From: a virus
Direction: 5' to 3' (one strand)
DNA length: 64,000 bases
Virus record (IMG/VR): IMGVR_UViG_3300033273_000513
Span: 23,836-87,835 of that record
The position numbers and the translations under genes are program-made. Under the pieces are notes generated by a model that made no database searches, had not been told where the DNA came from, and worked only from the letters and a program-made list of their open reading frames with translations. This document shows, one piece after another, positions 1 through 64,000 of this stretch (the stretch's first letter is position 1; every line of letters begins with the position of its first letter).

Positions 1-2
1 AG

Positions 3-146
3 AGTATGAAGAAGTGGCGTTGGACACTTGTAGAAGAGTGGAGAAATGGCGTCACCAAAACAGAACAACATTCTGGACAACAACCAATGTTGCGGGATGC
101 GATGGAAGATGTTGCGAACACCGTGGAGTATATCCTGAATAAATAA
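3..146 (+). CDS. 3' end of small conserved-type phage hypothetical protein (truncated by window)
   Basis: Frame 3 is open from the window start: SMKKWRWTLVEEW...AMEDVANTVEYILNK*. The stop overlaps the late promoter of the next gene. Confidence 0.65.
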   Translation, partial: SMKKWRWTLVEEWRNGVTKTEQHSGQQPMLRDAMEDVANTVEYILNK

Positions 147-167
147 CTAAAAAAGTGTAGCATAATG
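139..167 (+). promoter_or_regulatory. T4-type late promoter (ATAAATA) with A-rich leader
   Basis: ATAAATA at 139-145, then actaaaaaagtgtagcataATG. A near-identical leader is at 5668-5696. Confidence 0.75.
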
Positions 168-2117
168 GCTCTTACAAAGGTCACTGGACAAGTTGTAAAT
201 ACTAGCACTGACCTGACAGTTGGTGTTCTGACTGCGACAACTGCCACATTCACTGGGAATGTTTCGGTTGGTGGAACTTTAACATATGAGGATGTAACCA
301 ACGTAGACTCTGTTGGTTTGATTACTGCAAGAAATGGTATTAGTGTTACTGGTAGTAATATAAGTGTTGAGTCAAGTGAAGATAGACTTCTTTATCTGAA
401 GTCAACAGATGCAAACGCATATCTTACTTTTGAGGACACTGATAGTTCAAGTGGTTTCGCTAATAGAATTGGAAGCGTAAGTGATGGACTTTACTTCAGT
501 ACAGGTGGAGGTGGAGAAAGAGCTCGTATAGATTCGAGTGGTCGGTTGCTCCTTGGCACCACGACTGAAGGAAACTCTGGTGCTGATGATTTAACGATTG
601 CTACCAGTGGTAATACTGGGATAACAATTAGGAGTGGAACTTCAGATTATGGAAACATATATTATTCTGATGCAACTTCTGGTACTGGTGAATATGCTGG
701 ATATGTAAGTTATCAGCACTCTACGAATTCTCTACAGTTTGCAACCGCATCAACAGAAAGAGCTCGTATAGATTCAAGTGGTAATTTTGGCCTTGGAACG
801 ACAAGTGCTGGTGCGTTGTTACATATAGAAAGTAACAGTGCAGACGCAGCAAAACTACGTCTTGGTTTTGATTCCACAAGATACTACGATATTTTTCGAA
901 AAAGCTCTGACGGAAGCGGCGACCTATATTTTTATGGCTCTCAGTCAGGTTATAATGGATTTGTATTTGATACCGTAGATGGCGAGAGGATGCGAATCGA
1001 CAGCTCGGGCCGGTTGTTGGTGGGGACGACTAGCGCAACTAAAAACGCTGACAGATTATCTGGCAATGCTCTTGCACTCGTTGATGTTGGCGCTAGTAAC
1101 TATCCAAGCGTAGTTGTTACTGGATATGCAAATGCGAACGCAGATGCGGCGCCAATTATTGAAATGCAAAAAAGTCGTGGCGCTAGCGATGGCAGCATGA
1201 CTGTCGTTGCAAACAATGATCGACTAGGCAGTTTCAATTTTTTAGGATCAGACGGTACAAATTTCATCCGCGCTGCTGAAATTAAGGGGCAAGTAGACGG
1301 CACGCCTGGTACAAACGACATGCCAGGGCGGTTGGTGTTTGCCACCTCAGCGGACGGTTCTGCCAGCCCGACCGAGCGGATGAGGATCAATTCAAATGGT
1401 TTTACAAAATTTACAAATACTGGCTCTTATGTGCAAGGTGGAGAATTTTCTTACCATGAGTTTTTGCATAATATTAATGGTCTTGGCCTTGTTTTAACGT
1501 GCACAAATGCAAGTTATACTTCTGACGTTCTTTATGTGCAAGCCTCAAGAACTGGATCTAGCGCATACAATTTAGCTACTTTTAGATCAAATCTTGGTGC
1601 TGATATTGAATTCAAATTACGCGGTGATGGTAATGCCTATGCAGACGGTTCTTGGAACGGCGGTGGTGCTGACTACGCTGAATTCTTTGAATGGTCTGAT
1701 GGCAACGCAAACGCAGAAGATCGCCGTGGTATCAGTGTTGTTTTAGACGGCGACAAGATCCGCGAGGCTGTTACTGGTGAAGAACCCATCGGCGTTATTT
1801 CTGGTAATCCCAGTGTTGTCGGTGACGCAGATATTGACCGTTGGAAGGGCAAATATCTCCGTGATGACTACGGCACCTACATTCAAGAGGACTACGAGGT
1901 TGAGGATGATGATGGAAACACTATCGTTCAACAACGCCGCAAACTCAATCCTGACCACAACCCTGACCTTGAATACATTCCCCGCGAAAATCGCCCAGAA
2001 TGGGATTGTGTTGGTCTAATGGGTAAAATTCGCATCCGTAAAGGTCAGATCACTGGTTCACGTTGGATCAAGATGCGGGATGTCAGCGACACTGTTGAAG
2101 AGTGGTTGGTCCGCTAG
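165..2117 (+). CDS. Tail fibre/adhesin with C-terminal intramolecular chaperone (Peptidase_G2-like) domain
   Basis: G/S/T-rich; TLTYEDVTNVDSVGLITAR motif; four ERxRI(D/N)SxG linkers. C-terminus GGADYAEFFEW...PIGVIS...EWDCVGLMGK is typical of autocleaving chaperone domains. Confidence 0.8.
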   Translation: MALTKVTGQVVNTSTDLTVGVLTATTATFTGNVSVGGTLTYEDVTNVDSVGLITARNGISVTGSNISVESSEDRLLYLKSTDANAYLTFEDTDSSSGFANRIGSVSDGLYFSTGGGGERARIDSSGRLLLGTTTEGNSGADDLTIATSGNTGITIRSGTSDYGNIYYSDATSGTGEYAGYVSYQHSTNSLQFATASTERARIDSSGNFGLGTTSAGALLHIESNSADAAKLRLGFDSTRYYDIFRKSSDGSGDLYFYGSQSGYNGFVFDTVDGERMRIDSSGRLLVGTTSATKNADRLSGNALALVDVGASNYPSVVVTGYANANADAAPIIEMQKSRGASDGSMTVVANNDRLGSFNFLGSDGTNFIRAAEIKGQVDGTPGTNDMPGRLVFATSADGSASPTERMRINSNGFTKFTNTGSYVQGGEFSYHEFLHNINGLGLVLTCTNASYTSDVLYVQASRTGSSAYNLATFRSNLGADIEFKLRGDGNAYADGSWNGGGADYAEFFEWSDGNANAEDRRGISVVLDGDKIREAVTGEEPIGVISGNPSVVGDADIDRWKGKYLRDDYGTYIQEDYEVEDDDGNTIVQQRRKLNPDHNPDLEYIPRENRPEWDCVGLMGKIRIRKGQITGSRWIKMRDVSDTVEEWLVR

Positions 2118-2121
2118 GTTG

Positions 2122-2128
2122 ATAAATA
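2122..2128 (+). promoter_or_regulatory. Late promoter ATAAATA
   Basis: gATAAATAactaaaaaa about 20 nt upstream of ATG 2148. Confidence 0.75.
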
Positions 2129-2147
2129 ACTAAAAAACTGTAGTAAG

Positions 2148-5100
2148 ATGCCATACATTGGACAGCCACCCGTATCAGGTGACACTACGAAGAGTTTTAG
2201 ATTACTTGATAATCTAGCCTCTTTCACTTTAACATTCGATGCTACGAGTAGTAGTGTTGTTGACACAACAGCGAACACTCTGACGTTTGCAAATCATAGA
2301 TTCGTAACTGCACAGAGAGTTACTTATACTGATGGAGGTGGAACTGCAATCGGTGGATTGACCGATGGAACGGCATATTTCGTTATCAAGGTTGATCAGA
2401 ACACGATTCAACTCGCTTCGAGTGCATCGAACGCAAACAATAGTACAGCTATCAGTCTGTCTTCTGGTGCAGCAGGTGGATCGCACACACTGAATCTTGC
2501 ATTTGACGGCACAAACACTAAGTTCAAAGCCACCTACGGAAACGGAACCAAAGCAAAGATCAGTCGTGCTGGTCAACTTCTGATTTCTATCAATGGTGTT
2601 CTTCAACAAGCACAAGAATCTTCTACACCAACGTTAGGTTTTGGTCTGGATTCTGACTCTACGATTGTATTCAGTCAAGCTCCTGTATCGACTGATGTTC
2701 TGTTTGGTCAGATTCTTGCTGACACCATTACAAACTTTGACACACAAGATAACACTCTTGATGTCTTCACAGGTGACGGTAGCACCACAACATTCAATCT
2801 TTCCAAGAAACCTGCAAGTAATAACGATATTCTGGTCACTCTGGACGGTGTTGTTCAGTATCCAACCACAACTTCTACGTCTAATGCATACAGTGTCACT
2901 GAAAGTACACTGACATTTACTGCTGCACCTGCTGATGGTGTAGCTATTCAAGTTCGTCATATTGGTTTTGCTGGTGCAACATCGAGTGCTGTCACTGGAC
3001 TGTATGGTAGAACTGGTAATGTAACTCTGAGTAGTTCTGATGATGATATTACAGTCGGTAATGTCACCGCAGGTATCATCACCGCAACTTCTTATGGTTC
3101 TATCAGTGGTACGACTGCATCATTCAGTGGTAACGTATCTATTGGTGGCACATTAACTTACGAAGATGTAACTAATATTGATTCGGTAGGTCTGATTACG
3201 GCAAGAAATGGAATCAAGGTTGATGATTTAGGTGTTCAGGTAGGAACTGGTGCGACTGTAGATAGTGCTGCTGCCAATACTCTAACTTTCTTGACGAATG
3301 GTAGTGAAAGACTTCGTATTGACGGATCAGGCAACTTTGGAATTGCAGAAAGCAGCCCATCGACCCATTCAGCTGGAAGTGGGATACCAACTCTTGTCTT
3401 AAAAGGCAACAATGCAAGCTTTACAGATAGAAGTGGCGCTGTTGCTTTTGTCAGTCAAGACGACGGAAGTACCTCAAGAACGTGGATGTACCACGACACG
3501 GATTTTAACATTCAAAGCACTACAGCAACAAATATCAAGGTTCACACAAACAATACCGAGCGTCTACGCATTGACAGTTCAGGTCGATTGCTCCTGGGCA
3601 CGACGACTGAAGGTCACACTAATGCGGACAACTTTACGCTTTCAGATAGCGGCAGTTGCGGATTGTCGATAAGAAGTGGCACGAGTAATTTTGGTAGAAT
3701 TTATTTCTCAGATGGTACTAGCGGAGACGATGAGTATCGAGGAATTATTCAATACGACCACAGCAATAATCGAATGCAGTTTGCGGCTAATGCCTCAACT
3801 ACAATGACTATTGACAGCTCAGGCCGTATAGGAATGGGCAACGACTCTCCTGGAAGTTACAGTGCCGTTGCTGATGATCTAGTTGTTGGTAATCATAGTG
3901 GTGCTCACGGAATTACTATTGCCGCTGAAAATAACAATACAGCATATTTGAGATTTGCTGACGGAACTGCTAACTCCGGCCAACAAGCAAATGGACAAAT
4001 TGCATATAGTCATGCAGATCTCTCGATGAGATTTAATGTCGATGCATCAGAACGGATGCGTATCGACAGCTCGGGCAATCTTGGCATTGGCGAATCGTCT
4101 CCAGACACAACTCTGCATATTGATAGTGGAAGCACACCAACCACACTCAAAATTTCTTCAAACACTGAATCTTCTATTGATTTTGAAGATAAGGGGGGCA
4201 GCGCAAATCGATACAAGATTGGCACAAACATAAGCAGCAATGACGGTCAGTTTGAGTTAAAAGATATGACCGCAAATGCTGAGCGGCTGCGTATCGACAG
4301 CTCTGGGAATGTTGGACTCGGAAGAAATAGTGCCTCTAGTCGGTTACATATAGCAACATCAGTTGCAAACGCTTCTTCACCAGTTGGGATGCAGATTGGC
4401 AATGATGGAAGCGGATCAGGAACAGGAGCCAGTATTAGTCTTGGTGCTGGCAACGCAGCAGCAAGCACTGCCGGGAATATAGCCGGGTTTTACGATGGCA
4501 CAGGAACGGCACTATCTTTTAACACTTCTAGTAGCTACGGGGTTAGTGTGTATTCCGAGCGGATGCGCATCGACAGCTCTGGCCGGTTGTTGGTTGGTCA
4601 TACTTCTGCCCGCACGAACTTTATTACAACAACGCTTCAATCACAAATTGCAGTTGAAGGCGGTTATACGCCGTATATTTCAGCAACCAAAAGTACAAAC
4701 GATCCGTATGAACCATACTTTCTTTTAGCTAAAACAAGAGGTTCGGTTGGCGGTAACACTATTGTCCAAAACAATGACGGTTTGGGCACTATCATGTTCC
4801 ACGGAGCTGACGGTTCAACCCTACGACAAGGTGCATATATTGCAGCGTATGTAGACGGCACCCCTGGCGCTGACGACATGCCGGGACGCTTAGTGTTCGC
4901 CACTACTGCCGACGGTTCGGGCGCTGCGACCGAGCGGATGCGCATTCAGAATGATGGTTTATGCAGAGCTTATTCAAACGGCGATGGCTTTATTGCGGCA
5001 TCAAATCAATCAGCTGGTACAGCATTTGCGACACTCGTTGGGCGTCATAGCGCAACATCCACAACAACTGGTACCAACAGCTTTCTTGTTTATACCAATG

Positions 5101-5456
5101 GCAACGTCGTAAATACCAACAACTCTTATGGCGCTATTTCCGACGCTAAGTTAAAAGAAAACATTGTTGATGCCACTTCTCAGTGGGATGACTTAAAGGC
5201 ATTTCGGATTCGTAAATACAATTTTATTGATGGAGAAACCCACACACAGCTTGGCGTTATTGCACAAGAGATTGAGACCGTATCGCCTGGTCTTGTCTAT
5301 GAGACGACTGACCGTGACAACGAGGGCAATGACCTTGGAACAGTTACCAAGAGCGTCAATTACTCCGTGCTTTATATGAAGGCTGTTAAAGCACTTCAGG
5401 AAGCACAAACTAGGATTGAATCACTTGAAGCAAGATTGGATGCGGGTGGTCTTTGA
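2148..5456 (+). CDS. Long tail fibre with C-terminal Peptidase_S74-like intramolecular chaperone
   Basis: MPYIG N-terminus; seven ERxRIDSSG-type linkers; C-terminal ISDAKLKENI...LGVIAQEIE...VKALQE coiled coil. Confidence 0.85.
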   Translation: MPYIGQPPVSGDTTKSFRLLDNLASFTLTFDATSSSVVDTTANTLTFANHRFVTAQRVTYTDGGGTAIGGLTDGTAYFVIKVDQNTIQLASSASNANNSTAISLSSGAAGGSHTLNLAFDGTNTKFKATYGNGTKAKISRAGQLLISINGVLQQAQESSTPTLGFGLDSDSTIVFSQAPVSTDVLFGQILADTITNFDTQDNTLDVFTGDGSTTTFNLSKKPASNNDILVTLDGVVQYPTTTSTSNAYSVTESTLTFTAAPADGVAIQVRHIGFAGATSSAVTGLYGRTGNVTLSSSDDDITVGNVTAGIITATSYGSISGTTASFSGNVSIGGTLTYEDVTNIDSVGLITARNGIKVDDLGVQVGTGATVDSAAANTLTFLTNGSERLRIDGSGNFGIAESSPSTHSAGSGIPTLVLKGNNASFTDRSGAVAFVSQDDGSTSRTWMYHDTDFNIQSTTATNIKVHTNNTERLRIDSSGRLLLGTTTEGHTNADNFTLSDSGSCGLSIRSGTSNFGRIYFSDGTSGDDEYRGIIQYDHSNNRMQFAANASTTMTIDSSGRIGMGNDSPGSYSAVADDLVVGNHSGAHGITIAAENNNTAYLRFADGTANSGQQANGQIAYSHADLSMRFNVDASERMRIDSSGNLGIGESSPDTTLHIDSGSTPTTLKISSNTESSIDFEDKGGSANRYKIGTNISSNDGQFELKDMTANAERLRIDSSGNVGLGRNSASSRLHIATSVANASSPVGMQIGNDGSGSGTGASISLGAGNAAASTAGNIAGFYDGTGTALSFNTSSSYGVSVYSERMRIDSSGRLLVGHTSARTNFITTTLQSQIAVEGGYTPYISATKSTNDPYEPYFLLAKTRGSVGGNTIVQNNDGLGTIMFHGADGSTLRQGAYIAAYVDGTPGADDMPGRLVFATTADGSGAATERMRIQNDGLCRAYSNGDGFIAASNQSAGTAFATLVGRHSATSTTTGTNSFLVYTNGNVVNTNNSYGAISDAKLKENIVDATSQWDDLKAFRIRKYNFIDGETHTQLGVIAQEIETVSPGLVYETTDRDNEGNDLGTVTKSVNYSVLYMKAVKALQEAQTRIESLEARLDAGGL

Positions 5457-5462
5457 TAAATA
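5456..5462 (+). promoter_or_regulatory. Late promoter ATAAATA overlapping stop codon
   Basis: tgATAAATAactaaaaa before ATG 5477. Confidence 0.7.
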
Positions 5463-5476
5463 ACTAAAAACCAGAC

Positions 5477-5671
5477 ATGGCTAACTATCATATCAAGAAG
5501 TCATCTGTTCTCTTAGTAGGCACAGATGTATATTATGTTGGGGGTAATAGATGGTCTGACGATTTTGCAGACAGAAAAATCTTTACCAGTGAAACCACCG
5601 CACAAAACACCATCTCTAACACGGATGGAACAAACGGAGGATTCTCTGGCGCAAGTGTAGTTAGCGAATAA
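5477..5671 (+). CDS. Small late hypothetical protein
   Basis: 64-aa ORF with its own late promoter, filling the gap between structural genes. Confidence 0.75.
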   Translation: MANYHIKKSSVLLVGTDVYYVGGNRWSDDFADRKIFTSETTAQNTISNTDGTNGGFSGASVVSE

Positions 5672-5674
5672 ATA
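5668..5674 (+). promoter_or_regulatory. Late promoter ATAAATA
   Basis: Overlaps the previous stop. Leader aaaaaagtgtagcataATG matches that of gene 165. Confidence 0.75.
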
Positions 5675-5693
5675 ATCAAAAAAGTGTAGCATA

Positions 5694-8600
5694 ATGCCTC
5701 TCTCAAGACTAGAGAACTTTCTCAAGAATATTCAGGGCAATGTTATCTACGTTGATCCAAACGAATTGGATGCAACTGACAGCATTGAGAACCAGGGCAA
5801 TTCTCAGACCAGACCATTTAAGACGATCCAGAGAGCTCTTATTGAGGCTGCTAGATTTTCTTATGTTGCTGGACAGAGAAACGATAAGTTTGATCAAACG
5901 ACGATCATTCTTGCTGCTGGTACGCACGTAGTTGATAATAGACCTGGATATATCCCGTATGATTCAAGTAATCAGGCAAAATATTACACGAGATTTGGTC
6001 AAGCAAACCAGACTCTGAGTCCTTTTGGTCTTGGTAGTAATTTCGATCTGACATCACCAGACAACGAACTCTATAAACTTAATAGTGTTCGTGGTGGTGT
6101 TATCATCCCTAGAGGCACGTCTATCGTAGGCAAAGACCTACGTAAGACAAAGATTCGTCCAAAATATGTTCCAGATCCAGAAAATAATGCAATTGAAACG
6201 TCTGCAATCTTCAGACTGACAGGTGCATGTTATATTTCTCAGTTCACTATCTTTGATGGTGATCCATCTGGTAACGTTTATAAAGATTATACAAGTAACT
6301 TATATACTCCAAACTTCTCTCACCACAGACTGACCTGTTTTGAGTATGTTGATGGTGCGAATGCTGTTACGATTAATGACAGTTTCCTGAACATCAGTTC
6401 GACATCAACTGACCTTGATATGTATTATCAAAAGGTCGGTGATGTTTATGATGTTGGTACTGGTAGACCGATTGAACCAGATTTCCCATCAGGTTCTCTG
6501 GATTTCCAGACAAGAGTCGAAGAATATCGTATTGTTGGTTCCAAAGGTCAACAGGTCGGTATCTCCTCTATTAAAGCTGGAACGGGTGCAGTATCCTCAA
6601 CCACAATTACGGTTGATCTGGACGGTTCTCTGACTGATCTGTCTATCGATACACCAGTTCGTATCTCTGGTGTTGGAACTGCTGGATATAATGGTATTCA
6701 CGTTGTATCTGAAGTTGTATCTTCAACTCAGTTTAAGTACGTTGTACCATCTGCACCAAACAATCCTCTGCCTACACTGACGAGTGCAGACGTAAACATC
6801 GAGATTGATACAATCAACTCTGCGTCTCCTTATCTCTTCAACCTGTCGAAGAGATCTGTCTTTGGTATGAATGGTATTCACCTGGATGGTTCTAAGGTCA
6901 CTGGATTCAAGAGTGGTCTGTTAGCACAATTCACAGGTAACGCACTTCAGAAAGACGACAAAGCTTTTGTTCGTTATAACACAACCTCTGGACAATACGA
7001 GGACTACACTGCTGTAGATAACCTGCACCTGGATCCTGAGGCGATCTATCGTCCAGAATATAAGTCTTCGCACGTCAAAGTGTCGAATGACTCTATTATG
7101 CAGGCGGTGTCTGTCTTTGCAATCGGACACAACAACCAGTATGTTGCTGAAAGTGGTGGTGAACTGTCACTCGCCAACTGTAATGCAAACTTCGGTGAAA
7201 ATGCCCTGATGTCTGAGGGCTTCAAGAAGACTGCATTCGGTCCTGATAATGCCGCATACATCACTCACATCATTCCACCAAAAGAGATCACTGATGATGA
7301 GACTAACGTTGATTATCTGTCGATTGATGTAGATAAGACAATTGATGTCGGAACAAATACGAGACTTTACTTCGAAGGATATACTAATCAGGATGCACCA
7401 CCTCCACACATTCTGGATGGTTTCCGTGTTGGTTCTAATTTCAATGATAGACTGAGAGTACAACTGAACATCAATGGAAACGAAGGTGACTTTGTTTCTA
7501 AGATTGTAATGCCAACTGCAACTGGTATCACGACTGATACTGGTGCAAAATCTTATGTTGTTGGTAATGCAGTCGGTGTTAGCAGCATTAGTTCGAATCT
7601 TCTGACTCTGAAGTCCAATCATAAACTGATTGATGGTGAGTCGATTCGTATCACTGCGGACAATGGTTTCTTACCTGATGGTCTGGAAGAGAATCAAATT
7701 TATTATGCAATCGTCAGTAGTCTTGATGCTAACACAATCAAGGTTGCAAGAACTCTGAATGATGCTCTGGACGGAACAGCTCTGACCATCAACAACACTG
7801 GTGGAGAACTGAGTGTTGTCAGTAGAGTTTCTGATAAGAAGTCTGGTGATATTGGTCACCCAGTTCAGTTTGATACTACCAATAAGAATTGGTATATCAA
7901 TGTCTCTAATATCACTGTTGATAACGAAATCTATCCAACTCTTGTTGGTGTTGGAACAACAGCTTTAGGACCAAATACACCTAAGACATACTTCACAAGA
8001 AAAGGTAACTCCAGAAATCTTGATGATTCAATCTATCGTGTAAGATATGTCATCCCTGCAGGTATCACGACTGCAAGACCTCCCATTGAAGGTTATGTTC
8101 TGCAAGAAACCAGTGATACAACTGGTGCAAATGACAGTGAAATCACCACAACATCTCTGACTAATATTGATGACCAAAGAAACTTCCACTTCCTGAGCGA
8201 AGCTTCCTGGAGCAGCAATGTTGCGACAATAATGTCTGAAGAACCACACCATCTGACTGTTGGTTCTGTTGTAAATGTAAACAAGATTACATCATCCAAC
8301 AACACAACTGGTGTTGGTAATTCTGGTTTCAACGGCCGTTTTGCTGTTACAGGTATTACGAGTGATAGAGGTTTCCAATATGCACTGACCAGTAATCCTG
8401 GAACTTCAACACTGAGTAATCAAACTCGTACTGTTGATGACCTGCCAAACTTTGAGAAGAATGAATATTCCAAGTCCTTCTACATCTATAATGTAGAGGA
8501 AGTTAAAGAACACATCACGGGTGAACAGGATGGTGTTTATCACCTGACTTGTCTGCACTATGATGCATCTCCAACAGTAACACCATTTACTGGATTCAAG

Positions 8601-11600
8601 TTCTCTCAACCAGTCAAGGATCTGTATCCTCAGGTTGATAGAGATAACCCAGTATCTGACCCAATTGCTGCACTCAGCCATGCTGAATCTAAACCAATTG
8701 GTAAGGTTGTATCGAGTGATGTCAGAGACAGTATCACCAAAGACTTTGCGAATAAGTTCCTGTTAGAGAACGGTGTCAGTGTTGGTATCACTAGTATTGT
8801 ATCTGATAATGGTGCTGGACTTGCACACACTGCATACCTGACTGTTGAACACCAACTGAATTCGATTGTATCTGTTGGTATTGCATCTTCTGGTATCGGT
8901 TATGGATCTGGTTCTGCAACCACCTTATATGGTGCAAAACTGATTGGTGTTGGTATTGGTAGCACTTCAGGTGGTGGAGCACTTGCTAACATCACTGTTG
9001 ACGCAGTTGGTGGTATCACTGGAGTCACGATCATCAACGGTGGTGGTGCATATGGTATCGGTAATTCCCTGGAAGTTGTTGGTGTCACCACAGCTGCAGG
9101 ACACATTGTTGGTATGGTAACAGTCACTAATGTCTATAATGGCATTGGTGAAGTCATTCAGATTGCAGGTATTCGTTCGGACACAAACAGCAAACTGAAT
9201 GATACATTTAGAGTCACTGCAACACCTGATGCAAGAAGTGTTTCGTTTGCATCGACTGATGTTATTGACTTTGGTAGAAGTCTTGGTGGTGGTAGCAATA
9301 ACATTGTAGTTGGTTCTGCAATGTCCAATGCTACAATGTCGTTCATTGGGCCTTCGATTGGTGTCACTGCTATCAGTTATGATGTTACGACAGGTATTGC
9401 AACGGTTGGAACAGGTAACACCGCACACGGATTCCTCACTGGTTCTAAGATCAAACTGATTGGAGCTGGACAGACAACTTATAAGGGTACATTTACAGTT
9501 CAAGAGAATGTTGGACTGTCTACCTTTACAGTCAATCTGGGTGTATCAACAGTCACTGCTCCAACTCTGAGTGGTGAAGTCTTTGCATTACCTGGTGGTT
9601 ATTCATCTAACGATGGTGCAATCACCGAGGATGATGAGAAAGTTGGTAGCAGAATGAACAGCATGTATGCTGGCATCACTACCACAATGTCTGCTGGTAT
9701 TACATCTACATCCTCTTCGATCAGCATCACCAATGCAACTGCAAGTGGTCTGAACATCGGTGATTACATCATGGTCGGAAACGAGATGATGAGAATCAAG
9801 AATACATCCATCAACTCTGTATTCAGAGGTGTATTTGGTACAGAATCTATCAACCATCCATCTGGAACTGTTATTAAGAAAGTTCGTGTTGTTCCTGTTG
9901 AACTGAGAAGAGGTTCTCTGATTCGTGCTGCAAACCAGACATTTGAGTATGTTGGTTTCGGTCAAGGTAACTATTCAGTCTCTCTGCCAGAGAAACAAAC
10001 CAAGGTTCTGTCCACTGAAGATAGAAAGCTTGGACAGACTCAGAGGAGAAATGGTGGTCAGAACTACTACACTGGTCTGAATGATGTGGGTGAATACTTC
10101 GTTGGTAATAAAGTTATCAAGGGCACCACTGGTGAGGAAGAAGTCTTTGACGCACCAATTCCTACAGTCACTGGTGAAACCGCCGTTGATACAACTTATA
10201 TAGATAGTCTGAAAGTATCTGGTGGTACAGATGGTGATGCACTGTCTAAGTTTGATGGACCCACACTGTTCACCAATAAAGTTACATCAACATCTGAAGA
10301 GGGTATCGAAGCTAATTCGATTCAGTTACAGGGTGATGCTAAGTCTGCAAGAAAGATCACCGTTGGTATTTCCACTCCTGTCGTTGGTGGTTCTGCTGGT
10401 GACATTACATTTAGTGCCAAACCATCTCAAGGTGGTTATGCTGGTTGGGTTTACACATCCGATAATGTATGGAGAAGATTCGGTCTCGTATCTAATGATG
10501 TAAACTCTAATAACTATAGTGTTGATAAACTGGGTATTGGCACCACGAGTGCAAATACTGTCCTGGATGTTCTGGGTGATGTCAATGTATCTGGAACTCT
10601 GACTGCAACAACCTTCGGTAATATCAACACTGGTATCATCACCGCCACGAGTTTCGTTGGTGATGGTTCTCAAATCACTGGTGTAATTGGTATTGGTTCT
10701 GGATTCGTCATTCAGAACAATGGAACCACGTTGGGTATGGCTGCAACAGTCAACTTCAACTCCAATCTGACTGCTGAATACAGCACGGGTATTGCAACAA
10801 TCTCCAGTCCTGATACAAACTACTGGAGTAATACTAACGCAGGTATCAACACTACTGCGAGTGTTGGCATCGGCACCACCAATCCAACCACAGCTCTGAC
10901 AGTATCTGGTATTGTTTCTGCCACCACATTTGCAGGTAACATCACTGGTACTGGTGCTACGTTCACTACATCCACGATCACAACTGCAACGGTTGGTTCT
11001 GCTGTTACAATCACAGAATCTGGTATCAACGCTGCAGCTGGTGTTGTTACTGCTACGAGTTTCGTTGGTGATCTCACTGGTAATGCAGATACTGCAACCA
11101 CTGCAACCACCGCTGGTTATGCAAGCACAGCTGGTATCGCAACTGTTGCACAAGGATTGACAGGAACTCCTGCAATCGCAGTTGGTATTCTTACATCCAC
11201 CGAAGCTAGAATTGGTAGTGCAGTTACGATTAGTGAGTCTGGTATCAGTATTCACTCTGGTATTGTCACTGCTACAAGTTTCGTTGGTGATGGTTCTGCT
11301 CTGACTGGAATTGGTAACACTGCTGATGTCAGAACCAGCACATTGACTGTTATCGGTGTATCGACTATCGGTGCAGGTGCTACATTTACGATCGGTGCAG
11401 GTGCTGGAAACGGTATTGAATTCCTCAATGGTAGTAGTTCTAAGATCAGACTTTCGACTGATGACGGAGCTACATCACCAAGACTGTTCCTGGGTGCAGT
11501 ATCATCGAACACTGGTGCAAAACTTCAGGTAAATGCAAGTACTGGTGCTCTGAACATTGATGCTGATAACAACATCAACATCAGAACTGCAACAAACGAA

Positions 11601-12344
11601 GATGCAATCGTCGCAACCGCAAGTGGTTCAGTCGGACTGTACTTCGACGGTTCTGAGAAACTGACCACTGCAAATACTGGTGCGGTTGTCACTGGTATTC
11701 TGACAGCCACTACATTCAGTGGTAATCTGACAGGAACCGCAGTAACTGCAACGACTGCAATTGTTGGTTCCGCAGTAACAATCGGTGAGTCTGGAGTAAA
11801 TGTAACTGGTGTTGTCACTGCTACGAGTTTCGTTGGTGATGGTTCAGCACTGACTGGTATCTCTGGTGTATCAACCGCAGATGTTAGAACCAGCACACTG
11901 AATGTCGTCGGTGTTTCTACACTTGGTATTGCATCGATCTCTGCATCGGGTATCGTCACCACCACAGATTCCGTTGGTATTCTTACATATCACGGTGATG
12001 TTTCTAATGCTGCACATCAGAGATGGTATCTGGGTGCAAATGGATCTAGTGATTATACATTCGTTGGTAGTGGTATGACATTCACCAGACATGATCCAAC
12101 CTTGTTTGTTGCGAGAGGAAGTGTTGTTGAGTTCGTTAATAACATGGGCGCACATCCATTCCAGATTCAACTTGAGTATCAGAACACTGGTGGCACTGCA
12201 TACAATGATGGTGTTACAAACAATGGCGCGAGTGCTGGAACGGTCAGATTTGAAGTTCCACATGATGCACCAAACACTCTTTATTATCAGTGTACTTCAC
12301 ACTCTGGAATGGCTGGAACGATCACAGTTTACCCAACAGTTTGA
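5694..12344 (+). CDS. Very large virion structural/tail fibre protein with C-terminal cupredoxin-like domain
   Basis: 2216 aa; MPLSRLENFLKN start typical of cyanomyovirus fibres; repeated VTATSFVGDGS motifs; C-terminal HPFQI...YYQCTSHSGMAG. Confidence 0.8.
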   Translation: MPLSRLENFLKNIQGNVIYVDPNELDATDSIENQGNSQTRPFKTIQRALIEAARFSYVAGQRNDKFDQTTIILAAGTHVVDNRPGYIPYDSSNQAKYYTRFGQANQTLSPFGLGSNFDLTSPDNELYKLNSVRGGVIIPRGTSIVGKDLRKTKIRPKYVPDPENNAIETSAIFRLTGACYISQFTIFDGDPSGNVYKDYTSNLYTPNFSHHRLTCFEYVDGANAVTINDSFLNISSTSTDLDMYYQKVGDVYDVGTGRPIEPDFPSGSLDFQTRVEEYRIVGSKGQQVGISSIKAGTGAVSSTTITVDLDGSLTDLSIDTPVRISGVGTAGYNGIHVVSEVVSSTQFKYVVPSAPNNPLPTLTSADVNIEIDTINSASPYLFNLSKRSVFGMNGIHLDGSKVTGFKSGLLAQFTGNALQKDDKAFVRYNTTSGQYEDYTAVDNLHLDPEAIYRPEYKSSHVKVSNDSIMQAVSVFAIGHNNQYVAESGGELSLANCNANFGENALMSEGFKKTAFGPDNAAYITHIIPPKEITDDETNVDYLSIDVDKTIDVGTNTRLYFEGYTNQDAPPPHILDGFRVGSNFNDRLRVQLNINGNEGDFVSKIVMPTATGITTDTGAKSYVVGNAVGVSSISSNLLTLKSNHKLIDGESIRITADNGFLPDGLEENQIYYAIVSSLDANTIKVARTLNDALDGTALTINNTGGELSVVSRVSDKKSGDIGHPVQFDTTNKNWYINVSNITVDNEIYPTLVGVGTTALGPNTPKTYFTRKGNSRNLDDSIYRVRYVIPAGITTARPPIEGYVLQETSDTTGANDSEITTTSLTNIDDQRNFHFLSEASWSSNVATIMSEEPHHLTVGSVVNVNKITSSNNTTGVGNSGFNGRFAVTGITSDRGFQYALTSNPGTSTLSNQTRTVDDLPNFEKNEYSKSFYIYNVEEVKEHITGEQDGVYHLTCLHYDASPTVTPFTGFKFSQPVKDLYPQVDRDNPVSDPIAALSHAESKPIGKVVSSDVRDSITKDFANKFLLENGVSVGITSIVSDNGAGLAHTAYLTVEHQLNSIVSVGIASSGIGYGSGSATTLYGAKLIGVGIGSTSGGGALANITVDAVGGITGVTIINGGGAYGIGNSLEVVGVTTAAGHIVGMVTVTNVYNGIGEVIQIAGIRSDTNSKLNDTFRVTATPDARSVSFASTDVIDFGRSLGGGSNNIVVGSAMSNATMSFIGPSIGVTAISYDVTTGIATVGTGNTAHGFLTGSKIKLIGAGQTTYKGTFTVQENVGLSTFTVNLGVSTVTAPTLSGEVFALPGGYSSNDGAITEDDEKVGSRMNSMYAGITTTMSAGITSTSSSISITNATASGLNIGDYIMVGNEMMRIKNTSINSVFRGVFGTESINHPSGTVIKKVRVVPVELRRGSLIRAANQTFEYVGFGQGNYSVSLPEKQTKVLSTEDRKLGQTQRRNGGQNYYTGLNDVGEYFVGNKVIKGTTGEEEVFDAPIPTVTGETAVDTTYIDSLKVSGGTDGDALSKFDGPTLFTNKVTSTSEEGIEANSIQLQGDAKSARKITVGISTPVVGGSAGDITFSAKPSQGGYAGWVYTSDNVWRRFGLVSNDVNSNNYSVDKLGIGTTSANTVLDVLGDVNVSGTLTATTFGNINTGIITATSFVGDGSQITGVIGIGSGFVIQNNGTTLGMAATVNFNSNLTAEYSTGIATISSPDTNYWSNTNAGINTTASVGIGTTNPTTALTVSGIVSATTFAGNITGTGATFTTSTITTATVGSAVTITESGINAAAGVVTATSFVGDLTGNADTATTATTAGYASTAGIATVAQGLTGTPAIAVGILTSTEARIGSAVTISESGISIHSGIVTATSFVGDGSALTGIGNTADVRTSTLTVIGVSTIGAGATFTIGAGAGNGIEFLNGSSSKIRLSTDDGATSPRLFLGAVSSNTGAKLQVNASTGALNIDADNNINIRTATNEDAIVATASGSVGLYFDGSEKLTTANTGAVVTGILTATTFSGNLTGTAVTATTAIVGSAVTIGESGVNVTGVVTATSFVGDGSALTGISGVSTADVRTSTLNVVGVSTLGIASISASGIVTTTDSVGILTYHGDVSNAAHQRWYLGANGSSDYTFVGSGMTFTRHDPTLFVARGSVVEFVNNMGAHPFQIQLEYQNTGGTAYNDGVTNNGASAGTVRFEVPHDAPNTLYYQCTSHSGMAGTITVYPTV

Positions 12345-12348
12345 TCTG

Positions 12349-12386
12349 ATAAATAATAAAAAATAAAGGGTGGAGAGTGAAACCCG
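12349..12386 (+). promoter_or_regulatory. Late promoter plus conserved leader hairpin GGGT-GGAGAGTGAA-ACCC
   Basis: ATAAATA 12349-12355; hairpin 12368-12385 directly before ATG 12387. Confidence 0.7.
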
Positions 12387-13625
12387 ATGGCAGTAAACAA
12401 GAACTTTGTTGTCAAAAACGGATTAGAGGTTGACACTAATACGCTTTTTGTTGATCCCGCGAATAACAGAGTTGCCATCGGGACGACAATCCCGACTGCA
12501 GCCTTAGATGTAAGAGGTAAAATCCTATCCGACAGTCAGGTTGAAAGTTGGGTAGGTAAATTCGTTGGTATCGTCACAGCAGGTGCTGTGGGTGTTACCA
12601 CGATGACTGCGACTGATGCAACAGTCACAGGATTCTCAACACTTGGACGTGCAAATGCTTCGTCTCTGAATGTCACCACTGGATTTTCTACAGTCCAATC
12701 ATTAACTGCAACTGACATCACTGTCGGTGCAGGTGTCACCATTAGTGGTGATATTAATGTCTCTGCGGCTGCAACGGTCGGTGGTGCATTAACAGTTACT
12801 GGTGCATCTAAATTTGCACTTGATGGAAGATTTGAAAAAGCATTAGAAATTGGTCAAGATCTAAATGTCGGTGCTGCTGCAACGATTACAGGCATCTCAA
12901 CATTTACAGGTGCCGCTAAGTTTGCAGAGTTTGTAAGATTTGAAAAGGACATCGCAGTCGGTTCTGCTGCAACAGTCGGTGTTCTGACCGTCACCAATAA
13001 CACTTACATTGGTGGTAATTTGAATGTTGGTGGTGACATCAACTTGGATGAATTGGTATCCCGTAACCTTGAAGTCACTGGTATTGCTACCATTGGTTTC
13101 CTAACTGCAACCAATTCGTTCACATCTGGTGTTGGTACGGTTGGATTTCTCACTGCAACAGACATCTTCGTATCTGGTGTAACGACAGTTACGCATTTGA
13201 ATTCCACTAACTCCACACTGAGTGGTATTACCACGATCAGTAATCTGAACGTGGATAATATGGAGTTAAGTGGCATTGGTACTGTCACTCAACTGAAAGC
13301 AACCACCGCAACAATCACTGGTATTATTACAACCAATAGTGGTGTTGAGGTTGGAACTGGTATTACTTTATCACCTGAAGGTAATATCTTCTCGACAGGT
13401 ATCACCACAACTTCGACCAAATTAAATGTTGGTCTTGGCGGCACTATGATGACTGTGGTTGCGGCTGGAAGTTCCGTGACTGCTGGTATCAACTCCACAA
13501 GTCCACAATATGTGTTAGATGTTCATGGCGACATAAATAGTTCTAGCGCAGTTAATGTCGCTGGCGTCAGCGTCCTGGTGACTGCATCCAACGATGCCAC
13601 CGCTCTTGCAATTGCTCTCGGATAA
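12387..13625 (+). CDS. Virion structural / fibre-like protein
   Basis: MAVNKNFVVKNGLEV start; T/G/V-rich beta repeats; ends ATALAIALG; late promoter. Confidence 0.75.
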   Translation: MAVNKNFVVKNGLEVDTNTLFVDPANNRVAIGTTIPTAALDVRGKILSDSQVESWVGKFVGIVTAGAVGVTTMTATDATVTGFSTLGRANASSLNVTTGFSTVQSLTATDITVGAGVTISGDINVSAAATVGGALTVTGASKFALDGRFEKALEIGQDLNVGAAATITGISTFTGAAKFAEFVRFEKDIAVGSAATVGVLTVTNNTYIGGNLNVGGDINLDELVSRNLEVTGIATIGFLTATNSFTSGVGTVGFLTATDIFVSGVTTVTHLNSTNSTLSGITTISNLNVDNMELSGIGTVTQLKATTATITGIITTNSGVEVGTGITLSPEGNIFSTGITTTSTKLNVGLGGTMMTVVAAGSSVTAGINSTSPQYVLDVHGDINSSSAVNVAGVSVLVTASNDATALAIALG

Positions 13626-13631
13626 TAAACA

Positions 13632-13964
13632 ATGGCAAACACTTTTAAACTAAAGACTAAAGCAAACATCGGAGTTACCACGGTTGGCATCTACACCGTT
13701 CCTTCTTCGACTACCACTGTGGTTATTGGTATTACTCTCGCGAACACATCTGGTTCGGGAGTAAATGTTGGTGTTGGTGTCACGAGACTCTCTGCAAGTG
13801 GAGAAAATATTGATCTTCTAAAAAATGCCCCTCTTCCACAAGGTTCTGCTTTGGAATTCATGCAGGGTAACAAAGTTGTTCTGCAAGCAGGAGACTGTGT
13901 AAGAGTCAACAGTGACACTAATACTAGTGTTGACGCAGCTCTCACAATCATGGAGATTACCTGA
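13632..13964 (+). CDS. Small virion structural protein
   Basis: 110-aa ORF (MANTFK...LTIMEIT), coupled to the next gene by a TGATG overlap. Confidence 0.75.
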   Translation: MANTFKLKTKANIGVTTVGIYTVPSSTTTVVIGITLANTSGSGVNVGVGVTRLSASGENIDLLKNAPLPQGSALEFMQGNKVVLQAGDCVRVNSDTNTSVDAALTIMEIT

Positions 13965-16129
13965 TGGCATTTACTAAAATTACGAACGCTGGTTTTGGTC
14001 TGACGACTGGAACCTTAGTTGGTGTAGCAGCGTCTTTTTCTAGTACTGTCTCGGTTGGTGGTACTCTGACCTATGAAGATGTAACGAACGTAGATTCGGT
14101 AGGTCTGATTACTGCGAGAAATGGTATTGAAGTTACAGATAAAGGTGTTCAGGTAGGAACTGGTGCGACTGTAGATAGTGCTGGCGATAATATTCTGACG
14201 TTCTTAACGAATGGTAGTGAGAGAGTTCGTGTAACTTCTGATGGTAGAGTTGGAATAAACACAGACATGGGTGGAGCTCCTGCATCACTCTACCCATTTT
14301 CCGTTTACAGATCAACTGGAACTGGTTATCTTTATACAGAAACTGCTCAATCTGGTGCGAGTGCTGGACTTAGAGCAAAAGCAGGAACAGCAGACTTTAC
14401 AATATTCACAACTCAAGGTACAGGTCAATTAGCAATATATGACAACACAAATACCGCAGAAAGACTTCGTATAGATTCAAGTGGTCGCTTGATGCTGGGC
14501 ACGACGACTGAGGGATATAGCAGCGGAGATGATTTAACGATTGCAACGTCAGGTCACACTGGAATAACGCTTCGTTCTGGAACAACAAGTGAAGGTGCTG
14601 TTTATTTCTCTGATGCGACAAGTGGTGGCGGTGAATATATAGGATCCTTGGTTTATAGCCACAACACAAATAATATGATCTTTACGGCCAATGGTGCCGA
14701 AAGGATGCGTATTGCCAGTGATGGTGATGTTGGTGTTGGTCTTGCAAGTCCTAACAGCAGGTTACACGTAAAAGGTGGGAGTGACTCAACTGATAATCTT
14801 CTTTTGACTTTACAGTCAAATGGAGTTGCAAATGATGGTTCTTTATCCACAGGACTTAGATTAATTAACTCTACTTCTGATTCTTCAATTCATGGTGGAG
14901 AAATTAGAGCAATTCGTAGTAGTGCCTCAGCAGCCGCTCTTACTTTTTCTACTTATAACGGAACATCAATTGCAGAAGCAGTTCGTATAGATTCAAGTGG
15001 TAATTTTGGCGTCGGAACAGCGAGCCCTGGGTACAAGATTGAGGTAACTCAAGGAAGTGGTAATAGTGTTGCCAGATTTACGGGTGCAAATTCTGCCAAC
15101 CTTGTTTTCAGAAACGCAACCAGCAATGTATTTGAATTAAATGCAGGCGGCAGCAATGACGAGCTTTCCTTTGGCACGGCTGGCAATAACGAACGGCTGC
15201 GCATTTCAGACACTGGAAAAGTTCAGGTTAGAGGCACTCGTGGTGGATCTTTGCAACCAAGTGACAACGATACGCTTGAGTTATATACATCAGCTAGTAA
15301 CGGCGCTGCCAATACAGGTTCTGGTCTGACTTTCTTTAACAACGACGGCAATGGTTATGAAATAGGCGGCACCATTCAAGTTGCCAAAGAGAATGGCTCA
15401 ATTAATAATACAGCTGGATATATGCGTTTCTCGACTAGAGCGAACGCCTCAGATCCAGCTGAGCGGATGCGGATTACGAGCGGTGGCGAAGTTTTAATAG
15501 CTCGGACAAGCGCAAGTATCAGCAATGTCGGTCATTATTTTCTTCCTGGAGGCGCTTTTAACCACACAAGAAGTGGCGATACTGTCGGGGTAATCAACAG
15601 ACTTGCAAGTGACGGCACATTGATCGGTTTTAGACAAGCCGATAGTCTTGAAGGCAGTATCAGTGTTTCTGGTTCTACTGTTTCTTACAACGGCGGTCAC
15701 TTAGCTCGTTGGTCGCAACTTCCCAGCGGTGCAGCACGCACCGAAATTTTGCGTGGCTCTGTACTAAGTAACCTTGACGAGATGTGTGAGTGGGGTGATG
15801 AGAATAATGAACAGTTGAACCGTATGAAGGTAAGTGATGTTGAAGGTGACATCAATGTATCAGGAGTATTCCAAGCTTGGGATGATGATGACGATACTTA
15901 CACTAATGACTTTTATTGCGCGATGACGGGTGACTTTGTGATCCGTATTGCTCAGGGAACAACAGTTGCACGAGGTGATTTACTGATGTCTGCTGGTGAT
16001 GGTACTGCTAAACCACAAGATGATGATATTGTAAGATCTAAAACTGTTGCTAAGGTGACTAGCACCACGGTTTCTGCTACTTACGTTGATGGAAGTTACT
16101 GTGTTCCTTGTGTACTGATGGCATGTTGA
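13964..16129 (+). CDS. Modular tail fibre/adhesin
   Basis: Shares TLTYEDVTNVDSVGLITAR and ERxRIDSSG modules with genes 165 and 2148; distinct acidic C-terminal domain. Confidence 0.8.
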   Translation: MAFTKITNAGFGLTTGTLVGVAASFSSTVSVGGTLTYEDVTNVDSVGLITARNGIEVTDKGVQVGTGATVDSAGDNILTFLTNGSERVRVTSDGRVGINTDMGGAPASLYPFSVYRSTGTGYLYTETAQSGASAGLRAKAGTADFTIFTTQGTGQLAIYDNTNTAERLRIDSSGRLMLGTTTEGYSSGDDLTIATSGHTGITLRSGTTSEGAVYFSDATSGGGEYIGSLVYSHNTNNMIFTANGAERMRIASDGDVGVGLASPNSRLHVKGGSDSTDNLLLTLQSNGVANDGSLSTGLRLINSTSDSSIHGGEIRAIRSSASAAALTFSTYNGTSIAEAVRIDSSGNFGVGTASPGYKIEVTQGSGNSVARFTGANSANLVFRNATSNVFELNAGGSNDELSFGTAGNNERLRISDTGKVQVRGTRGGSLQPSDNDTLELYTSASNGAANTGSGLTFFNNDGNGYEIGGTIQVAKENGSINNTAGYMRFSTRANASDPAERMRITSGGEVLIARTSASISNVGHYFLPGGAFNHTRSGDTVGVINRLASDGTLIGFRQADSLEGSISVSGSTVSYNGGHLARWSQLPSGAARTEILRGSVLSNLDEMCEWGDENNEQLNRMKVSDVEGDINVSGVFQAWDDDDDTYTNDFYCAMTGDFVIRIAQGTTVARGDLLMSAGDGTAKPQDDDIVRSKTVAKVTSTTVSATYVDGSYCVPCVLMAC

Positions 16130-16165
16130 TAAATAACTAGAAACATCGGGGGATAGTGAACCCAA
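16129..16165 (+). promoter_or_regulatory. Late promoter plus leader hairpin GGG-GGATAGTGAA-CCC
   Basis: ATAAATA 16129-16135; hairpin 16148-16163. Confidence 0.7.
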
Positions 16166-16843
16166 ATGCCATACATCGGTCGCGACCTAACGCAAGGTAA
16201 TTATATCAAGATTGATGACTTACAGTCATCTTTTAATGGTACGACTAAGACATTCAATCTGACCACTGGTGGTAATGCATTTACACCAGGATCAGCGAAT
16301 GCTTTGTTAGTATCTTTGGGTGGTGTTATTCAAGAACCAATCGAATCGTATACGGTCACAAATGACCAGATTACGTTCTCAAATCCACCCACAGCTTCTA
16401 CTTCTATCTTTATCATTGCACTCGGTGCTGCAGTCAGTATCGGTACACCTGCTGAAGGAACAGTTACTGCAACCAAGTTAGCAGATCCTTTTGGCACATA
16501 TTCTGGTGTCGGTGGATTCACGATGACAGGTATCATCAGTGCTACCGAGATTCGTGGTGATGGTAGATTCCTGACTGGTGTATCTGCTGGTAAGTTTGTC
16601 ACAGAAACCGCAGGCATCGTCACAAATACTTCTGTAGGTATCAATACATCTACAGTTGATGACAACGACCTCACAGGGATTGGCAACTCCTTCCAGGGTC
16701 TTTATATCTCTAATGGCATGGTTATCCATGACAATAGATTGAATGGTGCTCATTACATTGGCACTGCTTTCAATGGTCTTATGGCTGGGCCAGTCACTAT
16801 CGGTGGAACATTGACCATCGATGGCAACTATGTTGTGGTCTAA
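16166..16843 (+). CDS. Virion structural protein (fibre-associated)
   Basis: MPYIG start; FNGTTKTFNL / LLVSLGGVIQEP domain also present in gene 2148. Confidence 0.75.
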   Translation: MPYIGRDLTQGNYIKIDDLQSSFNGTTKTFNLTTGGNAFTPGSANALLVSLGGVIQEPIESYTVTNDQITFSNPPTASTSIFIIALGAAVSIGTPAEGTVTATKLADPFGTYSGVGGFTMTGIISATEIRGDGRFLTGVSAGKFVTETAGIVTNTSVGINTSTVDDNDLTGIGNSFQGLYISNGMVIHDNRLNGAHYIGTAFNGLMAGPVTIGGTLTIDGNYVVV

Positions 16844-16875
16844 ATATTTAAAACTAGGGGGAGAGTGAACCCGAG
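16840..16875 (+). promoter_or_regulatory. Late promoter variant (CTAAATA) plus leader hairpin GGG-GGAGAGTGAA-CCC
   Basis: CTAAATA 16840-16846; hairpin 16857-16872. Confidence 0.65.
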
Positions 16876-18051
16876 ATGACTATCATCAATCAGAAAAGTA
16901 TATCTGGTATTACAAGTATCACGTTTGCGTCAGCAGGCGATGACTTGTTAACGTTCCACAGTAATAATGGAACGGAAAGATTCCGTATTGATAATAGTGG
17001 CAACACTAAAATTACTGCTGGTATTGTTACAACACTGACTGTCACTGGCACTACCACATTAAATGGTAATTTAGACCTTCAAGATAATGATAAGATCTTG
17101 ATTGGTACAGGTGATGACTTAGAGATTTATCATGATGGTAGTCATTCATACATTGATGATTCTGGCACTGGAGATCTAAGAATTCGTTCAAATAACGTCA
17201 GATTTGATAAGTATACTGGTGAAACAATAGCACAGTTTATTGGAGATGGACGTGTTGAATTATATTATGACAACTCGAAGAAACTCGAAACCAAATCAGA
17301 CGGCGTAGACATCACTGGCGAGTTGCAATGCGACAGCTTGGATGTTGATGGTGCGGGAAATATTTCTGGAATTCTCAACCTAGGCAACAACCTGGATATG
17401 CCTGACAGTACCAAAGTTATCCTTGGCAATGGCGACGACCTGCAAATTTATCACGACGGCACGCACAGTTACATTAAAGACGGTGGAACAGGAAACTTAA
17501 AAGTTCTATCCTCAAGTATGGTAGTCAAAAATGCAGCTGATAGTGAAATCATGTTGCAGGCTACTCAAAATGGTTCTGTAGATCTTTATTACGATAACTC
17601 CAAGAAATTTGAAACATTAACCAATGGAGTCAGAGCACAAGGTGGTATCTTATTTGGGTCAGACACAGCTAATGCAAACGCTCTTGATGATTATGAAGAG
17701 GGCACTTGGACGCCTACTGTAACTTCTTCTGGTAGCGTTACAGGCGAAGACGCAAAATATACAAAGATTGGCAATTTAGTGCATGTTTACGGAAAACTAA
17801 GCAGTTTTACTAATAGATCATCTAGCAATACCATCGTGATAAGTGGCTTGCCTTATACAGCTTCAACTAATCAATCTGGTGGATCTATGTTCGCTCGATA
17901 CTCAGACAGAACTGCATACACAGTTTATGTTTACAGCAACAAGATAGAGTTTTATTCGATCGGCTCTGGTAATTTTACATCTTTGCAGCATTTACATCTT
18001 AATAATGATAACGCTGCAATATATTTCCAAGCCACTTATAACGTGGCTTAA
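16876..18051 (+). CDS. Tail fibre-like protein
   Basis: Internally duplicated DDL(E/Q)IYHDGxHSYI...LYYDNSKK unit; LDDYEEGTWTP motif common in phage fibre tips. Confidence 0.75.
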   Translation: MTIINQKSISGITSITFASAGDDLLTFHSNNGTERFRIDNSGNTKITAGIVTTLTVTGTTTLNGNLDLQDNDKILIGTGDDLEIYHDGSHSYIDDSGTGDLRIRSNNVRFDKYTGETIAQFIGDGRVELYYDNSKKLETKSDGVDITGELQCDSLDVDGAGNISGILNLGNNLDMPDSTKVILGNGDDLQIYHDGTHSYIKDGGTGNLKVLSSSMVVKNAADSEIMLQATQNGSVDLYYDNSKKFETLTNGVRAQGGILFGSDTANANALDDYEEGTWTPTVTSSGSVTGEDAKYTKIGNLVHVYGKLSSFTNRSSSNTIVISGLPYTASTNQSGGSMFARYSDRTAYTVYVYSNKIEFYSIGSGNFTSLQHLHLNNDNAAIYFQATYNVA

Positions 18052-18104
18052 GCCCGCAACATAAATAATACGCCTAAACCTGTTTAATTCGGAGGATTAT
18101 CCTA

Positions 18105-18407
18105 ATGGCACTTACTGAAAGAAACGAAAACGACAAGATTGAAGTCGTTGGTCAATACAAAGCAGTCCAAGTTCGTAGAGCAACTGTCATCGAAAAAGAT
18201 GGTGTAGAACTCACCCGTTCATTCCATCGTCATGTTCTTCATCCTGGCACACTGGATGAGAATGATGCTCTGGTAGACACTGACCTATCTGGAGAGGATG
18301 CTGATGTTCAAGCAATCTGCAATGCTGCATGGACTGATGCAGTTAAAGAATCATGGCGTGTAAAACTTGTGAATGATATGGTGGATGCAGGTATCGCTAC
18401 TGCCTGA
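18105..18407 (+). CDS. Small acidic protein, probable tail fibre assembly/accessory protein
   Basis: ATAAATA at 18061 and GGAGG RBS; follows a fibre gene. Function inferred from position. Confidence 0.7.
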   Translation: MALTERNENDKIEVVGQYKAVQVRRATVIEKDGVELTRSFHRHVLHPGTLDENDALVDTDLSGEDADVQAICNAAWTDAVKESWRVKLVNDMVDAGIATA

Positions 18408-18442
18408 TAAATAACTAAAACAAAGGGGGATAGTGAACCCAA
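18407..18442 (+). promoter_or_regulatory. Late promoter plus leader hairpin GGG-GGATAGTGAA-CCC
   Basis: ATAAATA 18407-18413; hairpin 18425-18440. Confidence 0.7.
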
Positions 18443-19909
18443 ATGGCTTCAGAAATTAGAGTCAATAAAATAAACAGTCGCACTGGTGTGGGGACAATTA
18501 CACTGTCTCCCACTGGTGTAGATTTTACTGGTATTGCAACAGTTGCAACGTTAAAAGCAACTACAGGTATCGTTACAACACTGACAGCAACTACAGGTAT
18601 TGTCACGACATTAACAGTTGACACAACTAGAACCACCACTGGTATTGTTACGACACTGACAGCTGATACTTCTAGAATTACCACTGGTATTGTTACGACA
18701 CTGACAGCGGACACAGCTAAAGTTGGTGCTGCAGTTACCATCTCTGAATCAGGAATGGAGGTAACTGGTGTTACCACAGTCACAAGTTCTATTAACATTG
18801 GTTCAGCAACTACAATCAGTTCTAGTAGTCTTGAAGTAAATGGAGTTCAATATCCGACTGCTGGTGCGTTGAGTAATCGCAACCTGATTATCAATGGTGC
18901 GATGCAAGTGGCGCAGCGTGGAACGAGTCAGACTGGAGTTACTTCTACGACCTATGCCGGTCCAGATCGTTTTCAGCAAATACTTAGTTCGGCTGGAACT
19001 TGGACTATTAGCCAAAGTACAGAAGCGCCCGAAGGTTTTTCGACTTCGTTAAAACTAGACTGCACTACAGCCAAAGCCAGTTTGTCGGCCAGTAATTTGT
19101 ACCTTTTAGGACAAAAAATTGAAGGCTTTAATGTTCAACATTTAGATTACAATACTTCCAACGCAAAAACAACGACCCTTAGTTTTTGGGTCCGATCTAA
19201 CAAAACGGGGACGTATGTTCTCGAAGTCACCTCTAGCACCTCTACTCGCAAAATATCGCAAACTTATACTATTAACTCAGCCAATACCTGGGAAAAAAAG
19301 ACGCTTCAGATACCTGGAGATACGGGTGGCTCCCTTCCAAATACAAACGCTGCTGAGTTTAATGTGTATTGGTGGGTGGCCGCTGGCACTAATTACACAA
19401 GTGGAACGTTAAACACCAACTGGGGAACACCAGCAGACACTAATAGGGCAGTCGGTCAAACAGTAAATCTTGCCGACAGCACTAGCAATGATTTTTATCT
19501 AACTGGCGTCCAACTAGAAGTTGGCGAAAAGGCGACACCGTTTGAGCACAGAAATTATGGCGATGAGCTTGCTAGGTGTCAAAGATATTACTATCGAGTC
19601 AACTCCCAAACTTCCTACAATCCATACGGCTTTGGCTCGAATAGTACCACGAGTGCTGGTCAAGCGATTGTTCAACATCCAGTCGAAATGAGAGTGGTTC
19701 CAAGCTCTTTGGATTATTCTAATCTTGCTTCTACAGTTCTTGGTGTTAGTGACGTTTTAATTACGTCAGCTGCGCTTCTTGCCGTTGGAAACGGTAAACT
19801 TATGTCAACTATAAGTACTTCCTCAAGTGGTGCTTTTACAACAGGGTTTTTTACTTTAACGGCCAAACAAACAACTTCTTCATACATTGGCTTTAGTGCG
19901 GAGCTTTGA
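18443..19909 (+). CDS. Tail fibre protein with carbohydrate-binding-like domain
   Basis: TTGIVTTLT repeats; NRNLIINGAMQVAQRG and TGVQLEVG...TPFEHR...ELARCQRYY motifs common in phage fibres. Confidence 0.75.
   Translation: MASEIRVNKINSRTGVGTITLSPTGVDFTGIATVATLKATTGIVTTLTATTGIVTTLTVDTTRTTTGIVTTLTADTSRITTGIVTTLTADTAKVGAAVTISESGMEVTGVTTVTSSINIGSATTISSSSLEVNGVQYPTAGALSNRNLIINGAMQVAQRGTSQTGVTSTTYAGPDRFQQILSSAGTWTISQSTEAPEGFSTSLKLDCTTAKASLSASNLYLLGQKIEGFNVQHLDYNTSNAKTTTLSFWVRSNKTGTYVLEVTSSTSTRKISQTYTINSANTWEKKTLQIPGDTGGSLPNTNAAEFNVYWWVAAGTNYTSGTLNTNWGTPADTNRAVGQTVNLADSTSNDFYLTGVQLEVGEKATPFEHRNYGDELARCQRYYYRVNSQTSYNPYGFGSNSTTSAGQAIVQHPVEMRVVPSSLDYSNLASTVLGVSDVLITSAALLAVGNGKLMSTISTSSSGAFTTGFFTLTAKQTTSSYIGFSAEL
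18557..18720 (+). repeat. In-frame tandem repeats (30/45 nt) encoding TTGIVTTLT
   Basis: Four copies; accactggtattgttacgacactgacagc is identical at 18635 and 18680. Confidence 0.85.
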
Positions 19910-19911
19910 TC

Positions 19912-20079
19912 ATGTACCGAATTTTCACGACAATTTCCAACGGTGTTGAGCTGACCAGCATTATTAGGGACAACGGCAACAATCAGTACACTTCTTTCCC
20001 TGCGGACCCCGACAACCGCCACTACCAAGAATACCTTGAGTGGCTTGCTGAAGGTAACACACCTGATCCTGCTGAATAA
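19912..20079 (+). CDS. Small fibre-associated protein (not in ORF track)
   Basis: 55 aa MYRIFTT...FPADPDNRHYQEYLEWLAEGNTPDPAE; this motif typically follows fibre genes. Confidence 0.8.
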   Translation: MYRIFTTISNGVELTSIIRDNGNNQYTSFPADPDNRHYQEYLEWLAEGNTPDPAE

Positions 20080-20235
20080 CTACGAGAAATCTACTCTTAA
20101 TGTAATTTCTTTGCATCCATTCCTACGAATGTGATGTTCCCAGTTCAATGCATCACGTTCATCATAAAAGGTTGCTACTTGTTGTGAGTAGTAACCTTTT
20201 TTCTTTGGTTTCATGTAACTGACTTTGAACTTCAT
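20080..20235 (-). CDS. Small hypothetical protein on minus strand (not in ORF track)
   Basis: 51 aa MKFKVSYMKPKKKGYYSQQVATFYDERDAL...; has its own TTGACA-N17-TAGGAT promoter. Confidence 0.7.
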   Translation of the reverse strand: MKFKVSYMKPKKKGYYSQQVATFYDERDALNWEHHIRRNGCKEITLRVDFS

Positions 20236-20267
20236 AGAGCTGGTTTCTATCAACCGTAACAGAGTTG

Positions 20268-20330
20268 ATCCTACTCATGGAACAGAGTCCTGTCAAGCCC
20301 CTTGCCAAGAGTTGCCAGGGGTGATACCTT
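20268..20330. promoter_or_regulatory. Back-to-back sigma70-type promoters
   Basis: Minus strand: TTGACA-17-TAGGAT (20296-20268). Plus strand: TTGCCA-17-TACCTT with extended TG (20302-20330). Confidence 0.65.
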
Positions 20331-20350
20331 AGATGAAGTCGCGTTCCTTT

Positions 20351-20485
20351 ATGACAGCGAAAGAAAAACTAGTCTTCGTTTCATCTTTTGTTTGGTTTCT
20401 TCACTGGGGCACATGTCTTACATCACTCATGATGGATACGGTTATTCTAAAAAACTCTGCGAGGATGCTACCTCTTGGTTTTTGA
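20351..20485 (+). CDS. Small hydrophobic hypothetical protein overlapping next gene
   Basis: 44 aa MTAKEKLVFVSSFVWFLHWGT...; first in-frame ATG of this ORF downstream of the promoter. Confidence 0.5.
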   Translation: MTAKEKLVFVSSFVWFLHWGTCLTSLMMDTVILKNSARMLPLGF

Positions 20486-20826
20486 GAACGTATTTTCCAC
20501 GTCACAAGATTTCAGTCGAGATTGAACACAAGGGACTGAAACGTGAAAAGGTTGTAGGTTACTGTGATGTTGTGGGTGAATGTTATCGTCCCCGACACTT
20601 TCTGATCGAACTGCAAGCAAACATGGATCGAGAGTTGTATCTCATCACTCTATTTCATGAGTTGACACATGTTGCTCAGTGGATTCGTGGTGACTTGCGA
20701 CATCGTTATGGTAAGTTGTGTTATTCTCTAGAACCTGTGGAGAAGTATGAGTATGAGAATCAACCACACGAAGTTGAAGCTCACAAGATGGAAAGTGTAT
20801 TGTTTCGTGAATATGAACTACGGTGA
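20413..20826 (+). CDS. Putative zinc metallopeptidase (HExxH)
   Basis: TLFHELTHVAQ motif and downstream PHEVEA; start moved to ATG 20413. Confidence 0.7.
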   Translation: MSYITHDGYGYSKKLCEDATSWFLRTYFPRHKISVEIEHKGLKREKVVGYCDVVGECYRPRHFLIELQANMDRELYLITLFHELTHVAQWIRGDLRHRYGKLCYSLEPVEKYEYENQPHEVEAHKMESVLFREYELR

Positions 20827-20827
20827 G

Positions 20828-21076
20828 ATGAACCGATGGGATAGTATTTTAGATCCCAAACCTTGTACCAGACCTTATGTTACTAACAATGGAATGTGGG
20901 CTGCCATTCCTATCTCCAACTCCAAGAAGTTAGTCATCATACATAATGGACAACGCATCAAAGTTTCCAAAAACTACACGAGTGCAAGAAACTACATCGA
21001 CAAACAGGTGAAGAATGAAAAGAGTAGAAAGACATCGATACAAAGAAAAAAAAGTGTTCGAGACAAGAACTCTTGA
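20828..21076 (+). CDS. Hypothetical protein
   Basis: ORF track 20747..21076; likely start 20813 or 20828. Confidence 0.6.
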   Translation: MNRWDSILDPKPCTRPYVTNNGMWAAIPISNSKKLVIIHNGQRIKVSKNYTSARNYIDKQVKNEKSRKTSIQRKKSVRDKNS

Positions 21077-21515
21077 GTTTGAACCATATCCAATGTCAGA
21101 GATTGACACGGTGATGAAACTTATCCGTGACAATCTCTCACCTGATTTGTTGGGTGGTCGTAAATCTTTGATGTATCCTAAAGACACACTCACCAACAAA
21201 TACTACGGTCATTGTTATCATTCATCACAAGCTTTGTTTTACTTGATGGACACTGATTGTTTAGTGCCTATGTCGGGTGAAGATTATCGTGGTGAGAAAC
21301 ACTGGTGGTTGCAAGATAATGAGACTGTATATGATTGTACAGGTGAACAATACTGGTCAGTAAATCAGAATCCTCCTTATGATGTGGGAAAGAAAACTGC
21401 ATGGTATGGCTGGAAAGGTAGACCACAACAAGTTTCATTAAATCTAATGATTCGTGTTCTGGGTGACAGATTGAAATCTGACACAGTTGCCAAACCAAAC
21501 GAGATGTGTGTATAA
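21015..21515 (+). CDS. Hypothetical protein
   Basis: 166-aa ORF with GHCYH and HWWL motifs. Confidence 0.7.
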   Translation: MKRVERHRYKEKKVFETRTLEFEPYPMSEIDTVMKLIRDNLSPDLLGGRKSLMYPKDTLTNKYYGHCYHSSQALFYLMDTDCLVPMSGEDYRGEKHWWLQDNETVYDCTGEQYWSVNQNPPYDVGKKTAWYGWKGRPQQVSLNLMIRVLGDRLKSDTVAKPNEMCV

Positions 21516-21544
21516 TGTGAGAGTTCTAAGGTTGCTGAACAATC

Positions 21545-22468
21545 ATGCATAATACAAACGATGTTCATGTGGACATTCTTGGATTCAATCCAATCACGGA
21601 TGAAATCCGAGTTTTCAGACATAATGTGACTCCAGATATGGCACGTCACATCCTTAATCATCTGAACAAAGACAACCGTAAGATGATTAAGTCTCAAGTC
21701 AACAAGATTGCTAAGAGCATTCGTGTTGACGGTTGGATGGAAGATGGCCAACCTCTTACCTTTAACAAAGAAGGTAACATCACCGAGGCACAACACCGTC
21801 TCGAAGCTATCATCATGGAAGATGTAACGGTTCCCATGGTGATTGTTCTTGGAGTTGACACTGGATGTTTCACAAAGTGTGCTCCTGCTAAACCACGTCG
21901 TGCCGAAGACGAGATTCAACGTAAAGATAAGAGTGCTACTCCTAGTGAAGTGAGCACCCTTCGTCAACTTCTTGTCCGTCGTCAAGGTGTCAAACTGAAT
22001 ATTCAGAATGCCATCGAACAGTGGAATCACTGGCGTTTGACTATTCGTGAGGGTCGTAAGTTGGTCGATGATTTCTTCGACAACGTTGATGATTACAACC
22101 CCTGGGAACGCACTTTTGCTGCCTGGGCTTCCCTGATGGTATCTGTAGGTCAGGAAGATATTGCTGAGACTTTTATGTCACTCCTTCAATCTGAAGTATT
22201 GGATGATGAAAGTGCCTGTCGTCTCACTAAAGACTTCCGTGAGTTCTTTGAGAAGCATTCTACTTACATGAGTAATGCTGGTCGCACTGAGTTTGTTTAC
22301 AAACTTCTCTGTTTATGTGCAGACCGTCTGATGAAGAAACCTAACGGAGATATTGAGTTAGATCTCACACTGGATAAACTGGACCATGATAAACTCAGCA
22401 AACGTGGGTTTTATCGTAAGTTCCTAGAGAATCCAGACAACCTCACCGAAGCGACACTGACAATCTAA
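21545..22468 (+). CDS. ParB/Srx-like N-terminal domain protein
   Basis: VTPDMA...NR...W..DGQPLTF...EAQHRLEAI resembles the DGQHR(L) motif; promoter TTGCCA-18-TATAAT at 21487-21516. Confidence 0.6.
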   Translation: MHNTNDVHVDILGFNPITDEIRVFRHNVTPDMARHILNHLNKDNRKMIKSQVNKIAKSIRVDGWMEDGQPLTFNKEGNITEAQHRLEAIIMEDVTVPMVIVLGVDTGCFTKCAPAKPRRAEDEIQRKDKSATPSEVSTLRQLLVRRQGVKLNIQNAIEQWNHWRLTIREGRKLVDDFFDNVDDYNPWERTFAAWASLMVSVGQEDIAETFMSLLQSEVLDDESACRLTKDFREFFEKHSTYMSNAGRTEFVYKLLCLCADRLMKKPNGDIELDLTLDKLDHDKLSKRGFYRKFLENPDNLTEATLTI

Positions 22469-22478
22469 TAACTGTCAC

Positions 22479-22505
22479 AGGGGCTCGCCACGGGGGCCCT
22501 TTTTT
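22479..22505 (+). terminator. Rho-independent terminator-like hairpin inside promoter cassette
   Basis: aggggctc-gccacg-ggggccct followed by a T-run just after the stop at 22468. Confidence 0.55.
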
Positions 22506-22547
22506 GTGCCATAATACCATTCACGGGGCAGTCTATGCAGGGGTGTA

Positions 22548-22581
22548 TTGACGTAAGTCCCCGATTATGGTATAATAAATA
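22548..22581 (+). promoter_or_regulatory. Near-consensus sigma70 promoter overlapping late promoter
   Basis: TTGACG-17-TATAAT (22548-22576) with extended TG; ATAAATA 22575-22581. Confidence 0.8.
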
Positions 22582-22603
22582 GTAATACCCCTGCAATCTT
22601 ATA

Positions 22604-23122
22604 ATGGATTACTATATCTACGCATATCTTAGAGAAGACGGAACGCCTTACTATATTGGTAAAGGTAAGAACAACAGATTGCACGAATATCACACTAAGT
22701 ATGTTAAACTACCGCCTAGAGACAGAAGAATTGTCTTGAAGCAATTTGACACAGAACAAGAAGCATATAATCACGAGATTTATATGATTGATATACTTGG
22801 GCGCAAAGATATTGGCACAGGTATTTTAATCGATAGAACGCCTGGGGGAGACAACCCGCCTAAAAATAATGTAGCAGGTTGGAATAAAGGTCTTAAAATG
22901 AATTTTGGGCCAGAGAGAGGTAAGAAGATATCGAAGGCACTAAAAGGCAAACCAAAGAGTAAAGAACACTGCGCCGCTGTGAGTGAAGCAATGAAGGGTA
23001 AAACTCCCTGGAATAAGGGTAAGTCAAGGTTTAAGAGTGAAGAAGATAGGATACAACAGAAGAGAGAATATAATAGATTAAGAGCTAAAAGAATTAGAGA
23101 CAGTCGCAGAGACAGTCGCTGA
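22604..23122 (+). mobile_element. Free-standing GIY-YIG homing endonuclease with NUMOD3-like repeats
   Basis: YYIY...YYIGKG...R...E motif; KISKALKGKPKSKEH and PWNKG DNA-binding motifs; purine/A-rich codon usage unlike neighbours. Confidence 0.8.
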
Positions 23123-23191
23123 ACTGGCCCCTACCTATTGACCTAGGTGGGGTCTTATCATATTATGGCCATATTGAAGGACGAACGCCAC

Positions 23192-24370
23192 TTGACTATC
23201 ACTCTGCGCCCGCACCAAGAACGTATCCTGAAGCGTATGCAACAGTATACCAAAGGCCAGCTGCTAGTCCCTACTGGCGGCGGTAAAACTTTGACTATGA
23301 TTCTTGACACCCAACGGCGTCACGATTCTATCACTAATGGCACTACCACTGTTGTTGTCGCCCCAAGAATTCTTTTGAGCGAACAGCTTTGCAACGAATT
23401 TTTAGAAGTTATCGACACTTCTAACACGCATATTATGCACTGCCACTCGGGGGAAACTCACCACTACAGCAGCACCAAAGCAGACAAGATTCACCTGTTT
23501 GCTAACACTGCCCGCACGGCTGGTGAGAATGTTATCATCTTCACCTCTTACAACTCTCTTCAGCGTATTGTTGACGCAGATATTGAGGTCAACACGATCT
23601 ACTTTGACGAGGCACATAACAGTGTGAAGAAGAACTTCTTCCCTGCCACTGAGTTCTTCGCAGAGAAAGCAGATCGATGCTACTTCTACACTGCAACCCC
23701 TAAACATTCCCTCACGCCTAAAAAACCAGGCATGAATTGGTCTGTTTATGGTCAGGTCATTTGTAATGTTCCTGCAACCAAACTTGTTGACGAGGGTTAC
23801 ATTCTTCCTCCTAAAGTTGTCATCAAGGAGTTGCCTTCTGGTGATGCGAAACAGTCTGATTGCAAGAATCTGTTGGACACCATTGATGACAACTCTCTCA
23901 ACAAAATCCTGATTGCTGCACGTTCTACGAAACAGATCATCAATCTGATTCAGGAGTCTTTGTTCTGTGCAGAGTTGACCGAACGTGGTTATTCTTGGAT
24001 GGTGATTACATCCAAGACTGGTGCAATCATCAACGGTCATGAAGTCACCCGTGAACAGTTCTTCAACACTTTGAATGCTTGGGGACGTGATTCTTCTAAG
24101 AAGTTTGTGGTTATTCACCATTCTATTCTGTCTGAAGGTATGAACGTCAAGGGACTGGAAGCTGTGTTGTTCATGCGTAACATGGACTACATTGGCATCA
24201 GTCAGTCAATCGGTCGTGTGATCCGTCTGGGCGACCGCCAGAAGACGTTTGGGCTTGTCTGTGTCCCTGTTTATGATAAAGTGGGTATTGGCACTGCCAG
24301 GAGTGTCCAGGCAGTCGTTGATACCGTGTTCAACCAAGGTCAACCCGCAATCTCCACTGTTCGTCGATGA
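23192..24370 (+). CDS. Superfamily 2 DEAH-box helicase (ResIII-like)
   Basis: LRPHQ, PTGGGKT, DEAH, TAT, LSEG, QSIGRVIR motifs. Start taken at TTG 23192, downstream of TTGACC-17-TATTAT. Confidence 0.85.
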   Translation: MTITLRPHQERILKRMQQYTKGQLLVPTGGGKTLTMILDTQRRHDSITNGTTTVVVAPRILLSEQLCNEFLEVIDTSNTHIMHCHSGETHHYSSTKADKIHLFANTARTAGENVIIFTSYNSLQRIVDADIEVNTIYFDEAHNSVKKNFFPATEFFAEKADRCYFYTATPKHSLTPKKPGMNWSVYGQVICNVPATKLVDEGYILPPKVVIKELPSGDAKQSDCKNLLDTIDDNSLNKILIAARSTKQIINLIQESLFCAELTERGYSWMVITSKTGAIINGHEVTREQFFNTLNAWGRDSSKKFVVIHHSILSEGMNVKGLEAVLFMRNMDYIGISQSIGRVIRLGDRQKTFGLVCVPVYDKVGIGTARSVQAVVDTVFNQGQPAISTVRR

Positions 24371-24398
24371 CATTAAATAGTATCAGTTGCTTTATCTC

Positions 24399-24596
24399 AT
24401 GAAAGATCAAAACACCATTCCTGACGGCGAAACTAAGAAGGATAAATGGAATCGAGGACTTGACATCTTCATTGAATCTGTCATCGAACCAGATCCTGCA
24501 CTGAGAACGTGTGCTCACAATCAAAAGTGTTATCATGAGCTTATGGATATTCGACAAGATGTTCTTGAATATCTTAAGACTAAGAGGTGGCACTAA
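24399..24596 (+). CDS. Hypothetical protein
   Basis: Small ORF, coupled to the next by TAATG. Confidence 0.7.
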   Translation: MKDQNTIPDGETKKDKWNRGLDIFIESVIEPDPALRTCAHNQKCYHELMDIRQDVLEYLKTKRWH

Positions 24597-24775
24597 TGTA
24601 TAAAGAACTAAATTGTTTTGAGGAGGCATTGAAACACTTCGGCACCCGTGTTGAAGTTATCACTGCTATGGAAATGTCAAGGAGAATCTCTCCTGAAGAC
24701 GCATATCAAATGATTAAAGAAGAACTTAAAGAGGTCAAAAAGTGTCGCAAGGAGTTCAAAAATGATAGATGTTAA
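24596..24775 (+). CDS. Hypothetical protein
   Basis: MYKELNCFEEALKHFGTRVE...; translationally coupled. Confidence 0.7.
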   Translation: MYKELNCFEEALKHFGTRVEVITAMEMSRRISPEDAYQMIKEELKEVKKCRKEFKNDRC

Positions 24776-24971
24776 TGAGATCGAGTGCTACATTGATGAG
24801 ACCAAAGTTGATCGAGAAGAGTGTATAAGAGATGTGACAGACTCTCCCAAAGATTGGGAAGACTTCTGGTATAATCCAGAAGCACAAGGCACATGGGGAT
24901 CTGATACTTTCGAGGAAGTATGGGAAACCATGGACAAAATTGAACCACTCACACCCCCAACAAACAAATGA
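24762..24971 (+). CDS. Acidic hypothetical protein
   Basis: AGGAG RBS; overlaps neighbours. Confidence 0.65.
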   Translation: MIDVNEIECYIDETKVDREECIRDVTDSPKDWEDFWYNPEAQGTWGSDTFEEVWETMDKIEPLTPPTNK

Positions 24972-25186
24972 GTTTCGACCGCAAAAAACAGCTCTCTGAT
25001 AGAGAAATTGAGTCGATGAAGATTGCTGTCAATGAGACAGACATCAAAGCAATTCATCCTGACAAAATGGAAGACTTTGCAGAATATATGGTGCAAAGTT
25101 TGAGGAATGCTGAAATTGTGGACGATTATGCTAACAAACTCATGGATCCTCTCACACAGAGACGCGGCGGGAAACTGAGTGACTGA
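24968..25186 (+). CDS. Hypothetical protein
   Basis: ATGA overlap with the previous ORF. Confidence 0.65.
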   Translation: MSFDRKKQLSDREIESMKIAVNETDIKAIHPDKMEDFAEYMVQSLRNAEIVDDYANKLMDPLTQRRGGKLSD

Positions 25187-25205
25187 CCAGTTCGATTAGT
25201 GTCAC

Positions 25206-25230
25206 ACGGGGTCGCACTGACCCCGTTTTT
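25206..25230 (+). terminator. Terminator hairpin embedded in early promoter cassette
   Basis: acggggtc-gcact-gaccccgt-tttt, immediately followed by TG-TATATT. Confidence 0.7.
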
Positions 25231-25246
25231 CGTGTATATTAGATGA

Positions 25247-25372
25247 GTGGAGGGGAACAGGACACCCGATCATCACTCCTAGCGAGTCAGTTGGCAACTC
25301 TACTGCTGATGATAAACTCCACAGCACACGAGAGGTAAATCAAATGTGTTCTCATCCGCAGAACCGCCTCTC
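25247..25372 (+). ncRNA. Candidate structured 5' leader RNA
   Basis: Nested stems gtggag/ctccac, atcatca/tgatgat, gagagg/cctctc and gttct/agaac in an unusually long leader. Confidence 0.4.
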
Positions 25373-25389
25373 ACACATTTTCTCTCATC

Positions 25390-25803
25390 ATGGCAACTCG
25401 TTCACGCATCGGCATCGAACTTCAAAATGGATCTATTCTCTCTGTTTATCATCACTGGGATGGTTATCCTTCTTGGTTGGGTCGGATTCTTGAAACGCAC
25501 TACAATACAAAGGAGAAAGTTTCCGAACTGATTGATGGCGGTGACATGTCATCCTGCTGGAGTGATACTGTCTGGGGCAAAGATCGCACCGATGGTCAGA
25601 AATATGGCCCTGAGTATTACTCTGAACGCGGTGAAGATTGTCCTCCTCGTCTTGATGAAGACATGGAAGAGTTCTTTTCTGATAATGAAGAATACTCTTA
25701 CATCTTCCATGATGGTAACTGGTTTGCTTATGACATGCACCAGTGGGAAGCTAATGTAGCACCTGAACCTGTAGAGATTCCCTCTGGAGAACTTGTCTGC
25801 TGA
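25390..25803 (+). CDS. Conserved-type phage early hypothetical protein
   Basis: MATRSRIG...YHHWDGYP motif. Confidence 0.8.
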   Translation: MATRSRIGIELQNGSILSVYHHWDGYPSWLGRILETHYNTKEKVSELIDGGDMSSCWSDTVWGKDRTDGQKYGPEYYSERGEDCPPRLDEDMEEFFSDNEEYSYIFHDGNWFAYDMHQWEANVAPEPVEIPSGELVC

Positions 25804-26093
25804 TGAATTTACCTGAAGATTTTCCACATCAACCACCTGAGAATTACACCTATGAGGTTACTCAATTCAAACGCAACACTCTTGCTATTTGGTGTTGCAA
25901 TCATTCTCAATTCAATTACAACGGTGGTGATGTTGCAAAAACTATCTGGGGATTCTATGACACCAAGAAACGACAATACCACGCACCAATCAACAGTAAA
26001 AAGGTAGGTGCTGTGGTTGACATCTCATCGACAAGATCCTATACTGCTATGGCCATCAATCTCAGTCCTTTGGAGCGTGCTTTCTATGATTGA
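25803..26093 (+). CDS. Hypothetical protein
   Basis: TGATG coupling; 96 aa. Confidence 0.75.
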   Translation: MNLPEDFPHQPPENYTYEVTQFKRNTLAIWCCNHSQFNYNGGDVAKTIWGFYDTKKRQYHAPINSKKVGAVVDISSTRSYTAMAINLSPLERAFYD

Positions 26094-26277
26094 TAAAACT
26101 GAGATGCACTATCAGTGTATTGAACATGTTGAGAACTTCTATATGGAACGTATGGAAGAACTTGTAGACAAAGAACAATTTGATGATTCGCACGCTCTTT
26201 GGGAAGAGTTTGTGGTCGATACTGAAGAACCTGATGAATGGATCTTCGTTGAATATATTTCCGAAACTCTAAAATGA
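26086..26277 (+). CDS. Acidic hypothetical protein
   Basis: GGAG RBS before ATG 26086. Confidence 0.65.
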   Translation: MIDKTEMHYQCIEHVENFYMERMEELVDKEQFDDSHALWEEFVVDTEEPDEWIFVEYISETLK

Positions 26278-27290
26278 AGACTGCTCTTATCACTGGAGGT
26301 GCTGGGTTTATTGCTCACCACCTCATTTCCCGTATTCTGAAAGAAACTGATTGGAATATCGTCACTCTTGATCGACTGGATTACAGTGGTAATCTGAATC
26401 GTCTGAATGACATTCTGTTGCACGATTGCACACCAGAACAACGTCAACGTGTCCGTGTAGTTTTCCATGATCTTAAAGCCGAACTGAACCCACTTGTCCG
26501 TCGTGAGATTGGTAAAGTGGATTATGTTCTGCACCTTGCTGCTGGATCTCATGTAGATCGCAGTATTGATTATCCCATGGAATTTGTCATGGATAATGTG
26601 GTCGGGACATGTAACATTCTTGACTTTGCACGATCTCAAGATAATCTTGAGAGATTCTTGTATTTCAGCACAGATGAAGTCTTCGGACCAGCACCTGATG
26701 GTATCAAGTATAAGGAGAACGATCGCTACAACTCCACCAATCCTTACAGTGCCACTAAAGCTGGAGGTGAAGAACTTGCGGTAGCATATCAGAACACTTA
26801 TGGTATGCCGATTTACATCACTCACACGATGAATGTTTTCGGGGAACGTCAACACCCCGAGAAGTATATTCCGATGTGTATTCGTCGCGTTCGTGATGGT
26901 GATTGTGTCACGATTCATAGTGACAACACCCGCACAATCCCTGGTTCTCGTCATTATATTCACGCTGATGATGTTGCGTCTGCTGTGTTGTTCCTCCTTG
27001 GAAAAGACATCATTGAACGTAACTATGGTGGTGCAAAGTGTCCTAAGTTCAATATCGTTGGCGCTGAAGAATTGAACAATCTGGAACTTGCTCAAATCAT
27101 CGCAGATGCACAAGGTCGTGAACTCAACTATGAATTGGTTGACTTCCACTCTTCTCGTCCTGGACATGATCTTCGCTATGCTCTTGATGGTGATAAGATG
27201 AAAACAATGGGATGGACTCCTGCTAAATCAGTGCGGGAACGAATTGCTGAAGTGACGGCGTGGACATTGAACAATGAGCGTTGGCTATAA
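26274..27290 (+). CDS. rfbB: dTDP-glucose 4,6-dehydratase (extended SDR)
   Basis: ITGGAGFI, HLAAGSHVDRSI, STDEVFG, YSATK, QHPEKYIP and RPGHDLRY motifs. Confidence 0.85.
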   Translation: MKTALITGGAGFIAHHLISRILKETDWNIVTLDRLDYSGNLNRLNDILLHDCTPEQRQRVRVVFHDLKAELNPLVRREIGKVDYVLHLAAGSHVDRSIDYPMEFVMDNVVGTCNILDFARSQDNLERFLYFSTDEVFGPAPDGIKYKENDRYNSTNPYSATKAGGEELAVAYQNTYGMPIYITHTMNVFGERQHPEKYIPMCIRRVRDGDCVTIHSDNTRTIPGSRHYIHADDVASAVLFLLGKDIIERNYGGAKCPKFNIVGAEELNNLELAQIIADAQGRELNYELVDFHSSRPGHDLRYALDGDKMKTMGWTPAKSVRERIAEVTAWTLNNERWL

Positions 27291-27501
27291 TCCACAGGTA
27301 GATGATTACGTCATCTGGAAAGATTCCATCGGCATTGTGCTTGAGGGATGGGTCTATTTCGTCTGTGATAGGTACATCACGATTGAAATCAGTGTGAGAG
27401 ACAAACCCGATGACCTTGTAGATTTTCACAAAAAAGTTCACTGTTGTGTGCTTTGTTTCGCTGAAGATTGGCACAAATTGCGTTGCGTGGACAGTCGGTA
27501 G
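27274..27501 (+). CDS. Hypothetical protein
   Basis: 75-aa ORF overlapping the end of rfbB. Confidence 0.65.
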   Translation: MSVGYNPQVDDYVIWKDSIGIVLEGWVYFVCDRYITIEISVRDKPDDLVDFHKKVHCCVLCFAEDWHKLRCVDSR

Positions 27502-27581
27502 GACAGTCCTAGAACTGTCTCAGACCCCTCGCCAAGGACTGCCAGAGGGTCTATATTGTATTTGTTGAGAGGAACACCCCA

Positions 27582-27809
27582 ATGCAAGTCACTTCCAAGC
27601 GTCACTCCATGGTTGTCGAGTTCCGCCCTCATGCCATTCTGACTGACAAGTTCGTTTACACTCTGAAGTTCAAAGGTGAGACACAATCCATGCGGTTGAT
27701 GTCCCGTCGTGATATGATCGAAACTGTTAACGCCCGTCTGGATCTGCACGGTTACACTGTTACCGACTTCCTCACTGAGCCCCAACAATATATGCCCGCC
27801 GCCTGCTGA
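27582..27809 (+). CDS. Early hypothetical protein
   Basis: First gene after promoter cassette 27502-27557; GAGG RBS. Confidence 0.7.
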   Translation: MQVTSKRHSMVVEFRPHAILTDKFVYTLKFKGETQSMRLMSRRDMIETVNARLDLHGYTVTDFLTEPQQYMPAAC

Positions 27810-27811
27810 TT

Positions 27812-27952
27812 ATGTCTCTTATTAAACAATTTCTTTTTACAATGATGAACGACGAAACTATCAATCAATTTCTTGATGAATGTGAACCATCAGAAGATGA
27901 TGTTGATAACTATTGTCAAATGATCGAAGAGGTTCAACATGCTGAGAACTAA
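27812..27952 (+). CDS. Small acidic hypothetical protein (not in ORF track)
   Basis: 46 aa MSLIKQFLF...EEVQHAEN. Confidence 0.55.
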   Translation: MSLIKQFLFTMMNDETINQFLDECEPSEDDVDNYCQMIEEVQHAEN

Positions 27953-28217
27953 TTTGTCAACGTCTCTGGGTGGCACAGTAGAGACAGATATTCCTGATGA
28001 TGTAGAATGGATCGATGATGCTTTTTACATCAAAAAGACACGATTCGGTCTTTTTACCAGTGTGTTGAAGAAACCCCTGGGTCAACACTTTCTGACTGGT
28101 GGTGATAGAGAGTCGGTGATTATCATGTCCCGTTGGCATCTCAAATGTCTACAGGATGGTACACTGGATGATTACACTCGCGTCGTTAATTCTGGAGTCG
28201 TTGCAGGTAAACTATGA
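27939..28217 (+). CDS. Hypothetical protein
   Basis: GAGG RBS; 92 aa. Confidence 0.7.
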   Translation: MLRTNLSTSLGGTVETDIPDDVEWIDDAFYIKKTRFGLFTSVLKKPLGQHFLTGGDRESVIIMSRWHLKCLQDGTLDDYTRVVNSGVVAGKL

Positions 28218-28411
28218 TTGATACTTGGAGAGAATATAGTAACAGATCTATCGCCAAAAATCTTCTGGACAGTGTAGCTGAATTGACCAATGGAACATTA
28301 CACACAGTCAAATGTGTCAACTCCCGAGGAGAATCCTCCACAAAATATGTCATCGAAGTCCCTGATGCCAGGAGTTCTGATGTTTCTGGGAGTGATACTA
28401 GCGACTCTTAG
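28214..28411 (+). CDS. Hypothetical protein
   Basis: ATGA overlap. Confidence 0.55.
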   Translation: MIDTWREYSNRSIAKNLLDSVAELTNGTLHTVKCVNSRGESSTKYVIEVPDARSSDVSGSDTSDS

Positions 28412-28487
28412 TGTGATCGTCGCTGGTTATTTCAAAGGTAATATGCACATCGAAGCAGTATGGCATTCTCTGCATAATTTCACATGA
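28347..28487 (+). CDS. Small membrane protein
   Basis: Single hydrophobic helix GVLMFLGVILATLSVIVAGYF. Confidence 0.55.
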   Translation: MSSKSLMPGVLMFLGVILATLSVIVAGYFKGNMHIEAVWHSLHNFT

Positions 28488-28509
28488 ACGTATTATTTGC
28501 GCTACGAGA

Positions 28510-28558
28510 TATAAATACTCTACTGAGACTTGACATAAAGTCTTTGAGAGAGTATCAT
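28510..28558 (+). promoter_or_regulatory. Tandem late (TATAAATA) and sigma70 (TTGACA-17-TATCAT) promoters
   Basis: TATAAATA 28510-28517; TTGACA 28530-28535; TATCAT 28553-28558. Confidence 0.7.
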
Positions 28559-28591
28559 ACTTAAGTTCACCAACCCCTACGAGATCTTACG

Positions 28592-28756
28592 ATGTACGCT
28601 CAAACAATCCCACAAAAATCAAAATTTCGTGTCACTCTTGAATTTGATGTTTTCGATGATTTCGATCCTTATAACATCAACTGGGACAAACTGTTTGACA
28701 TCGAAGGTCAAGAGAGTTTGAGCGTACATGTCGAAGATCTGACCGACGACTGGTAA
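28592..28756 (+). CDS. Small acidic hypothetical protein (not in ORF track)
   Basis: 54 aa MYAQTIPQKSKFRVTLEFDVFDDFDP... Confidence 0.65.
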   Translation: MYAQTIPQKSKFRVTLEFDVFDDFDPYNINWDKLFDIEGQESLSVHVEDLTDDW

Positions 28757-28873
28757 TATATTGAACACAGATCCGCGTTCGTGGTAGTGCTTGTGTGACA
28801 CTAATCTTAGTGTCCATAATTTCCGCCACGGACGTTTTTTTATGATATTTTAAGAACAATCGAGGATTTCTTC

Positions 28874-28993
28874 ATGACTGAGCAACAAATTCAAGAAATG
28901 ATGAAAGATGAACTTTTGATGGAAATTATCGAGGAAGAAGCAGCAAAGTATGAAATCACAGTTGATTACTACATTCAAGAATTTGCACTGTGA
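28874..28993 (+). CDS. Small acidic hypothetical protein (not in ORF track)
   Basis: 39 aa; GAGGA RBS; after promoter cassette 28797. Confidence 0.6.
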   Translation: MTEQQIQEMMKDELLMEIIEEEAAKYEITVDYYIQEFAL

Positions 28994-29148
28994 ACTTTAC
29001 ATCGGAAGAACTCAAGTATCTTGATCGTTTGTTAAGCTGTGCTTCGTCTTATACGATTGCTCGTGGCGAACAAATTGACCATCCTACAGTGAAACATAAG
29101 GAACTTCAACAAAAGATTAAAAACCAACTGCAAAGACTGCACCAATGA
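28990..29148 (+). CDS. Small hypothetical protein (not in ORF track)
   Basis: 52 aa; GTGA overlap. Confidence 0.5.
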   Translation: MNFTSEELKYLDRLLSCASSYTIARGEQIDHPTVKHKELQQKIKNQLQRLHQ

Positions 29149-29318
29149 GCAAGAAATTCTTCGGCGAAGTTTGGTTAGAATCACCAGAACATCCTCGCCA
29201 ACCTGATAGAGTGATCTGCCTGCCAGATAGTATCACAACTTCAGCAGAAGGCGAAGAATTGATGAAGCGAATGATGCCCCATGCTTTTCATGTTCGAGCG
29301 TTCGTGATGGACTGTTAG
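29145..29318 (+). CDS. Small hypothetical protein (not in ORF track)
   Basis: 57 aa; ATGA overlap. Confidence 0.5.
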   Translation: MSKKFFGEVWLESPEHPRQPDRVICLPDSITTSAEGEELMKRMMPHAFHVRAFVMDC

Positions 29319-29321
29319 TGT

Positions 29322-29389
29322 GACAGTCCGCGAGCTGTCCACATTTTCCGCCACTGGGGTGGTTTTCATGTATTCTATAAGAGTCAAAG
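29322..29389 (+). promoter_or_regulatory. Early promoter cassette (palindrome, extended -10, AGAGTCAAAG leader); representative copy
   Basis: GACAGT-N6-GCTGTC, 31 nt, then TG-TATTCT and ataagagtcaaag. Related copies at 22459, 23111, 25186, 27502, 28797, 30082, 30541, 31524, 32821. Confidence 0.75.
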
Positions 29390-29403
29390 AAATTCACCAC
29401 TAA

Positions 29404-29607
29404 ATGACACTGACCGAACGCAATCAAAAGTTGTACGAACTCCGCAAACAACTTGACAAAAAGCGTAACGAACTTGCATGGATTGAGACCGAGATGATGG
29501 CAGTTCGTTCAGAATATGATCGGGAAAGAGCTGATTTGTTTCAACAAATGTTTGAAGAGAGGAACACTCTGTGGGATCACCTTGATCGCGTGACTGTCAA
29601 CAACTGA
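29404..29607 (+). CDS. Early coiled-coil hypothetical protein
   Basis: First gene after the cassette. Confidence 0.7.
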   Translation: MTLTERNQKLYELRKQLDKKRNELAWIETEMMAVRSEYDRERADLFQQMFEERNTLWDHLDRVTVNN

Positions 29608-29780
29608 TGAAAAATCCTTACGTCGAAAATCTCATTGAAATGGGATATGATCGTGCTGACTGTGAAACAGTCGCAGTTGCTGGAGTTGATAAGACTTTCC
29701 CACTGAACATTCATGGGAGAGTGTATCAAACTCAAGAAGAATACGATCAAGCACTTCACGATTTTCTCAACGGACAATGA
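29607..29780 (+). CDS. Small hypothetical protein (not in ORF track)
   Basis: 57 aa MKNPYVENLIEMGYDRAD...; coupled on both sides. Confidence 0.65.
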   Translation: MKNPYVENLIEMGYDRADCETVAVAGVDKTFPLNIHGRVYQTQEEYDQALHDFLNGQ

Positions 29781-30073
29781 ACTACACTCTCAAACAACTG
29801 CAACAACGAGTCAACAAACTCATCGAAAAACAGGGTGAAGATGCATACTGTGGTGCATGGATTTACACTAAAGAGGATGTTTGTATCATAACAGATGAGG
29901 GAGATGAGTTATATCCTTGCGAGGATAATCCTGAACTGACTGAACGTATCTTCAATGATGTGGGCAACATTGATTACATCTACACTGTAATTCAAGACTG
30001 CGTTAATGAAGTTTCAGAGGAACAATTCATGCTTTACCAACAAGAATTAGACGAATCGCCGTTGGTTCAATGA
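29777..30073 (+). CDS. Hypothetical protein
   Basis: 98 aa; ATGA overlap. Confidence 0.7.
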   Translation: MNYTLKQLQQRVNKLIEKQGEDAYCGAWIYTKEDVCIITDEGDELYPCEDNPELTERIFNDVGNIDYIYTVIQDCVNEVSEEQFMLYQQELDESPLVQ

Positions 30074-30160
30074 TAACGTGTGACAGTCTTAGAGCTGTTC
30101 ACGATTGGTTGAAACGGGTTCGTTTTCGTGTATTATTAAAGAGTCAAAGGGATTTCGCCG

Positions 30161-30349
30161 ATGCGCCACACCAAAGCACAAGTTCTTGAGCAGTTTCGTC
30201 TCAACTGGAAAGCACAAACTATTGCCAATCCTATACTGAAAGCTGATGTAGTTTGGAAGCGTGAAGCATGGAATAACTTCACCGATGATCTCTGCAAAGA
30301 GGGTTACATTACCAAGAATCAGCACAACAACTGGAACAATCCTTTCTGA
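30161..30349 (+). CDS. Early hypothetical protein
   Basis: After cassette 30082; REAWNNFTDDLCKEGYIT motif. Confidence 0.7.
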   Translation: MRHTKAQVLEQFRLNWKAQTIANPILKADVVWKREAWNNFTDDLCKEGYITKNQHNNWNNPF

Positions 30350-30549
30350 TGAACATTTTTCCCATTGATGACCAACTGATTATGTTAATCGATCGTTTGA
30401 ATAATGCGATCAATGTTTGTTATGAAGCACCTGAAATTGAGGATCAGGGTTATCCTTATGCTACAGGATATTCGCGGTCTGCGATGATAGAAGTCGCAGA
30501 TAGTTTAGGTGCTATTGTTAAACAAATGCGAGAGGGAGTGGACGGTTGA
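30349..30549 (+). CDS. Hypothetical protein
   Basis: TGATG coupling; GYPYATGYSRSAM motif. Confidence 0.7.
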   Translation: MNIFPIDDQLIMLIDRLNNAINVCYEAPEIEDQGYPYATGYSRSAMIEVADSLGAIVKQMREGVDG

Positions 30550-30618
30550 GCTAGTTGCACACAGCCCCTTGTGGGGTCGCCGTTTTCGTGTATTATTAGA
30601 GAGTCAAAGGAACAGCAC

Positions 30619-30792
30619 ATGTCTGACCAACAATTTTCCGCAACAATCTACAAACAACTGTTCACAGGAGCTGAGTGGGATGCGATTGCTTTTGCTATGA
30701 AAGACTACGGTGATTTTCATGGCGGTGTTGATGAAGCCATTGCAAATCGAGTTCAAGAGAAGATCAACGCAATTTTCGACCTCACTAAGTGA
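30619..30792 (+). CDS. Early hypothetical protein
   Basis: ATG 30619 after AAGGA RBS in the cassette leader. Confidence 0.65.
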   Translation: MSDQQFSATIYKQLFTGAEWDAIAFAMKDYGDFHGGVDEAIANRVQEKINAIFDLTK

Positions 30793-31145
30793 ATCAAATC
30801 ATGACTCAAACATTGACACAAACCAAACCACAATTTCTGACCGAAGCACTCATCGAAGTGCTGAACAATGAGTGGAAAGTTAATTCCATTGAATCTGGTC
30901 GTGACCTTTATCATCAACTTGAGGTAGAAGAAGGTCGCAAGTATTTGAAAGTATGGGATCGTCTTTATCGTGCTGGTGATGCTGATGACTGCCGCAGTTG
31001 CTGGATGTTCGTTGATAAGAATACCGGCGAATGTTACAAACCAGCATCATACAAAGCACCTGCAAAAGGTGTTCGTTATCTGATTACTCAGTTGGCAGAT
31101 AATCCTCACATTTGTGATCCCTACGGTTCCTTTCTTTATCTCTGA
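30789..31145 (+). CDS. Conserved-type phage hypothetical protein
   Basis: GRKYLKV...FVDKNTGECYKPASYKAPAKGVRY motif. Confidence 0.75.
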   Translation: MNQIMTQTLTQTKPQFLTEALIEVLNNEWKVNSIESGRDLYHQLEVEEGRKYLKVWDRLYRAGDADDCRSCWMFVDKNTGECYKPASYKAPAKGVRYLITQLADNPHICDPYGSFLYL

Positions 31146-31147
31146 AA

Positions 31148-31351
31148 ATGCAATTCCAAGTTACTGAGATTGAGTTTGATTTTGATGATTCTGCTTCCTA
31201 TGATAAGGAACCAGGATATTTTCAAACAATTATTGATGACACAATCGGTACAATTTGGGATGCCGATGATGGAGATGATCTCATCGAAGAGATCACATCT
31301 GCCACAGGTTGGTGTGTCAAATCCATTGATTATCGTCACGTTCTCAAATGA
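31148..31351 (+). CDS. Acidic hypothetical protein
   Basis: 67 aa in an operon run. Confidence 0.7.
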   Translation: MQFQVTEIEFDFDDSASYDKEPGYFQTIIDDTIGTIWDADDGDDLIEEITSATGWCVKSIDYRHVLK

Positions 31352-31515
31352 TTACTTCCAAGCGTTACATGCTCAAAATCATGAAAGATTGTGAGTATGC
31401 TCATCCTCTCACAAGAGAACAAAAGTTTGAAGTCTTCTGCAAAGTGTGTGATAATATGCTCGAAGCGGGGAGACTTTCCAAAGCAAAACATAAACAATGG
31501 ACCGAGATCTGGTGA
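31348..31515 (+). CDS. Small hypothetical protein (not in ORF track)
   Basis: 55 aa MITSKRYMLKIMKDC...KQWTEIW; ATGA overlap. Confidence 0.65.
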   Translation: MITSKRYMLKIMKDCEYAHPLTREQKFEVFCKVCDNMLEAGRLSKAKHKQWTEIW

Positions 31516-31612
31516 CGAGTGGGCCCAGTGCGGGAAGTGTCCATATTTCCCGCCACCGCTTCTCATTTCATGTATTCTATAAGAGTCAAAGGAACACAAC
31601 TCACCCGACATC

Positions 31613-31960
31613 ATGCGTAAGATCGAAAAGCAAATGTGTGCCGCCATTCATTACAATCAGAACTGGCAATCTGCAAACACTTCTGTTCACTTTGATCCCG
31701 AAACTGGCATCTCTGTTGTTCGTCTTCACGGCAACAAAATTGCTGAGGTTAGTGACACTGAAGTGACAATCTTCGATGGCGATCATCAAACTAAAACCAC
31801 AAAATCACGTCTGAATGCTCTTTGCACTGAATTTTGTATTGCTGGCGAAGGTGTTTTCCAGAAAGATTTTGTCTGGTATGTTCGTAAGTTCGTCGGTGCA
31901 ATCAACGGACAAAATGTTTACAAGACTGAAGACTTCGTTTCTGGTTATGTCTTCGTCTGA
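31613..31960 (+). CDS. Early hypothetical protein
   Basis: MRKIEKQM...LHGNKIA...TTKSRLNAL; after cassette 31524. Confidence 0.75.
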   Translation: MRKIEKQMCAAIHYNQNWQSANTSVHFDPETGISVVRLHGNKIAEVSDTEVTIFDGDHQTKTTKSRLNALCTEFCIAGEGVFQKDFVWYVRKFVGAINGQNVYKTEDFVSGYVFV

Positions 31961-31980
31961 TACCCTTATCTAACATCATC

Positions 31981-32145
31981 ATGTCAGAGTCTAAGTTTCT
32001 TCTTTACGGTCAATTTCATCGTGCAAATGGTTGGATTATGGACGACTGTTTGAGTTACATCAAACTCACAAAAGAGGATGCGATTGCTACATGTAATCGA
32101 CTTAATCCTCACTTCGTTATTTCACATATTGAGGTTGAAGATTGA
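31981..32145 (+). CDS. Small hypothetical protein (not in ORF track)
   Basis: 54 aa MSESKFLLYGQFHRANGW... Confidence 0.55.
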   Translation: MSESKFLLYGQFHRANGWIMDDCLSYIKLTKEDAIATCNRLNPHFVISHIEVED

Positions 32146-32221
32146 CCAAAACTAAAAAAGAATGGGCTGGAACTTATGCCCGTTTTTATACCATCTTCGC
32201 TCTTCTTATTCTTCTCTAATC

Positions 32222-32416
32222 ATGACTGAAACCAAAGACAACATTGTGGATCGTGATGCACTTCAAGAGGCATACATTGAGTCGATTATTGATGGCATGG
32301 ATCATAAAACAATGTACCAATATGTTTATGATAACCTGACAGATCATCTGGATAAGTATAGCGTTGATGAACTGATTACAGAGGTTGAAGATCACTATCC
32401 TGAACTGTTGGAATAG
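32222..32416 (+). CDS. Acidic hypothetical protein
   Basis: Likely start ATG 32222 (MTETKDNIVDRD...). Confidence 0.7.
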   Translation: MTETKDNIVDRDALQEAYIESIIDGMDHKTMYQYVYDNLTDHLDKYSVDELITEVEDHYPELLE

Positions 32417-32534
32417 TTGCTTTTATTCCAAAAATAGGGTAAAATGAGTGTAAATCAATTAAAAAAGGTTCAAAAAAATGTAAATCAGTGTTTTATCCTT
32501 ATTGAGAACTATTCTCTGGATACTACCCAATAGT

Positions 32535-32726
32535 ATGCTCAAATCTTATGAAATGTATGGCTGATGATGTGCTCAAACCTTATGAAATGTTCTCTCTAGT
32601 TCGTGTTAAAGTCTTATGAAATGTGCTGATGATTATGTGCTCAAATCTTATGAAATGTGCTGATGATTATGTGCTCAAATCTTATGAAATGTTCTCTCTA
32701 GTTCGTGTTAAAGTCTTATGAAATGT
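32535..32726. repeat. 34-bp periodic array: six CTTATGAAATGT cores with two alternating 22-nt spacer types
   Basis: Cores start at 32545, 32579, 32613, 32647, 32681 and 32715; spacer order A',B,A,A,B. Confidence 0.95.
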
Positions 32727-32772
32727 GCCAGAGTCTTGTTGTCTAAGCGCGCACGTTATCATGCCGCCGCCC

Positions 32773-32802
32773 AGTATAAACCACCCCGCCCAGATCTGTC
32801 AA
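32773..32802 (-). promoter_or_regulatory. Leftward sigma70-type promoter facing the array
   Basis: Reverse complement reads TTGACA-18-TATACT. Confidence 0.55.
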
Positions 32803-32900
32803 CCCTCAGAGCACCTCTGAGACACTTATAAGGCTGTCCACCATTCGTGCCAGAGCAGTCCTTTTCGTGTATTCTATAAGAGTCAAAGAAACGCAAAGCA

Positions 32901-33143
32901 ATGCAAACCGCCGCCGACAATCTGATTCAAATTGCCGCTGAGTTGAATGCTGCTGGAAAGCAGGTGAAAGTGACAGTGCTCAAACCACGCAAAGCACGTC
33001 GTTCTGAGTTGATTATGAGCAGCACAAAAGGAGTTCGCACCAACACTAATCGTCGCGGCCAAGCATACACTGGGCACGCCACTTATGCGACTCAGAGCAC
33101 TATTGAGGGTAATCGTTCTGCTTACTTCAAAACATCAGGTTGA
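32901..33143 (+). CDS. Basic early hypothetical protein
   Basis: 80 aa after cassette 32821. Confidence 0.65.
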   Translation: MQTAADNLIQIAAELNAAGKQVKVTVLKPRKARRSELIMSSTKGVRTNTNRRGQAYTGHATYATQSTIEGNRSAYFKTSG

Positions 33144-33155
33144 GCGCTTATGAGC

Positions 33156-33184
33156 ACTCTACCATAAGCAGTTCGTGATGTCAA
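33156..33184 (-). promoter_or_regulatory. Second leftward sigma70-type promoter
   Basis: Reverse complement reads TTGACA-17-TAGAGT with extended TG. Confidence 0.5.
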
Positions 33185-33206
33185 GGGGGGCGCAGTTGTC
33201 CCCCCT
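33184..33206. other. GC-rich hairpin
   Basis: agggggg-cgcagttgt-cccccct, 7-bp stem. Confidence 0.6.
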
Positions 33207-33345
33207 ACGAGTGCTCGAATGAGCAGGGTTTTATGGGGGTGTTTATGTAAGCGCGAAGCGCGTATCAAAAAACGCTAACTTCCCTAACCTACAACGAACC
33301 AAAAACGCGCTCGTTATTTACTTTCATATAAAAATTTTTTGCCCC

Positions 33346-33489
33346 ATGAAAACTCTGGCCAACCTTTTACTAGGACTCTTTGCGTTCAACTATACTTCTG
33401 CGTCCCTCCGACCAAGAAACTCCAAGATTGGTCGAAGGTCAAACTATGACTCCTCTGAGTATAGGATACCGAACAATGGAGGGTTGTAG
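33346..33489 (+). CDS. Possible small protein with hydrophobic N-terminus
   Basis: 47-aa ORF MKTLANLLLGLFAF...; no clear RBS. Confidence 0.3.
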   Translation: MKTLANLLLGLFAFNYTSASLRPRNSKIGRRSNYDSSEYRIPNNGGL

Positions 33490-33538
33490 ACAAAAACTAA
33501 ATATTGCAGTATGATGTTGAGGTAACCTTCACATAATT

Positions 33539-34303
33539 ATGGCTAAAGGATTCAAAGTTATTCCCAAAGAGACTGAACCAAAAGAAGAGTGGGATTACGA
33601 CGCGATCAAGGAACGAGTCAAAGGTAAGAGTATTGTATTCTGCCTACCTGGTCGTGGGTGTTCTTATATCTTTCTGAAAAATTTTGTACAACTTGCATTT
33701 GATCTTGTACAGAACGGCACACAGATTCAGATTTCCCAAGATTATAGTTCAATGGTTAACTTTGCACGATGCAAAGTACTCGGAGCGAATGTTCTGAGGG
33801 GACCGAAACAAATTCCTTGGGATGGTAAACTGAAGTATGACTATCAACTGTGGATTGATAGTGACATTGTGTTTGATACGAATAAGTTCTGGCAACTGAT
33901 TGATCTTGCGATTCCTGCAGAGGGAGAGGAGAAAGAGATTGTTGCTGGATGGTATGCAACTGAGGATGGCCACACAACATCTGTTGCACACTGGTTGGAT
34001 GAGGAAGACTTCGCAAAGAATGGTGGAGTCATGAATCATGAAACAGTGGAGAGTATCAGTCGAAAGAAGAAACCATTCATTGTAGACTACACAGGTTTTG
34101 GATGGGTACTGATCAAACACGGTGTCTTCGAACGATTGGAGTATCCATGGTTTGCACCGAAGATGCAGGTGTTCGAATCAGGGAATGTCCAAGACATGTG
34201 TGGTGAGGATGTCAGTTTCTGTCTCGATGCCAAGAAAGAAGGTATCGTGACGTGGTGCGATCCACGCATCAGAGTTGGTCACGAAAAGACGAGGGTAATC
34301 TGA
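33539..34303 (+). CDS. Glycosyltransferase family 2-like (GT-A) protein
   Basis: QLWIDSD DxD motif; YTGFGWVLI; GEDVSFC...DPRIRVGHEK. Confidence 0.7.
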   Translation: MAKGFKVIPKETEPKEEWDYDAIKERVKGKSIVFCLPGRGCSYIFLKNFVQLAFDLVQNGTQIQISQDYSSMVNFARCKVLGANVLRGPKQIPWDGKLKYDYQLWIDSDIVFDTNKFWQLIDLAIPAEGEEKEIVAGWYATEDGHTTSVAHWLDEEDFAKNGGVMNHETVESISRKKKPFIVDYTGFGWVLIKHGVFERLEYPWFAPKMQVFESGNVQDMCGEDVSFCLDAKKEGIVTWCDPRIRVGHEKTRVI

Positions 34304-34482
34304 TGTCTGAGAAACGTTTCAAGTTAGTGTATGAAGGGCGGGATCTCTCGACTCTTCTGAGTGAGGAAGGAAAGTTTGAAGCGATGCAAAAACTTTCGAT
34401 TTGGTTTGATGAGGGTCGTGAAGGTGCGATCGATCCTGATAAAGTAAAAGTCATTGATGTATTGGAGGAGAGTGAGTCCTGA
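34303..34482 (+). CDS. Hypothetical protein
   Basis: TGATG coupling on both sides. Confidence 0.65.
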   Translation: MSEKRFKLVYEGRDLSTLLSEEGKFEAMQKLSIWFDEGREGAIDPDKVKVIDVLEESES

Positions 34483-34628
34483 TGGCAAAGTCTAAAGTTG
34501 GTCTGAGTGGTGGAGTGTTTGTACAGTCTGAACCGAAAAAAACTCGACAAGGACAAGGAAAACACACATTGTATAGCGCAACCTCTCGCAATAAAGCGAA
34601 GAAACCCTATCGCGGTCAAGGCAAGTAA
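34482..34628 (+). CDS. Small highly basic protein (not in ORF track)
   Basis: 48 aa MAKSKVG...PKKTRQGQGKHT...KKPYRGQGK; GGAGGAG RBS. Confidence 0.75.
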   Translation: MAKSKVGLSGGVFVQSEPKKTRQGQGKHTLYSATSRNKAKKPYRGQGK

Positions 34629-34630
34629 TC

Positions 34631-34783
34631 ATGGATGCAGCAGTTGAAGCCTGGAACACCATGGGGTGGTTTGAGGGTGTTTTGTTTACTGGATGGATCG
34701 TTGGTTTGTATTGGGCGAAGTTGAAATTGGATCAACGTTTTTCTCGTCGAACCGTCTATCGAATTAAGATGGAAGATGATTAA
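34631..34783 (+). CDS. Small membrane protein (not in ORF track)
   Basis: 50 aa with a hydrophobic, Trp-rich helix. Confidence 0.6.
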   Translation: MDAAVEAWNTMGWFEGVLFTGWIVGLYWAKLKLDQRFSRRTVYRIKMEDD

Positions 34784-34807
34784 ATAGAAGAAGACATAAA
34801 ACTTTAT

Positions 34808-35485
34808 ATGGCTTGTTTGATTGCAAATCTTCCTTCACAGGAAGTCTGGGTTCGTAAAGAATATTTGACGGATCATCAAAGCGGTCATGGAGAGTTCGTC
34901 AAGGGCGTCTGGGTATCGGTCAAATCGATTCCTGGACGCGCTTTTTATTTTGAGACATACTTACCAGAGTATGCAGCAATGTACGATAAACTCCCCATCA
35001 GTGCGTTTGTGGCGGATCCTGAGACTCCTTCACCTGATATGAGTCTACCTAACCTACAATTCTGGAATTGTATGGATTACGGCGTCGTTTCAGTGGACAA
35101 GAAGTTCATCGGTAGTATGAACTTTGAGTGTTATACCAGAGATCATGGTAATGTCAAAGGCACATATATTTGTACGATAGATAATTATCATCATGATCCA
35201 GATTATGTGGATTGGGCTACGAGTGAAAATCCCGCAGAACACAAGTCACACAACCTGATTGAACTTGAGAATGGACAATACGCATTGTATCCAAACAATC
35301 GATTGCGTATCTATGATAACAGTTTGACACCTGAGACACCCAAGATGCCTGATTTCAAGGTATCGACTCAATATTATCAAGTTGAGAATGGATTTGATCG
35401 TCTCGGCATGGGTCGTGAGGATGAATATTTTTGGAAAACATCAAAAGAACGCCAAACGGAGGAAAAAAATGACACCGAACAATGA
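34808..35485 (+). CDS. Conserved cyanophage-type hypothetical protein
   Basis: 225 aa; preceded by TTAAATA late-like motif. Confidence 0.8.
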   Translation: MACLIANLPSQEVWVRKEYLTDHQSGHGEFVKGVWVSVKSIPGRAFYFETYLPEYAAMYDKLPISAFVADPETPSPDMSLPNLQFWNCMDYGVVSVDKKFIGSMNFECYTRDHGNVKGTYICTIDNYHHDPDYVDWATSENPAEHKSHNLIELENGQYALYPNNRLRIYDNSLTPETPKMPDFKVSTQYYQVENGFDRLGMGREDEYFWKTSKERQTEEKNDTEQ

Positions 35486-35642
35486 TTTTCTTGACAATTT
35501 AGCGAATGATCAGTATCAAAAACTGATTCAAGAAGTGTATAATGATGACATGTTGAAGAAAACGACAAAAAATAAGAACAATAACGAATTGATCGAACGA
35601 ATTGAAGAGGAAGATAGTTCGGAAGGTAAACAAGTGCTCTAA
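35469..35642 (+). CDS. Small hypothetical protein
   Basis: GGAGG RBS before ATG 35469. Confidence 0.6.
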   Translation: MTPNNDFLDNLANDQYQKLIQEVYNDDMLKKTTKNKNNNELIERIEEEDSSEGKQVL

Positions 35643-35683
35643 TTTCTGTCTAAATATAAAGAGGTTAGACCAGATTCGTATCC

Positions 35684-36082
35684 GTGGCAGGTATTTCAAG
35701 GACATTTAAAGACATTAGTTTGTCTTTTAAACGTCATCCAGTGACGAATGATATCATTTCGTTGAAAAATGAGGATGCAATTAAACGTTCAATACAGAAT
35801 ATCGTCCTGACAATGGTTGGTGAGAAAGCATTTGTGCCATATTTTGGTACAAATGTGAATGACTCTCTGTTCAACTTGAATACTTCTGTTGAAGCTGTGG
35901 GTTTGAAAGAACAAATTACCACAGCAATCAACAATTTTGAACCAAGAGTCAATAATCTGAACATTACTGTCACGGTTGATGCGGATAGTAACGACATGTA
36001 CGCAACAATTGAGTACGATATCATTGGTCTTCCTGTTCCTACTCAAGGAGTAGAGGTTCTTCTTTTCCCGGCTAGAGTATAA
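35684..36082 (+). CDS. gp25: Baseplate wedge subunit gp25
   Basis: FKDISLSF...AIKRSIQNIVLT..GE..F.P.FG...FEPRV; position before gp6. Confidence 0.9.
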   Translation: MAGISRTFKDISLSFKRHPVTNDIISLKNEDAIKRSIQNIVLTMVGEKAFVPYFGTNVNDSLFNLNTSVEAVGLKEQITTAINNFEPRVNNLNITVTVDADSNDMYATIEYDIIGLPVPTQGVEVLLFPARV

Positions 36083-38112
36083 TGGCTTTCGGTCAATACG
36101 TAAATTTAGATTTTGATCAGATCAAAGAGTCTATTAGAGACTATTTGAGGTCGAACACGACTTTTACTGATTATGATTTTGAAGGGTCTAACCTTTCGGT
36201 GTTGATTGATGCGTTGGCATATAACACATACATCACCGCCTACAACACAAACATGGCGGCGAACGAAAGTTTTCTTGATTCTGCGACGTTAAGAGAGAAT
36301 GTTGTCTCTCTCGCACGTAATATTGGTTATGTTCCACGTTCTCGTCGTTCTGCAAGAGCGAGAATCTCATTTAGTTTGAGTGGATTGACCGAAACTGTCA
36401 CAGCCACGTTGAAAGCTGGTCTGGTTTGTAATGGTTCTGCAGCAAATACAAGTTATATTTTCTCTCTTCCCGAAGACATCACGGTAAATGTCGTCGATGG
36501 TGTCGCAAAATTCGAAAATATTGAAATTTATGAGGGATTATTCGTCACTCAGAACTTCACGACGGATTCTTCTCTCTATAATCAACGATATATTCTCAAT
36601 AATTCCTTTATTGACACTGAAACTCTTCAAGTTAAGGTCAAAACTGACGAAAATGCGAATGTCGCAGTCACTTATAAGGGTATTGACAACATTATTGGTA
36701 TCACTTCGACCTCTTCTTCGTACTTATTGCAAGAAATTGAAGATGAAAGGTACGAAGTTCTGTTTGGTGACGGAATTATCGGTAAAAAACTGTCAAATGG
36801 CAACTACGTTTCTGCAACTTACATCACGACATCAGGCCGTGAAGGAAATGGAGCGTCACAATTCAGTTTTATTGGTCGTTTGATTAATCAAGACGGTGGA
36901 AGTATTGATCCATCCGCAGTTTCTCTGGTTACGACGAACGAACCAGCACGCGATGGAGACGATATTGAGTCAATTTCGTCAATTAAGTATTACGCACCAA
37001 GAATTTACTCGTCTCAGTACCGAGCCGTGACCGCATCGGACTATGAAGGCATTCTGGCATACATTTATCCGAACATTGAGTCCGTTTCTGCGTATGGTGG
37101 AGAAGAATTAACACCTCCAAGGTTCGGAAAAGTGTTTATTTCTGCAAAACCCAGAAATGGCGACTTTTTGTCTGACTTCACCAAACGTGATTTAGTCCAA
37201 AAACTGAAAAGTTACGCTGTTGCGGGTATTGTACCCGAATTTATCGATCTGAAGTACCTTTATGTTGAACTGGACTCCTTTGTTTATTATAACACAAACT
37301 TCAGTAATGATCCAAACCAGTTGAAAACGCTTGTATCGAGCACTTTGACTCAATATTCGCGTTCCATCGATGTAAACAAGTTTGGTGGTCGATTTAAGTA
37401 TAGTAGAACACAAACTTTGATTGATGGTTCTGACGCATCTGTCACTTCCAACATCACCAGAGTCAAAATGAGAAGAAATCTCATTTCTGAACTCGGAAAA
37501 CAAGCTCAGTATGAACTTTGTTTTGGAAATCAATTCCACATTGCAGAATCTTCGTATAACATCGTTTCTACAGGATTCAAGATTGATGGAATCAATGATG
37601 TCGTCTATATGGCAGACGAAGTGATTGATAAGAAACGTGGTCGTCTGTTCTTCTTCACTTATACTGATGGTGGCACTCCAAATATCATCAAACGAAACGC
37701 CGGCACGGTCAAATATGACATCGGTGAAATTCTTATAGATACTGTAAATATTGTTTCTACAAACATTTCGAATAATGTTGTTGAAGTTCAAGCCATTCCA
37801 CATTCTAACGATGTAGTTGGTCTTAGAGACTTGTACATTAAGTTTGATATGACAAATACCAACATTACGATGGTACAAGACATTATTTCTTCTGGTGAAA
37901 ACACATCTGGTTCCAGATTCACAAGAGAGTCTAGTTATAATGTTCCAACATACGTTAGAAACTCCAAATCGCCAATTTCTAGTACTGCATTGACCACTGT
38001 GGCATCAAGTGCAACGTCAACCAGAGCGGTATCAAGTACAACCGCGTCATCTACGACATCAACGTCAACTTCAACATCAACTTCTAGCGGAACATCCAGT
38101 TCTTCCTACTAA
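36082..38112 (+). CDS. gp6: Baseplate wedge subunit gp6
   Basis: LDFDQIK...DYDFEGSNLS...ESFLDSATLRENVVSLAR; RAVTASDY. Confidence 0.92.
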   Translation: MAFGQYVNLDFDQIKESIRDYLRSNTTFTDYDFEGSNLSVLIDALAYNTYITAYNTNMAANESFLDSATLRENVVSLARNIGYVPRSRRSARARISFSLSGLTETVTATLKAGLVCNGSAANTSYIFSLPEDITVNVVDGVAKFENIEIYEGLFVTQNFTTDSSLYNQRYILNNSFIDTETLQVKVKTDENANVAVTYKGIDNIIGITSTSSSYLLQEIEDERYEVLFGDGIIGKKLSNGNYVSATYITTSGREGNGASQFSFIGRLINQDGGSIDPSAVSLVTTNEPARDGDDIESISSIKYYAPRIYSSQYRAVTASDYEGILAYIYPNIESVSAYGGEELTPPRFGKVFISAKPRNGDFLSDFTKRDLVQKLKSYAVAGIVPEFIDLKYLYVELDSFVYYNTNFSNDPNQLKTLVSSTLTQYSRSIDVNKFGGRFKYSRTQTLIDGSDASVTSNITRVKMRRNLISELGKQAQYELCFGNQFHIAESSYNIVSTGFKIDGINDVVYMADEVIDKKRGRLFFFTYTDGGTPNIIKRNAGTVKYDIGEILIDTVNIVSTNISNNVVEVQAIPHSNDVVGLRDLYIKFDMTNTNITMVQDIISSGENTSGSRFTRESSYNVPTYVRNSKSPISSTALTTVASSATSTRAVSSTTASSTTSTSTSTSTSSGTSSSSY

Positions 38113-38127
38113 TAGCGGAAAATATAA

Positions 38128-41100
38128 ATGATCGACACCTCTATCCAAAGAGTTAAAATTAGCCAGGTAATTGAAAATCAATTACCTGAATTTGTTCAGG
38201 CAGAAAATCCACTTTTTGTGGATTTCATGAAACAATATTATGTTTCACAAGAATTTCAGGGTGGAACAGTTGATCTTGGAGAAAATATTGATCGATATAC
38301 AAAATTACAAACCTTTGTTGGTTCCGCAACAACGGTATGCACTGGATTAAGCACAGATACTAAATCTTTTTCGTCAACTATTCATGTTGACACCACAGAT
38401 GGATATCCTGCAAAGTATGGTCTCTTAAAAATTGATGATGAGATCATTACATACACTGGACTGACCACAAACACCTTCACAGGGTGCGTCAGAGGGTTCA
38501 GTGGCGTCGATTCTCTGAAGAGATCTGATAGACCCGACCTGTTGTCATTTAAGAGCACGGTTGGTGCAGCTCACACTGGTGGAACGAAGGTATATAATCT
38601 TTCTAATCTCTTCCTTCAGAAGTTTTTTGATAAACTGAAGGATACGTTTGCGAATGGGTTCCAAAACAGAACACTTACTGGTGATCTAGACCAGGTTAAC
38701 TTTGTTCGTCAAGTCAAGGACTTCTATAAGACAAAAGGTACAGAAGAGTCTTATAAAATCCTGTTCAAAGTCTTATTTGGTGATGATGTCAATATCATCA
38801 AACCATCTGATTTTCTTTTAAGACCATCTGATGCAGATTATCGCATCACTAATGATCTATTGGTAAAAGTTATTACAGGTGATCCTCTTTCTTTGAAGGG
38901 TTCTACTCTTTTCCAAGATAAGGACGAAAAAGATAATCGTATTCAAGGAGCTTCGGGCGCAATCTCCGAAATATCTGATTTTGTCTACGGTGGAGACCAC
39001 TATTATCAGATTGGATTGTCTAGAGAATCGGTTGAGGGTTCTTTTGTCATTCCAGGTAGGACTAGGTTCACAGATAACGTTTCAGTGGGTGCCACGGTCC
39101 TTACAGTGGACACTACGGTGGGATTCCCTACCACTGGTGTATTAAACTGTATTGATAAGAACGGCACTATTGGTGTAGTTACTTACACTGACAAGAGTTC
39201 TACACAATTCATTGGTGTTGATCCAATGATCACCGATTATGCAATCGGCAATGAAGTCAGATACAATAATGTTGCGTATGGATATTCTGCAGCCAATGTC
39301 AATGACAAAATTGAAGTTGTCATCACTGGTGTTCTTGCCAACATGCAACTTCCACCAGATGGAATTTATTTTGAACAGGGAGACAAGATTAGAGTTGGCA
39401 CACCTGGTCTCTTAACGAGTCCAGAGGATCCAAACTTCAACTCCTGGATGCATAATGTCTCGATCAAACATAATCCAACTGTTTTTGAACAAACATCAAC
39501 AACTGGTGTTTATAATGTAGTAACCGCAGCAGCTCACGACTTCTTTGAGGAAGATTTTGTTGAAGTACTTGATGCTGATGAAAATTTACTTGGTGTAGGT
39601 AGAGTTAGTAGTGTTACTAGTAGTTCCACCTTTGTTCTGAGTGATCTACCAGGTCTGCAACCAAATATTGACCTTGTTGAATTCATCAGAAGAAGACTGC
39701 ATAGAGGTAACAGCACCGTTCACGATAACATTACCAAGTATACCACAGATATTCAAAACTCGTATGATCATGAGACTTTAAATCCTCTGGCGAAACCGCC
39801 ACACCCTCATGTATACGTAACATCTCCATCTATTCCAAGTTTGGGTGGTGAACCTATTACTGTCTCGGATCGTTCTATCACATGGACTGGTACGACTGGT
39901 GGAGACATCATTCAACTCATTCAAGTTACCGATGGTTCTAGAGACCATGGTTTCTACACAGGTGAAGTAATTACTTTCAATGTAATTCAGGGTGTTCTCG
40001 GAGAACTTGAGGACGGCAAGAATTATTTTGTAAAAAGAGAGAATTCTAACGAAATTCGACTTGCTGGATCTTTGTCCGACTTGGTAAACGAAGATTATGT
40101 CAGGGCTACTGGTCAGGGCACGTTTAAGATCTCCGTTCCTGAACTGGCTAACAAAAAACTTGAAAACCAAAAACTTCTGAAGAGAATCCCCATCAATCCT
40201 GTTTATGATGGATCGTTGCATGAAACCACTCCAGGACCAACTGGTATCTTGATGAATGGTACTGAAATTCAGAACTATAAGTCTGGTGATGTCATCCTGT
40301 TTGGTGGAATCAACAGTATTGACGTTCTGTTTGGTGGAAGTAACTATGATGTGATCAATCCACCTGATGTTGTGATTGAAAGCACTGTTGGAACTGGTGC
40401 AAGTGCAACGGCAAACGTAAAAGGTCAATTTGTAAGATTTGACATTATTGATCCAGGATTTGATTATACGGAAGAACCAGATATTGAAATCACTGGTGGT
40501 AATGGTAAAAATGCTGTAGCAAGAGCTGTCTTAAGACAAGTTGACCACTTTGTAGACTTTGATGCTTCTTCTACGGGTGGAAGAATCAATATTTCAGACA
40601 ATACTATTGGATTTGGTACGTATCATAAATTCAGAGATGGTGAAGCTGTAATCTATAAGACCTTTGAAGGCACTGGTGCAATTGGTATTGCAAGTGACTC
40701 TAGTGTTGTTGGTATTCAAACAAATCCAGACCAAAGACTGGTAAATGATGAAGTTTACTTTGTGTCTAAAGTTGATGCATCCACAATTAAACTTGCAAAC
40801 ACTCGTGATGATGCTATCAATAAAGTAAATCCACTTAACATCACTGGATTCGCAGATGGTGTCCAGAGATTTGAATCTTTTGGTAAGAAGAAAGTTCTCG
40901 GTCGTATTATTATCGATAATCCTGGTGAGGGTTATGAAAACAAGAGAAGACTTATACCTGTAACTGGTATTAATACATATTCAGATTACATTGAATATCA
41001 GGGACATGGATTCCAGGATGGAGAAGTTGTTAGATATACAAACGAAGGTGTAAGAATTGGTGGTCTTGATACCACACAAGATTACTATGTCTTGAAAGTA

Positions 41101-44100
41101 AATGAGGATAGATTCAGACTTGCAGCTGCAGGTATTGGTTCTACTCTTTCTGATGCAAATTACATCACAAGAGAGTATGTTGGATTTAACTCAGTGGGTG
41201 AAGGAGAACACGTTTTCAATTATCCACCTATTTCTGTAAAAGTCAAAGGCACTCTTGGTATTAATACCACTGGTGCAGAATCTCAGAATTATCACGCACA
41301 GGTTAATCCTGTTGTAAGAGGTTCTATTACTTCAATCAATATGGAGGAGTCTGGAATCGGTTATGGTTCTTCGACTATCTTCAACTTTGCAATTCCACCA
41401 ACAGTCAGAGTTTCTTCAGGATCTTCTTCAGAATACAAAGCTATCGTTCAAGATGGTAGGATTGATTCTGTAATCATCACTAATAAAGGAGAAGGATATA
41501 TTTCACCCCCAGATCTCACTATTTTTGGAGATGGTGTAGGTGCTAAAGTTATTGCTTCGATTAGTGAAGGTAGAGTTGATAAAGTAACCGTTGCAAGTGG
41601 TGGTGTTGGATATTCAACATCCCAAGTCGTTGTAAGTGAACAAGTTCCTGGAACTGGAGTTAAGTTCCTCACTAAAGTCAAGAGTTGGAACATCAACAAC
41701 GTTCAAAGATACGTTGATGTGTTCACTCAAGACGATGGATTCCTGACTAGGGGAAACAATGACATTGGAATGAAATTCACTTCGTTGTATGTTCCCAGAT
41801 CTTTAAGAAAAGTTCTGAAACAGAAGAATAGTGATAATACGTACAATTACGCACAAAATGATTTGTCTCTTGTCAATAATGCAGAGGCAAGTGCATCTAA
41901 CCACTCTCCTATTATTGGATGGGCTTATGATGGCCATCCAATCTATGGTCCTTATGGATATGACAGAAAGGATGGTGGTGTTGCAAGAGTAATGCGTTCT
42001 GGATATTCTCTGAAAACGTCTAGAACAGATGGACCTCCTATCGACCTCTATCCTCTGGGATTCTTTATTGAAGATTATGAATTCCTTGGAAAAGGCGACC
42101 TTGATAAGAACAATGGTAGATTCTGTGTCACACCAGATTATCCTGATGGAACATATGCATATTTTGCAACGATTAATCCAGATGAGAATGATACCAGTGG
42201 TACGTTCAAGAACTTCAGATCACCAGTATTCCCATATCTGATTGGTGAAAATTATAGAGCAAAACCAGATAATTTTAACTTTGTTGAAGTTAACGACCAA
42301 AGACTTGATTTTAGTGCGATTGGACTGAGAAGAAACTCTTATCCATACAAACCAACATCAGCCAATACAGATTATGACGGATATTACAGCAGTAGAGATA
42401 AGGTAACACAGGAAATTGAAGTCAACTTTGCTGCCAAAGGTGATATTAGAGACTATGAAGTTGAAAATAGAGGCACTGGATATAAAGTAAAAGATAAACT
42501 GAGACTTAGAACTGTTGATGCTGGTACAGGGTTTGAAGCTCAGGTTTCCAGAGTTGTTGGAAAGAAAATTGTTTCTGTTGCTTCTACCACAGTAACTGTT
42601 GATAATGTTGTATTTGATTACAACAACAGAACTGGTGCGGTTGTAGGATTTTCGACACAACCACATGGATTAGCCATTGGAGACTATATCACAGTATCTG
42701 GTATATCAACAGATTCTCTCAAACAACTGACTGGAACTCATCGAGTTGGTTTTAATACTTCCTTCCTGATTCTTAACACTGGCATTGGCACCACAGGAAC
42801 TACTGGTATTGTAACCGACTTAAGTGTTAGTGGTAACTTAAATCGACTGAACATCGAACCAGATGATGTTGTTGGTATCGGTACAACGACAGAACAAATG
42901 TTGATTCTGAACGTTGATGCACTGAATAATTCAATTCGAGTCAAGAGAGAACATAACAATGTTGTTGGTTCTTCTTATACAGGCACCTCTTTGATCACTG
43001 CATTGAACAGAGTTATTCAGTTCAATGTCGGACTCAACACTGATTTTATTACCAACAGAAACACAAGAACTTATTTTGATCCATCAGAAACATTATCTTT
43101 AGGATCCACTGCAGGTGTCGGTATTGGTTCTACCATAAGATACACACTCGGTGTTGTTGGTGGAGGATCTACTGATAAATTTGTCCTTACACAACAAGCT
43201 CTGATTCCAGGACATGGATTTAGAACTGGACAAAAACTTCTCTATAATAATGGTGAAGGAACTTCTATTCAAGTCTATAATGGAATTTCTACTTTCAATC
43301 TCGCAAATAATTCAATAGTTTATGTTATCAATGATGGCAGAGATCTGATTGGTCTCTCTACAAATCCAGTAAGTATTGGTAATACTGGTCAGGTTGTTGG
43401 TGTTGGTTCTACAGCTTACAGATTATTCTTCACTGGACATGGATCTGGAAGAGTTCATAGTCTTCTTGAACAAGATATTGAAGTTACTGGTCGTGTAGAG
43501 AAAAACGTAGGCACAGTTGTTTGTCAGGAAAATCATGGACTTTTACAAAATGACATTGTTTCTCTTTCTGTTACTCCTGGTATTTCTACCACATATTATG
43601 TGAAGTATAATGATACTTCAAAGAGAGTTATCATCAACCCAAGAAACTTTGGTGGTGCGGAAATTAACACCACCACAGATACCATAAACATCCCAGATCA
43701 TGGTTATGAAACTGGTGACAAGATTTTATATACTTCCTCAAACGTTGCAACACCACTTACAACGGATACTGTTTATTTTGTTGTTAGGAATGATTCTAAC
43801 TCCTTTAAGTTAGCTTCGACTTATTATCAAGCAACTAAAGCTGTACCAACCATCATTGGTTTGACTGGAACAGGTTCTGGTCATGAAGTTGGATTGATTA
43901 ATCCATCCATAACAGTTGCTCGTGGATATAACGTGGGATTTGCACTGTCAGATCCATCACTTGTTCAAACTGTTAATGGTAAAAAGAGACAGATATTTGA
44001 ATTTAATTTGTATGAGGATAAAAACTTCATCAAACCATACTATTCTAATCCAGGTGAACCTTTCCAGGTAGTTGGTGTTGGCACGGTCGGTGTTTCTACT

Positions 44101-47100
44101 GATGCAAGAGTTAATATTTCTATCACAGATTCTACTCCAAGAGAACTTTTCTATAAGTTAGATAATGTTAATCTTGATATTGTTGATGCGTCCAAGAAAG
44201 ATCCAATCACTGACATGGACGTTGTTGGATTTTCCAGAATACAGTGTGATTTTAGTGATTACAACAGTGTGTTCAATGTTACTGGAATTGGAAGCACAAC
44301 GTTCAATTTTAACATCCCATTCAAACCAGAGAAGGGATCTTACACACCAGAGGAAGCCACAACTCTTGAGTATTCAACAACTGCTACTCAAGTTGATGGT
44401 CCAATCGACTCTGTTCAAATTATTTCTAGAGGAAAAAATTATACAGAGATTCCTGTTGTAGCTTCTATTGCATCCACTAGTGGTGTTGGTGGTGCTATCA
44501 GACTGGTAAGTAAAAATATTGGTGTTCCTAAGACATTCACTATTAAGAATGTTGGTTTTGACTATTCTGCAGACAAAACTTTAGAACCATCTGTTCTTTT
44601 CCCACAGATCTTAAAACTGGATAGACTTTCTAAAGTTTCCAATATTGGCATTACATCTGGTGGTAAGAATTATCTAACTCCACCAACACTTATCTTTATT
44701 GACAGAATCACTGGTGAAGTCAATACTGATATTGTAACCCGTACAGAACTTCAGGGTACATCTGTCAATGGAGTCGAACTTCTGAGAAATACCAATAGAC
44801 TCTTTGACTCCTCTCCTCTAGTTGTTGCAACTAACAACTCTAATGGATTCAAGGTATCTGATGTTTCATATCAGACTTCCACTAGAACTGTAACTTTGAC
44901 TCTTGAGAGTGGAACTGTAGGATTCTCTACATCAACATATCCATTCACAATTGGTGAAAAGATCTTTGTTGAACAGATTGGTATTGGCTCCACTGGTAGT
45001 GGATATAATTCCACAGATTATGGATATAAAAATTTCACTGTAACTGGAGTAACAACCAATTTTGGTGGTGGTGGTGCTAACGTTTCGTATCAATTAGATC
45101 CAGAGGTAACAAATCCAGGCATCTATAGTGATGTTGGTTCTTCTGCAAGAGTTGTTCGTTCTGCAGACTTACCAATCTTTACCGTTGATGTTGAACCACT
45201 TAATTTTGCTGAGGGTGAGATTGTAACAACTGGTAATAAAATTGGTGAAGTCACAATCTGGAATGAAAACAATCAATATTTGAAAGTCATCTCTGACGAC
45301 TTTTTCACAGTTGGTGAAACTCTCAATGGACAATCTTCGAAGACTGTTGGTATTATCCAGGAAGTTAACAGTTCTACTGCTAAATTTGATATCGATGCAA
45401 CTTCTGAAATTAGAAGTGGCTGGCAAAGAGACACTGGTAAGTTAAGTGAGGAACTTCAAAAGACCTCAGATAATGATTATTATCAAACATTCTCCTATTC
45501 TTTAGGTTCTACAATTGAATATGATAAGTGGAGAGATCCTGTCAATGCTCTTGGACACGTTGTTGGATTCAAGAACTTCTCTGATCATAATATTATCTCT
45601 ATTGCATCCACTGATGCCAAAAATAGAAGAACTGCTAATGTTGGTGTTGCATCCGACGTTGTATCTTTCTTGGTTGATATTGTCAGTGACACCACTTCCA
45701 TTCACGAAAAATACAACTTTGACCTTGCATCAGAAAATTCATTGTTCATTGGAAATGATTTAGCCTCTGATGAAATCAAATTTGATAACATAATCCTTTC
45801 TGATTACAGTGAATCTAGAACTAACAGAGCTATTTCCATTGATGGTATAAGTGATCAGTTCAATGATCTGCCTCGTGCCACGGCTTTCTCTGATATTGCA
45901 GACTTCAATCTTGAAAAAATCCGTGGTGGTAAGTTTTATATCATGGCATTTGATACCAGATTCTCTGGTGAAAAACAAATTCTTCAAATGAACCTTCTCC
46001 ATGATGATAATCTTGGATATCTGGTTCCCTTTGGTAGAGTAGAAACAACCATCGATTTAGGAGAGTTTGATTTTACAGTTTCTGGTAGTACAGGCACAAT
46101 TCGATTTGTGCCCGCAAAATTCAGAAATAACAACTATGCGTTGAGAATATTCTCTCAACAAATGTTTATTGACACCGATACCACAGTAGGATTTGCTTCT
46201 ACTAGTGTTGGTACTGGATATAAAATTATCTCTTCTGCAGCTGGTATCGGTTCAACAGATCCAGAATCTGTTTGTGAAGTTGTTGCATTCAGTACAACCA
46301 CAACAACCACATCCAAACTTCTTGTTCTCACGGAAGAACTTGGTGGTCAAGAAAGAAGTCAACTGAATGAACTAGTTATTCACCAAGATGGATCTGAAGC
46401 ATATGTTCTTGAATATGGACAATTGTTGAATGATAATGTTTCATCCACAAATGCTCCAAGTGTCGGATTAGGAACCTTTGGTGCAGATGTAAGATCTGGT
46501 ATCGCTAGTGTTTACTTCACTCCAGTTGCGGGTGTTGGTGTAACGATGAGAGTTCATCAAACAGCAATTGATTCTTCTGCAACTGGAATTGGTAGCACAT
46601 CAGTTTCTTTGAATCAGATTCTGACCACTACTACTAATATTGCATCTACTGGAACTCCTCAAGCCACTAGAATTAGTGGATTTGGATCTGGATCATATCA
46701 AGCTGCAGATTGTCTCATTGAAATCAATGACACAACAAATAACAGGAGTGCAGTCACACAAGTAACCTTACTTCATGACGGATCTAATATCTACTTTAGT
46801 GAGTTTGGTGCATTCGACACTTTCAATGGTTCTGGTATTGGAACAGTTGGTGTTGGGTATTCTTCTGTTTCAGGTGGTGATTTAGAACTCAGATTGACTC
46901 CACCTGCAAACACCGCAATCACCACAAAAGTATTCCAGTATAACTTCACTGAAACTGGAACAGGTGGTGTTGGTTTTGTTACCTTTACTAATTCAGAGAT
47001 ACGTTCTCAAGACGGAACGTACACTGGAACTGATAACGATGTTAAGTTCTCATTCCCACTGAAGCATAATGGAGACTCGGTATTCCATAAAGTATTTGAT

Positions 47101-50100
47101 GCTTCGGATGCTGGTGCGGTTGATGTCACTGCAAATACATTGATCATCAATAATCACTTCTTCACAACTGGTGAAGAACTTACTTACACTCCAACTGGCA
47201 CTGGTACAACAATGAGTATCGGTATCAACACCACATCTATTGTTGGTTTTGGAACTACAGATAAGTTACCATCTACTGTCTACGCAGTTAAGATTGCAGA
47301 GAACAAGTTTAGGGTAGCTGCAAGTGCAACAGACGCACTCTTGACTGTACCAAATACTCTTGACATCACTGCGGTTGGTGTTGGTACAACTCATGCGTTC
47401 ACATCTAAGAATCTTAACTCCAAGATGTTGGTGACTCTGGACAATAACATCCAAAGTCCAATGATTGAGTCTCCAATCAATTATGCACTTTCTTTTGATG
47501 TTGGGACAACCTCAGACTTTGTAACTATCTCTGGTATATCTTCTATATTCTCTGGAGATATTTTGAAGATTAATGATGAATTTATGAAGGTTGATACCGT
47601 TGGTATTGGTTCAACAAATCAACTCTTGATGAAGAGAGCTCAATTAAATTCTGCACTTGCAAACCATACTGCTGGTGCAACCGTTACTAAGTTTATTGGT
47701 AACTACAGAATTGTGGAAGATACAATCAACTTTACTGATGCACCTAAGGGTGAAAAGGGTCCAACTGGTTTGACGACCACTTCTACATTCGCTGCAAGAG
47801 CATTCACAAGAACAGGAACTAAGAACGGAACTCAAGATACTTATGCAAACAACTATGTGTTTGACAGTATTGAGAATCAGTTCACTGGTGTTGCGACTGC
47901 ATTTATTCTCAAGTCTGGTGGACAAGATGTCACTGGAATTGCAACAAATAACGGTGTCATTCTGATCAATGAAATCTTCCAAAATCCTGCAGCCCCTGAT
48001 GATTACATCATTACCGAAACTGCAGGTATTACTTCGATTAGATTTACTGGTGCAGGTACATCAGTAACTTATGATGTCAACTCTTCTTCTATTCCCAGAG
48101 GTGGCGTTATCGTTTCTGTTGGCGAAACATCCTCCTTTGGTTATCAACCTCTGGTAGCTGCTGGTGGTACTGCAATTGTTTCTGCTGCAGGAACAGTTGA
48201 GTCTGTTTCCATTGGTAATAGTGGTTCTGGATATCGAGTCGGAGTTCAAACAAATATTCTGGTCAGAGCTATCAGTTCCTCTGGAATTACAACCATCGGT
48301 CGTGCAAATGTCACCGCAGGTCTTGTTACTTCTGTTACCATCACTAATGGTGGTTCTGGATTTAGTTCTGCAACTCCACCAACCCTTGAATTTGAACAAC
48401 CACTCAATTATGAAAATATGAGACTGGTTGGAAGTTCAACTGGTATCGGTGCATCTGTATCGGTTCGTGTTGGATCTGCAACTAGTGTAATCAGTTTCAC
48501 TATTACAAATTATGGATACAACTATAAGATTGGTGATACTTTAAGACTTGCTACTGACAACCAAGCGGGTATTCCAACAGACGCTTCTGCTGGATCTGCA
48601 TTCAAGACATTTAGACTGACTGTTCAGGATGTCTTTAGAGATAGTTTCGGTGGTTGGTCGTTTGGTGAACTCGAAAAACTGAATACCTTCGAAGATGAAT
48701 TTGATGGTGTTAAGAGAGCGTTCGGTCTGACAAAGACTATCGGTGCAGCAGAAACACCAATCACTCTGAGATCTGGTAAAGGTTCTCCAATCAGGATCGA
48801 AGATAACGTTCTTATTTTCCTGAATGACATTCTTCAAGTTCCATCAGAAAGTTACAAGTTTGTAGGTGGTTCTAGAGTTGTATTCTCCGAAGCTCCTAAG
48901 TTTGGAGATAAGATAAGAATCTACTACTATCGTGGATCTGATAATGATGTGGTTGATGTTGATATTCTGGAAAATGTTAAGGTTGGAGATTCTCTGACAC
49001 TTAATGAATATCCAGAACTTGGAATTAAGGATGGTTTCCAACAGAATCCAAGAGTTGTTACTGGTATCACCACCACTGATAGTGTTTCTACCAATACATA
49101 TATTGAAGTTGGTATCACCACCAATGCCACTATATCGAGACCTGTCACCTGGAGAAAACAAACTTCGGATGTAGTTGTTGATGGTTTTGAAATTGGTAAG
49201 GACAGAGCTCTTCTTGAAGCAGGTATTAGACCAAACTCACGCATCATCAATAACGTTTCTGCGGCTGCAACTGAGGTGTTTGTTGATACTGCAGTTCCAT
49301 TGTTTGGTGAAATTGATGATCTTGGTGAAACCTTACAGAGTGTTCTTATCTTAGATCCTACAGAAAAAACAGGTGCAGCAGCCACTGCAATTGTCTCTGC
49401 CGCTGGAACTATTACCAGTTTCGTAATCTCTGATGGTGGTTCTGGATATACATCTGCACCTGTTGTTTCTATTGGTGTAACGGCTGGTATTGGAACAATC
49501 TTCGCTGGTATTGGAATCACAGTCAACACTAATGCAACCGCAGTTGCAGGTCTGTCTGGTGTAGGAACTGTTAACTCCTTGACCGTCACAAACGCTGGTG
49601 CTGGATATACAAATACAAATCCACCAGTTGTATTGATTGAACCAGAAGCTTTCGGTAATGATCAACTCACAAGTGTTAAATATGAAGGTGATTTCGGAAT
49701 TATCAGTGGTGTTGGCACAACCTCTGTTGTTGGTGTTGCAACCACAGGATTGACATTTGATCTATTCATTCCTCTTGATTCTCCATTGAGATCCTCTTCA
49801 ACAATGTCCACTCCTATCACATCTAGTGGTATTAAGACTGGTTATTACTTTGTTGTAACAGATTCTAATACTGGTGCGGGGGTAACTAGTGTATCAGGTA
49901 ATACCACTGTTGGTATTGGAACATCATTTATTGATAACATCTATAAAGTCGCTGCTGTTGAAAACATCACAGGTAATGCATATGGATTCGGAACAACCAC
50001 TTTGACAAGAGTCACAGTGAGTGTGATGTCTACTGAGGGTGTTGGTCTTGGAAATAGTGAGTTCTTCGGTAGATATTCCTGGGGTCGTTTGCACGACTTT

Positions 50101-50211
50101 GTTAAAGAAGGCACAACTGCATTCAATGTTATCAATACTGACGGTGTGGTTGGAATTCAAACTGGTCCAATCATCGTTAGAACCAGAGATTTGAAAGAGG
50201 CCTACATTTAA
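38128..50211 (+). CDS. gp7: Baseplate wedge initiator gp7 (4027 aa, repeat-expanded)
   Basis: KDFYKTKGT; DNDYYQTFSYS; HSPIIGWAYDGHPIYGPYG domain; lies between gp6 and gp8. Confidence 0.8.
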   Translation: MIDTSIQRVKISQVIENQLPEFVQAENPLFVDFMKQYYVSQEFQGGTVDLGENIDRYTKLQTFVGSATTVCTGLSTDTKSFSSTIHVDTTDGYPAKYGLLKIDDEIITYTGLTTNTFTGCVRGFSGVDSLKRSDRPDLLSFKSTVGAAHTGGTKVYNLSNLFLQKFFDKLKDTFANGFQNRTLTGDLDQVNFVRQVKDFYKTKGTEESYKILFKVLFGDDVNIIKPSDFLLRPSDADYRITNDLLVKVITGDPLSLKGSTLFQDKDEKDNRIQGASGAISEISDFVYGGDHYYQIGLSRESVEGSFVIPGRTRFTDNVSVGATVLTVDTTVGFPTTGVLNCIDKNGTIGVVTYTDKSSTQFIGVDPMITDYAIGNEVRYNNVAYGYSAANVNDKIEVVITGVLANMQLPPDGIYFEQGDKIRVGTPGLLTSPEDPNFNSWMHNVSIKHNPTVFEQTSTTGVYNVVTAAAHDFFEEDFVEVLDADENLLGVGRVSSVTSSSTFVLSDLPGLQPNIDLVEFIRRRLHRGNSTVHDNITKYTTDIQNSYDHETLNPLAKPPHPHVYVTSPSIPSLGGEPITVSDRSITWTGTTGGDIIQLIQVTDGSRDHGFYTGEVITFNVIQGVLGELEDGKNYFVKRENSNEIRLAGSLSDLVNEDYVRATGQGTFKISVPELANKKLENQKLLKRIPINPVYDGSLHETTPGPTGILMNGTEIQNYKSGDVILFGGINSIDVLFGGSNYDVINPPDVVIESTVGTGASATANVKGQFVRFDIIDPGFDYTEEPDIEITGGNGKNAVARAVLRQVDHFVDFDASSTGGRINISDNTIGFGTYHKFRDGEAVIYKTFEGTGAIGIASDSSVVGIQTNPDQRLVNDEVYFVSKVDASTIKLANTRDDAINKVNPLNITGFADGVQRFESFGKKKVLGRIIIDNPGEGYENKRRLIPVTGINTYSDYIEYQGHGFQDGEVVRYTNEGVRIGGLDTTQDYYVLKVNEDRFRLAAAGIGSTLSDANYITREYVGFNSVGEGEHVFNYPPISVKVKGTLGINTTGAESQNYHAQVNPVVRGSITSINMEESGIGYGSSTIFNFAIPPTVRVSSGSSSEYKAIVQDGRIDSVIITNKGEGYISPPDLTIFGDGVGAKVIASISEGRVDKVTVASGGVGYSTSQVVVSEQVPGTGVKFLTKVKSWNINNVQRYVDVFTQDDGFLTRGNNDIGMKFTSLYVPRSLRKVLKQKNSDNTYNYAQNDLSLVNNAEASASNHSPIIGWAYDGHPIYGPYGYDRKDGGVARVMRSGYSLKTSRTDGPPIDLYPLGFFIEDYEFLGKGDLDKNNGRFCVTPDYPDGTYAYFATINPDENDTSGTFKNFRSPVFPYLIGENYRAKPDNFNFVEVNDQRLDFSAIGLRRNSYPYKPTSANTDYDGYYSSRDKVTQEIEVNFAAKGDIRDYEVENRGTGYKVKDKLRLRTVDAGTGFEAQVSRVVGKKIVSVASTTVTVDNVVFDYNNRTGAVVGFSTQPHGLAIGDYITVSGISTDSLKQLTGTHRVGFNTSFLILNTGIGTTGTTGIVTDLSVSGNLNRLNIEPDDVVGIGTTTEQMLILNVDALNNSIRVKREHNNVVGSSYTGTSLITALNRVIQFNVGLNTDFITNRNTRTYFDPSETLSLGSTAGVGIGSTIRYTLGVVGGGSTDKFVLTQQALIPGHGFRTGQKLLYNNGEGTSIQVYNGISTFNLANNSIVYVINDGRDLIGLSTNPVSIGNTGQVVGVGSTAYRLFFTGHGSGRVHSLLEQDIEVTGRVEKNVGTVVCQENHGLLQNDIVSLSVTPGISTTYYVKYNDTSKRVIINPRNFGGAEINTTTDTINIPDHGYETGDKILYTSSNVATPLTTDTVYFVVRNDSNSFKLASTYYQATKAVPTIIGLTGTGSGHEVGLINPSITVARGYNVGFALSDPSLVQTVNGKKRQIFEFNLYEDKNFIKPYYSNPGEPFQVVGVGTVGVSTDARVNISITDSTPRELFYKLDNVNLDIVDASKKDPITDMDVVGFSRIQCDFSDYNSVFNVTGIGSTTFNFNIPFKPEKGSYTPEEATTLEYSTTATQVDGPIDSVQIISRGKNYTEIPVVASIASTSGVGGAIRLVSKNIGVPKTFTIKNVGFDYSADKTLEPSVLFPQILKLDRLSKVSNIGITSGGKNYLTPPTLIFIDRITGEVNTDIVTRTELQGTSVNGVELLRNTNRLFDSSPLVVATNNSNGFKVSDVSYQTSTRTVTLTLESGTVGFSTSTYPFTIGEKIFVEQIGIGSTGSGYNSTDYGYKNFTVTGVTTNFGGGGANVSYQLDPEVTNPGIYSDVGSSARVVRSADLPIFTVDVEPLNFAEGEIVTTGNKIGEVTIWNENNQYLKVISDDFFTVGETLNGQSSKTVGIIQEVNSSTAKFDIDATSEIRSGWQRDTGKLSEELQKTSDNDYYQTFSYSLGSTIEYDKWRDPVNALGHVVGFKNFSDHNIISIASTDAKNRRTANVGVASDVVSFLVDIVSDTTSIHEKYNFDLASENSLFIGNDLASDEIKFDNIILSDYSESRTNRAISIDGISDQFNDLPRATAFSDIADFNLEKIRGGKFYIMAFDTRFSGEKQILQMNLLHDDNLGYLVPFGRVETTIDLGEFDFTVSGSTGTIRFVPAKFRNNNYALRIFSQQMFIDTDTTVGFASTSVGTGYKIISSAAGIGSTDPESVCEVVAFSTTTTTTSKLLVLTEELGGQERSQLNELVIHQDGSEAYVLEYGQLLNDNVSSTNAPSVGLGTFGADVRSGIASVYFTPVAGVGVTMRVHQTAIDSSATGIGSTSVSLNQILTTTTNIASTGTPQATRISGFGSGSYQAADCLIEINDTTNNRSAVTQVTLLHDGSNIYFSEFGAFDTFNGSGIGTVGVGYSSVSGGDLELRLTPPANTAITTKVFQYNFTETGTGGVGFVTFTNSEIRSQDGTYTGTDNDVKFSFPLKHNGDSVFHKVFDASDAGAVDVTANTLIINNHFFTTGEELTYTPTGTGTTMSIGINTTSIVGFGTTDKLPSTVYAVKIAENKFRVAASATDALLTVPNTLDITAVGVGTTHAFTSKNLNSKMLVTLDNNIQSPMIESPINYALSFDVGTTSDFVTISGISSIFSGDILKINDEFMKVDTVGIGSTNQLLMKRAQLNSALANHTAGATVTKFIGNYRIVEDTINFTDAPKGEKGPTGLTTTSTFAARAFTRTGTKNGTQDTYANNYVFDSIENQFTGVATAFILKSGGQDVTGIATNNGVILINEIFQNPAAPDDYIITETAGITSIRFTGAGTSVTYDVNSSSIPRGGVIVSVGETSSFGYQPLVAAGGTAIVSAAGTVESVSIGNSGSGYRVGVQTNILVRAISSSGITTIGRANVTAGLVTSVTITNGGSGFSSATPPTLEFEQPLNYENMRLVGSSTGIGASVSVRVGSATSVISFTITNYGYNYKIGDTLRLATDNQAGIPTDASAGSAFKTFRLTVQDVFRDSFGGWSFGELEKLNTFEDEFDGVKRAFGLTKTIGAAETPITLRSGKGSPIRIEDNVLIFLNDILQVPSESYKFVGGSRVVFSEAPKFGDKIRIYYYRGSDNDVVDVDILENVKVGDSLTLNEYPELGIKDGFQQNPRVVTGITTTDSVSTNTYIEVGITTNATISRPVTWRKQTSDVVVDGFEIGKDRALLEAGIRPNSRIINNVSAAATEVFVDTAVPLFGEIDDLGETLQSVLILDPTEKTGAAATAIVSAAGTITSFVISDGGSGYTSAPVVSIGVTAGIGTIFAGIGITVNTNATAVAGLSGVGTVNSLTVTNAGAGYTNTNPPVVLIEPEAFGNDQLTSVKYEGDFGIISGVGTTSVVGVATTGLTFDLFIPLDSPLRSSSTMSTPITSSGIKTGYYFVVTDSNTGAGVTSVSGNTTVGIGTSFIDNIYKVAAVENITGNAYGFGTTTLTRVTVSVMSTEGVGLGNSEFFGRYSWGRLHDFVKEGTTAFNVINTDGVVGIQTGPIIVRTRDLKEAYI

Positions 50212-50212
50212 C

Positions 50213-50220
50213 TATAAATA
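50213..50220 (+). promoter_or_regulatory. Consensus T4 late promoter TATAAATA
   Basis: Perfect match 25 nt upstream of gp8. Confidence 0.85.
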
Positions 50221-50245
50221 AACAAAAAGCGTAAAGTTTTTAAAA

Positions 50246-51817
50246 ATGTCAGCTATTATAACTGATCAACTTCGTATTGTAAATTCTGGTAATTTTGTAG
50301 CTGGGGTTGCGTCCACTTCCAACAGTTATTATGTTTGGATCGGTTTGCCAAACGCAACCGAATTTGATGAAGATTGGAATGAGACTCCCCCAGCTCCAAA
50401 AGATTCTTTTAGTGAGGAGACTGATTATTGGGATACAATGATCGGATTGAAAAGAATCAATGCGGCAGATGTAACAAGAGTTGTAAGAAAACTAGATTGG
50501 ACTTCTGGTACGACCTATGAAATGTATCGAAATGATTATTCAAGGTCAAATGTTTCACCAGTAACAAGTTCTACTAACTTGTATGATGCCAATTATTATG
50601 TGATGAACTCTGATTATAGAGTTTATATTTGTCTGCAAAATGGTACAGACCCAGAAAACCCAGATGGAAGACCATCTCTTGACCAACCACTTTTCACGGA
50701 TTTAGAACCTCGTTCTGCTGGTGGTTCTGGTGACGGATATATTTGGAAATACCTCTTTACAATCAAACCAAGTGAACTGATTAAATTTGATTCTACAAGT
50801 TTTATCCCTGTACCTAACAACTGGGAAACTTTGACTGATGTTGCGGCAGTAAGAAATAATGCAGCCACTAGTGGACAATTAAAAATTGTCACCATTAAAA
50901 ATAGAGGTGTTGGATACGGTACTGCGACTACATATAACAATGTGCCAATCAAGGGTGATGGTGAGGGTGCAACTTGTTCCGTTGTTGTGAACGCTGCAGG
51001 TAAAATTAACTCTGTAGAAGTTACCAATGGTGGTTCTGATTACTCCTTTGGTAGTGTTGACCTAAATGCGGTTGGATTAACCAATCCATCTGGTTCGACC
51101 GACGCAGCTTTCAACGTGATTATTCCACCACAAGGTGGACATGGAGCAGATATCTACAGAGAACTGGGTGCAAATAGAGTTTTGATTTACTCTAGACTTG
51201 AAAATGATATTACAAACCCAGACTTTATCACTGGTAACCAGTTTGCAAGAATTGGTATTGTAAAGAACCCAGATGCTTATGGTTCTAGTAACAGATTGAC
51301 TCTTGCTAGAGCTAGTGCAACTTATGCATTGAAACTGACTGGTGCTGGTTCAACACAAACTACTTTCGGTGCAGACGACCAGTTTACTCAAACAATTGGT
51401 ATTGGTTCTACTGCTGTGGGTAGAACGATTAGTTGGAATTCTACAACTGGTGTGTTGAAATATTGGCAAGATAGAAGACTTGCAGGATTCAACACAGACG
51501 GAACGGTGAATACCAATCCAGAATATGGATTTAAATTATTCAGATTTAGTGCTGATCCAACCACTGGTGCAGGAACAACTGTTTTTGGTGGTACTAACAA
51601 TCTTAATATTGACACTAATTTTGGTACATCTGTTGCACCAGGTTTATCTACGTCAATAAATAATAGGACATACAACCTAGGTATGAGTTTCGTTAAGGGT
51701 ATTGCAAACCCCGAAGTTCAAAAGTACAGCGGTGAAATTATCTACGTGGATAATAGAGCATCTGTGACTCGCAGCTCGCAACAAAAAGAAGACATTAAAA
51801 TCGTACTGGAATTCTAA
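50246..51817 (+). CDS. gp8: Baseplate wedge subunit gp8
   Basis: MSAIITDQLR; DGYIWKYLFTI; SGEIIYVDNR...QKEDIKIVLEF. Confidence 0.9.
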   Translation: MSAIITDQLRIVNSGNFVAGVASTSNSYYVWIGLPNATEFDEDWNETPPAPKDSFSEETDYWDTMIGLKRINAADVTRVVRKLDWTSGTTYEMYRNDYSRSNVSPVTSSTNLYDANYYVMNSDYRVYICLQNGTDPENPDGRPSLDQPLFTDLEPRSAGGSGDGYIWKYLFTIKPSELIKFDSTSFIPVPNNWETLTDVAAVRNNAATSGQLKIVTIKNRGVGYGTATTYNNVPIKGDGEGATCSVVVNAAGKINSVEVTNGGSDYSFGSVDLNAVGLTNPSGSTDAAFNVIIPPQGGHGADIYRELGANRVLIYSRLENDITNPDFITGNQFARIGIVKNPDAYGSSNRLTLARASATYALKLTGAGSTQTTFGADDQFTQTIGIGSTAVGRTISWNSTTGVLKYWQDRRLAGFNTDGTVNTNPEYGFKLFRFSADPTTGAGTTVFGGTNNLNIDTNFGTSVAPGLSTSINNRTYNLGMSFVKGIANPEVQKYSGEIIYVDNRASVTRSSQQKEDIKIVLEF

Positions 51818-51822
51818 AGACT

Positions 51823-54800
51823 ATGCCACAGGAAACTAATCTTAACGTAAGTCCTTATTTTGACGATTTTGATAAGGACAAGAACTTTAAAAAAGTTCTA
51901 TTCAAACCAGGCACTCCAGTACAGGCTAGAGAACTTTCTACCTTGCAGTCGATTCTGCAAGATCAGATTGAACAATTCGGTGTTCACTTTTTTAAAGAGG
52001 GTTCTAAGGTAATTCCAGGTAACCTTACGTATAATCCAGATTATCAGTGTATTCAAATTGAATCAACATATTTGTCTGTTCCAGTTTCTTTGTATCTGGA
52101 ACAACTTGTTGGTAAAAGAATTACTGGCGAGAGATCTGGTGTAACTGCTCAAGTTGTTTCTGTTCTTACAGAAGAAGAATCTGAAAGAGGAATCATTACT
52201 CTTTATCTCAACTATGAGAGTTCTTCTACACTTGATAATGAAACGGAAACTTTCTTGAGTGGAGAGAGTCTTATTACACTTTCCAATATTACATATGGAT
52301 TAAGTGTAATTTCTGCAAACGAACCTTTTGCAAACACGATTGCGTCTGGAGCTAACCAAACAGGCACTGCTATGTCTGTTGGTGAAGGTGTTTATTTTGC
52401 CAGAGGTACGTTTGTTCAAGTTCCTAATGAAACTCTGATTCTTGATCAATATTCTCAAACTCCAACGTACAGAATTGGTTTCCAAGTATCGGAAGAAATT
52501 ATTACTTCTAATGAAGATGAGTCACTGAATGACAATGCGGCAGGATTTACAAACTTTGCAGCTCCTGGTGCGGATAGATTCAAAATTTCTTTAACACTTG
52601 CAAAGAAAGATATTGATGATATTGTCGATCCAGACTTTATCGAAATTGCTAGAGTCGTACAAGGCTCGATGCAAACTTTTGTGAAAGAGACTAATTATAA
52701 TTTAATTCGTGATGCGATGGCCAAACGGACTTATGATGAGTCTGGAGACTATTGTGTTGATCCTTTTGAAGTCTTCATGAAAGAGTCCCTGAATGATCAG
52801 GTAGGTAATAAAGGACTTTTCACAGACATTCAAACAACTCCCGATGGTAATGTTCCATCAGAAGATTTGATGATTGCTCAGGTAAGTCCTGGTAAAGCGT
52901 ATATCAAGGGATATGATATTGAGACTATTGCACCAACTCTCATTGATGTATCAAAAGCGAGAACAACCAAGTCGGTAAAACAAGAACCTATTACATATGT
53001 AACTGGTAATCCAATCTTCGTAAATAACGTATTTGGTTCTCCTGCAATCGGTATTGGAACTACAGCTACCGTATCTCTTATCAGTAGTAGAAGAAAAGGT
53101 GAGACCAATCTTGGTATCGATTCTTATGGTGAAGAAGTTGGTCTTGCCAGACTTTATGATTTTAAAGCACAGTCTGCAAGTTATGTAAACTCCTCTACAA
53201 TTTTTGAAAGTAGATTGTTTGACGTTAAGCTTTTCACTAAGCTTCAAGTAGGAACTGCAATCACTTCTATCACAGCATCTGATTATATTGAGGGTGCTAG
53301 AAGTGGTGCAGGTGGATTTGTCCGCACGGCTGGAACAAACGTAACGGAACTTACTCTATCTGATGTAAACGGACAATTCCTGAATGACGAAAACATTATC
53401 ATCAACGGAAATGCTGATGGTCGAACTATTACAAAAATTACAGACTTTAACATTGATGATGTAAAGTCCATGCGTAGTTACGTTGGTGTTTCTACGTTTG
53501 AAGCTGACTTGATTCTTGATGAAATCTCAAGACTCGATAATGTTACTACAGGTTCGTTTGAATACACTAAAACTAGTAGCACCACTGGTATCATCACTGC
53601 GACTGGAGGAAACTTTGCGGGTATTCTGACCACAGGTAACATTTTAAGTTATAGTCTTGGTTCAAGCAGGGTTCCACAATTCAACAGAGTTACTGGTGTC
53701 AGCACCACAGGTGATGAAGTATCGATTGCAGCTATTCCAAGTATTCCTAATGTTAATAATGGTTCTGTATCGAGTTCTAATAAAGTAACCATCACAGACC
53801 TGAGACGTAGAGATACAACTTTTGCTATTACGGAAAATACGTTGACAACACCTGTCAATAAACCAAACGTTGAAAGTCTTGATGTAACAACTACGAATAT
53901 TCAACTTAGAAAACAATATTCTGATATTACGGTTACAAATTCTGGATTTACTTCACCAGCTGCAGGTAAAGACTTGTTCTTCCAACCTTTTGATGAAGAG
54001 AGATATCTTATTTCATATGATGATGGAAGTATTGAACCACTGACTCCAAGTCAATTCACCAAAGCAGACGATTCGAAGACAGTTACTTTCACAGCTCTTT
54101 CCAAATCTAGCGGAAAGGCTAATCTGTTTGCAACTGTTCTTAAGTCCAATGTTAGAAACAAGTCGAAACTTCTGAATGAAGCAAATGTCTTGGTCATCAA
54201 TAGATCTAAATTAGCATCTTCTGGCATTGGCACAAACACTCTCAACGATGGTCTCACCAATAGTAGAGTTTATGGAACTAGAGTTCAAGACAGACAAATT
54301 TCACTGAACGTTCCTGAAGCTATTGAGCTTCTTGGCGTTTTTGAATCGAATGATGCTTCGGATCCCGATCTTCCAGGTATCACTCTTGGTGCATATTCTG
54401 GACCAAGTGGAAACAACAGTGACATGAGAATTGGTGAAAAACTGATTGGAATTGATAGTGATGCTGTTGCAGTAATTACAGAAAAACCAAATACCACCAC
54501 TGTCGGTGCTGTTTTTCTTAACGAAAACACATTCTCAATTGGTGAAAGGGTAAGAACCTCGACTACTAATATCACTGCGATTGTTGCTGGTACAACACCT
54601 GGAGACCGAAATGTAACCAATCAATATTTTATGGTTACAAACGATAAGGACACGTATTATGACTATTCATATCTTGAAAGAGATAAGAATGCTCCAGAAC
54701 CATCCAATAGACTGAAGATTGTATTTAAGAATTTGTTTGTAGAAGCTAGTGATGAGGGAGACTTTTACACAGCTTCTAGTTATCCTTCAAATCTTCCTAG

Positions 54801-57800
54801 AGAAATTATTCCAATCAATGGATTCTATGACAGAATTACTAGTGACCTGATTGATATCAGACCTAGAGTCAGTAATTACGATACTTCTTCATCAGTATCC
54901 CCATTTGATTTCGCTTCTAGATCATTTGCATCTACTGGAAGTAGTATCAATGATCCCATGGTTTCTGATGAACAAATCATCGTTGACTATGAGTATTATC
55001 AGGGTAGAAGAGATAGACTGTTCCTTGATAAGGATGGAAAGTTCCTTTATGTAACTGGATTCCCTTCAGATGATCCAACTGAACCAGAACCAGTAAAAGA
55101 TGCTATTGAAGTATGTAAGGTTGAAGTTCCTCCTTACGTCTACAATGTAAAAGACGTTACTGTTCGAACAACAGAACACAAACGTTACACCATGAAAGAT
55201 ATTGGTGGTCTTGAACAAAGAATTGAAAATATTGAATTCTATACACAACTGTCTCTCTTAGAAACGGAGACATCTAACCTCCAAATCGTTGATGCAAATG
55301 GACTTAACAGATTTAAATCTGGTTTCTTTGTAGACAACTTTAAATCTCACGATTCTCATCATATTGCACACGTTGATTTTTCTGCAAGTATTGACAGAAA
55401 AGAAGGTATTTTACGTCCAGGCCACTATACCACTGCTATTGACCTTATTCCTGGATCAGCGTCTTTAGTTGGAATCGGAACTAGTTCTAACCAAAACGTA
55501 GACCTTAATTTTGTTGATGATATTGATGGTCTTAATATTAGAAAGACTGGTAGTCTAATTACTCTTAATTATGAAGAAGTTGAATATTTTAAACAACCAT
55601 ATGCATCTAGGGTTGAAAACTGCACGCCATTCTTGGTTATCTTCTATGAGGGTGATCTTGAACTTACACCAAACTCTGACACTTGGGTTGCTACAAGAAG
55701 AGTTAATGCACAAACAGTCAACCAAACAGCTGCATTTGATGCTGCGACTGCTATTTTGGGTGTCAATGCTCAGACTGGACTTAGTGAAGTTGATTGGGGT
55801 GCATGGGAGACTACCTGGACTGGTGAAAGAGTCATTCGCAGAAGAGTTGAATCGACAACAACCAGAGGTGCAGCACAGACCAACGTAACTGGTGTTAACT
55901 TTACATCTAATACACAGAACACGGGTAGAGCAAATGTTGGAGCTCGTTCAGCTTCTGGTCGTAGTAGAGTTAACATTGGTCTTCAGAACTCTAGAACAAA
56001 CCTTGCAACTAGAACTACAACCACGACAACTAGAGACACTTTCCGTCTTGAAAGGACGATGGCAGACATCGAAACCACTACAAGACAGTCTAGAAATGGT
56101 ATTCAGTTCCAGATTACTCCCACAACCAATAGACAAAGCATTGGTGACAGAATTCTAAGTAGGGATATTGTTCCATTCATGAGATCTCGTAGTATTCAGT
56201 TTAGTGCTACGAAGATGAAACCGTTGACTCGTATCTATGGTTTCTTCGATGGTGTGAATGTAACCAGATATATGACACCAAAACTTCTGGAGATTTCCAT
56301 GACATCTGGAAGATTCAGAATTGGTGAAACTGTATTTGGATATACGACAAATGCCAGAAGAAGAGGCAGAACCCCAGATTTTATCTTTAGAATTTGTGCT
56401 CCAAACCATAAAGATGGACCATTTAATAGTCCTACTAATAGATATGGAAGAAATCCATATGCAAACGCAGGTAACATTCCAGCGAATTATTCCACTTCTT
56501 CTACTATTCTGAACGTTGATACATTCAGTCTTGCATCTCAAGCCCAGGGACAATTCCGTGGACAAGTCAGTCCTAACATGATTCTTGAAGGCCGAAGCAG
56601 TGGAGCTCAGGCCAGAGTGACTGATATTAGATTTATTACTGATAGTATCGGTAAATTACAAGGCACATTCCAAGTTCCTGATCCAGATAGACAGGCTAAT
56701 CCAAGATGGGAAACTGGTACAAAGACTCTTAAGTTCACTACTAGTAACACCAACAGTCTAATTGTTGGTACTGTTACAAGTTCTGCAGAATCTAACTTCT
56801 ATGCACAGGGTGAATTACAGACAGTTAGAGAAACTGTTTTGAGTACAAGAATTCCTCAAATTAGAAGAATTGATCATACAGAACAAAGAGTTCAAAACGG
56901 TAGAATTACAAGACAAGAAGGTCCTGATAGACTTACTGTAAACACGGAGGTTCTCGATCGAAACACACAGACTCAAACTGCTGCAATTGATACTCAACGA
57001 GTTAACAATATTAATCTCGATGTAACTGAACAAACTTTTGTTGATAGAAGACAATTTATCACACAAAATATTGACAGAAGACAGTTTATTACAAATAGGA
57101 TCACCAACGTTACACAAAATATTGACAGAAGACAGTTTATTACAATTAATAGGAGGAGAAGAAGAAGAGACCCTCTTGCTCAAACGTTCACTGTGGGTGA
57201 AACAACTGGTATGTTCATCACTGGTATTGATGTATTCTTCCAATCTAAGGATGAAACATTACCAGTAATCTTAGAAATGAGAACTGTTGAAACTGGTCTC
57301 CCAACTCAAAAGGTTCTTCCTTTTGGTACGGTTGAAAAAGAACCAGATGATGTAAATATCTCCGACGATGGATCTGTACCCACAAGATTTACTTTTAGTT
57401 CTCCAGTTTACTTGAACGGTGAAACCGAATATGCTGTTGTTTTGTTGAGTGATGTTACCACGTATAACGCATGGATTGCTAGAATGGGTGAGGTAGATAT
57501 CGCTACTAGAAATCTGCCAGATGCTCAACAAACAATCATCACTCAACAGCCATATCTTGGTTCACTGTTTAAATCTCAGAACGGTGGAACATGGGATCCA
57601 AGTCAATATGAAGACTTGAAGATGACTCTCTATTCAGCTAAATTCGATAATTCGACTGGTATTGCTAGATTCTACAATCCAAAACTTGATGAGGGTAACA
57701 AACAAATTATTACTCTTCCAGAAAATCCGATCAGGATTCTCTCTAAAAAGGCTACCGTTGGACTTGGAACAACCTTTGCTTCACCAGCTGGATTCATCCC

Positions 57801-59625
57801 TGGTGTGACAATTACACAAGAAGGTAATCTCACAGCGTCTGCAAAACTAATTAACACTGCAGGTATCGCTAGTGTTGGTACTCAGACCTTTAGTATTACA
57901 AATCCTGGTATTGGATATACACCTTCTTCTGGATCTTTGGTTTATTCCAATGTTCCTATGGTTGCTTTGACTGGTTCTGGTTCGGGAATGGTAGCTAACG
58001 TTACGGTAAACAACGGACAAATTTCTGCGGTTGACGTAACAAACGGTGGTCAAAACTTTGCAGTTGGTGATACTGTTGGTGTTAGCACTCTTGGACTTGG
58101 AAATGGATCTAGTGCGGTTCTTTCTGTTGGAGTCGTGACTTCTACCAACACACTGATTTTAGATAATATTCAAGGCACTTTCAATACAGGTGTTGGCACA
58201 ATCACCTTTGATAATGGAAGCAGTATTGTTCAACTTGGTGCGGGAGTAACCATTACTTCGTTTGATGTTGATTCTACAAATGATGGTTTACACATGAGAG
58301 TGAGCCATAGAGCTCATGCGATGCACGCCTTTAACAATAGAGTTAAAATTAGTGGTGTTGAATCTGATGTTCCAGTAACTACATTGAGTGCAGATTACAA
58401 CAGTGACTCTACTGGTGATATCTCTGTTGTTTCTTCTGCAAACTTTGACACCTTTGAAGGTGTTGGTGTTGGAACTACTAACCATGGATATCTGAAGATC
58501 GGTAATGAAATCATCGCATACACTGGAACCGCTTCTGGTTCTATCACTGGTATCTCGACCAGAGGTGTTGATGACACTGGTTCTTTCACATATGAATCTG
58601 GCACTGAAGTCAGAAAATATGAATTTGGTGGTGTTTCATTGAGAAGAATCAACAAGACTCATGATATGAATAATCCAAATGTGACTGTTCCAGATGAAAA
58701 AGATCTGGATCATTATCACATTAAACTTGATATGAGTTCTAATGGAACAGATAGAAGTGGTGCTAGTTTGCCAGACAGATTCTTCACCTCCACTAAACAG
58801 TCTGGTGGTGATAACATTACGGCTACTCAAAATATTCAGTTTGAAACTATTACACCTAACGTTCAAATTCTCACTCCTCCTGGAACCTCTGTATCTGGAA
58901 GAGTTAGAACAGTTTCTGCGACTAGTATAGATGGTTCTGAAGAATCATTCATTGATCAGGGATTTGAATCAATTGATCTTGGTGGCCAAAACCATTTTGA
59001 CACTCCAAGAATGATTGCCTCTGAAATCAATGAAATAGAACAATTGGATACACTCCCTGCGAACAAGTCGTTCACACTGGAGAACATTATGATCACAACT
59101 GATCCAAATGTATCTCCTGTTATCGACCTTGATAGAGTCAACGTTTGTCTAACAACCAATAGAATTAATAGTCCTGTAAGTAACTTTGCAACTGATCCAA
59201 ACGTAAGAATCACAGGACAAGATCCTTGTGCTTCTACATACGTTTCCAAACTGGTCGTTCTGGAGAATCCAGCTAGTGAGATCAAAGTCAACTTTGCTGC
59301 ATACAGAAGAAATTCTTCTGATATCAGAGTATTCTTCAAGACTTTAAGTGAGGGTTCAACCGAGAACACAATGAATATTAACTTCACACCTTTCCCAGGT
59401 ACAGGAAACTTCACTCAAGGTGGAACTGTTCGTAATTCCTCTGCAAGCAATGGTCTTCCAGATGCTTTGACAACAGCAAGCACAGACTTTGGTTACAAGG
59501 ATTATGAATTTACTACAGGTAGTATTCCTAGATTCACTAAGTTCCAAATCAAGATTGACATGGTTGGAACGAATCAGGCAGAACCACCATACATCAAAGA
59601 CCTTCGCGCTATTGCACTTGCATAA
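51823..59625 (+). CDS. Large virion structural protein (VrlC/DUF4815-like)
   Basis: PYFDDFD...VLFKPG..VQARELSTLQSILQ; RFKSGFFVDNF; DPLAQTF; GSLFKSQN motifs. Confidence 0.8.
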   Translation: MPQETNLNVSPYFDDFDKDKNFKKVLFKPGTPVQARELSTLQSILQDQIEQFGVHFFKEGSKVIPGNLTYNPDYQCIQIESTYLSVPVSLYLEQLVGKRITGERSGVTAQVVSVLTEEESERGIITLYLNYESSSTLDNETETFLSGESLITLSNITYGLSVISANEPFANTIASGANQTGTAMSVGEGVYFARGTFVQVPNETLILDQYSQTPTYRIGFQVSEEIITSNEDESLNDNAAGFTNFAAPGADRFKISLTLAKKDIDDIVDPDFIEIARVVQGSMQTFVKETNYNLIRDAMAKRTYDESGDYCVDPFEVFMKESLNDQVGNKGLFTDIQTTPDGNVPSEDLMIAQVSPGKAYIKGYDIETIAPTLIDVSKARTTKSVKQEPITYVTGNPIFVNNVFGSPAIGIGTTATVSLISSRRKGETNLGIDSYGEEVGLARLYDFKAQSASYVNSSTIFESRLFDVKLFTKLQVGTAITSITASDYIEGARSGAGGFVRTAGTNVTELTLSDVNGQFLNDENIIINGNADGRTITKITDFNIDDVKSMRSYVGVSTFEADLILDEISRLDNVTTGSFEYTKTSSTTGIITATGGNFAGILTTGNILSYSLGSSRVPQFNRVTGVSTTGDEVSIAAIPSIPNVNNGSVSSSNKVTITDLRRRDTTFAITENTLTTPVNKPNVESLDVTTTNIQLRKQYSDITVTNSGFTSPAAGKDLFFQPFDEERYLISYDDGSIEPLTPSQFTKADDSKTVTFTALSKSSGKANLFATVLKSNVRNKSKLLNEANVLVINRSKLASSGIGTNTLNDGLTNSRVYGTRVQDRQISLNVPEAIELLGVFESNDASDPDLPGITLGAYSGPSGNNSDMRIGEKLIGIDSDAVAVITEKPNTTTVGAVFLNENTFSIGERVRTSTTNITAIVAGTTPGDRNVTNQYFMVTNDKDTYYDYSYLERDKNAPEPSNRLKIVFKNLFVEASDEGDFYTASSYPSNLPREIIPINGFYDRITSDLIDIRPRVSNYDTSSSVSPFDFASRSFASTGSSINDPMVSDEQIIVDYEYYQGRRDRLFLDKDGKFLYVTGFPSDDPTEPEPVKDAIEVCKVEVPPYVYNVKDVTVRTTEHKRYTMKDIGGLEQRIENIEFYTQLSLLETETSNLQIVDANGLNRFKSGFFVDNFKSHDSHHIAHVDFSASIDRKEGILRPGHYTTAIDLIPGSASLVGIGTSSNQNVDLNFVDDIDGLNIRKTGSLITLNYEEVEYFKQPYASRVENCTPFLVIFYEGDLELTPNSDTWVATRRVNAQTVNQTAAFDAATAILGVNAQTGLSEVDWGAWETTWTGERVIRRRVESTTTRGAAQTNVTGVNFTSNTQNTGRANVGARSASGRSRVNIGLQNSRTNLATRTTTTTTRDTFRLERTMADIETTTRQSRNGIQFQITPTTNRQSIGDRILSRDIVPFMRSRSIQFSATKMKPLTRIYGFFDGVNVTRYMTPKLLEISMTSGRFRIGETVFGYTTNARRRGRTPDFIFRICAPNHKDGPFNSPTNRYGRNPYANAGNIPANYSTSSTILNVDTFSLASQAQGQFRGQVSPNMILEGRSSGAQARVTDIRFITDSIGKLQGTFQVPDPDRQANPRWETGTKTLKFTTSNTNSLIVGTVTSSAESNFYAQGELQTVRETVLSTRIPQIRRIDHTEQRVQNGRITRQEGPDRLTVNTEVLDRNTQTQTAAIDTQRVNNINLDVTEQTFVDRRQFITQNIDRRQFITNRITNVTQNIDRRQFITINRRRRRRDPLAQTFTVGETTGMFITGIDVFFQSKDETLPVILEMRTVETGLPTQKVLPFGTVEKEPDDVNISDDGSVPTRFTFSSPVYLNGETEYAVVLLSDVTTYNAWIARMGEVDIATRNLPDAQQTIITQQPYLGSLFKSQNGGTWDPSQYEDLKMTLYSAKFDNSTGIARFYNPKLDEGNKQIITLPENPIRILSKKATVGLGTTFASPAGFIPGVTITQEGNLTASAKLINTAGIASVGTQTFSITNPGIGYTPSSGSLVYSNVPMVALTGSGSGMVANVTVNNGQISAVDVTNGGQNFAVGDTVGVSTLGLGNGSSAVLSVGVVTSTNTLILDNIQGTFNTGVGTITFDNGSSIVQLGAGVTITSFDVDSTNDGLHMRVSHRAHAMHAFNNRVKISGVESDVPVTTLSADYNSDSTGDISVVSSANFDTFEGVGVGTTNHGYLKIGNEIIAYTGTASGSITGISTRGVDDTGSFTYESGTEVRKYEFGGVSLRRINKTHDMNNPNVTVPDEKDLDHYHIKLDMSSNGTDRSGASLPDRFFTSTKQSGGDNITATQNIQFETITPNVQILTPPGTSVSGRVRTVSATSIDGSEESFIDQGFESIDLGGQNHFDTPRMIASEINEIEQLDTLPANKSFTLENIMITTDPNVSPVIDLDRVNVCLTTNRINSPVSNFATDPNVRITGQDPCASTYVSKLVVLENPASEIKVNFAAYRRNSSDIRVFFKTLSEGSTENTMNINFTPFPGTGNFTQGGTVRNSSASNGLPDALTTASTDFGYKDYEFTTGSIPRFTKFQIKIDMVGTNQAEPPYIKDLRAIALA
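57041..57170 (+). repeat. In-frame repeats encoding (TQNI)DRRQFIT x3 followed by Arg6
   Basis: 34-nt identical copies at 57061-57094 and 57112-57145. Confidence 0.85.
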
Positions 59626-59858
59626 TGTCTGAATATCTTAAAGTAGAGGGTCATTCGGAGTTAGTCCGAGACCCCAACACTCACGCGATCATCAACAAAG
59701 ATAGATCTGCTTATGAAAATTATATGGCTAGAAAGAAAGCCTTGGAAAAGAAAAATTCCGAATTTGAATCAATGAAGAATGAACTTGATAATGTAAAGAG
59801 TGATATTGGAGACATCAAAGATATGTTGTCTTCTATTGTACAGAAACTAAATAGTTAG
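59625..59858 (+). CDS. Small coiled-coil hypothetical protein
   Basis: TAATG coupling; KVEGHSELVRD motif. Confidence 0.75.
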   Translation: MSEYLKVEGHSELVRDPNTHAIINKDRSAYENYMARKKALEKKNSEFESMKNELDNVKSDIGDIKDMLSSIVQKLNS

Positions 59859-59863
59859 AAAAA

Positions 59864-60226
59864 ATGGCACAGAAGGTAATTACATTTGACCCAGAAGTTG
59901 CCGTTCCCTTTGGCTCTAATCTGACCATTTTCTCTGGTGCAGATTTTGATGCAGTCTTTACGGTAAAGACCTCTGCAGGTTCCAGTATTAACTTCACTGG
60001 TTATACAGGAACCAGTAACATGAAGAAGTCTGTGATTGGAACAGCAAACACTTTTACTGTAGGACTGGGAAGTGATAACGGTAGAATCACCCTTTCAATG
60101 GGTTCTACTGAAACCAGAAGTTTGGAAGAGGGTAGATACCTCTACGATGTAAACGTGAGTTCTGGTTCTACCTTCTTCAAAGTGATTGAAGGTAACATCA
60201 TCGTTAGAGCAGGAATTTCGACTTAA
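59864..60226 (+). CDS. Virion structural protein (Ig-like beta sandwich)
   Basis: GADF...GRYLYDV...KVIEG pattern; preceded by CTAAATA. Confidence 0.7.
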   Translation: MAQKVITFDPEVAVPFGSNLTIFSGADFDAVFTVKTSAGSSINFTGYTGTSNMKKSVIGTANTFTVGLGSDNGRITLSMGSTETRSLEEGRYLYDVNVSSGSTFFKVIEGNIIVRAGIST

Positions 60227-60237
60227 GAGGTAGATGA

Positions 60238-61080
60238 ATGGCTCAACCAAGTTCAAGGCAAGGTTTAATTGATTATGCCAAAAGACAATTAGGTTATCCT
60301 GTTCTAGAAATCAACGTAGCAGACGAACAGTTTCAAGACCTGTTAGATGATGCTGTTCAGATGTATCAAGAACGTCACTATGACGGTATTGAGAGAATGT
60401 ACCTCAAGTACAAGATTACTGAGGATGATATCAATAGAGGACGTGCTAGGGGTAATAGTAGTGTGGCGGGTATCACTACCACAAGTGCTACTTCAACCAT
60501 CGTAGGCACCGCTGTAACGTTCTCTCTGGAGGAGAATAGTAACTATATCGCAATCCCACCATCTGTCATTGGTGTCAACTCGATTCTTAAAGTTCGATCT
60601 GACACTGTATATGATGGACTCTTCAATATTAGATATCAATTGTTCCTGAATGATATCTATAATTTCCAATCTATCGACTTACTTCAGTATTCGATGGTTC
60701 AGACTTATCTTGAAGACATCACACATTTGTTGAATCCAGAAGTAAGATATCGTTTCAATATTCGTCAAGATAGACTTTATGTTGATGTTGACTGGGCACA
60801 GTTGACCGCAGGGGATTACTTAGTGATTGACTGTTTCAGAATCCTTGATCCGAATAATTTCACTCGTGTATATAATGCACCATTCTTGAAGAAATACTTC
60901 ACTGCATTGTGTAAGAAACAGTGGGGTATGAACTTGATCAAGTTCCAGGGCGTTCAACTTCCTGGTGGTGTTCAACTGAATGGAAGACAAATTTATGATG
61001 ATGGTGTAAGAGAGTTGGAAACAATTGAAGCCAAGATGCCATCTACATATGAAATGCCTCCCCTTGATATGATCGGGTAA
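60238..61080 (+). CDS. gp13: Neck protein gp13
   Basis: LGYPVLEINV; KKQWGMNLIKFQGVQLPGGVQLNG. Confidence 0.92.
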   Translation: MAQPSSRQGLIDYAKRQLGYPVLEINVADEQFQDLLDDAVQMYQERHYDGIERMYLKYKITEDDINRGRARGNSSVAGITTTSATSTIVGTAVTFSLEENSNYIAIPPSVIGVNSILKVRSDTVYDGLFNIRYQLFLNDIYNFQSIDLLQYSMVQTYLEDITHLLNPEVRYRFNIRQDRLYVDVDWAQLTAGDYLVIDCFRILDPNNFTRVYNAPFLKKYFTALCKKQWGMNLIKFQGVQLPGGVQLNGRQIYDDGVRELETIEAKMPSTYEMPPLDMIG

Positions 61081-62459
61081 TGTTAAATCCTTTTTTCCTA
61101 CAGGGTTCCCAAGGGGAACAGGGTCTAGTTCAAGACCTGATCAATGAACAGTTGAGAATGTATGGCATTGAGTGTCATTACATTCCTAGAAAGTTGATGA
61201 CATCTAGAACAATCATGAAAGAAGTGATTGAATCTAGATTTGACCAGGCTTTCCCATTGGAAGCTTACTTGATGAACATTGATGGATATGCAGGTCAAGG
61301 AGAACTTTTAACTAAGTTTGGTATCCGCAATGTTGATGAAGCAAATTTCGTCATCTCTAAAGAGAGATTTGAAGAAGCTATCGCACCATTCTTGGCAGAA
61401 CAAGATGAGTATGAATTGACTCGTCCCAAAGAAGGGGATTTGATTTTCTTTCCCCTTGGCAAAAGACTGTTTGAGATCAAGTTTGTAGAACATGAAAAAC
61501 CTTTCTATCAACTGAACCAGACATACGTCTATCAACTCAATTGTGAACTCTTTGAGTATGAGGATGAGGTCATTGATACTGATGTATCTGCAATTGATCA
61601 GGTAGTTCAAACTGAAGGGTACTTTGCAAGACTTATCCTTTCACAAGTCGGTAGTGATGCAACAGCCAGTACTGGAGTTGTATTTGGTGCAGTCAACCAG
61701 ATCTTCCTAGAAGATGATGGATATGGTTATGTAACTGCTCCTACTGTATCCATCAGCACATCTCCTGGAACTGATGCGACTGCGGTGGCTATCATGACCG
61801 AGAGGTCTGGTATTGCTACTGGTCAATCTATTGATAGGATTCTGATCTTGAATCCTGGTAGTGGATACACTGGTATTCCGACTGTTAGTGTCAATGGTTC
61901 TGGTATCGCCACTGCAGGTATCACGACTTTGGGTGCAGTTGGTGTTGTCACAATCACAAGTGGTGGTTCTGGTTATACAACCACACCTACAGTCACATTC
62001 TCTGCACCAACGTCTGGCACCACTGCAACTGGTGAAGCTGTCATGGTTGGAGGCACGATCAGTGCAGTCAGACTATCTAATGCTGGTGCGGGATATACCG
62101 CTGGTCAAAATGTCACCGTCACGATCGGTGCTGCAACAACCATCGGCACTGGTAACTACGTCTTTAATGAAACTGTATCTGTTGGTGATGTTACTGCAAG
62201 AGTCAAAGTTTGGGACGCAAGTTCTAACACTCTAGACATCAACATGTTGAGTGCGATGGAATTCCCAGTCGGTGGTAAAATTGTTGGACAAGAATCTGGT
62301 GCAACGTACATCATCAAGTCTGTCAGTTATGATACACCAACAGACTTCCCGAATGATGATCTGTATCAGGCAAATCAGTACAATGATAATGCAAAGTTTG
62401 AGAGTGAGGCTGATAACTTATTAGACTTCTCAGAGAGGAACCCGTTCGGTACTTTCTAA
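61080..62459 (+). CDS. gp14: Neck protein gp14 with repeat insertion
   Basis: EQGLVQDLINEQLRMYG; RPKEGDLIFFP; ends DFSERNPFG. Confidence 0.9.
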   Translation: MLNPFFLQGSQGEQGLVQDLINEQLRMYGIECHYIPRKLMTSRTIMKEVIESRFDQAFPLEAYLMNIDGYAGQGELLTKFGIRNVDEANFVISKERFEEAIAPFLAEQDEYELTRPKEGDLIFFPLGKRLFEIKFVEHEKPFYQLNQTYVYQLNCELFEYEDEVIDTDVSAIDQVVQTEGYFARLILSQVGSDATASTGVVFGAVNQIFLEDDGYGYVTAPTVSISTSPGTDATAVAIMTERSGIATGQSIDRILILNPGSGYTGIPTVSVNGSGIATAGITTLGAVGVVTITSGGSGYTTTPTVTFSAPTSGTTATGEAVMVGGTISAVRLSNAGAGYTAGQNVTVTIGAATTIGTGNYVFNETVSVGDVTARVKVWDASSNTLDINMLSAMEFPVGGKIVGQESGATYIIKSVSYDTPTDFPNDDLYQANQYNDNAKFESEADNLLDFSERNPFGTF

Positions 62460-62479
62460 ATAGTTAGAAAATACTTGAA

Positions 62480-63496
62480 ATGTTAGGCACTTACTTCTAT
62501 CATGAGATATTAAGAAAGACAGTTATCGGTTTCGGTACTCTCTTTAATGATATCAATATTCGACACCGCGATGCGAGTGGGACAAGTTTTAGTAACTTGA
62601 AAGTTCCACTCGCGTATGGTCCTATTCAGAAGTTTCTGGCAAGAATTCAACAACAACCAGATCTGAATAGAGAAGTTGCACTAACATTACCTCGACTCTC
62701 TTTTGAGATGACAGGTCTTCAATATGATCCATCTAGAAAGACTGGTGTCACACAAACATTCCTGGCAAGTCAGAGTGGGAATGTAAAAAAAGTTTATATG
62801 CCTGTCCCATATAATGTGACTTTTGAATTGAACATCATCTCTAAACTGAATGATGATTCTCTTCAAATCATTGAACAGATTCTGCCATATTTCCAACCAT
62901 CTCTCAACATCACAATCAATCTCATCAGTGCGATCGGTGAGAAGAAGGACGTACCAATCGTGATGGAGAGTATCACACAAAACGACCAGTATGAGGGTGG
63001 TTTTGATAGTCGTCGATTAATTATTCACACACTCAGATTTACTGCAAAAACATACTTGTTTGGACCTGTTGCAGAGAGCACCGATGGTCTTATCAAGAGA
63101 GTGGATGTGGACTACTACACCAATACAAATGTCAGGACTGCAAAGAGAGTACAAAGATATACCGCAACACCAAAAGCTCTGCAAGATTACAACGACGACA
63201 ATGCAACCGTCGTCGATGGTGCGATCTCCACGAAAGTCACAAAAATCAAAGTCAGTGCATCTACAGATCTCACAGTCGGTGGTCGTATCATCATCGGTGG
63301 TGAGATTATGTATGTTGAAAAAATCAACGGACAAGATGTTAATGTCATCAGAGGATATGATAACACCGCAATCGCAGAACATGAACACGGTGCAACCGTC
63401 AATGTTCTCAATGCTGCGGATGATGCACTCATTGAGTTTGGTGATGACTTTGGATTTAATGAAACGTCCTCCTTCTTCACCGATGGAGGTGCGTGA
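62480..63496 (+). CDS. gp15: Tail terminator / sheath stabilizer gp15
   Basis: YFYHEILRKTVIGFGTLFN; VPLAYGP; LPRLSFE; QIIEQILPYFQP. Confidence 0.92.
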   Translation: MLGTYFYHEILRKTVIGFGTLFNDINIRHRDASGTSFSNLKVPLAYGPIQKFLARIQQQPDLNREVALTLPRLSFEMTGLQYDPSRKTGVTQTFLASQSGNVKKVYMPVPYNVTFELNIISKLNDDSLQIIEQILPYFQPSLNITINLISAIGEKKDVPIVMESITQNDQYEGGFDSRRLIIHTLRFTAKTYLFGPVAESTDGLIKRVDVDYYTNTNVRTAKRVQRYTATPKALQDYNDDNATVVDGAISTKVTKIKVSASTDLTVGGRIIIGGEIMYVEKINGQDVNVIRGYDNTAIAEHEHGATVNVLNAADDALIEFGDDFGFNETSSFFTDGGA

Positions 63497-63909
63497 TGAA
63501 AAACTTCGATGCGATCAATGATGCTCTTGATGTAGAAGCTTCGATTGTGCCTGTGGAGGAAACTCCAAAACCAGTTCAGAAACCCAAAGAAAAGGATGAC
63601 ATCAATAAAGATTATGAATACTCTAGAGGTAATCTATATTCTTTGATTGAGAAGGGTCAGGAAGCTGTCAATGGTATTCTTGAACTTGCACAGGAATCTG
63701 ATTCTGCAAGAGCATATGAAGTTGCAGGTCAGTTGATCAAGAGTGTTGCAGACACCACAGATAAACTAATTGATCTTCAGAAAAAGATGAAAGATATTGA
63801 TGAAGAACCAAACAGAGGTCCTACCAATGTAACAAACGCTCTGTTTGTTGGTTCTACTGCAGAACTTCAAAAACTACTCAAGCAACAGAAAAATAAGGAT
63901 GTTAAATGA
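63496..63909 (+). CDS. gp16: Terminase small subunit gp16
   Basis: DYEYSRGNLY...ARAYEVAGQLIK...NALFVGSTAELQK. Confidence 0.9.
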   Translation: MKNFDAINDALDVEASIVPVEETPKPVQKPKEKDDINKDYEYSRGNLYSLIEKGQEAVNGILELAQESDSARAYEVAGQLIKSVADTTDKLIDLQKKMKDIDEEPNRGPTNVTNALFVGSTAELQKLLKQQKNKDVK

Positions 63910-64000
63910 AGTCTCAAGAACTGTCGGAATTTTTTAGTCTAATTGGTCAGGCTAAAAAAGAAAAAGAAGAAGAATTTGATAACCTACTCAAGGAAGCCAA
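63906..64000 (+). CDS. 5' end of hypothetical protein (truncated by window)
   Basis: ATGA overlap with gp16; MKSQELSEFFSLIG... is open to the window end. Confidence 0.55.
   Translation, partial: MKSQELSEFFSLIGQAKKEKEEEFDNLLKEA

Follow-up and report, generated by a model that had tools for sequence, protein, structure and literature searches.

The present analysis favours a model in which the tail fibres of a phage are paralogous proteins whose shaft units, resembling those of MAT fibres, have been exchanged by general recombination, with the surviving joins lying in a conserved motif; we regard this account as probable. The window analysed is a stretch of 64,000 nt (IMG/VR record IMGVR_UViG_3300033273_000513, positions 23,836 to 87,835) of an 87.8-kb viral record that is 41% complete, and in which T4-type baseplate wedge, neck and sheath-stabiliser families were found; the source phage is a T4-like marine myovirus, and probably a cyanophage. 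All fibre genes in the ORF list lie on one strand (Table 1). Pfam searches matched PF11962 to aa 484-645 of gene A (E 3.1e-39) and PF13884 to aa 998-1050 of gene B (E 1.3e-8), and found no family match for the C-terminal domain of gene C (aa 550-721), which is the block most widely common to relatives and has a weak fold match to the C-terminal fragment of phi29 gp12 (Z 5.9 over 55 residues). The 386-aa N-terminal part of gene B is weakly T7-tail-fibre-like (PF03906, 22.8 bits, under the 25.2 cut-off), and over its first 33 aa gene D shows 100% identity with the N-terminus of proteins ending in C5-C6-type modules. The N-terminal box of gene A recurs at 3127-3228 (73%) and 14040-14141 (80%), and the DNA similarity at this box (253-354) is longer than at any motif.

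Table 1. Fibre genes, domains and motif sites in the window.
Feature	Position	Strand	Remarks
Fibre gene A	165..2117	+	650 aa; N-terminal anchor, modules A1-A3, tip, Peptidase_G2 chaperone domain
Shared N-terminal box (SVGGTLTYEDVTNVDSVGLITARNGI)	253..354	+	gene A
Motif core ERARIDSSG	516..542	+	AT-type spelling, clique 1
Motif core	756..782	+	AT-type spelling, clique 1; overlapped by the 28-nt identity 764-791
Motif core	984..1010	+	GC-type spelling, clique 2
Motif core ERMRINSNG, before gene A tip	1374..1400	+	in neither clique
Fibre gene B	2148..5456	+	1102 aa; N-terminal part, modules B1-B6, tip, Peptidase_S74 chaperone domain
First motif of gene B	3306..3332	+	in neither clique
Motif core of module B2	3558..3584	+	in neither clique
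Degenerate motif TTMTIDSSG, module B3	3798..3824	+	
Motif core	4050..4076	+	GC-type spelling, clique 2
Motif core	4281..4307	+	GC-type spelling, clique 2
Motif core	4557..4583	+	GC-type spelling, clique 2
Motif core ERMRIQNDG, before gene B tip	4932..4958	+	
Fibre gene C	13964..16129	+	721 aa; anchor, modules C1-C5, tip, conserved C-terminal domain
First motif of gene C, ERVRVTSDG	14219..14245	+	18-19/27 identical to clique 1
Motif core	14459..14485	+	AT-type spelling, clique 1; left junction of L201 block ~23 nt in
Motif core of module C3	14699..14725	+	contains right junction of L201 block
Motif core EAVRIDSSG	14975..15001	+	AT-type spelling, clique 1; overlapped by the 28-nt identity 14983-15010
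Motif core ERLRISDTG, module C5	15191..15217	+	start of homology to several relatives
Last motif of gene C, ERMRITSGG	15461..15487	+	
Conserved C-terminal domain of gene C	15611..16126	+	aa 550-721
Fourth fibre gene D	16876..18051	+	391 aa; single motif at 16975, then different repeat type
Single motif of gene D, ERFRIDNSG	16975..17001	+	

The first-pass annotation had described 17 motif sites as linkers between modules, and all of these are real and in frame (15 of the 17 were recovered by a strict regular expression, those at 3798 and 15191 being seen in the sequence itself); an 18th site was located at 16975 in gene D. The modules so delimited measure 72-130 aa. As the annotation had stated, one module of 80 aa is exactly 240 nt in genes A, B and C (516-755, 3558-3797 and 14459-14698; 56-69% aa identity), a second, RLLVG...DGTPG..DMPGRLVF, is present in two genes (984-1373 and 4557-4931; 47% identity), and a 28-mer is identical at 764-791 and 14983-15010, where 100 shuffles gave an expectation of 0 matches. 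This is the longest identical run among the 17 motif sites (at most 27 nt in 2000 simulations), and a 39-nt patch is common to A2 and C4, which are dissimilar to either side of it. As judged from sequence, the “linker” is no spacer between modules but the conserved opening part of a repeating shaft unit; ER.RIDSSG.(V/L)G.G, with which every repeat begins, is the stretch that varies least. Sequence matches to Bd2133 (8ond) were obtained with both gene B and gene C, and to 8ojn with gene C, and a profile built from 12 window modules finds 8ond with E 1.1e-11 at three repeats along the chain, 8ojn with 5.4e-5 and 8ol4 with 0.0038. The MAT domains are described as trimeric beta-helix with conserved capping loops (PMC10769870). 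Phage and MAT fibres (Caulton et al., 2024, PMC10769870; 8ond, 8ojn, 8ol4, 8oml) thus have shaft repeats related by sequence, both with the stretch ER(M)RI..SGN(V/L)G(I/V)G; both have S74 or non-S74 ends, and both are mosaic, with evidence of exchanged ends in the MAT account (PMC10769870). However, MAT fibres are cellular surface fibres of the predator Bdellovibrio bacteriovorus, with a signal peptide and a common N-terminal domain of ~130 aa where the phage N-termini are different, and the exchange discussed in that paper is of tips rather than of units within the shaft (PMC10769870).

Module shuffling is strongly supported by the relatives, most of which come from metagenome assemblies and were compared as protein (4306 proteins at E <= 1e-5 among 8000 scored). 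Ahead of one and the same tip, the number and order of modules vary across nearly all of the 66 and 120 proteins examined, so that module order is not fixed. Module C2 is 94-96% identical in P0005, P0007, P0021 and P0043, and 90% identical in P0034, amid unrelated flanks; the identity begins in one motif and stops in the next, and the module stands in four contexts besides the window's own, P0021 and P0043 having the same flanks. In P0033, B0 (95%) is joined to a C6-type tip, and in P0008 and P0019, D0 (100%) is joined to C5-C6. The annotation's proposal of a common stock of modules for these fibres is likewise supported and is borne out by P0093, in which modules of genes A and C are combined: C0 (98%), A2 (100%), a C3-like part (79%) and an A4-type tip (76%).

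The mosaic pattern and the positions of its junctions are observed. Of the 57 ends of high-identity blocks in the repeat region, 45 (20/23 left, 25/34 right) fall at a motif, that is, within -4 to +18 aa of a motif start, for which the null fraction is 0.287 (P 5e-15); collapsed to distinct sites the count is 24/36 (P 2.6e-6), and the ends are thus clustered and not randomly distributed. These ends may be taken as candidate crossover points, and the placement of mosaic junctions of the repeat region at the motif is supported. At the DNA level, L201 is 93.9% identical over 14482-14712 between unrelated flanks, with both junctions inside motifs, and L008, L009 and L024 become alignable at the 15191 motif, where homology to P0004, P0008, P0012, P0015 and P0018 also starts. 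There is a second class of boundary, many lying 50-78 aa past the last motif, where the conserved C-terminal domains begin, and several right block ends fall inside modules.

It is conceivable, if unlikely, that the motif is kept at the nucleotide level as a recombination joint, with its spelling selected or homogenised as an evolved diversification device. Two cliques of motifs within the window are uniformly spelt beyond simulation: positions 516, 756, 14459 and 14975 have 23-26/27 nt in common and positions 984, 4050, 4281 and 4557 have 22-24/27, and 12 motif pairs reach at least 22/27 against 1.9 expected (maximum 9 in 3000 simulations). Both cliques use codons of low frequency in this DNA (ATA makes up 5% of Ile in the window; CGG accounts for 4/79 Arg outside motifs and 7/15 at the first Arg of the motif), and clique-1 pairs with unrelated interiors share 36/44 in their first 15 codons against 19/58 in the interiors. 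Codon choice depends on the position within the motif in 119 core-matching motifs (out of 208 in 66 proteins), CGG standing at 0.39 at the first Arg and TCG at 0.38 at the second Ser, against 0.07 and 0.03 at comparably conserved columns elsewhere in these proteins; the AT-type 18-mer precedes about 21 different modules in IMG/VR, and the rare 18-mer is present in two copies in each of L139/L151 and L165. However, when all 136 motif pairs of the window are taken in, the same codon is used at 357/1021 identical-residue positions, which is the expectation from codon usage (343 +/- 25, P 0.27), and in three pairs of homologous modules the synonymous sites of the motif are conserved no more than those of the interior (A1-C2, 9/13 vs 24/39; A3-B6, 8/13 vs 26/47; A1-B2, 4/14 vs 14/34). 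Motif GC3 is raised (0.58 vs 0.39, in 61/66 proteins), but conserved columns of the tip domains match this rise (0.47-0.61 vs 0.30-0.39 in 3/4 clusters, the fourth giving 0.13 from three columns), and much of the skew therefore belongs to conserved sites in general. No single synonymous change crosses between the AGY and TCN serine codon families, a split that can persist by descent alone, and the motifs are paralogues, so that their codon counts are not independent. In other contigs, codon sharing is 0.47 for motif pairs of the same contig and 0.364 between contigs of similar GC3, an excess contributed by motif-rich contigs; with each contig counted once, roughly half fall under the baseline, and the whole window stands at 0.35. 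The earlier claim that the linker is conserved as DNA consequently holds for the two cliques but not in aggregate, where neither codon sharing nor synonymous sites exceed expectation. Similarly, the proposal that it acts as a short-homology crossover point agrees with the location of the junctions, but the cliques match each other at just 11-13/27 nt, which leaves no usable homology and is too little to steer crossovers from any module to any other, and in L201, the only high-identity DNA case, the junction adjoins a motif core that is the least similar part of the block (11/27 nt identical, with an interior at roughly 96%). Similarity at the motif as it stands today does not obviously account for that join.

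That dissimilar core, together with between-clique identity at the floor and boundaries at other domain borders such as chaperone starts, would suit a reading to which we give somewhat less weight still, namely that joins form anywhere by illegitimate or microhomology recombination, that motif DNA similarity is irrelevant and that in-register joins simply survive. Such selection would leave unexplained the identical rare-codon spelling of motifs heading unrelated interiors in one genome, as well as the A2/C4 patch, and the junctions cluster to a few codons, more closely than a filter at domain borders would by itself require. Far less credible is the suggestion that the mosaics are artefacts of metagenome assemblers jumping between phages at repeated motifs or shared modules, although nearly all comparison proteins derive from short metagenome contigs and contig joints on the window lie at motifs with short sides, as mis-joins would. 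A module in several contexts requires at least two real ones, and several of the mosaic proteins are found on two or more contigs. Neither a 28-nt identity, the longest between motifs in the window, nor the 11/27 core of the L201 junction would be bridged by an assembler at usual final k-mer sizes, and the window's own 87.8-kb contig has three paralogues with shared and unshared modules.

The preferred model of unit exchange by general recombination proposes four paralogous trimeric tail fibres, each with a putative N-terminal virion-attachment part, followed by a shaft built of 72-130-aa units repeated in tandem, of the type known from the Bdellovibrio MAT fibre structures as intertwined beta-helix domains, then a distal tip and a conserved C-terminal domain (the G2 chaperone in A, S74 in B). 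The motif would owe its conservation to folding rather than to a spacer role. Entire units, as well as N- and C-terminal parts, may have been exchanged between paralogues and related phages over evolutionary time, possibly through the phage's general recombination during co-infection, and short gene-conversion patches may keep subsets of motifs identical within a genome. The rare-codon spelling of the cliques, the codon sharing of clique-1 pairs with unrelated interiors, the within-contig excess and the repeated rare 18-mer speak for such conversion. Surviving joins would lie in the motif because short patches of DNA identity occur there and because a fibre would fold only if joined in register at structurally equivalent places. 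We infer the recombination pathway, the role of homology versus selection and any host-range effect. A UvsX/RecA gene was not found on the contig (41% complete), which counts against the preferred model, and neither a reverse transcriptase nor a serine invertase was found there; the annotation's combinatorial system without a dedicated recombinase is thus upheld as to the lack of dedicated machinery there, but there is no sign of a “system” beyond general recombination and selection.

Several known fibre systems invite comparison. Diversity-generating retroelements and the invertible Mu G and P1 C segments also target the host-recognition fibre and likewise yield alternative receptor-binding ends; however, the reverse transcriptase and serine invertase of such systems are absent from this contig (41% complete), its fibre genes all share one strand, and the variation lies between genomes and not within one. 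C-terminal intramolecular chaperones are known as Peptidase_S74 in K1F endosialidase and T5 pb1 and as Peptidase_G2 in phi29 gp12. Genes A and B end in the corresponding families (PF11962 and PF13884), and in relatives the conserved block starts at the chaperone domains while the preceding segment varies; gene C, unlike these fibres, has no chaperone-family match in family searches. A precedent is that of the T-even phages, where recombination is described between the conserved boxes of gp37 and the glycine-rich motifs of gp38 (Tetart 1996, 1998; Trojet 2011; PMC3157838). There, as here, short conserved motifs separate variable segments in a phage of T4 type, natural chimeras, and in the T-even phages laboratory ones too, have exchanges in or near motifs, and the outcome is new combinations of recognition determinants (PMC3157838). 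However, the two have no sequence relation, family searches giving no gp37/gp38 match; what is exchanged here is an entire shaft repeat, 72-130 aa long, one genome has its library spread across at least four paralogous genes, and the motif has two codon spellings. Fibre rebuilding by motif-joined module exchange is already in print for T-even phages, as PMC3157838 describes. Ordinary phage recombination with selection for in-register joins, as in the T-even fibres, is the best reading of the present fibres, which add a new case to an established route by which phages remodel their host-recognition fibres.

The tail fibres of this phage belong to one repeat-built family, in which a pool of modules is common to paralogous genes and to other phages, and in which joins are concentrated at the conserved start of the repeat. 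The source record, of which the window covers bases 23836-87835, is viral and 87.8 kb long, with an estimated completeness of 41%. T4-type baseplate-wedge, neck and sheath-stabiliser genes are found in the window, and its megablast matches to isolate-phage DNA, all short (36-237 nt), fall only in records of Synechococcus phages and cyanophages, such as S-TIM5. Genes A, B and C are annotated as tail fibres by PHROGs, in generic families; an NCBIfam search returned zero matches for every window fibre, and the gp37/gp38 Pfam families are not among the fibre matches. An N-terminal box is common to genes A, B and C (73-80% identity across 102 nt), genes B and C have 201 nt in common at 79%, and the N-terminus of gene B gives a weak T7-tail-fibre match in a Pfam search. 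Five genes of the island are directly preceded by an 18-nt box (TTGATAAATAACTAAAAA and close variants), and a 41-nt leader, longer than the box, reaches the start codon at 137-177, 2120-2160 and 5666-5706; this element may resemble a T4-type late promoter. A separate 55-nt in-frame repeat of the GI(I/V)TATSFVGDGS type occurs in four copies in the 2216-aa gene at 5694-12344, with weaker copies in the genes at 12387-13625 and 16166-16843.

Coordinates of the fibre genes and associated features
Feature	Position	Strand	Remark
Gene A	165-2117	+	PHROGs tail fibre
Gene B	2148-5456	+	PHROGs tail fibre
Gene C	13964-16129	+	PHROGs tail fibre
Gene D, fourth fibre gene	16876-18051	+	carries 18th motif site
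Segment from last motif to C-terminal domain	1374-1613 (A), 4932-5138 (B), 15461-15610 (C)		least conserved in relatives
18-nt upstream box	136-153, 2119-2136, 5453-5470, 12346-12363, 16126-16143		upstream of genes
55-nt in-frame repeat	10630-11860, 13318-13372, 16527-16581		second shared element of island structural genes

The first-pass annotation had described genes A, B and C as strings of modules separated by a linker of the ER.RIDSSG type. All 17 of the sites it named are present and in frame, and an 18th was located in gene D. Cutting at this motif yields modules of 72-130 aa, numbered within each gene from the N-terminal part onward (A0, A1 and so forth). The 80-aa module said to span 240 nt in each of genes A, B and C does so, at 56-69% identity, and the second shared module (125-130 aa) recurs in genes A and B at 47% identity. 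Every module is a detectable paralogue of the others by BLASTP (E 1e-5 to 1e-12) and by alignment, and the modules thus form one repeat family with subtypes rather than a set of unrelated cassettes. A sequence search with genes B and C finds Bdellovibrio fibre structures, the similarity falling exactly at ER(M)RID.SGN(L/V)G(I/V)G, and a profile of 12 window modules matches PDB entry 8ond (Bd2133) at E 1.1e-11, in three stretches along the chain, as well as 8ojn (5.4e-5), 8ol4 (0.0038) and 8oml (0.027). These MAT fibres, termed mosaic by their authors, are described as trimers of intertwined beta-helix domains whose capping loops are conserved, with S74 or other tips (PMC10769870); the capping-loop consensus given there reads V-G-G/N-pi-x-x-P-x-x-x-L. 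In a comparison by eye, modules B4, C3 and C4 carry G.G..SP...(L/I), A2 and B5 do so without the proline, and the RLLLG and RLLVG modules differ from the consensus. In view of these matches the motif is the conserved start of a structural repeat rather than a spacer, and the shaft modules are related in sequence to the beta-helix repeat of MAT-type or S74 fibres. MAT fibres in the strict sense begin with a signal peptide, followed by an N-terminal domain of ~130 aa that they have in common. The PDB matches are limited to shaft repeats, whereas the window N-termini are phage-type (the shared box, or weakly T7-like), so the genes are not filed as members of the MAT fibres and only share their repeat.

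Beyond the shaft, the fibres end in different domains. Gene A closes with a Peptidase_G2 chaperone domain (PF11962, 135 bits) and gene B with a Peptidase_S74 chaperone domain (PF13884, 35.4 bits), both above cut-off. Gene C ends in a domain of about 170 aa (aa 550-721, 15611-16126) that has no Pfam match to Peptidase_S74, Peptidase_G2 or another family and is unlike the C-terminal domain of gene A (BLASTP E 1.3). It is the best conserved block among thousands of relatives, with numerous invariant positions (Cys, Trp, Asp) and PCVLMAC as its last residues. The predicted monomer of the C5-C6 part of gene C has a mean pLDDT of 65; Foldseek returned no match to it at E <= 0.001, and its best VIA-align score (Z 6.7, to a small barrel that also occurs in the phi29 gp8.5 base and gp12 C-terminal fragment) is under the tool's meaningful level. 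Among relatives, each fibre is least conserved in the stretch that runs from the last motif to the C-terminal domain. Should the chaperone domains be removed, as happens in known S74/G2 fibres, this stretch would form the exposed distal end.

That the module library is shared and its order not fixed, as had been proposed, is borne out by relatives that carry window modules in other contexts, and nearly every relative differs in the number and order of modules preceding a given tip. Module C2 is 94-96% identical in four database proteins (P0005, P0007, P0021 and P0043) and 90% identical in a fifth (P0034). Its identity starts in one motif and stops in the next, and it stands in four contexts besides that of the window (P0021 and P0043 have the same flanks), with unrelated flanks. 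C5 begins at its motif after five different upstream modules, C1 recurs in P0045 and P0117 (92-94% identity) and B2 in P0057 (85%). Some proteins combine parts of different window genes: P0033 has the N-terminal part B0 at 95% with a C6-type tip, in P0008 and P0019 the 33-aa start of gene D (100%) is joined to C5-C6, and P0093 (933 aa, ENA source) unites in one chain C0 (98%), A2 (100% over 76 aa), a C3-like part and an A4-type G2 end. This last protein is the fibre of a close relative, differently assembled, from another sample. At the DNA level IMG/VR holds no near-identical copy of C2 or A2 (best 68% and 73%, respectively), only 3 relatives of gene B were found in the IMG/VR scan, and across 312 loci (L008-L319) just two HSPs reach 86% identity over at least 80 nt.

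Whether shared blocks end at the motif was counted in 663 database proteins against the four window fibres, with blocks defined as at least 45 aa at 80% identity or more in 15-aa windows and with near-identical flanks collapsed. Within the repeat region, 45 of 57 block ends (left 20/23, right 25/34) lie from 4 aa before to 18 aa after the motif start, where the null model gives a fraction of 0.287 (P 5e-15), and with each distinct site counted once the figure is 24/36 (P 2.6e-6); a block end is neither an independent event nor proof of a crossover. The contention that breakpoints concentrate at the motif rather than falling at random thus agrees with the repeat-region count. Block starts are more numerous in a second class, 50-78 aa past the last motif, which coincides with the G2 domain, the S74 domain and the terminal domain of gene C. 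The sole close case at the DNA level, IMG/VR locus L201, is 93.9% identical over 14482-14712 between unrelated flanks. On the left the junction is some 23 nt inside the 14459 motif, the core of which is GC-type in L201 (11/27 nt as in the window), and on the right it falls within the opening codons of the 14699 motif. Three further loci (L008, L009 and L024) are alignable from 15191 onward, and L059 has only the G2 domain in common with the window. Nucleotide HSP endpoints across all relatives were considered as a further source of junctions and left unused, being dominated by redundant tip-domain pairs and conservation boundaries. In public runs, 22-28% of the words of 100-5500 are present in each of 20 rows, which come from 9 studies. 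When contigs of four public runs were compared with 1-18100, the summed depth was low at 1209-1812, 4833-5436 and 14497-15704, a depth that cannot rank the parts of a gene. In the public runs, contig joints fall at motifs at 3310 to 14980 (two runs), 14246 to 14447 and 561 to 754, as do loose ends at 3316, 4597 (19 contigs) and 539; with sides of at most 36 letters at 90% likeness, for which other organisms or repeats are possible sources, they are a weak hint of joining there.

The motif had also been held to be conserved as DNA, a claim that does not stand for the motif overall but does stand within two subsets of sites. When codons were drawn from the fibres' own usage with the motif residues fixed, the 136 motif pairs would be expected to have the same codon at 343 +/- 25 of 1021 positions, and 357 were observed. 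However, motif DNA is locally identical within an AT-type clique of four sites in genes A and C (516, 756, 14459 and 14975; 23-26/27 nt alike) and a GC-type clique of four sites in gene B and module A3 (984, 4050, 4281 and 4557; 22-24/27), whereas just 11-13/27 nt match between the two. Twelve pairs reach at least 22/27 (1.9 expected; maximum 9 in 3000 simulations), and the 28-nt identical run is longer than any in 2000 simulations. Both spellings are built on locally rare codons: ATA accounts for 5% of Ile in the window, and CGG stands at 7/15 of the first Arg positions of the motif vs 4/79 Arg codons outside motifs. In truly homologous modules, synonymous conservation is no higher in the motif than in the interior. 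Where unrelated interiors follow a shared spelling, 36/44 codons are the same in the first 15 codons vs 19/58 in the interiors, and modules A2 and C4 have in common a 39-nt patch at 92%, with dissimilar sequence on either side, which looks like a short conversion tract.

The spelling was followed further in 208 motifs of 66 fibre proteins from 124 IMG/VR loci, where the majority spelling is close to GC-type; the GC-type spelling is itself close to a consensus common to many marine phages. Motif GC3 is 0.58 vs 0.39 in the rest of the protein and is higher in 61/66 proteins, which might be read as a mark of recombination through biased conversion. The rise is real but not motif-specific, and was dropped as specific evidence because GC3 is also high at conserved columns of the tip domains and in the interior DGTPG..DMPGR motif. 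In three of four clusters of the L008-L131 fibres, G/C-ending codons make up 0.47-0.61 at conserved vs 0.30-0.39 at variable amino-acid columns (the fourth gives 0.13, from three conserved columns), and conservation correlates with G/C-ending codons at Spearman rho 0.20-0.35 across the clusters. A history of transfer, or translational accuracy in hosts rich in GC, may explain such codons at conserved columns. The motif-specific excess that remains is in CGG and TCG (0.39 and 0.38, vs 0.07 and 0.03 where Arg and Ser are conserved at other columns), and paralogous descent together with the uncrossable AGY/TCN split explain part of this skew. An 18-mer of the AT-type spelling occurs in 34 IMG/VR stretches; in fibre motifs it is found in 27 loci (30 instances), ahead of about 21 different modules, and in two phage types it occurs twice per contig. 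The same 18-mer, coding RIDSSG, is also seen in an unrelated conserved protein (…LVLRSIERIDSSGVRSFLEKRD…) on seven contigs (L135, L137, L140, L143, L144, L150 and L152), where it may stand by chance or as a borrowed patch. Motif pairs with unrelated interiors have codon sharing of 0.47 within a contig vs 0.364 between contigs of similar GC3, an excess that stems from contigs rich in motifs; the window as a whole is at 0.35.

These data allow a model for how the fibres are rebuilt. Modules would be exchanged by general phage recombination in mixed infection, short patches may be converted from motif to motif, and selection would retain only those joins that are in register and foldable. T4-type phages need UvsX-mediated recombination, and homology is reportedly needed for T4 recombination (a finding attributed to Singer in 1982, with further works said to be those of Sandmeier in 1994 and Haggard-Ljungquist in 1992). 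No UvsX gene was found on the 41%-complete contig. Likewise, neither a reverse transcriptase (PF00078) nor an invertase (PF00239) was found in the 87.8-kb record, to the same 41% completeness, in line with the earlier expectation that no dedicated recombinase is present in the window. The fibre genes are all on the plus strand, and nothing points to a programmed switch. As to the role of the motif DNA in such exchange, the two cliques and the A2/C4 patch speak for some interplay at the DNA level, whereas the core of L201 and the floor-level identity between the two spellings speak against a universal crossover site. It is conceivable, though rather unlikely, that the spellings are compatibility classes kept identical by gene conversion within and between genomes, such that free recombination is confined to modules that have one spelling in common, and the motif would then be an evolved, sequence-addressed joint that operates without a dedicated enzyme.

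The principle behind the exchange of modules at the motif is already known. Fibre and adhesin genes of T-even phages are described as reshuffled by exchanges within or close to the motifs that are most conserved in them (PMC3157838, on Tetart, 1996, 1998), and the shaft repeat is the one already solved in MAT fibres (PMC10769870). As in the T-even phages, conserved motifs here separate variable segments, and natural mosaic junctions lie in or near the motifs, to which a second class of boundaries elsewhere is added. The likeness to gp37/gp38 is in the putative mechanism and not in sequence family. A search of a library of papers with peptide strings of the motif gave no match, and among the papers listed none dealt with the motif in cyanophages. 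What is new here is this motif and repeat in a T4-like marine phage, a single module pool across four or more paralogues, the two spellings, and how precisely the exchange unit is defined. Phage host range is set by tail fibres, and in marine cyanophages fibre variation shapes which phage can infect which of the ocean's chief primary producers. The locus shows, cleanly and in countable form, how fibres are rebuilt through the exchange of entire shaft units; it has thousands of natural relatives, its units are delimited to a few codons, and a related repeat has solved structures. It thereby offers natural rules on where fibre chimeras can be joined, and a test bed for whether the conserved motifs of fibres are guides to recombination or folding elements only.

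Follow-up and report, generated by a model that had tools for sequence, protein, structure and literature searches.

Four hairpin cassettes ahead of late structural genes

The window, a 64,000-nucleotide stretch of an 87,835-base virus record, comes from a marine T4-like cyanophage. Four cassettes lie in it, each with a predicted late promoter, a small hairpin and a downstream gene.

12348..12355, + strand: late promoter of cassette 1, GATAAATA, T4-type NATAAATA, predicted from sequence
12368..12385, + strand: hairpin 1, GGGT 12368-12371, loop GGAGAGTGAA 12372-12381, ACCC 12382-12385; R1 match of 35.6 bits
12387..13625, + strand: gene 1, 412 aa, MAVNKNFVVKNGLEV..., baseplate/tail-fibre-like, PHROG baseplate wedge/tail families
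16128..16135, + strand: late promoter of cassette 2, GATAAATA, predicted from sequence
16148..16163, + strand: hairpin 2, GGG 16148-16150, loop GGATAGTGAA 16151-16160, CCC 16161-16163; R1 match of 34.8 bits
16166..16843, + strand: gene 2, 225 aa, MPYIGRDLTQGNY..., tail-fibre / virion structural N-terminal module
16840..16846, + strand: late promoter of cassette 3, CTAAATA, predicted from sequence
16857..16872, + strand: hairpin 3, GGG 16857-16859, loop GGAGAGTGAA 16860-16869, CCC 16870-16872; R1 match of 32.4 bits
16876..18051, + strand: gene 3, 391 aa, MTIINQKSISGITSI..., tail-fibre-like
18406..18413, + strand: late promoter of cassette 4, GATAAATA, predicted from sequence
18425..18440, + strand: hairpin 4, GGG 18425-18427, loop GGATAGTGAA 18428-18437, CCC 18438-18440; R1 match of 35.0 bits
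18443..19909, + strand: gene 4, 488 aa, MASEIRVNKINSRTG..., tail fibre protein, phrog_4492 (tail fiber), E = 4e-57

PMC2984593 gives NATAAATA as the late promoter of cyanomyoviruses. Gene 1 is the first gene of an operon with 13632-13964 and 13964-16129, and its orthologues in Bellamy and P-TIM68 are annotated as 'baseplate wedge initiator'. A Pfam family was found for none of the seven proteins examined. In Logan contigs from four runs of one metatranscriptome study, relatives with 90-99% identity cover parts of the region. Contigs span hairpin 1, and contig ends near 16110-16130 fall where homology to relatives begins; the contigs carry neither 5'-end nor strand information.

All four copies claimed by the original prediction are present on the + strand, 10-12 nt past a TAAATA late promoter and with an ATG 1-3 nt further on. 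The distance from the end of TAAATA to the 5' arm is 12, 12, 10, and 11 nt for copies 1 to 4, and the hairpins end 1, 2, 3, and 2 nt before the ATGs at 12387, 16166, 16876, and 18443, respectively. The additional T-A pair reported for copy 1 is likewise genuine, as GGGT and ACCC are both in the sequence. Across the whole record, the exact 10-nt loop occurs four times in the forward and never in the reverse orientation, and a reversed control pattern gave no match. The 16-nt consensus, with at most three mismatches, was matched five times against 0.34 expected, and the 18-nt form five times against 0.42 expected; in each case, five matches were reached by none of 100 shuffles. A covariance model of the hairpin, R1, scored the four copies at 32.4-35.6 bits and the runner-up at 12.1 bits. 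This fifth site (34459-34484) was rejected as a member: it is part of the coding region of a small ORF (...VLEESES*), lacks a late promoter, and overlaps with a TGATG junction. These four are the only hairpin copies in the 87.8-kb record. The remaining promoter-proximal late leaders of the window lack GGAG, those of the phage are A-rich without a Shine-Dalgarno sequence, and most remaining late leaders in the window have no hairpin.

The hairpins have energies of -4.1 to -5.2 kcal/mol. Single-sequence folding predicts them with a stability that is ordinary relative to shuffles (z = -0.91, -0.05, -0.67, and +0.38). Since these folds are not unusually stable, the case for a structure rests on comparative data and not on energy.

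Conservation and covariation in related phages

Orthologues were sampled solely by what the first gene encodes (MAVNKNF...; coding pattern NKNFVxKNG). The loop GGANAGTGAA with at least three closing pairs was present in 95 of 105 distinct upstream regions, with stems that include GGG/CCC, GGGT/ACCC, GAGG/CCTC, GTGG/CCAC, CGGT/ACCG, and AAGG/CCTT. Because alignment A1 was selected for at least three pairs, unbiased counts were taken from A2, which holds 74 distinct 26-mers with no selection for pairing; two rows of A1 (L020 and L091), with 3-pair A/T stems and no fibre-type gene on their downstream side, were removed. In the unselected 26-mers, the three inner pairs are formed in 73, 74, and 73 of 74, respectively, and the fourth in 58 of 74 with six pair types. 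Covariation, whose presence in homologues bore directly on the original prediction, was found with a score of 0.470, compared with 0.137 for shuffles (reached by 0 of 500) and at most 0.119 for slid partners. RNAalifold, unaided, predicts the identical 4-pair helix. Moreover, a scan anchored on the promoter and loop gave at least three pairs at 48 of 120 sites, whereas about 11 were expected with shuffled partners and 11, 6, and 4 were obtained with partners slid by 1, 2, and 3.

R1 has 101 matches in 1.0 Mb of related loci, every one on the gene strand, and 67 of the 79 match-bearing loci, which are 2-17 kb and not whole genomes, hold a single match. The stem usually has 3-4 pairs and at most 6. 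Its 10-nt loop, GGA-N-AGUGA-A, is invariant at eight of ten positions, while the downstream protein falls to ~30% identity; N12 varies freely (G, U, A, or C) and A13 is invariant. The window copies share the features of this family: the loop GGANAGUGAA, at least three covarying pairs, and a sense-strand position between TAAATA and the start codon. A loop-E/bulged-G reading of the loop does not fit the sequence. A tandem G.A reading (G9.A18, G10.A17, and A11.G16 around an N-A-G-U tetraloop) would agree with an A18U variant.

On these comparative grounds, we take the hairpin to be a real, conserved structure, as had been claimed from the window, whose stem covaries and whose loop is nearly invariant; across many phages, it sits in late mRNA leaders at the start codon. 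The description of the element as belonging to four tail-fibre-island genes is correct for this phage, but too narrow overall. Its primary home is the MAVNKNF... gene of many Kyanoviridae, and this sub-lineage has three copies in addition.

In the cyanophages searched, R1 matches Bellamy, P-TIM68, and the orthologue leaders. Bellamy has one clear copy (38.3 bits), P-TIM68 has one clear copy (28.2 bits), and S-SRM01 has one weak match, with no convincing match in Syn9, S-PM2, P-SSM2, P-SSM4, or T4. A second P-TIM68 match (15.5 bits, E = 0.27) and a match in S-PM2 (14.8 bits, E = 0.43) were treated as chance. The hairpin occurs across several genera (Bellamyvirus, Haifavirus, and many uncultured lineages) and is kept in over a hundred related phage contigs. 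A host origin was rejected, as the best R1 match over 61 picocyanobacterial genomes (23.2 bits, E = 0.025 per genome) is at chance level. That the element corresponds to no named RNA family agrees with an Rfam 15 cmscan of window positions 12000-20000 at E <= 10, which gave four weak matches to snoRNA and miRNA models, none at a hairpin. A literature search on cyanophage leaders, late promoters, and stem-loops, covering text outside figures and supplements, found no description of the element, and the loop strings used as a query returned unrelated papers, with no phage among those listed.

A candidate translation signal and its alternatives

Because the loop resembles a ribosome-binding site and is retained almost letter for letter, the hairpin is probably a so far undescribed signal in the translational control of these genes, and we infer that ribosomes use the loop. 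The Shine-Dalgarno-like sequence noted in the loop was borne out by its complementarity to the 16S tail. The 16S gene of Synechococcus WH7803 ends ...GGATCACCTCCTAA, and GGAG-A-GUGA can pair with UCACCUCC at -11.4 kcal/mol, within the top 0.2% of window 10-mers. The GGAU loop would pair through GGA and GUGA only, at -6.8 kcal/mol (top 5%). With GGAG in the loop, four or more consecutive pairs with the 16S tail can form. The spacing from GGAG to the start codon, 8-13 nt, is workable but at the long end; in the common class it is 10-13 nt, a long distance for such a sequence.

The distance from stem to start codon in the 95 leaders is tight and bimodal: 76 fall in the range -5 to +3 nt, and the other 19 have 6-11 nt. 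From promoter to stem, the spread is 5-19 nt in 93 of them, and two scored 0. The start is adjacent in 72 of 75 leaders with N12 = G and distant in 16 of 18 with N12 = U; this association of N12 with spacing spans several stem types but is not corrected for shared ancestry. GGAG, GAGG, or AGGA lies in the spacer of 8 of the 16 distant-start leaders with N12 = U. In some leaders, a UUG or GUG start codon can fall within the 3' arm (CCTTGG, CCGTG). The element had been proposed as a translational operator or as an RBS-presenting element. The second half of that proposal gains support, in that GGAG loops abut the start codon, and GGAU loops mostly lie 6-11 nt away, with half of these having their own Shine-Dalgarno sequence; the operator half is weighed below.

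Our best reading, held with moderate confidence, is that of a translation-initiation hairpin that presents a Shine-Dalgarno sequence and possibly serves as an operator too. A short hairpin of the late mRNA, within its 5' leader, would display in its loop a bulged, extended Shine-Dalgarno sequence, 5'-GGAG-(A)-GUGA-3', able to pair with the 16S tail 5'-UCACCUCC-3'. The short stem would hold this sequence single-stranded with the start codon at its foot, 0-3 nt past the stem or, if UUG or GUG, in the 3' arm. At initiation, with the 30S subunit recruited via the loop, a stem as weak as this (-4 to -5 kcal/mol) would open or be accommodated. The outcome may be a defined, tuned translation rate for a few promoter-proximal fibre and baseplate genes.

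Several observations sit poorly with Shine-Dalgarno presentation. N12, the would-be partner of a 16S C, varies freely, whereas A13, the would-be bulge, is invariant. An 8-bp duplex in a 10-nt loop would be sterically strained unless the stem opens, and both the long GGAG-to-AUG spacing in the common class and the unexceptional single-sequence folding count against it. In addition, the loop remains invariant even in leaders with a separate canonical Shine-Dalgarno sequence nearer the ATG, as in P-TIM68, so Shine-Dalgarno function alone cannot explain it. Together, the invariance of A13 and the retention of the whole loop in such leaders point to a second reader of the hairpin besides the ribosome.

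A lesser possibility is that the hairpin binds a sequence-specific RNA-binding protein, phage-encoded or perhaps a virion or assembly protein. By holding the stem closed over the Shine-Dalgarno sequence and start codon, this protein would repress or couple fibre/baseplate protein synthesis, and the Shine-Dalgarno resemblance would be secondary. The hairpin does overlap the RBS and start codon and carries a sequence-specific loop, and such a protein would account for eight invariant loop positions above a protein of ~30% identity, for A13, which Shine-Dalgarno pairing leaves unexplained, and for the loop kept upstream of a separate Shine-Dalgarno sequence. Where the start codon lies in the 3' arm, a stabilised stem would block initiation. 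Moreover, four genes of one structural module are headed by the same element in this lineage, and T4 offers precedents for hairpin operators (PMC3014915). However, no candidate protein was found, and near-total invariance over several genera would be easier to reconcile with a universally conserved partner, the ribosome for instance, than with a phage protein that co-evolves. RegA, suggested earlier as a reader, is encoded by the motif-bearing P-TIM68 and Bellamy, by S-SRM01 with its weak match, and equally by Syn9, which lacks the motif; its presence does not track the motif. S21 was not found in five records, and RegB (PF10715) was found in none of G000 (41% complete), P-TIM68, Bellamy, S-SRM01, and Syn9, with the T4 control at E = 1e-69.

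It is doubtful, but worth stating, that the hairpin is the operator of a dedicated reader, either a late protein of the phage or a factor of the host, for example ribosomal protein S1, that gates or couples baseplate-fibre translation. S1 in that role could recognise the unpaired GGA and purine run, as at RegB/S1 sites. If true, late structural genes of a dsDNA phage would be under protein-RNA feedback, through a circuit that is spread over many Kyanoviridae and passes between genes by cassette conversion.

We consider it improbable that the hairpin acts in mRNA stability or processing, by guarding the late transcript from 5'-end-dependent decay (RNase E or J) or by marking a processing site on read-through transcripts. 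T4-type transcription usually starts a few nucleotides past the promoter. With such a start, the stem, at the promoter distances given above for the window and the orthologue leaders, would lie ~0-13 nt from the predicted 5' end behind an A-rich single strand, as a protective hairpin might. However, a hairpin could protect without any conservation of its loop, and here nothing is conserved more than the loop; the start-codon distance is far tighter than the promoter distance, the stems are merely 3-4 bp (-4 to -5 kcal/mol), and most other late leaders in the window do without a hairpin.

Equally unlikely as the main explanation is a recombination linker, in which the ~42-nt cassette of late promoter, A-rich leader, hairpin, and start codon is kept alike as a homology patch for swapping or homogenising fibre modules; this would be the late-gene counterpart of PeSL cassettes and would be compatible with a translational role. 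All four copies in L137 are GGGT/ACCC, the rare GGAAAGTGAA is common to two copies in L133, and the gene-4 leader of L125 is identical to the window gene-2 leader at 42 of 42 positions. Homology to L125, L131, L133, and L137 resumes at window positions 16125-16129, the start of cassette 2, and the match of L126 there is limited to the 43-nt cassette. PeSLs themselves are promoter and stem-loop cassettes shown to recombine, according to PMC2839356 and PMC4122927. Judging from the sequences of these copies, leaders do appear to be homogenised within genomes. A linker nonetheless leaves the compensatory stem changes around an invariant loop, the strand specificity, and the fixed start distance unexplained. 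Block boundaries at gene starts are expected anyway, since fibre genes have variable C-termini, and a single copy per genome, as the one-match loci (67 of 79) would suggest within their 2-17 kb, makes intragenomic exchange impossible there. Finally, that the copies are a paralogous promoter/RBS duplicated along with the genes, with an incidental GGG...CCC, is highly improbable. In its favour, the single-sequence folds are no stabler than shuffles and the window copies alone give one informative difference (the T-A pair), but relatives place many different complementary stems around the same loop, and the covariation counts contradict this reading.

How marine cyanophages control translation has hardly been explored, and their hosts make sparing use of Shine-Dalgarno sequences. 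This abundant element is compact and sharply delimited, at 26 nt with an invariant loop on a covarying stem. It is a clean candidate for a new Rfam family, and it heads host-range-determining tail-fibre/baseplate genes in tractable cultured phages, namely Bellamy on WH8109 and P-TIM68 on MIT9515, as well as in more than a hundred uncultured contigs. It gives a testable handle on the translation and balance of late structural genes, on whether picocyanobacterial ribosome recruitment can use a loop-presented, bulged Shine-Dalgarno sequence, and on whether conserved leader cassettes help fibre-gene shuffling. In annotation, the hairpin may also help to mark where these genes really start, UUG and GUG starts included.

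Comparison with known hairpin and leader systems

The coat-protein operators of the RNA phages MS2, Qbeta, and PP7 are hairpin translational operators, and the hairpin described here resembles them in its short, covarying stem and its sequence-specific conserved loop at the RBS/start. The T4 gp43 operator has the same traits (PMC3014915). In contrast to both, the present hairpin precedes late structural genes of a dsDNA phage, its 10-nt loop is purine-rich with 16S complementarity, and no protein is indicated. In T4, the late genes e, soc, and 49 also begin with a hairpin and a T4-type late promoter; there, the promoter lies inside a long RBS-occluding hairpin that late transcripts therefore cannot fold. 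The hairpin here, however, lies wholly downstream of the promoter and within the late transcript, and the AUG is not sequestered in the common class.

The split RBS of T4 genes 38 and 25 (PMC3014915) is likewise a small hairpin that aids initiation of a late structural gene and is present in only a sub-group of phages. There, the Shine-Dalgarno sequence is 5' of a hairpin that shortens a 22-27-nt spacer. In the present leaders, the Shine-Dalgarno-like part is in the loop and, as the leader is A-rich, nothing Shine-Dalgarno-like lies 5' of the stem; the loop is invariant, the stem has 3-4 bp, and there is no sequence similarity, with R1 giving no match in T4.

The RegB/S1 target site of T4 is GGAGRAYARAA (PMC1702504 and PMC3014915). 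Both elements have an invariant 5' GGA, a G or U as the fourth base, a purine-rich run, and a pyrimidine at position 7, and GGAKAGUGAA(A) fits the consensus at 9 of 11 positions in copy 1. RegB/S1 sites also lie in translation-initiation regions, and their GGA must be unpaired, as these sources describe. However, the A-rich RAYARAA (A at 6, 8, 10, and 11) fails here at positions 6 and 8, which are G where RegB is described as strongly preferring A. RegB was not found in the five records, and in T4 it spares late mRNAs.

PeSLs, as PMC2839356 and PMC4122927 describe them, have strong sigma70-type early promoters, and their stem-loops terminate upstream transcription effectively. In the present cassettes, the promoter is of the late type (GATAAATA or CTAAATA), and the stem-loop lies downstream of it in the leader, with 3-4 pairs, an invariant loop, and no U-run; a terminator or attenuator role is unlikely on these features. 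Nevertheless, these papers describe for PeSLs the order that we find here, a promoter, a G(n)-loop-C(n) stem-loop, a Shine-Dalgarno sequence, and a start codon repeated before variable genes, and the present cassettes may bear signs of recombination/homogenisation between copies.

Leader hairpins in the window

The original prediction of four leader hairpins with the 10-nt loop GGA(G/T)AGTGAA was borne out by inspection of the sequence, which places the copies, their late promoters (TAAATA), and their start codons as claimed. Likewise, copy 1 has the additional stem pair ascribed to it (GGGT/ACCC vs GGG/CCC in the other copies).

Leader hairpins and the genes behind them
Hairpin 1, 12368-12385: stem GGGT/ACCC; TAAATA ends 12 nt upstream, ATG 1 nt downstream; gene 1, 12387-13625, 412 aa, MAVNKNF...
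Hairpin 2, 16148-16163: stem GGG/CCC; TAAATA ends 12 nt upstream, ATG 2 nt downstream; gene 2, 16166-16843, 225 aa, MPYIGR...
Hairpin 3, 16857-16872: stem GGG/CCC; TAAATA ends 10 nt upstream, ATG 3 nt downstream; gene 3, 16876-18051, 391 aa, MTIINQKS...
Hairpin 4, 18425-18440: stem GGG/CCC; TAAATA ends 11 nt upstream, ATG 2 nt downstream; gene 4, 18443-19909, 488 aa, MASEIRV...

All four genes fall in tail-fiber, baseplate, and virion-structural families of PHROGs, and no Pfam family was matched by the products of the hairpin-headed ORFs. The source record is an 87,835-base IMG/VR virus estimated to be 41% complete, and the closest named relatives of the window are T4-like cyanophages of the Kyanoviridae.

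The repetition of the hairpin pattern is not due to chance. Pattern scans gave five matches to a 16-nt consensus vs 0.34 expected and five to an 18-nt consensus vs 0.42 expected, and none of 100 shuffles reached five in either scan. The exact loop occurs four times on the forward strand and never on the reverse strand of the whole 87,835-base record, and a covariance model run on the window returned four matches at 32-36 bits, with the next best at 12 bits. The folding energies of the single copies are ordinary (z from -0.9 to +0.4). A look-alike at 34459-34484 (GGA/GGAGAGTGAG/TCC, 12.1 bits) was rejected; it has no late promoter and falls within the 3' end of a small ORF (...VLEESES*), which overlaps a 48-aa ORF at TGATG; it is probably a mere coupling Shine-Dalgarno sequence.

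Comparative evidence for the RNA structure

Three differently drawn samples agree on the hairpin. For the first, viral contigs were scanned for TAAATA-N(8-20)-GGAKAGTGAA with the stem unconstrained, which gave at least 120 sites; three or more contiguous pairs flank the loop at 48 of the 120 listed. About 11 would be expected if the partners were shuffled, and sliding the 3' flank by 1, 2, and 3 leaves 11, 6, and 4. The stems include GGG/CCC, GGGT/ACCC, GAGG/CCTC, GGAG/CTCC, AAGG/CCTT, GTGG/CCAC, AACGG/CCGTT, and CTAAAG/CTTTGG. Of 159 proteins related to the 412-aa product of gene 1, the best 80 formed the second sample, and the hairpin was seen upstream in 78 of the 79 loci inspected; in related locus L139, the copy lies elsewhere in the locus. 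The third and least biased sample was drawn with the coding pattern NKNFVxKNG alone, and its loci (at least 119) yielded 105 distinct 70-nt upstream regions. Among these listed matches, 95 regions carry the loop with at least three pairs, two carry it with a mismatch or register shift, three combine an intact stem with a one-letter loop variant (GGACAGGGAA, or AGTGGAA with an extra G), three form a hairpin with a different loop, and a clear hairpin is absent in two.

From the third sample, 74 distinct 26-mers were aligned without being chosen for pairing. The inner three pairs are present in 73, 74, and 73 of them, with pair types including GC, AU, UA, CG, and GU, and the fourth is present in 58, with six pair types. 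The covariation score is 0.470 vs 0.137 for shuffled alignments (0 of 500 reach 0.470), and slid partners give no more than 0.119. RNAalifold independently predicted the identical four pairs, and the 79-row alignment behind the covariance model, whose rows were chosen for at least three pairs, gave the same pairing picture. Moreover, all 101 matches to R1, the covariance model of the hairpin, in 1.0 Mb of related loci lie on the gene strand. Varied complementary stems around one loop, together with the covariation, uphold the claim of a real structure, and we regard the RNA hairpin as established with high confidence.

In both alignments, G9, G10, A11, A13, G14, U15, G16, and A17 of the loop are invariant, position 18 is A in at least 90% and otherwise U, and position N12 takes any base (mostly G, U second, A or C rarely). 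This constancy persists while the downstream protein drops to about 30% identity. The start codons of the third sample are ATG in 97, TTG in five, and GTG in three of 105, and the TTG and GTG codons fall inside the 3' arm of the stem (CCTTGG, CCGTG). Of the 95 regions with the loop and at least three pairs, 76 have the start -5 to +3 nt from the stem and 19 have it 6-11 nt away, a bimodal spacing. The promoter lies 5-19 nt before the stem in 93 of them, and the remaining two were scored 0; by these two distributions, the hairpin is placed more tightly relative to the start codon than to the promoter.

Two departures from the usual loop were observed. Three MAVNKNF-type leaders (L243, L259, and L332) have a hairpin at the same site with the loop ...GGCG(C/T)TCTCC..., where CTCTCC, the usual GGAGAG in reverse complement, resembles an anti-Shine-Dalgarno sequence; the loop could have been inverted between the two arms, or the regulatory logic could be another one. 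In the L250 and L305 leaders, the hairpin is absent and GGGAGATATGGAACTGTGGCA with a GTG start is present, perhaps the loop in decayed or alternative form.

A candidate role in translation initiation

In Synechococcus WH7803, the 16S rRNA gene has ...GGATCACCTCCTAA at its 3' end, and the loop 5'-GGAG-A-GUGA-3' is complementary to 16S 5'-UCAC-CUCC-3' over eight pairs with one bulged A; without A13, the loop would be a perfect GGAGGUGA. The duplex with the 16S tail amounts to -11.4 kcal/mol for the GGAG loop (top 0.2% of window 10-mers), -6.8 kcal/mol for the GGAU loop (top 5%), and -12.1 kcal/mol for the A18U variant, and the four hairpins themselves fold at -4.1 to -5.2 kcal/mol. In raw counts that ignore shared ancestry, the start codon is at most 3 nt away in 72 of 75 leaders with G at N12 and 6-11 nt away in 16 of 18 with U, and GGAG, GAGG, or AGGA lies in the spacer of eight of these 16 distant leaders. 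Where the hairpin is farther from the start, an ordinary Shine-Dalgarno sequence tends to appear and the loop tends to lose its fourth Shine-Dalgarno base, as expected if the loop acts as a Shine-Dalgarno sequence where it adjoins the start. The other promoter-proximal late leaders in the window are A-rich and lack GGAG, and the hairpin-headed genes therefore stand out.

The best reading, which we hold with moderate confidence, is that the loop would present a putative bulged Shine-Dalgarno sequence to the 16S tail, with the start codon next to the base of a weak stem, and that the hairpin would thereby set the translation rate of promoter-proximal fiber and baseplate genes. Some points stand against it or are not accounted for by it: N12 is variable though a pairing base, and A13 invariant though a bulge; the loop is constant even where a second Shine-Dalgarno sequence is present; and the GGAG-to-AUG spacing in the common class is long (10-13 nt). 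They sustain a rather unlikely alternative, a translational operator, in which a putative trans-acting reader would recognize the hairpin. P-TIM68 and Bellamy, which have the motif, encode RegA, as do S-SRM01, which has a weak match only, and the motif-less Syn9; this distribution neither supports nor excludes RegA as the candidate reader. That the hairpin protects the transcript as a 5'-stabilizer is very improbable, as such a role leaves the conserved loop unexplained.

Other late leaders in the window have features of their own. Between hairpin genes 3 and 4, a gene for a 100-aa product (18105-18407, leader 18058-18104) is preceded by a separate ATAAATA and a canonical GGAGG in place of the hairpin; the product matches phrog_6228, of unknown function, and the gene has DNA relatives in the cyanopodoviruses P-RSP2 and P-GSP1. 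The giant fiber genes starting at 165, 2148, and 5694 share another conserved late leader (~135-164, 2118-2147, and 5664-5693) without hairpin or GGAG, ATAAATAA(C/T)(T/C)AAAAAA(G/C)TGTAG(C/T)A(T/A)(A/G), with ATG immediately after. This pattern was found in none of 428 loci searched. The gene at 2148 has the N terminus MPYIG, as in hairpin gene 2.

Distribution, apparent cassette exchange, and known systems

The typical related locus has a single copy, ahead of the MAVNKNF gene (gene 1 and its orthologues). Among the best 80 of 159 relatives, R1 matched 79 loci, the exception aligning to residues 197-270 only, and two to four strong copies are confined to the window and L125-L129, L131-L135, L137, and L155; a second match in L163 is weak (17.9 bits). 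In the eight multi-copy loci tabulated (L125, L126, L131, L133-L135, L137, and L155), the copies precede the same four gene families. Bellamy has one copy upstream of the "baseplate wedge initiator" (38.3 bits), and P-TIM68 one at the same place (28.2 bits; stem GAGG/CCTC, then a separate GGAG). The match in S-SRM01 is weaker (18.3 bits; loop GGAAAGTGAA, GTG start in the arm). R1 found nothing in Syn9, S-PM2, P-SSM2, and P-SSM4 beyond one 14.8-bit chance-level match, and no match in T4. With an R1 maximum of 23.2 bits, the element was not found in 61 picocyanobacterial host genomes.

The cassettes (late promoter, A-rich leader, hairpin, and start codon) bear apparent marks of exchange. All four copies in L137 are GGGT/ACCC, two in L133 (14106 and 15559) share the rare GGAAAGTGAA, and GGAT occurs in genes 2 and 4 of both the window and L125; the L125 gene-4 leader and the window gene-2 leader are identical at 42 of 42 positions. 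Hairpin variants are alike within a genome and unlike between genomes (L137 1874-8990; L133 14106 and 15559; L125 5043 and 7503), which points to concerted evolution among the cassettes. Similarity to L125, L131, L133, and L137 restarts at 16125-16129, where cassette 2 begins, and the match to L126 there is limited to the 43-nt cassette. In the 721-aa gene at 13964-16129, the C-terminal two-thirds (14244-16125) are almost without DNA similarity to the 90%-identical L125, the sole patch being 110 nt at 71% (14482-14589) between flanking blocks of 89-90% identity. Judging from this alignment, 14244-16125 is a replaced fiber module whose downstream edge is cassette 2. The shared variants and the renewed similarity at cassette 2 resemble the outcome of conversion or recombination among the leaders. 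In our assessment, recombination is a side-property of the cassettes or one of their functions; that it is the main reason for their conservation is highly doubtful.

No Rfam family matched at the hairpins, and no description of the element was found in open main texts; we class it as an RBS-associated leader hairpin. PMC1702504 and PMC3014915 give GGAGRAYARAA as the consensus of RegB/S1 targets. The loop resembles these in its unpaired invariant GGA, a G or U at the fourth position, and a pyrimidine at position 7, but has G where RegB/S1 sites favor A. RegB (T4 control positive) and S21 were both absent from the five records searched. We take the likeness as a hint of S1 and do not count the loop among the RegB/S1 sites. 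The cassettes also resemble the PeSLs, the promoter and stem-loop cassettes of T4-type phages, in their apparent exchange between copies, whereas PeSLs, as described in PMC2839356 and PMC4122927, have early sigma70 promoters and terminator stem-loops.
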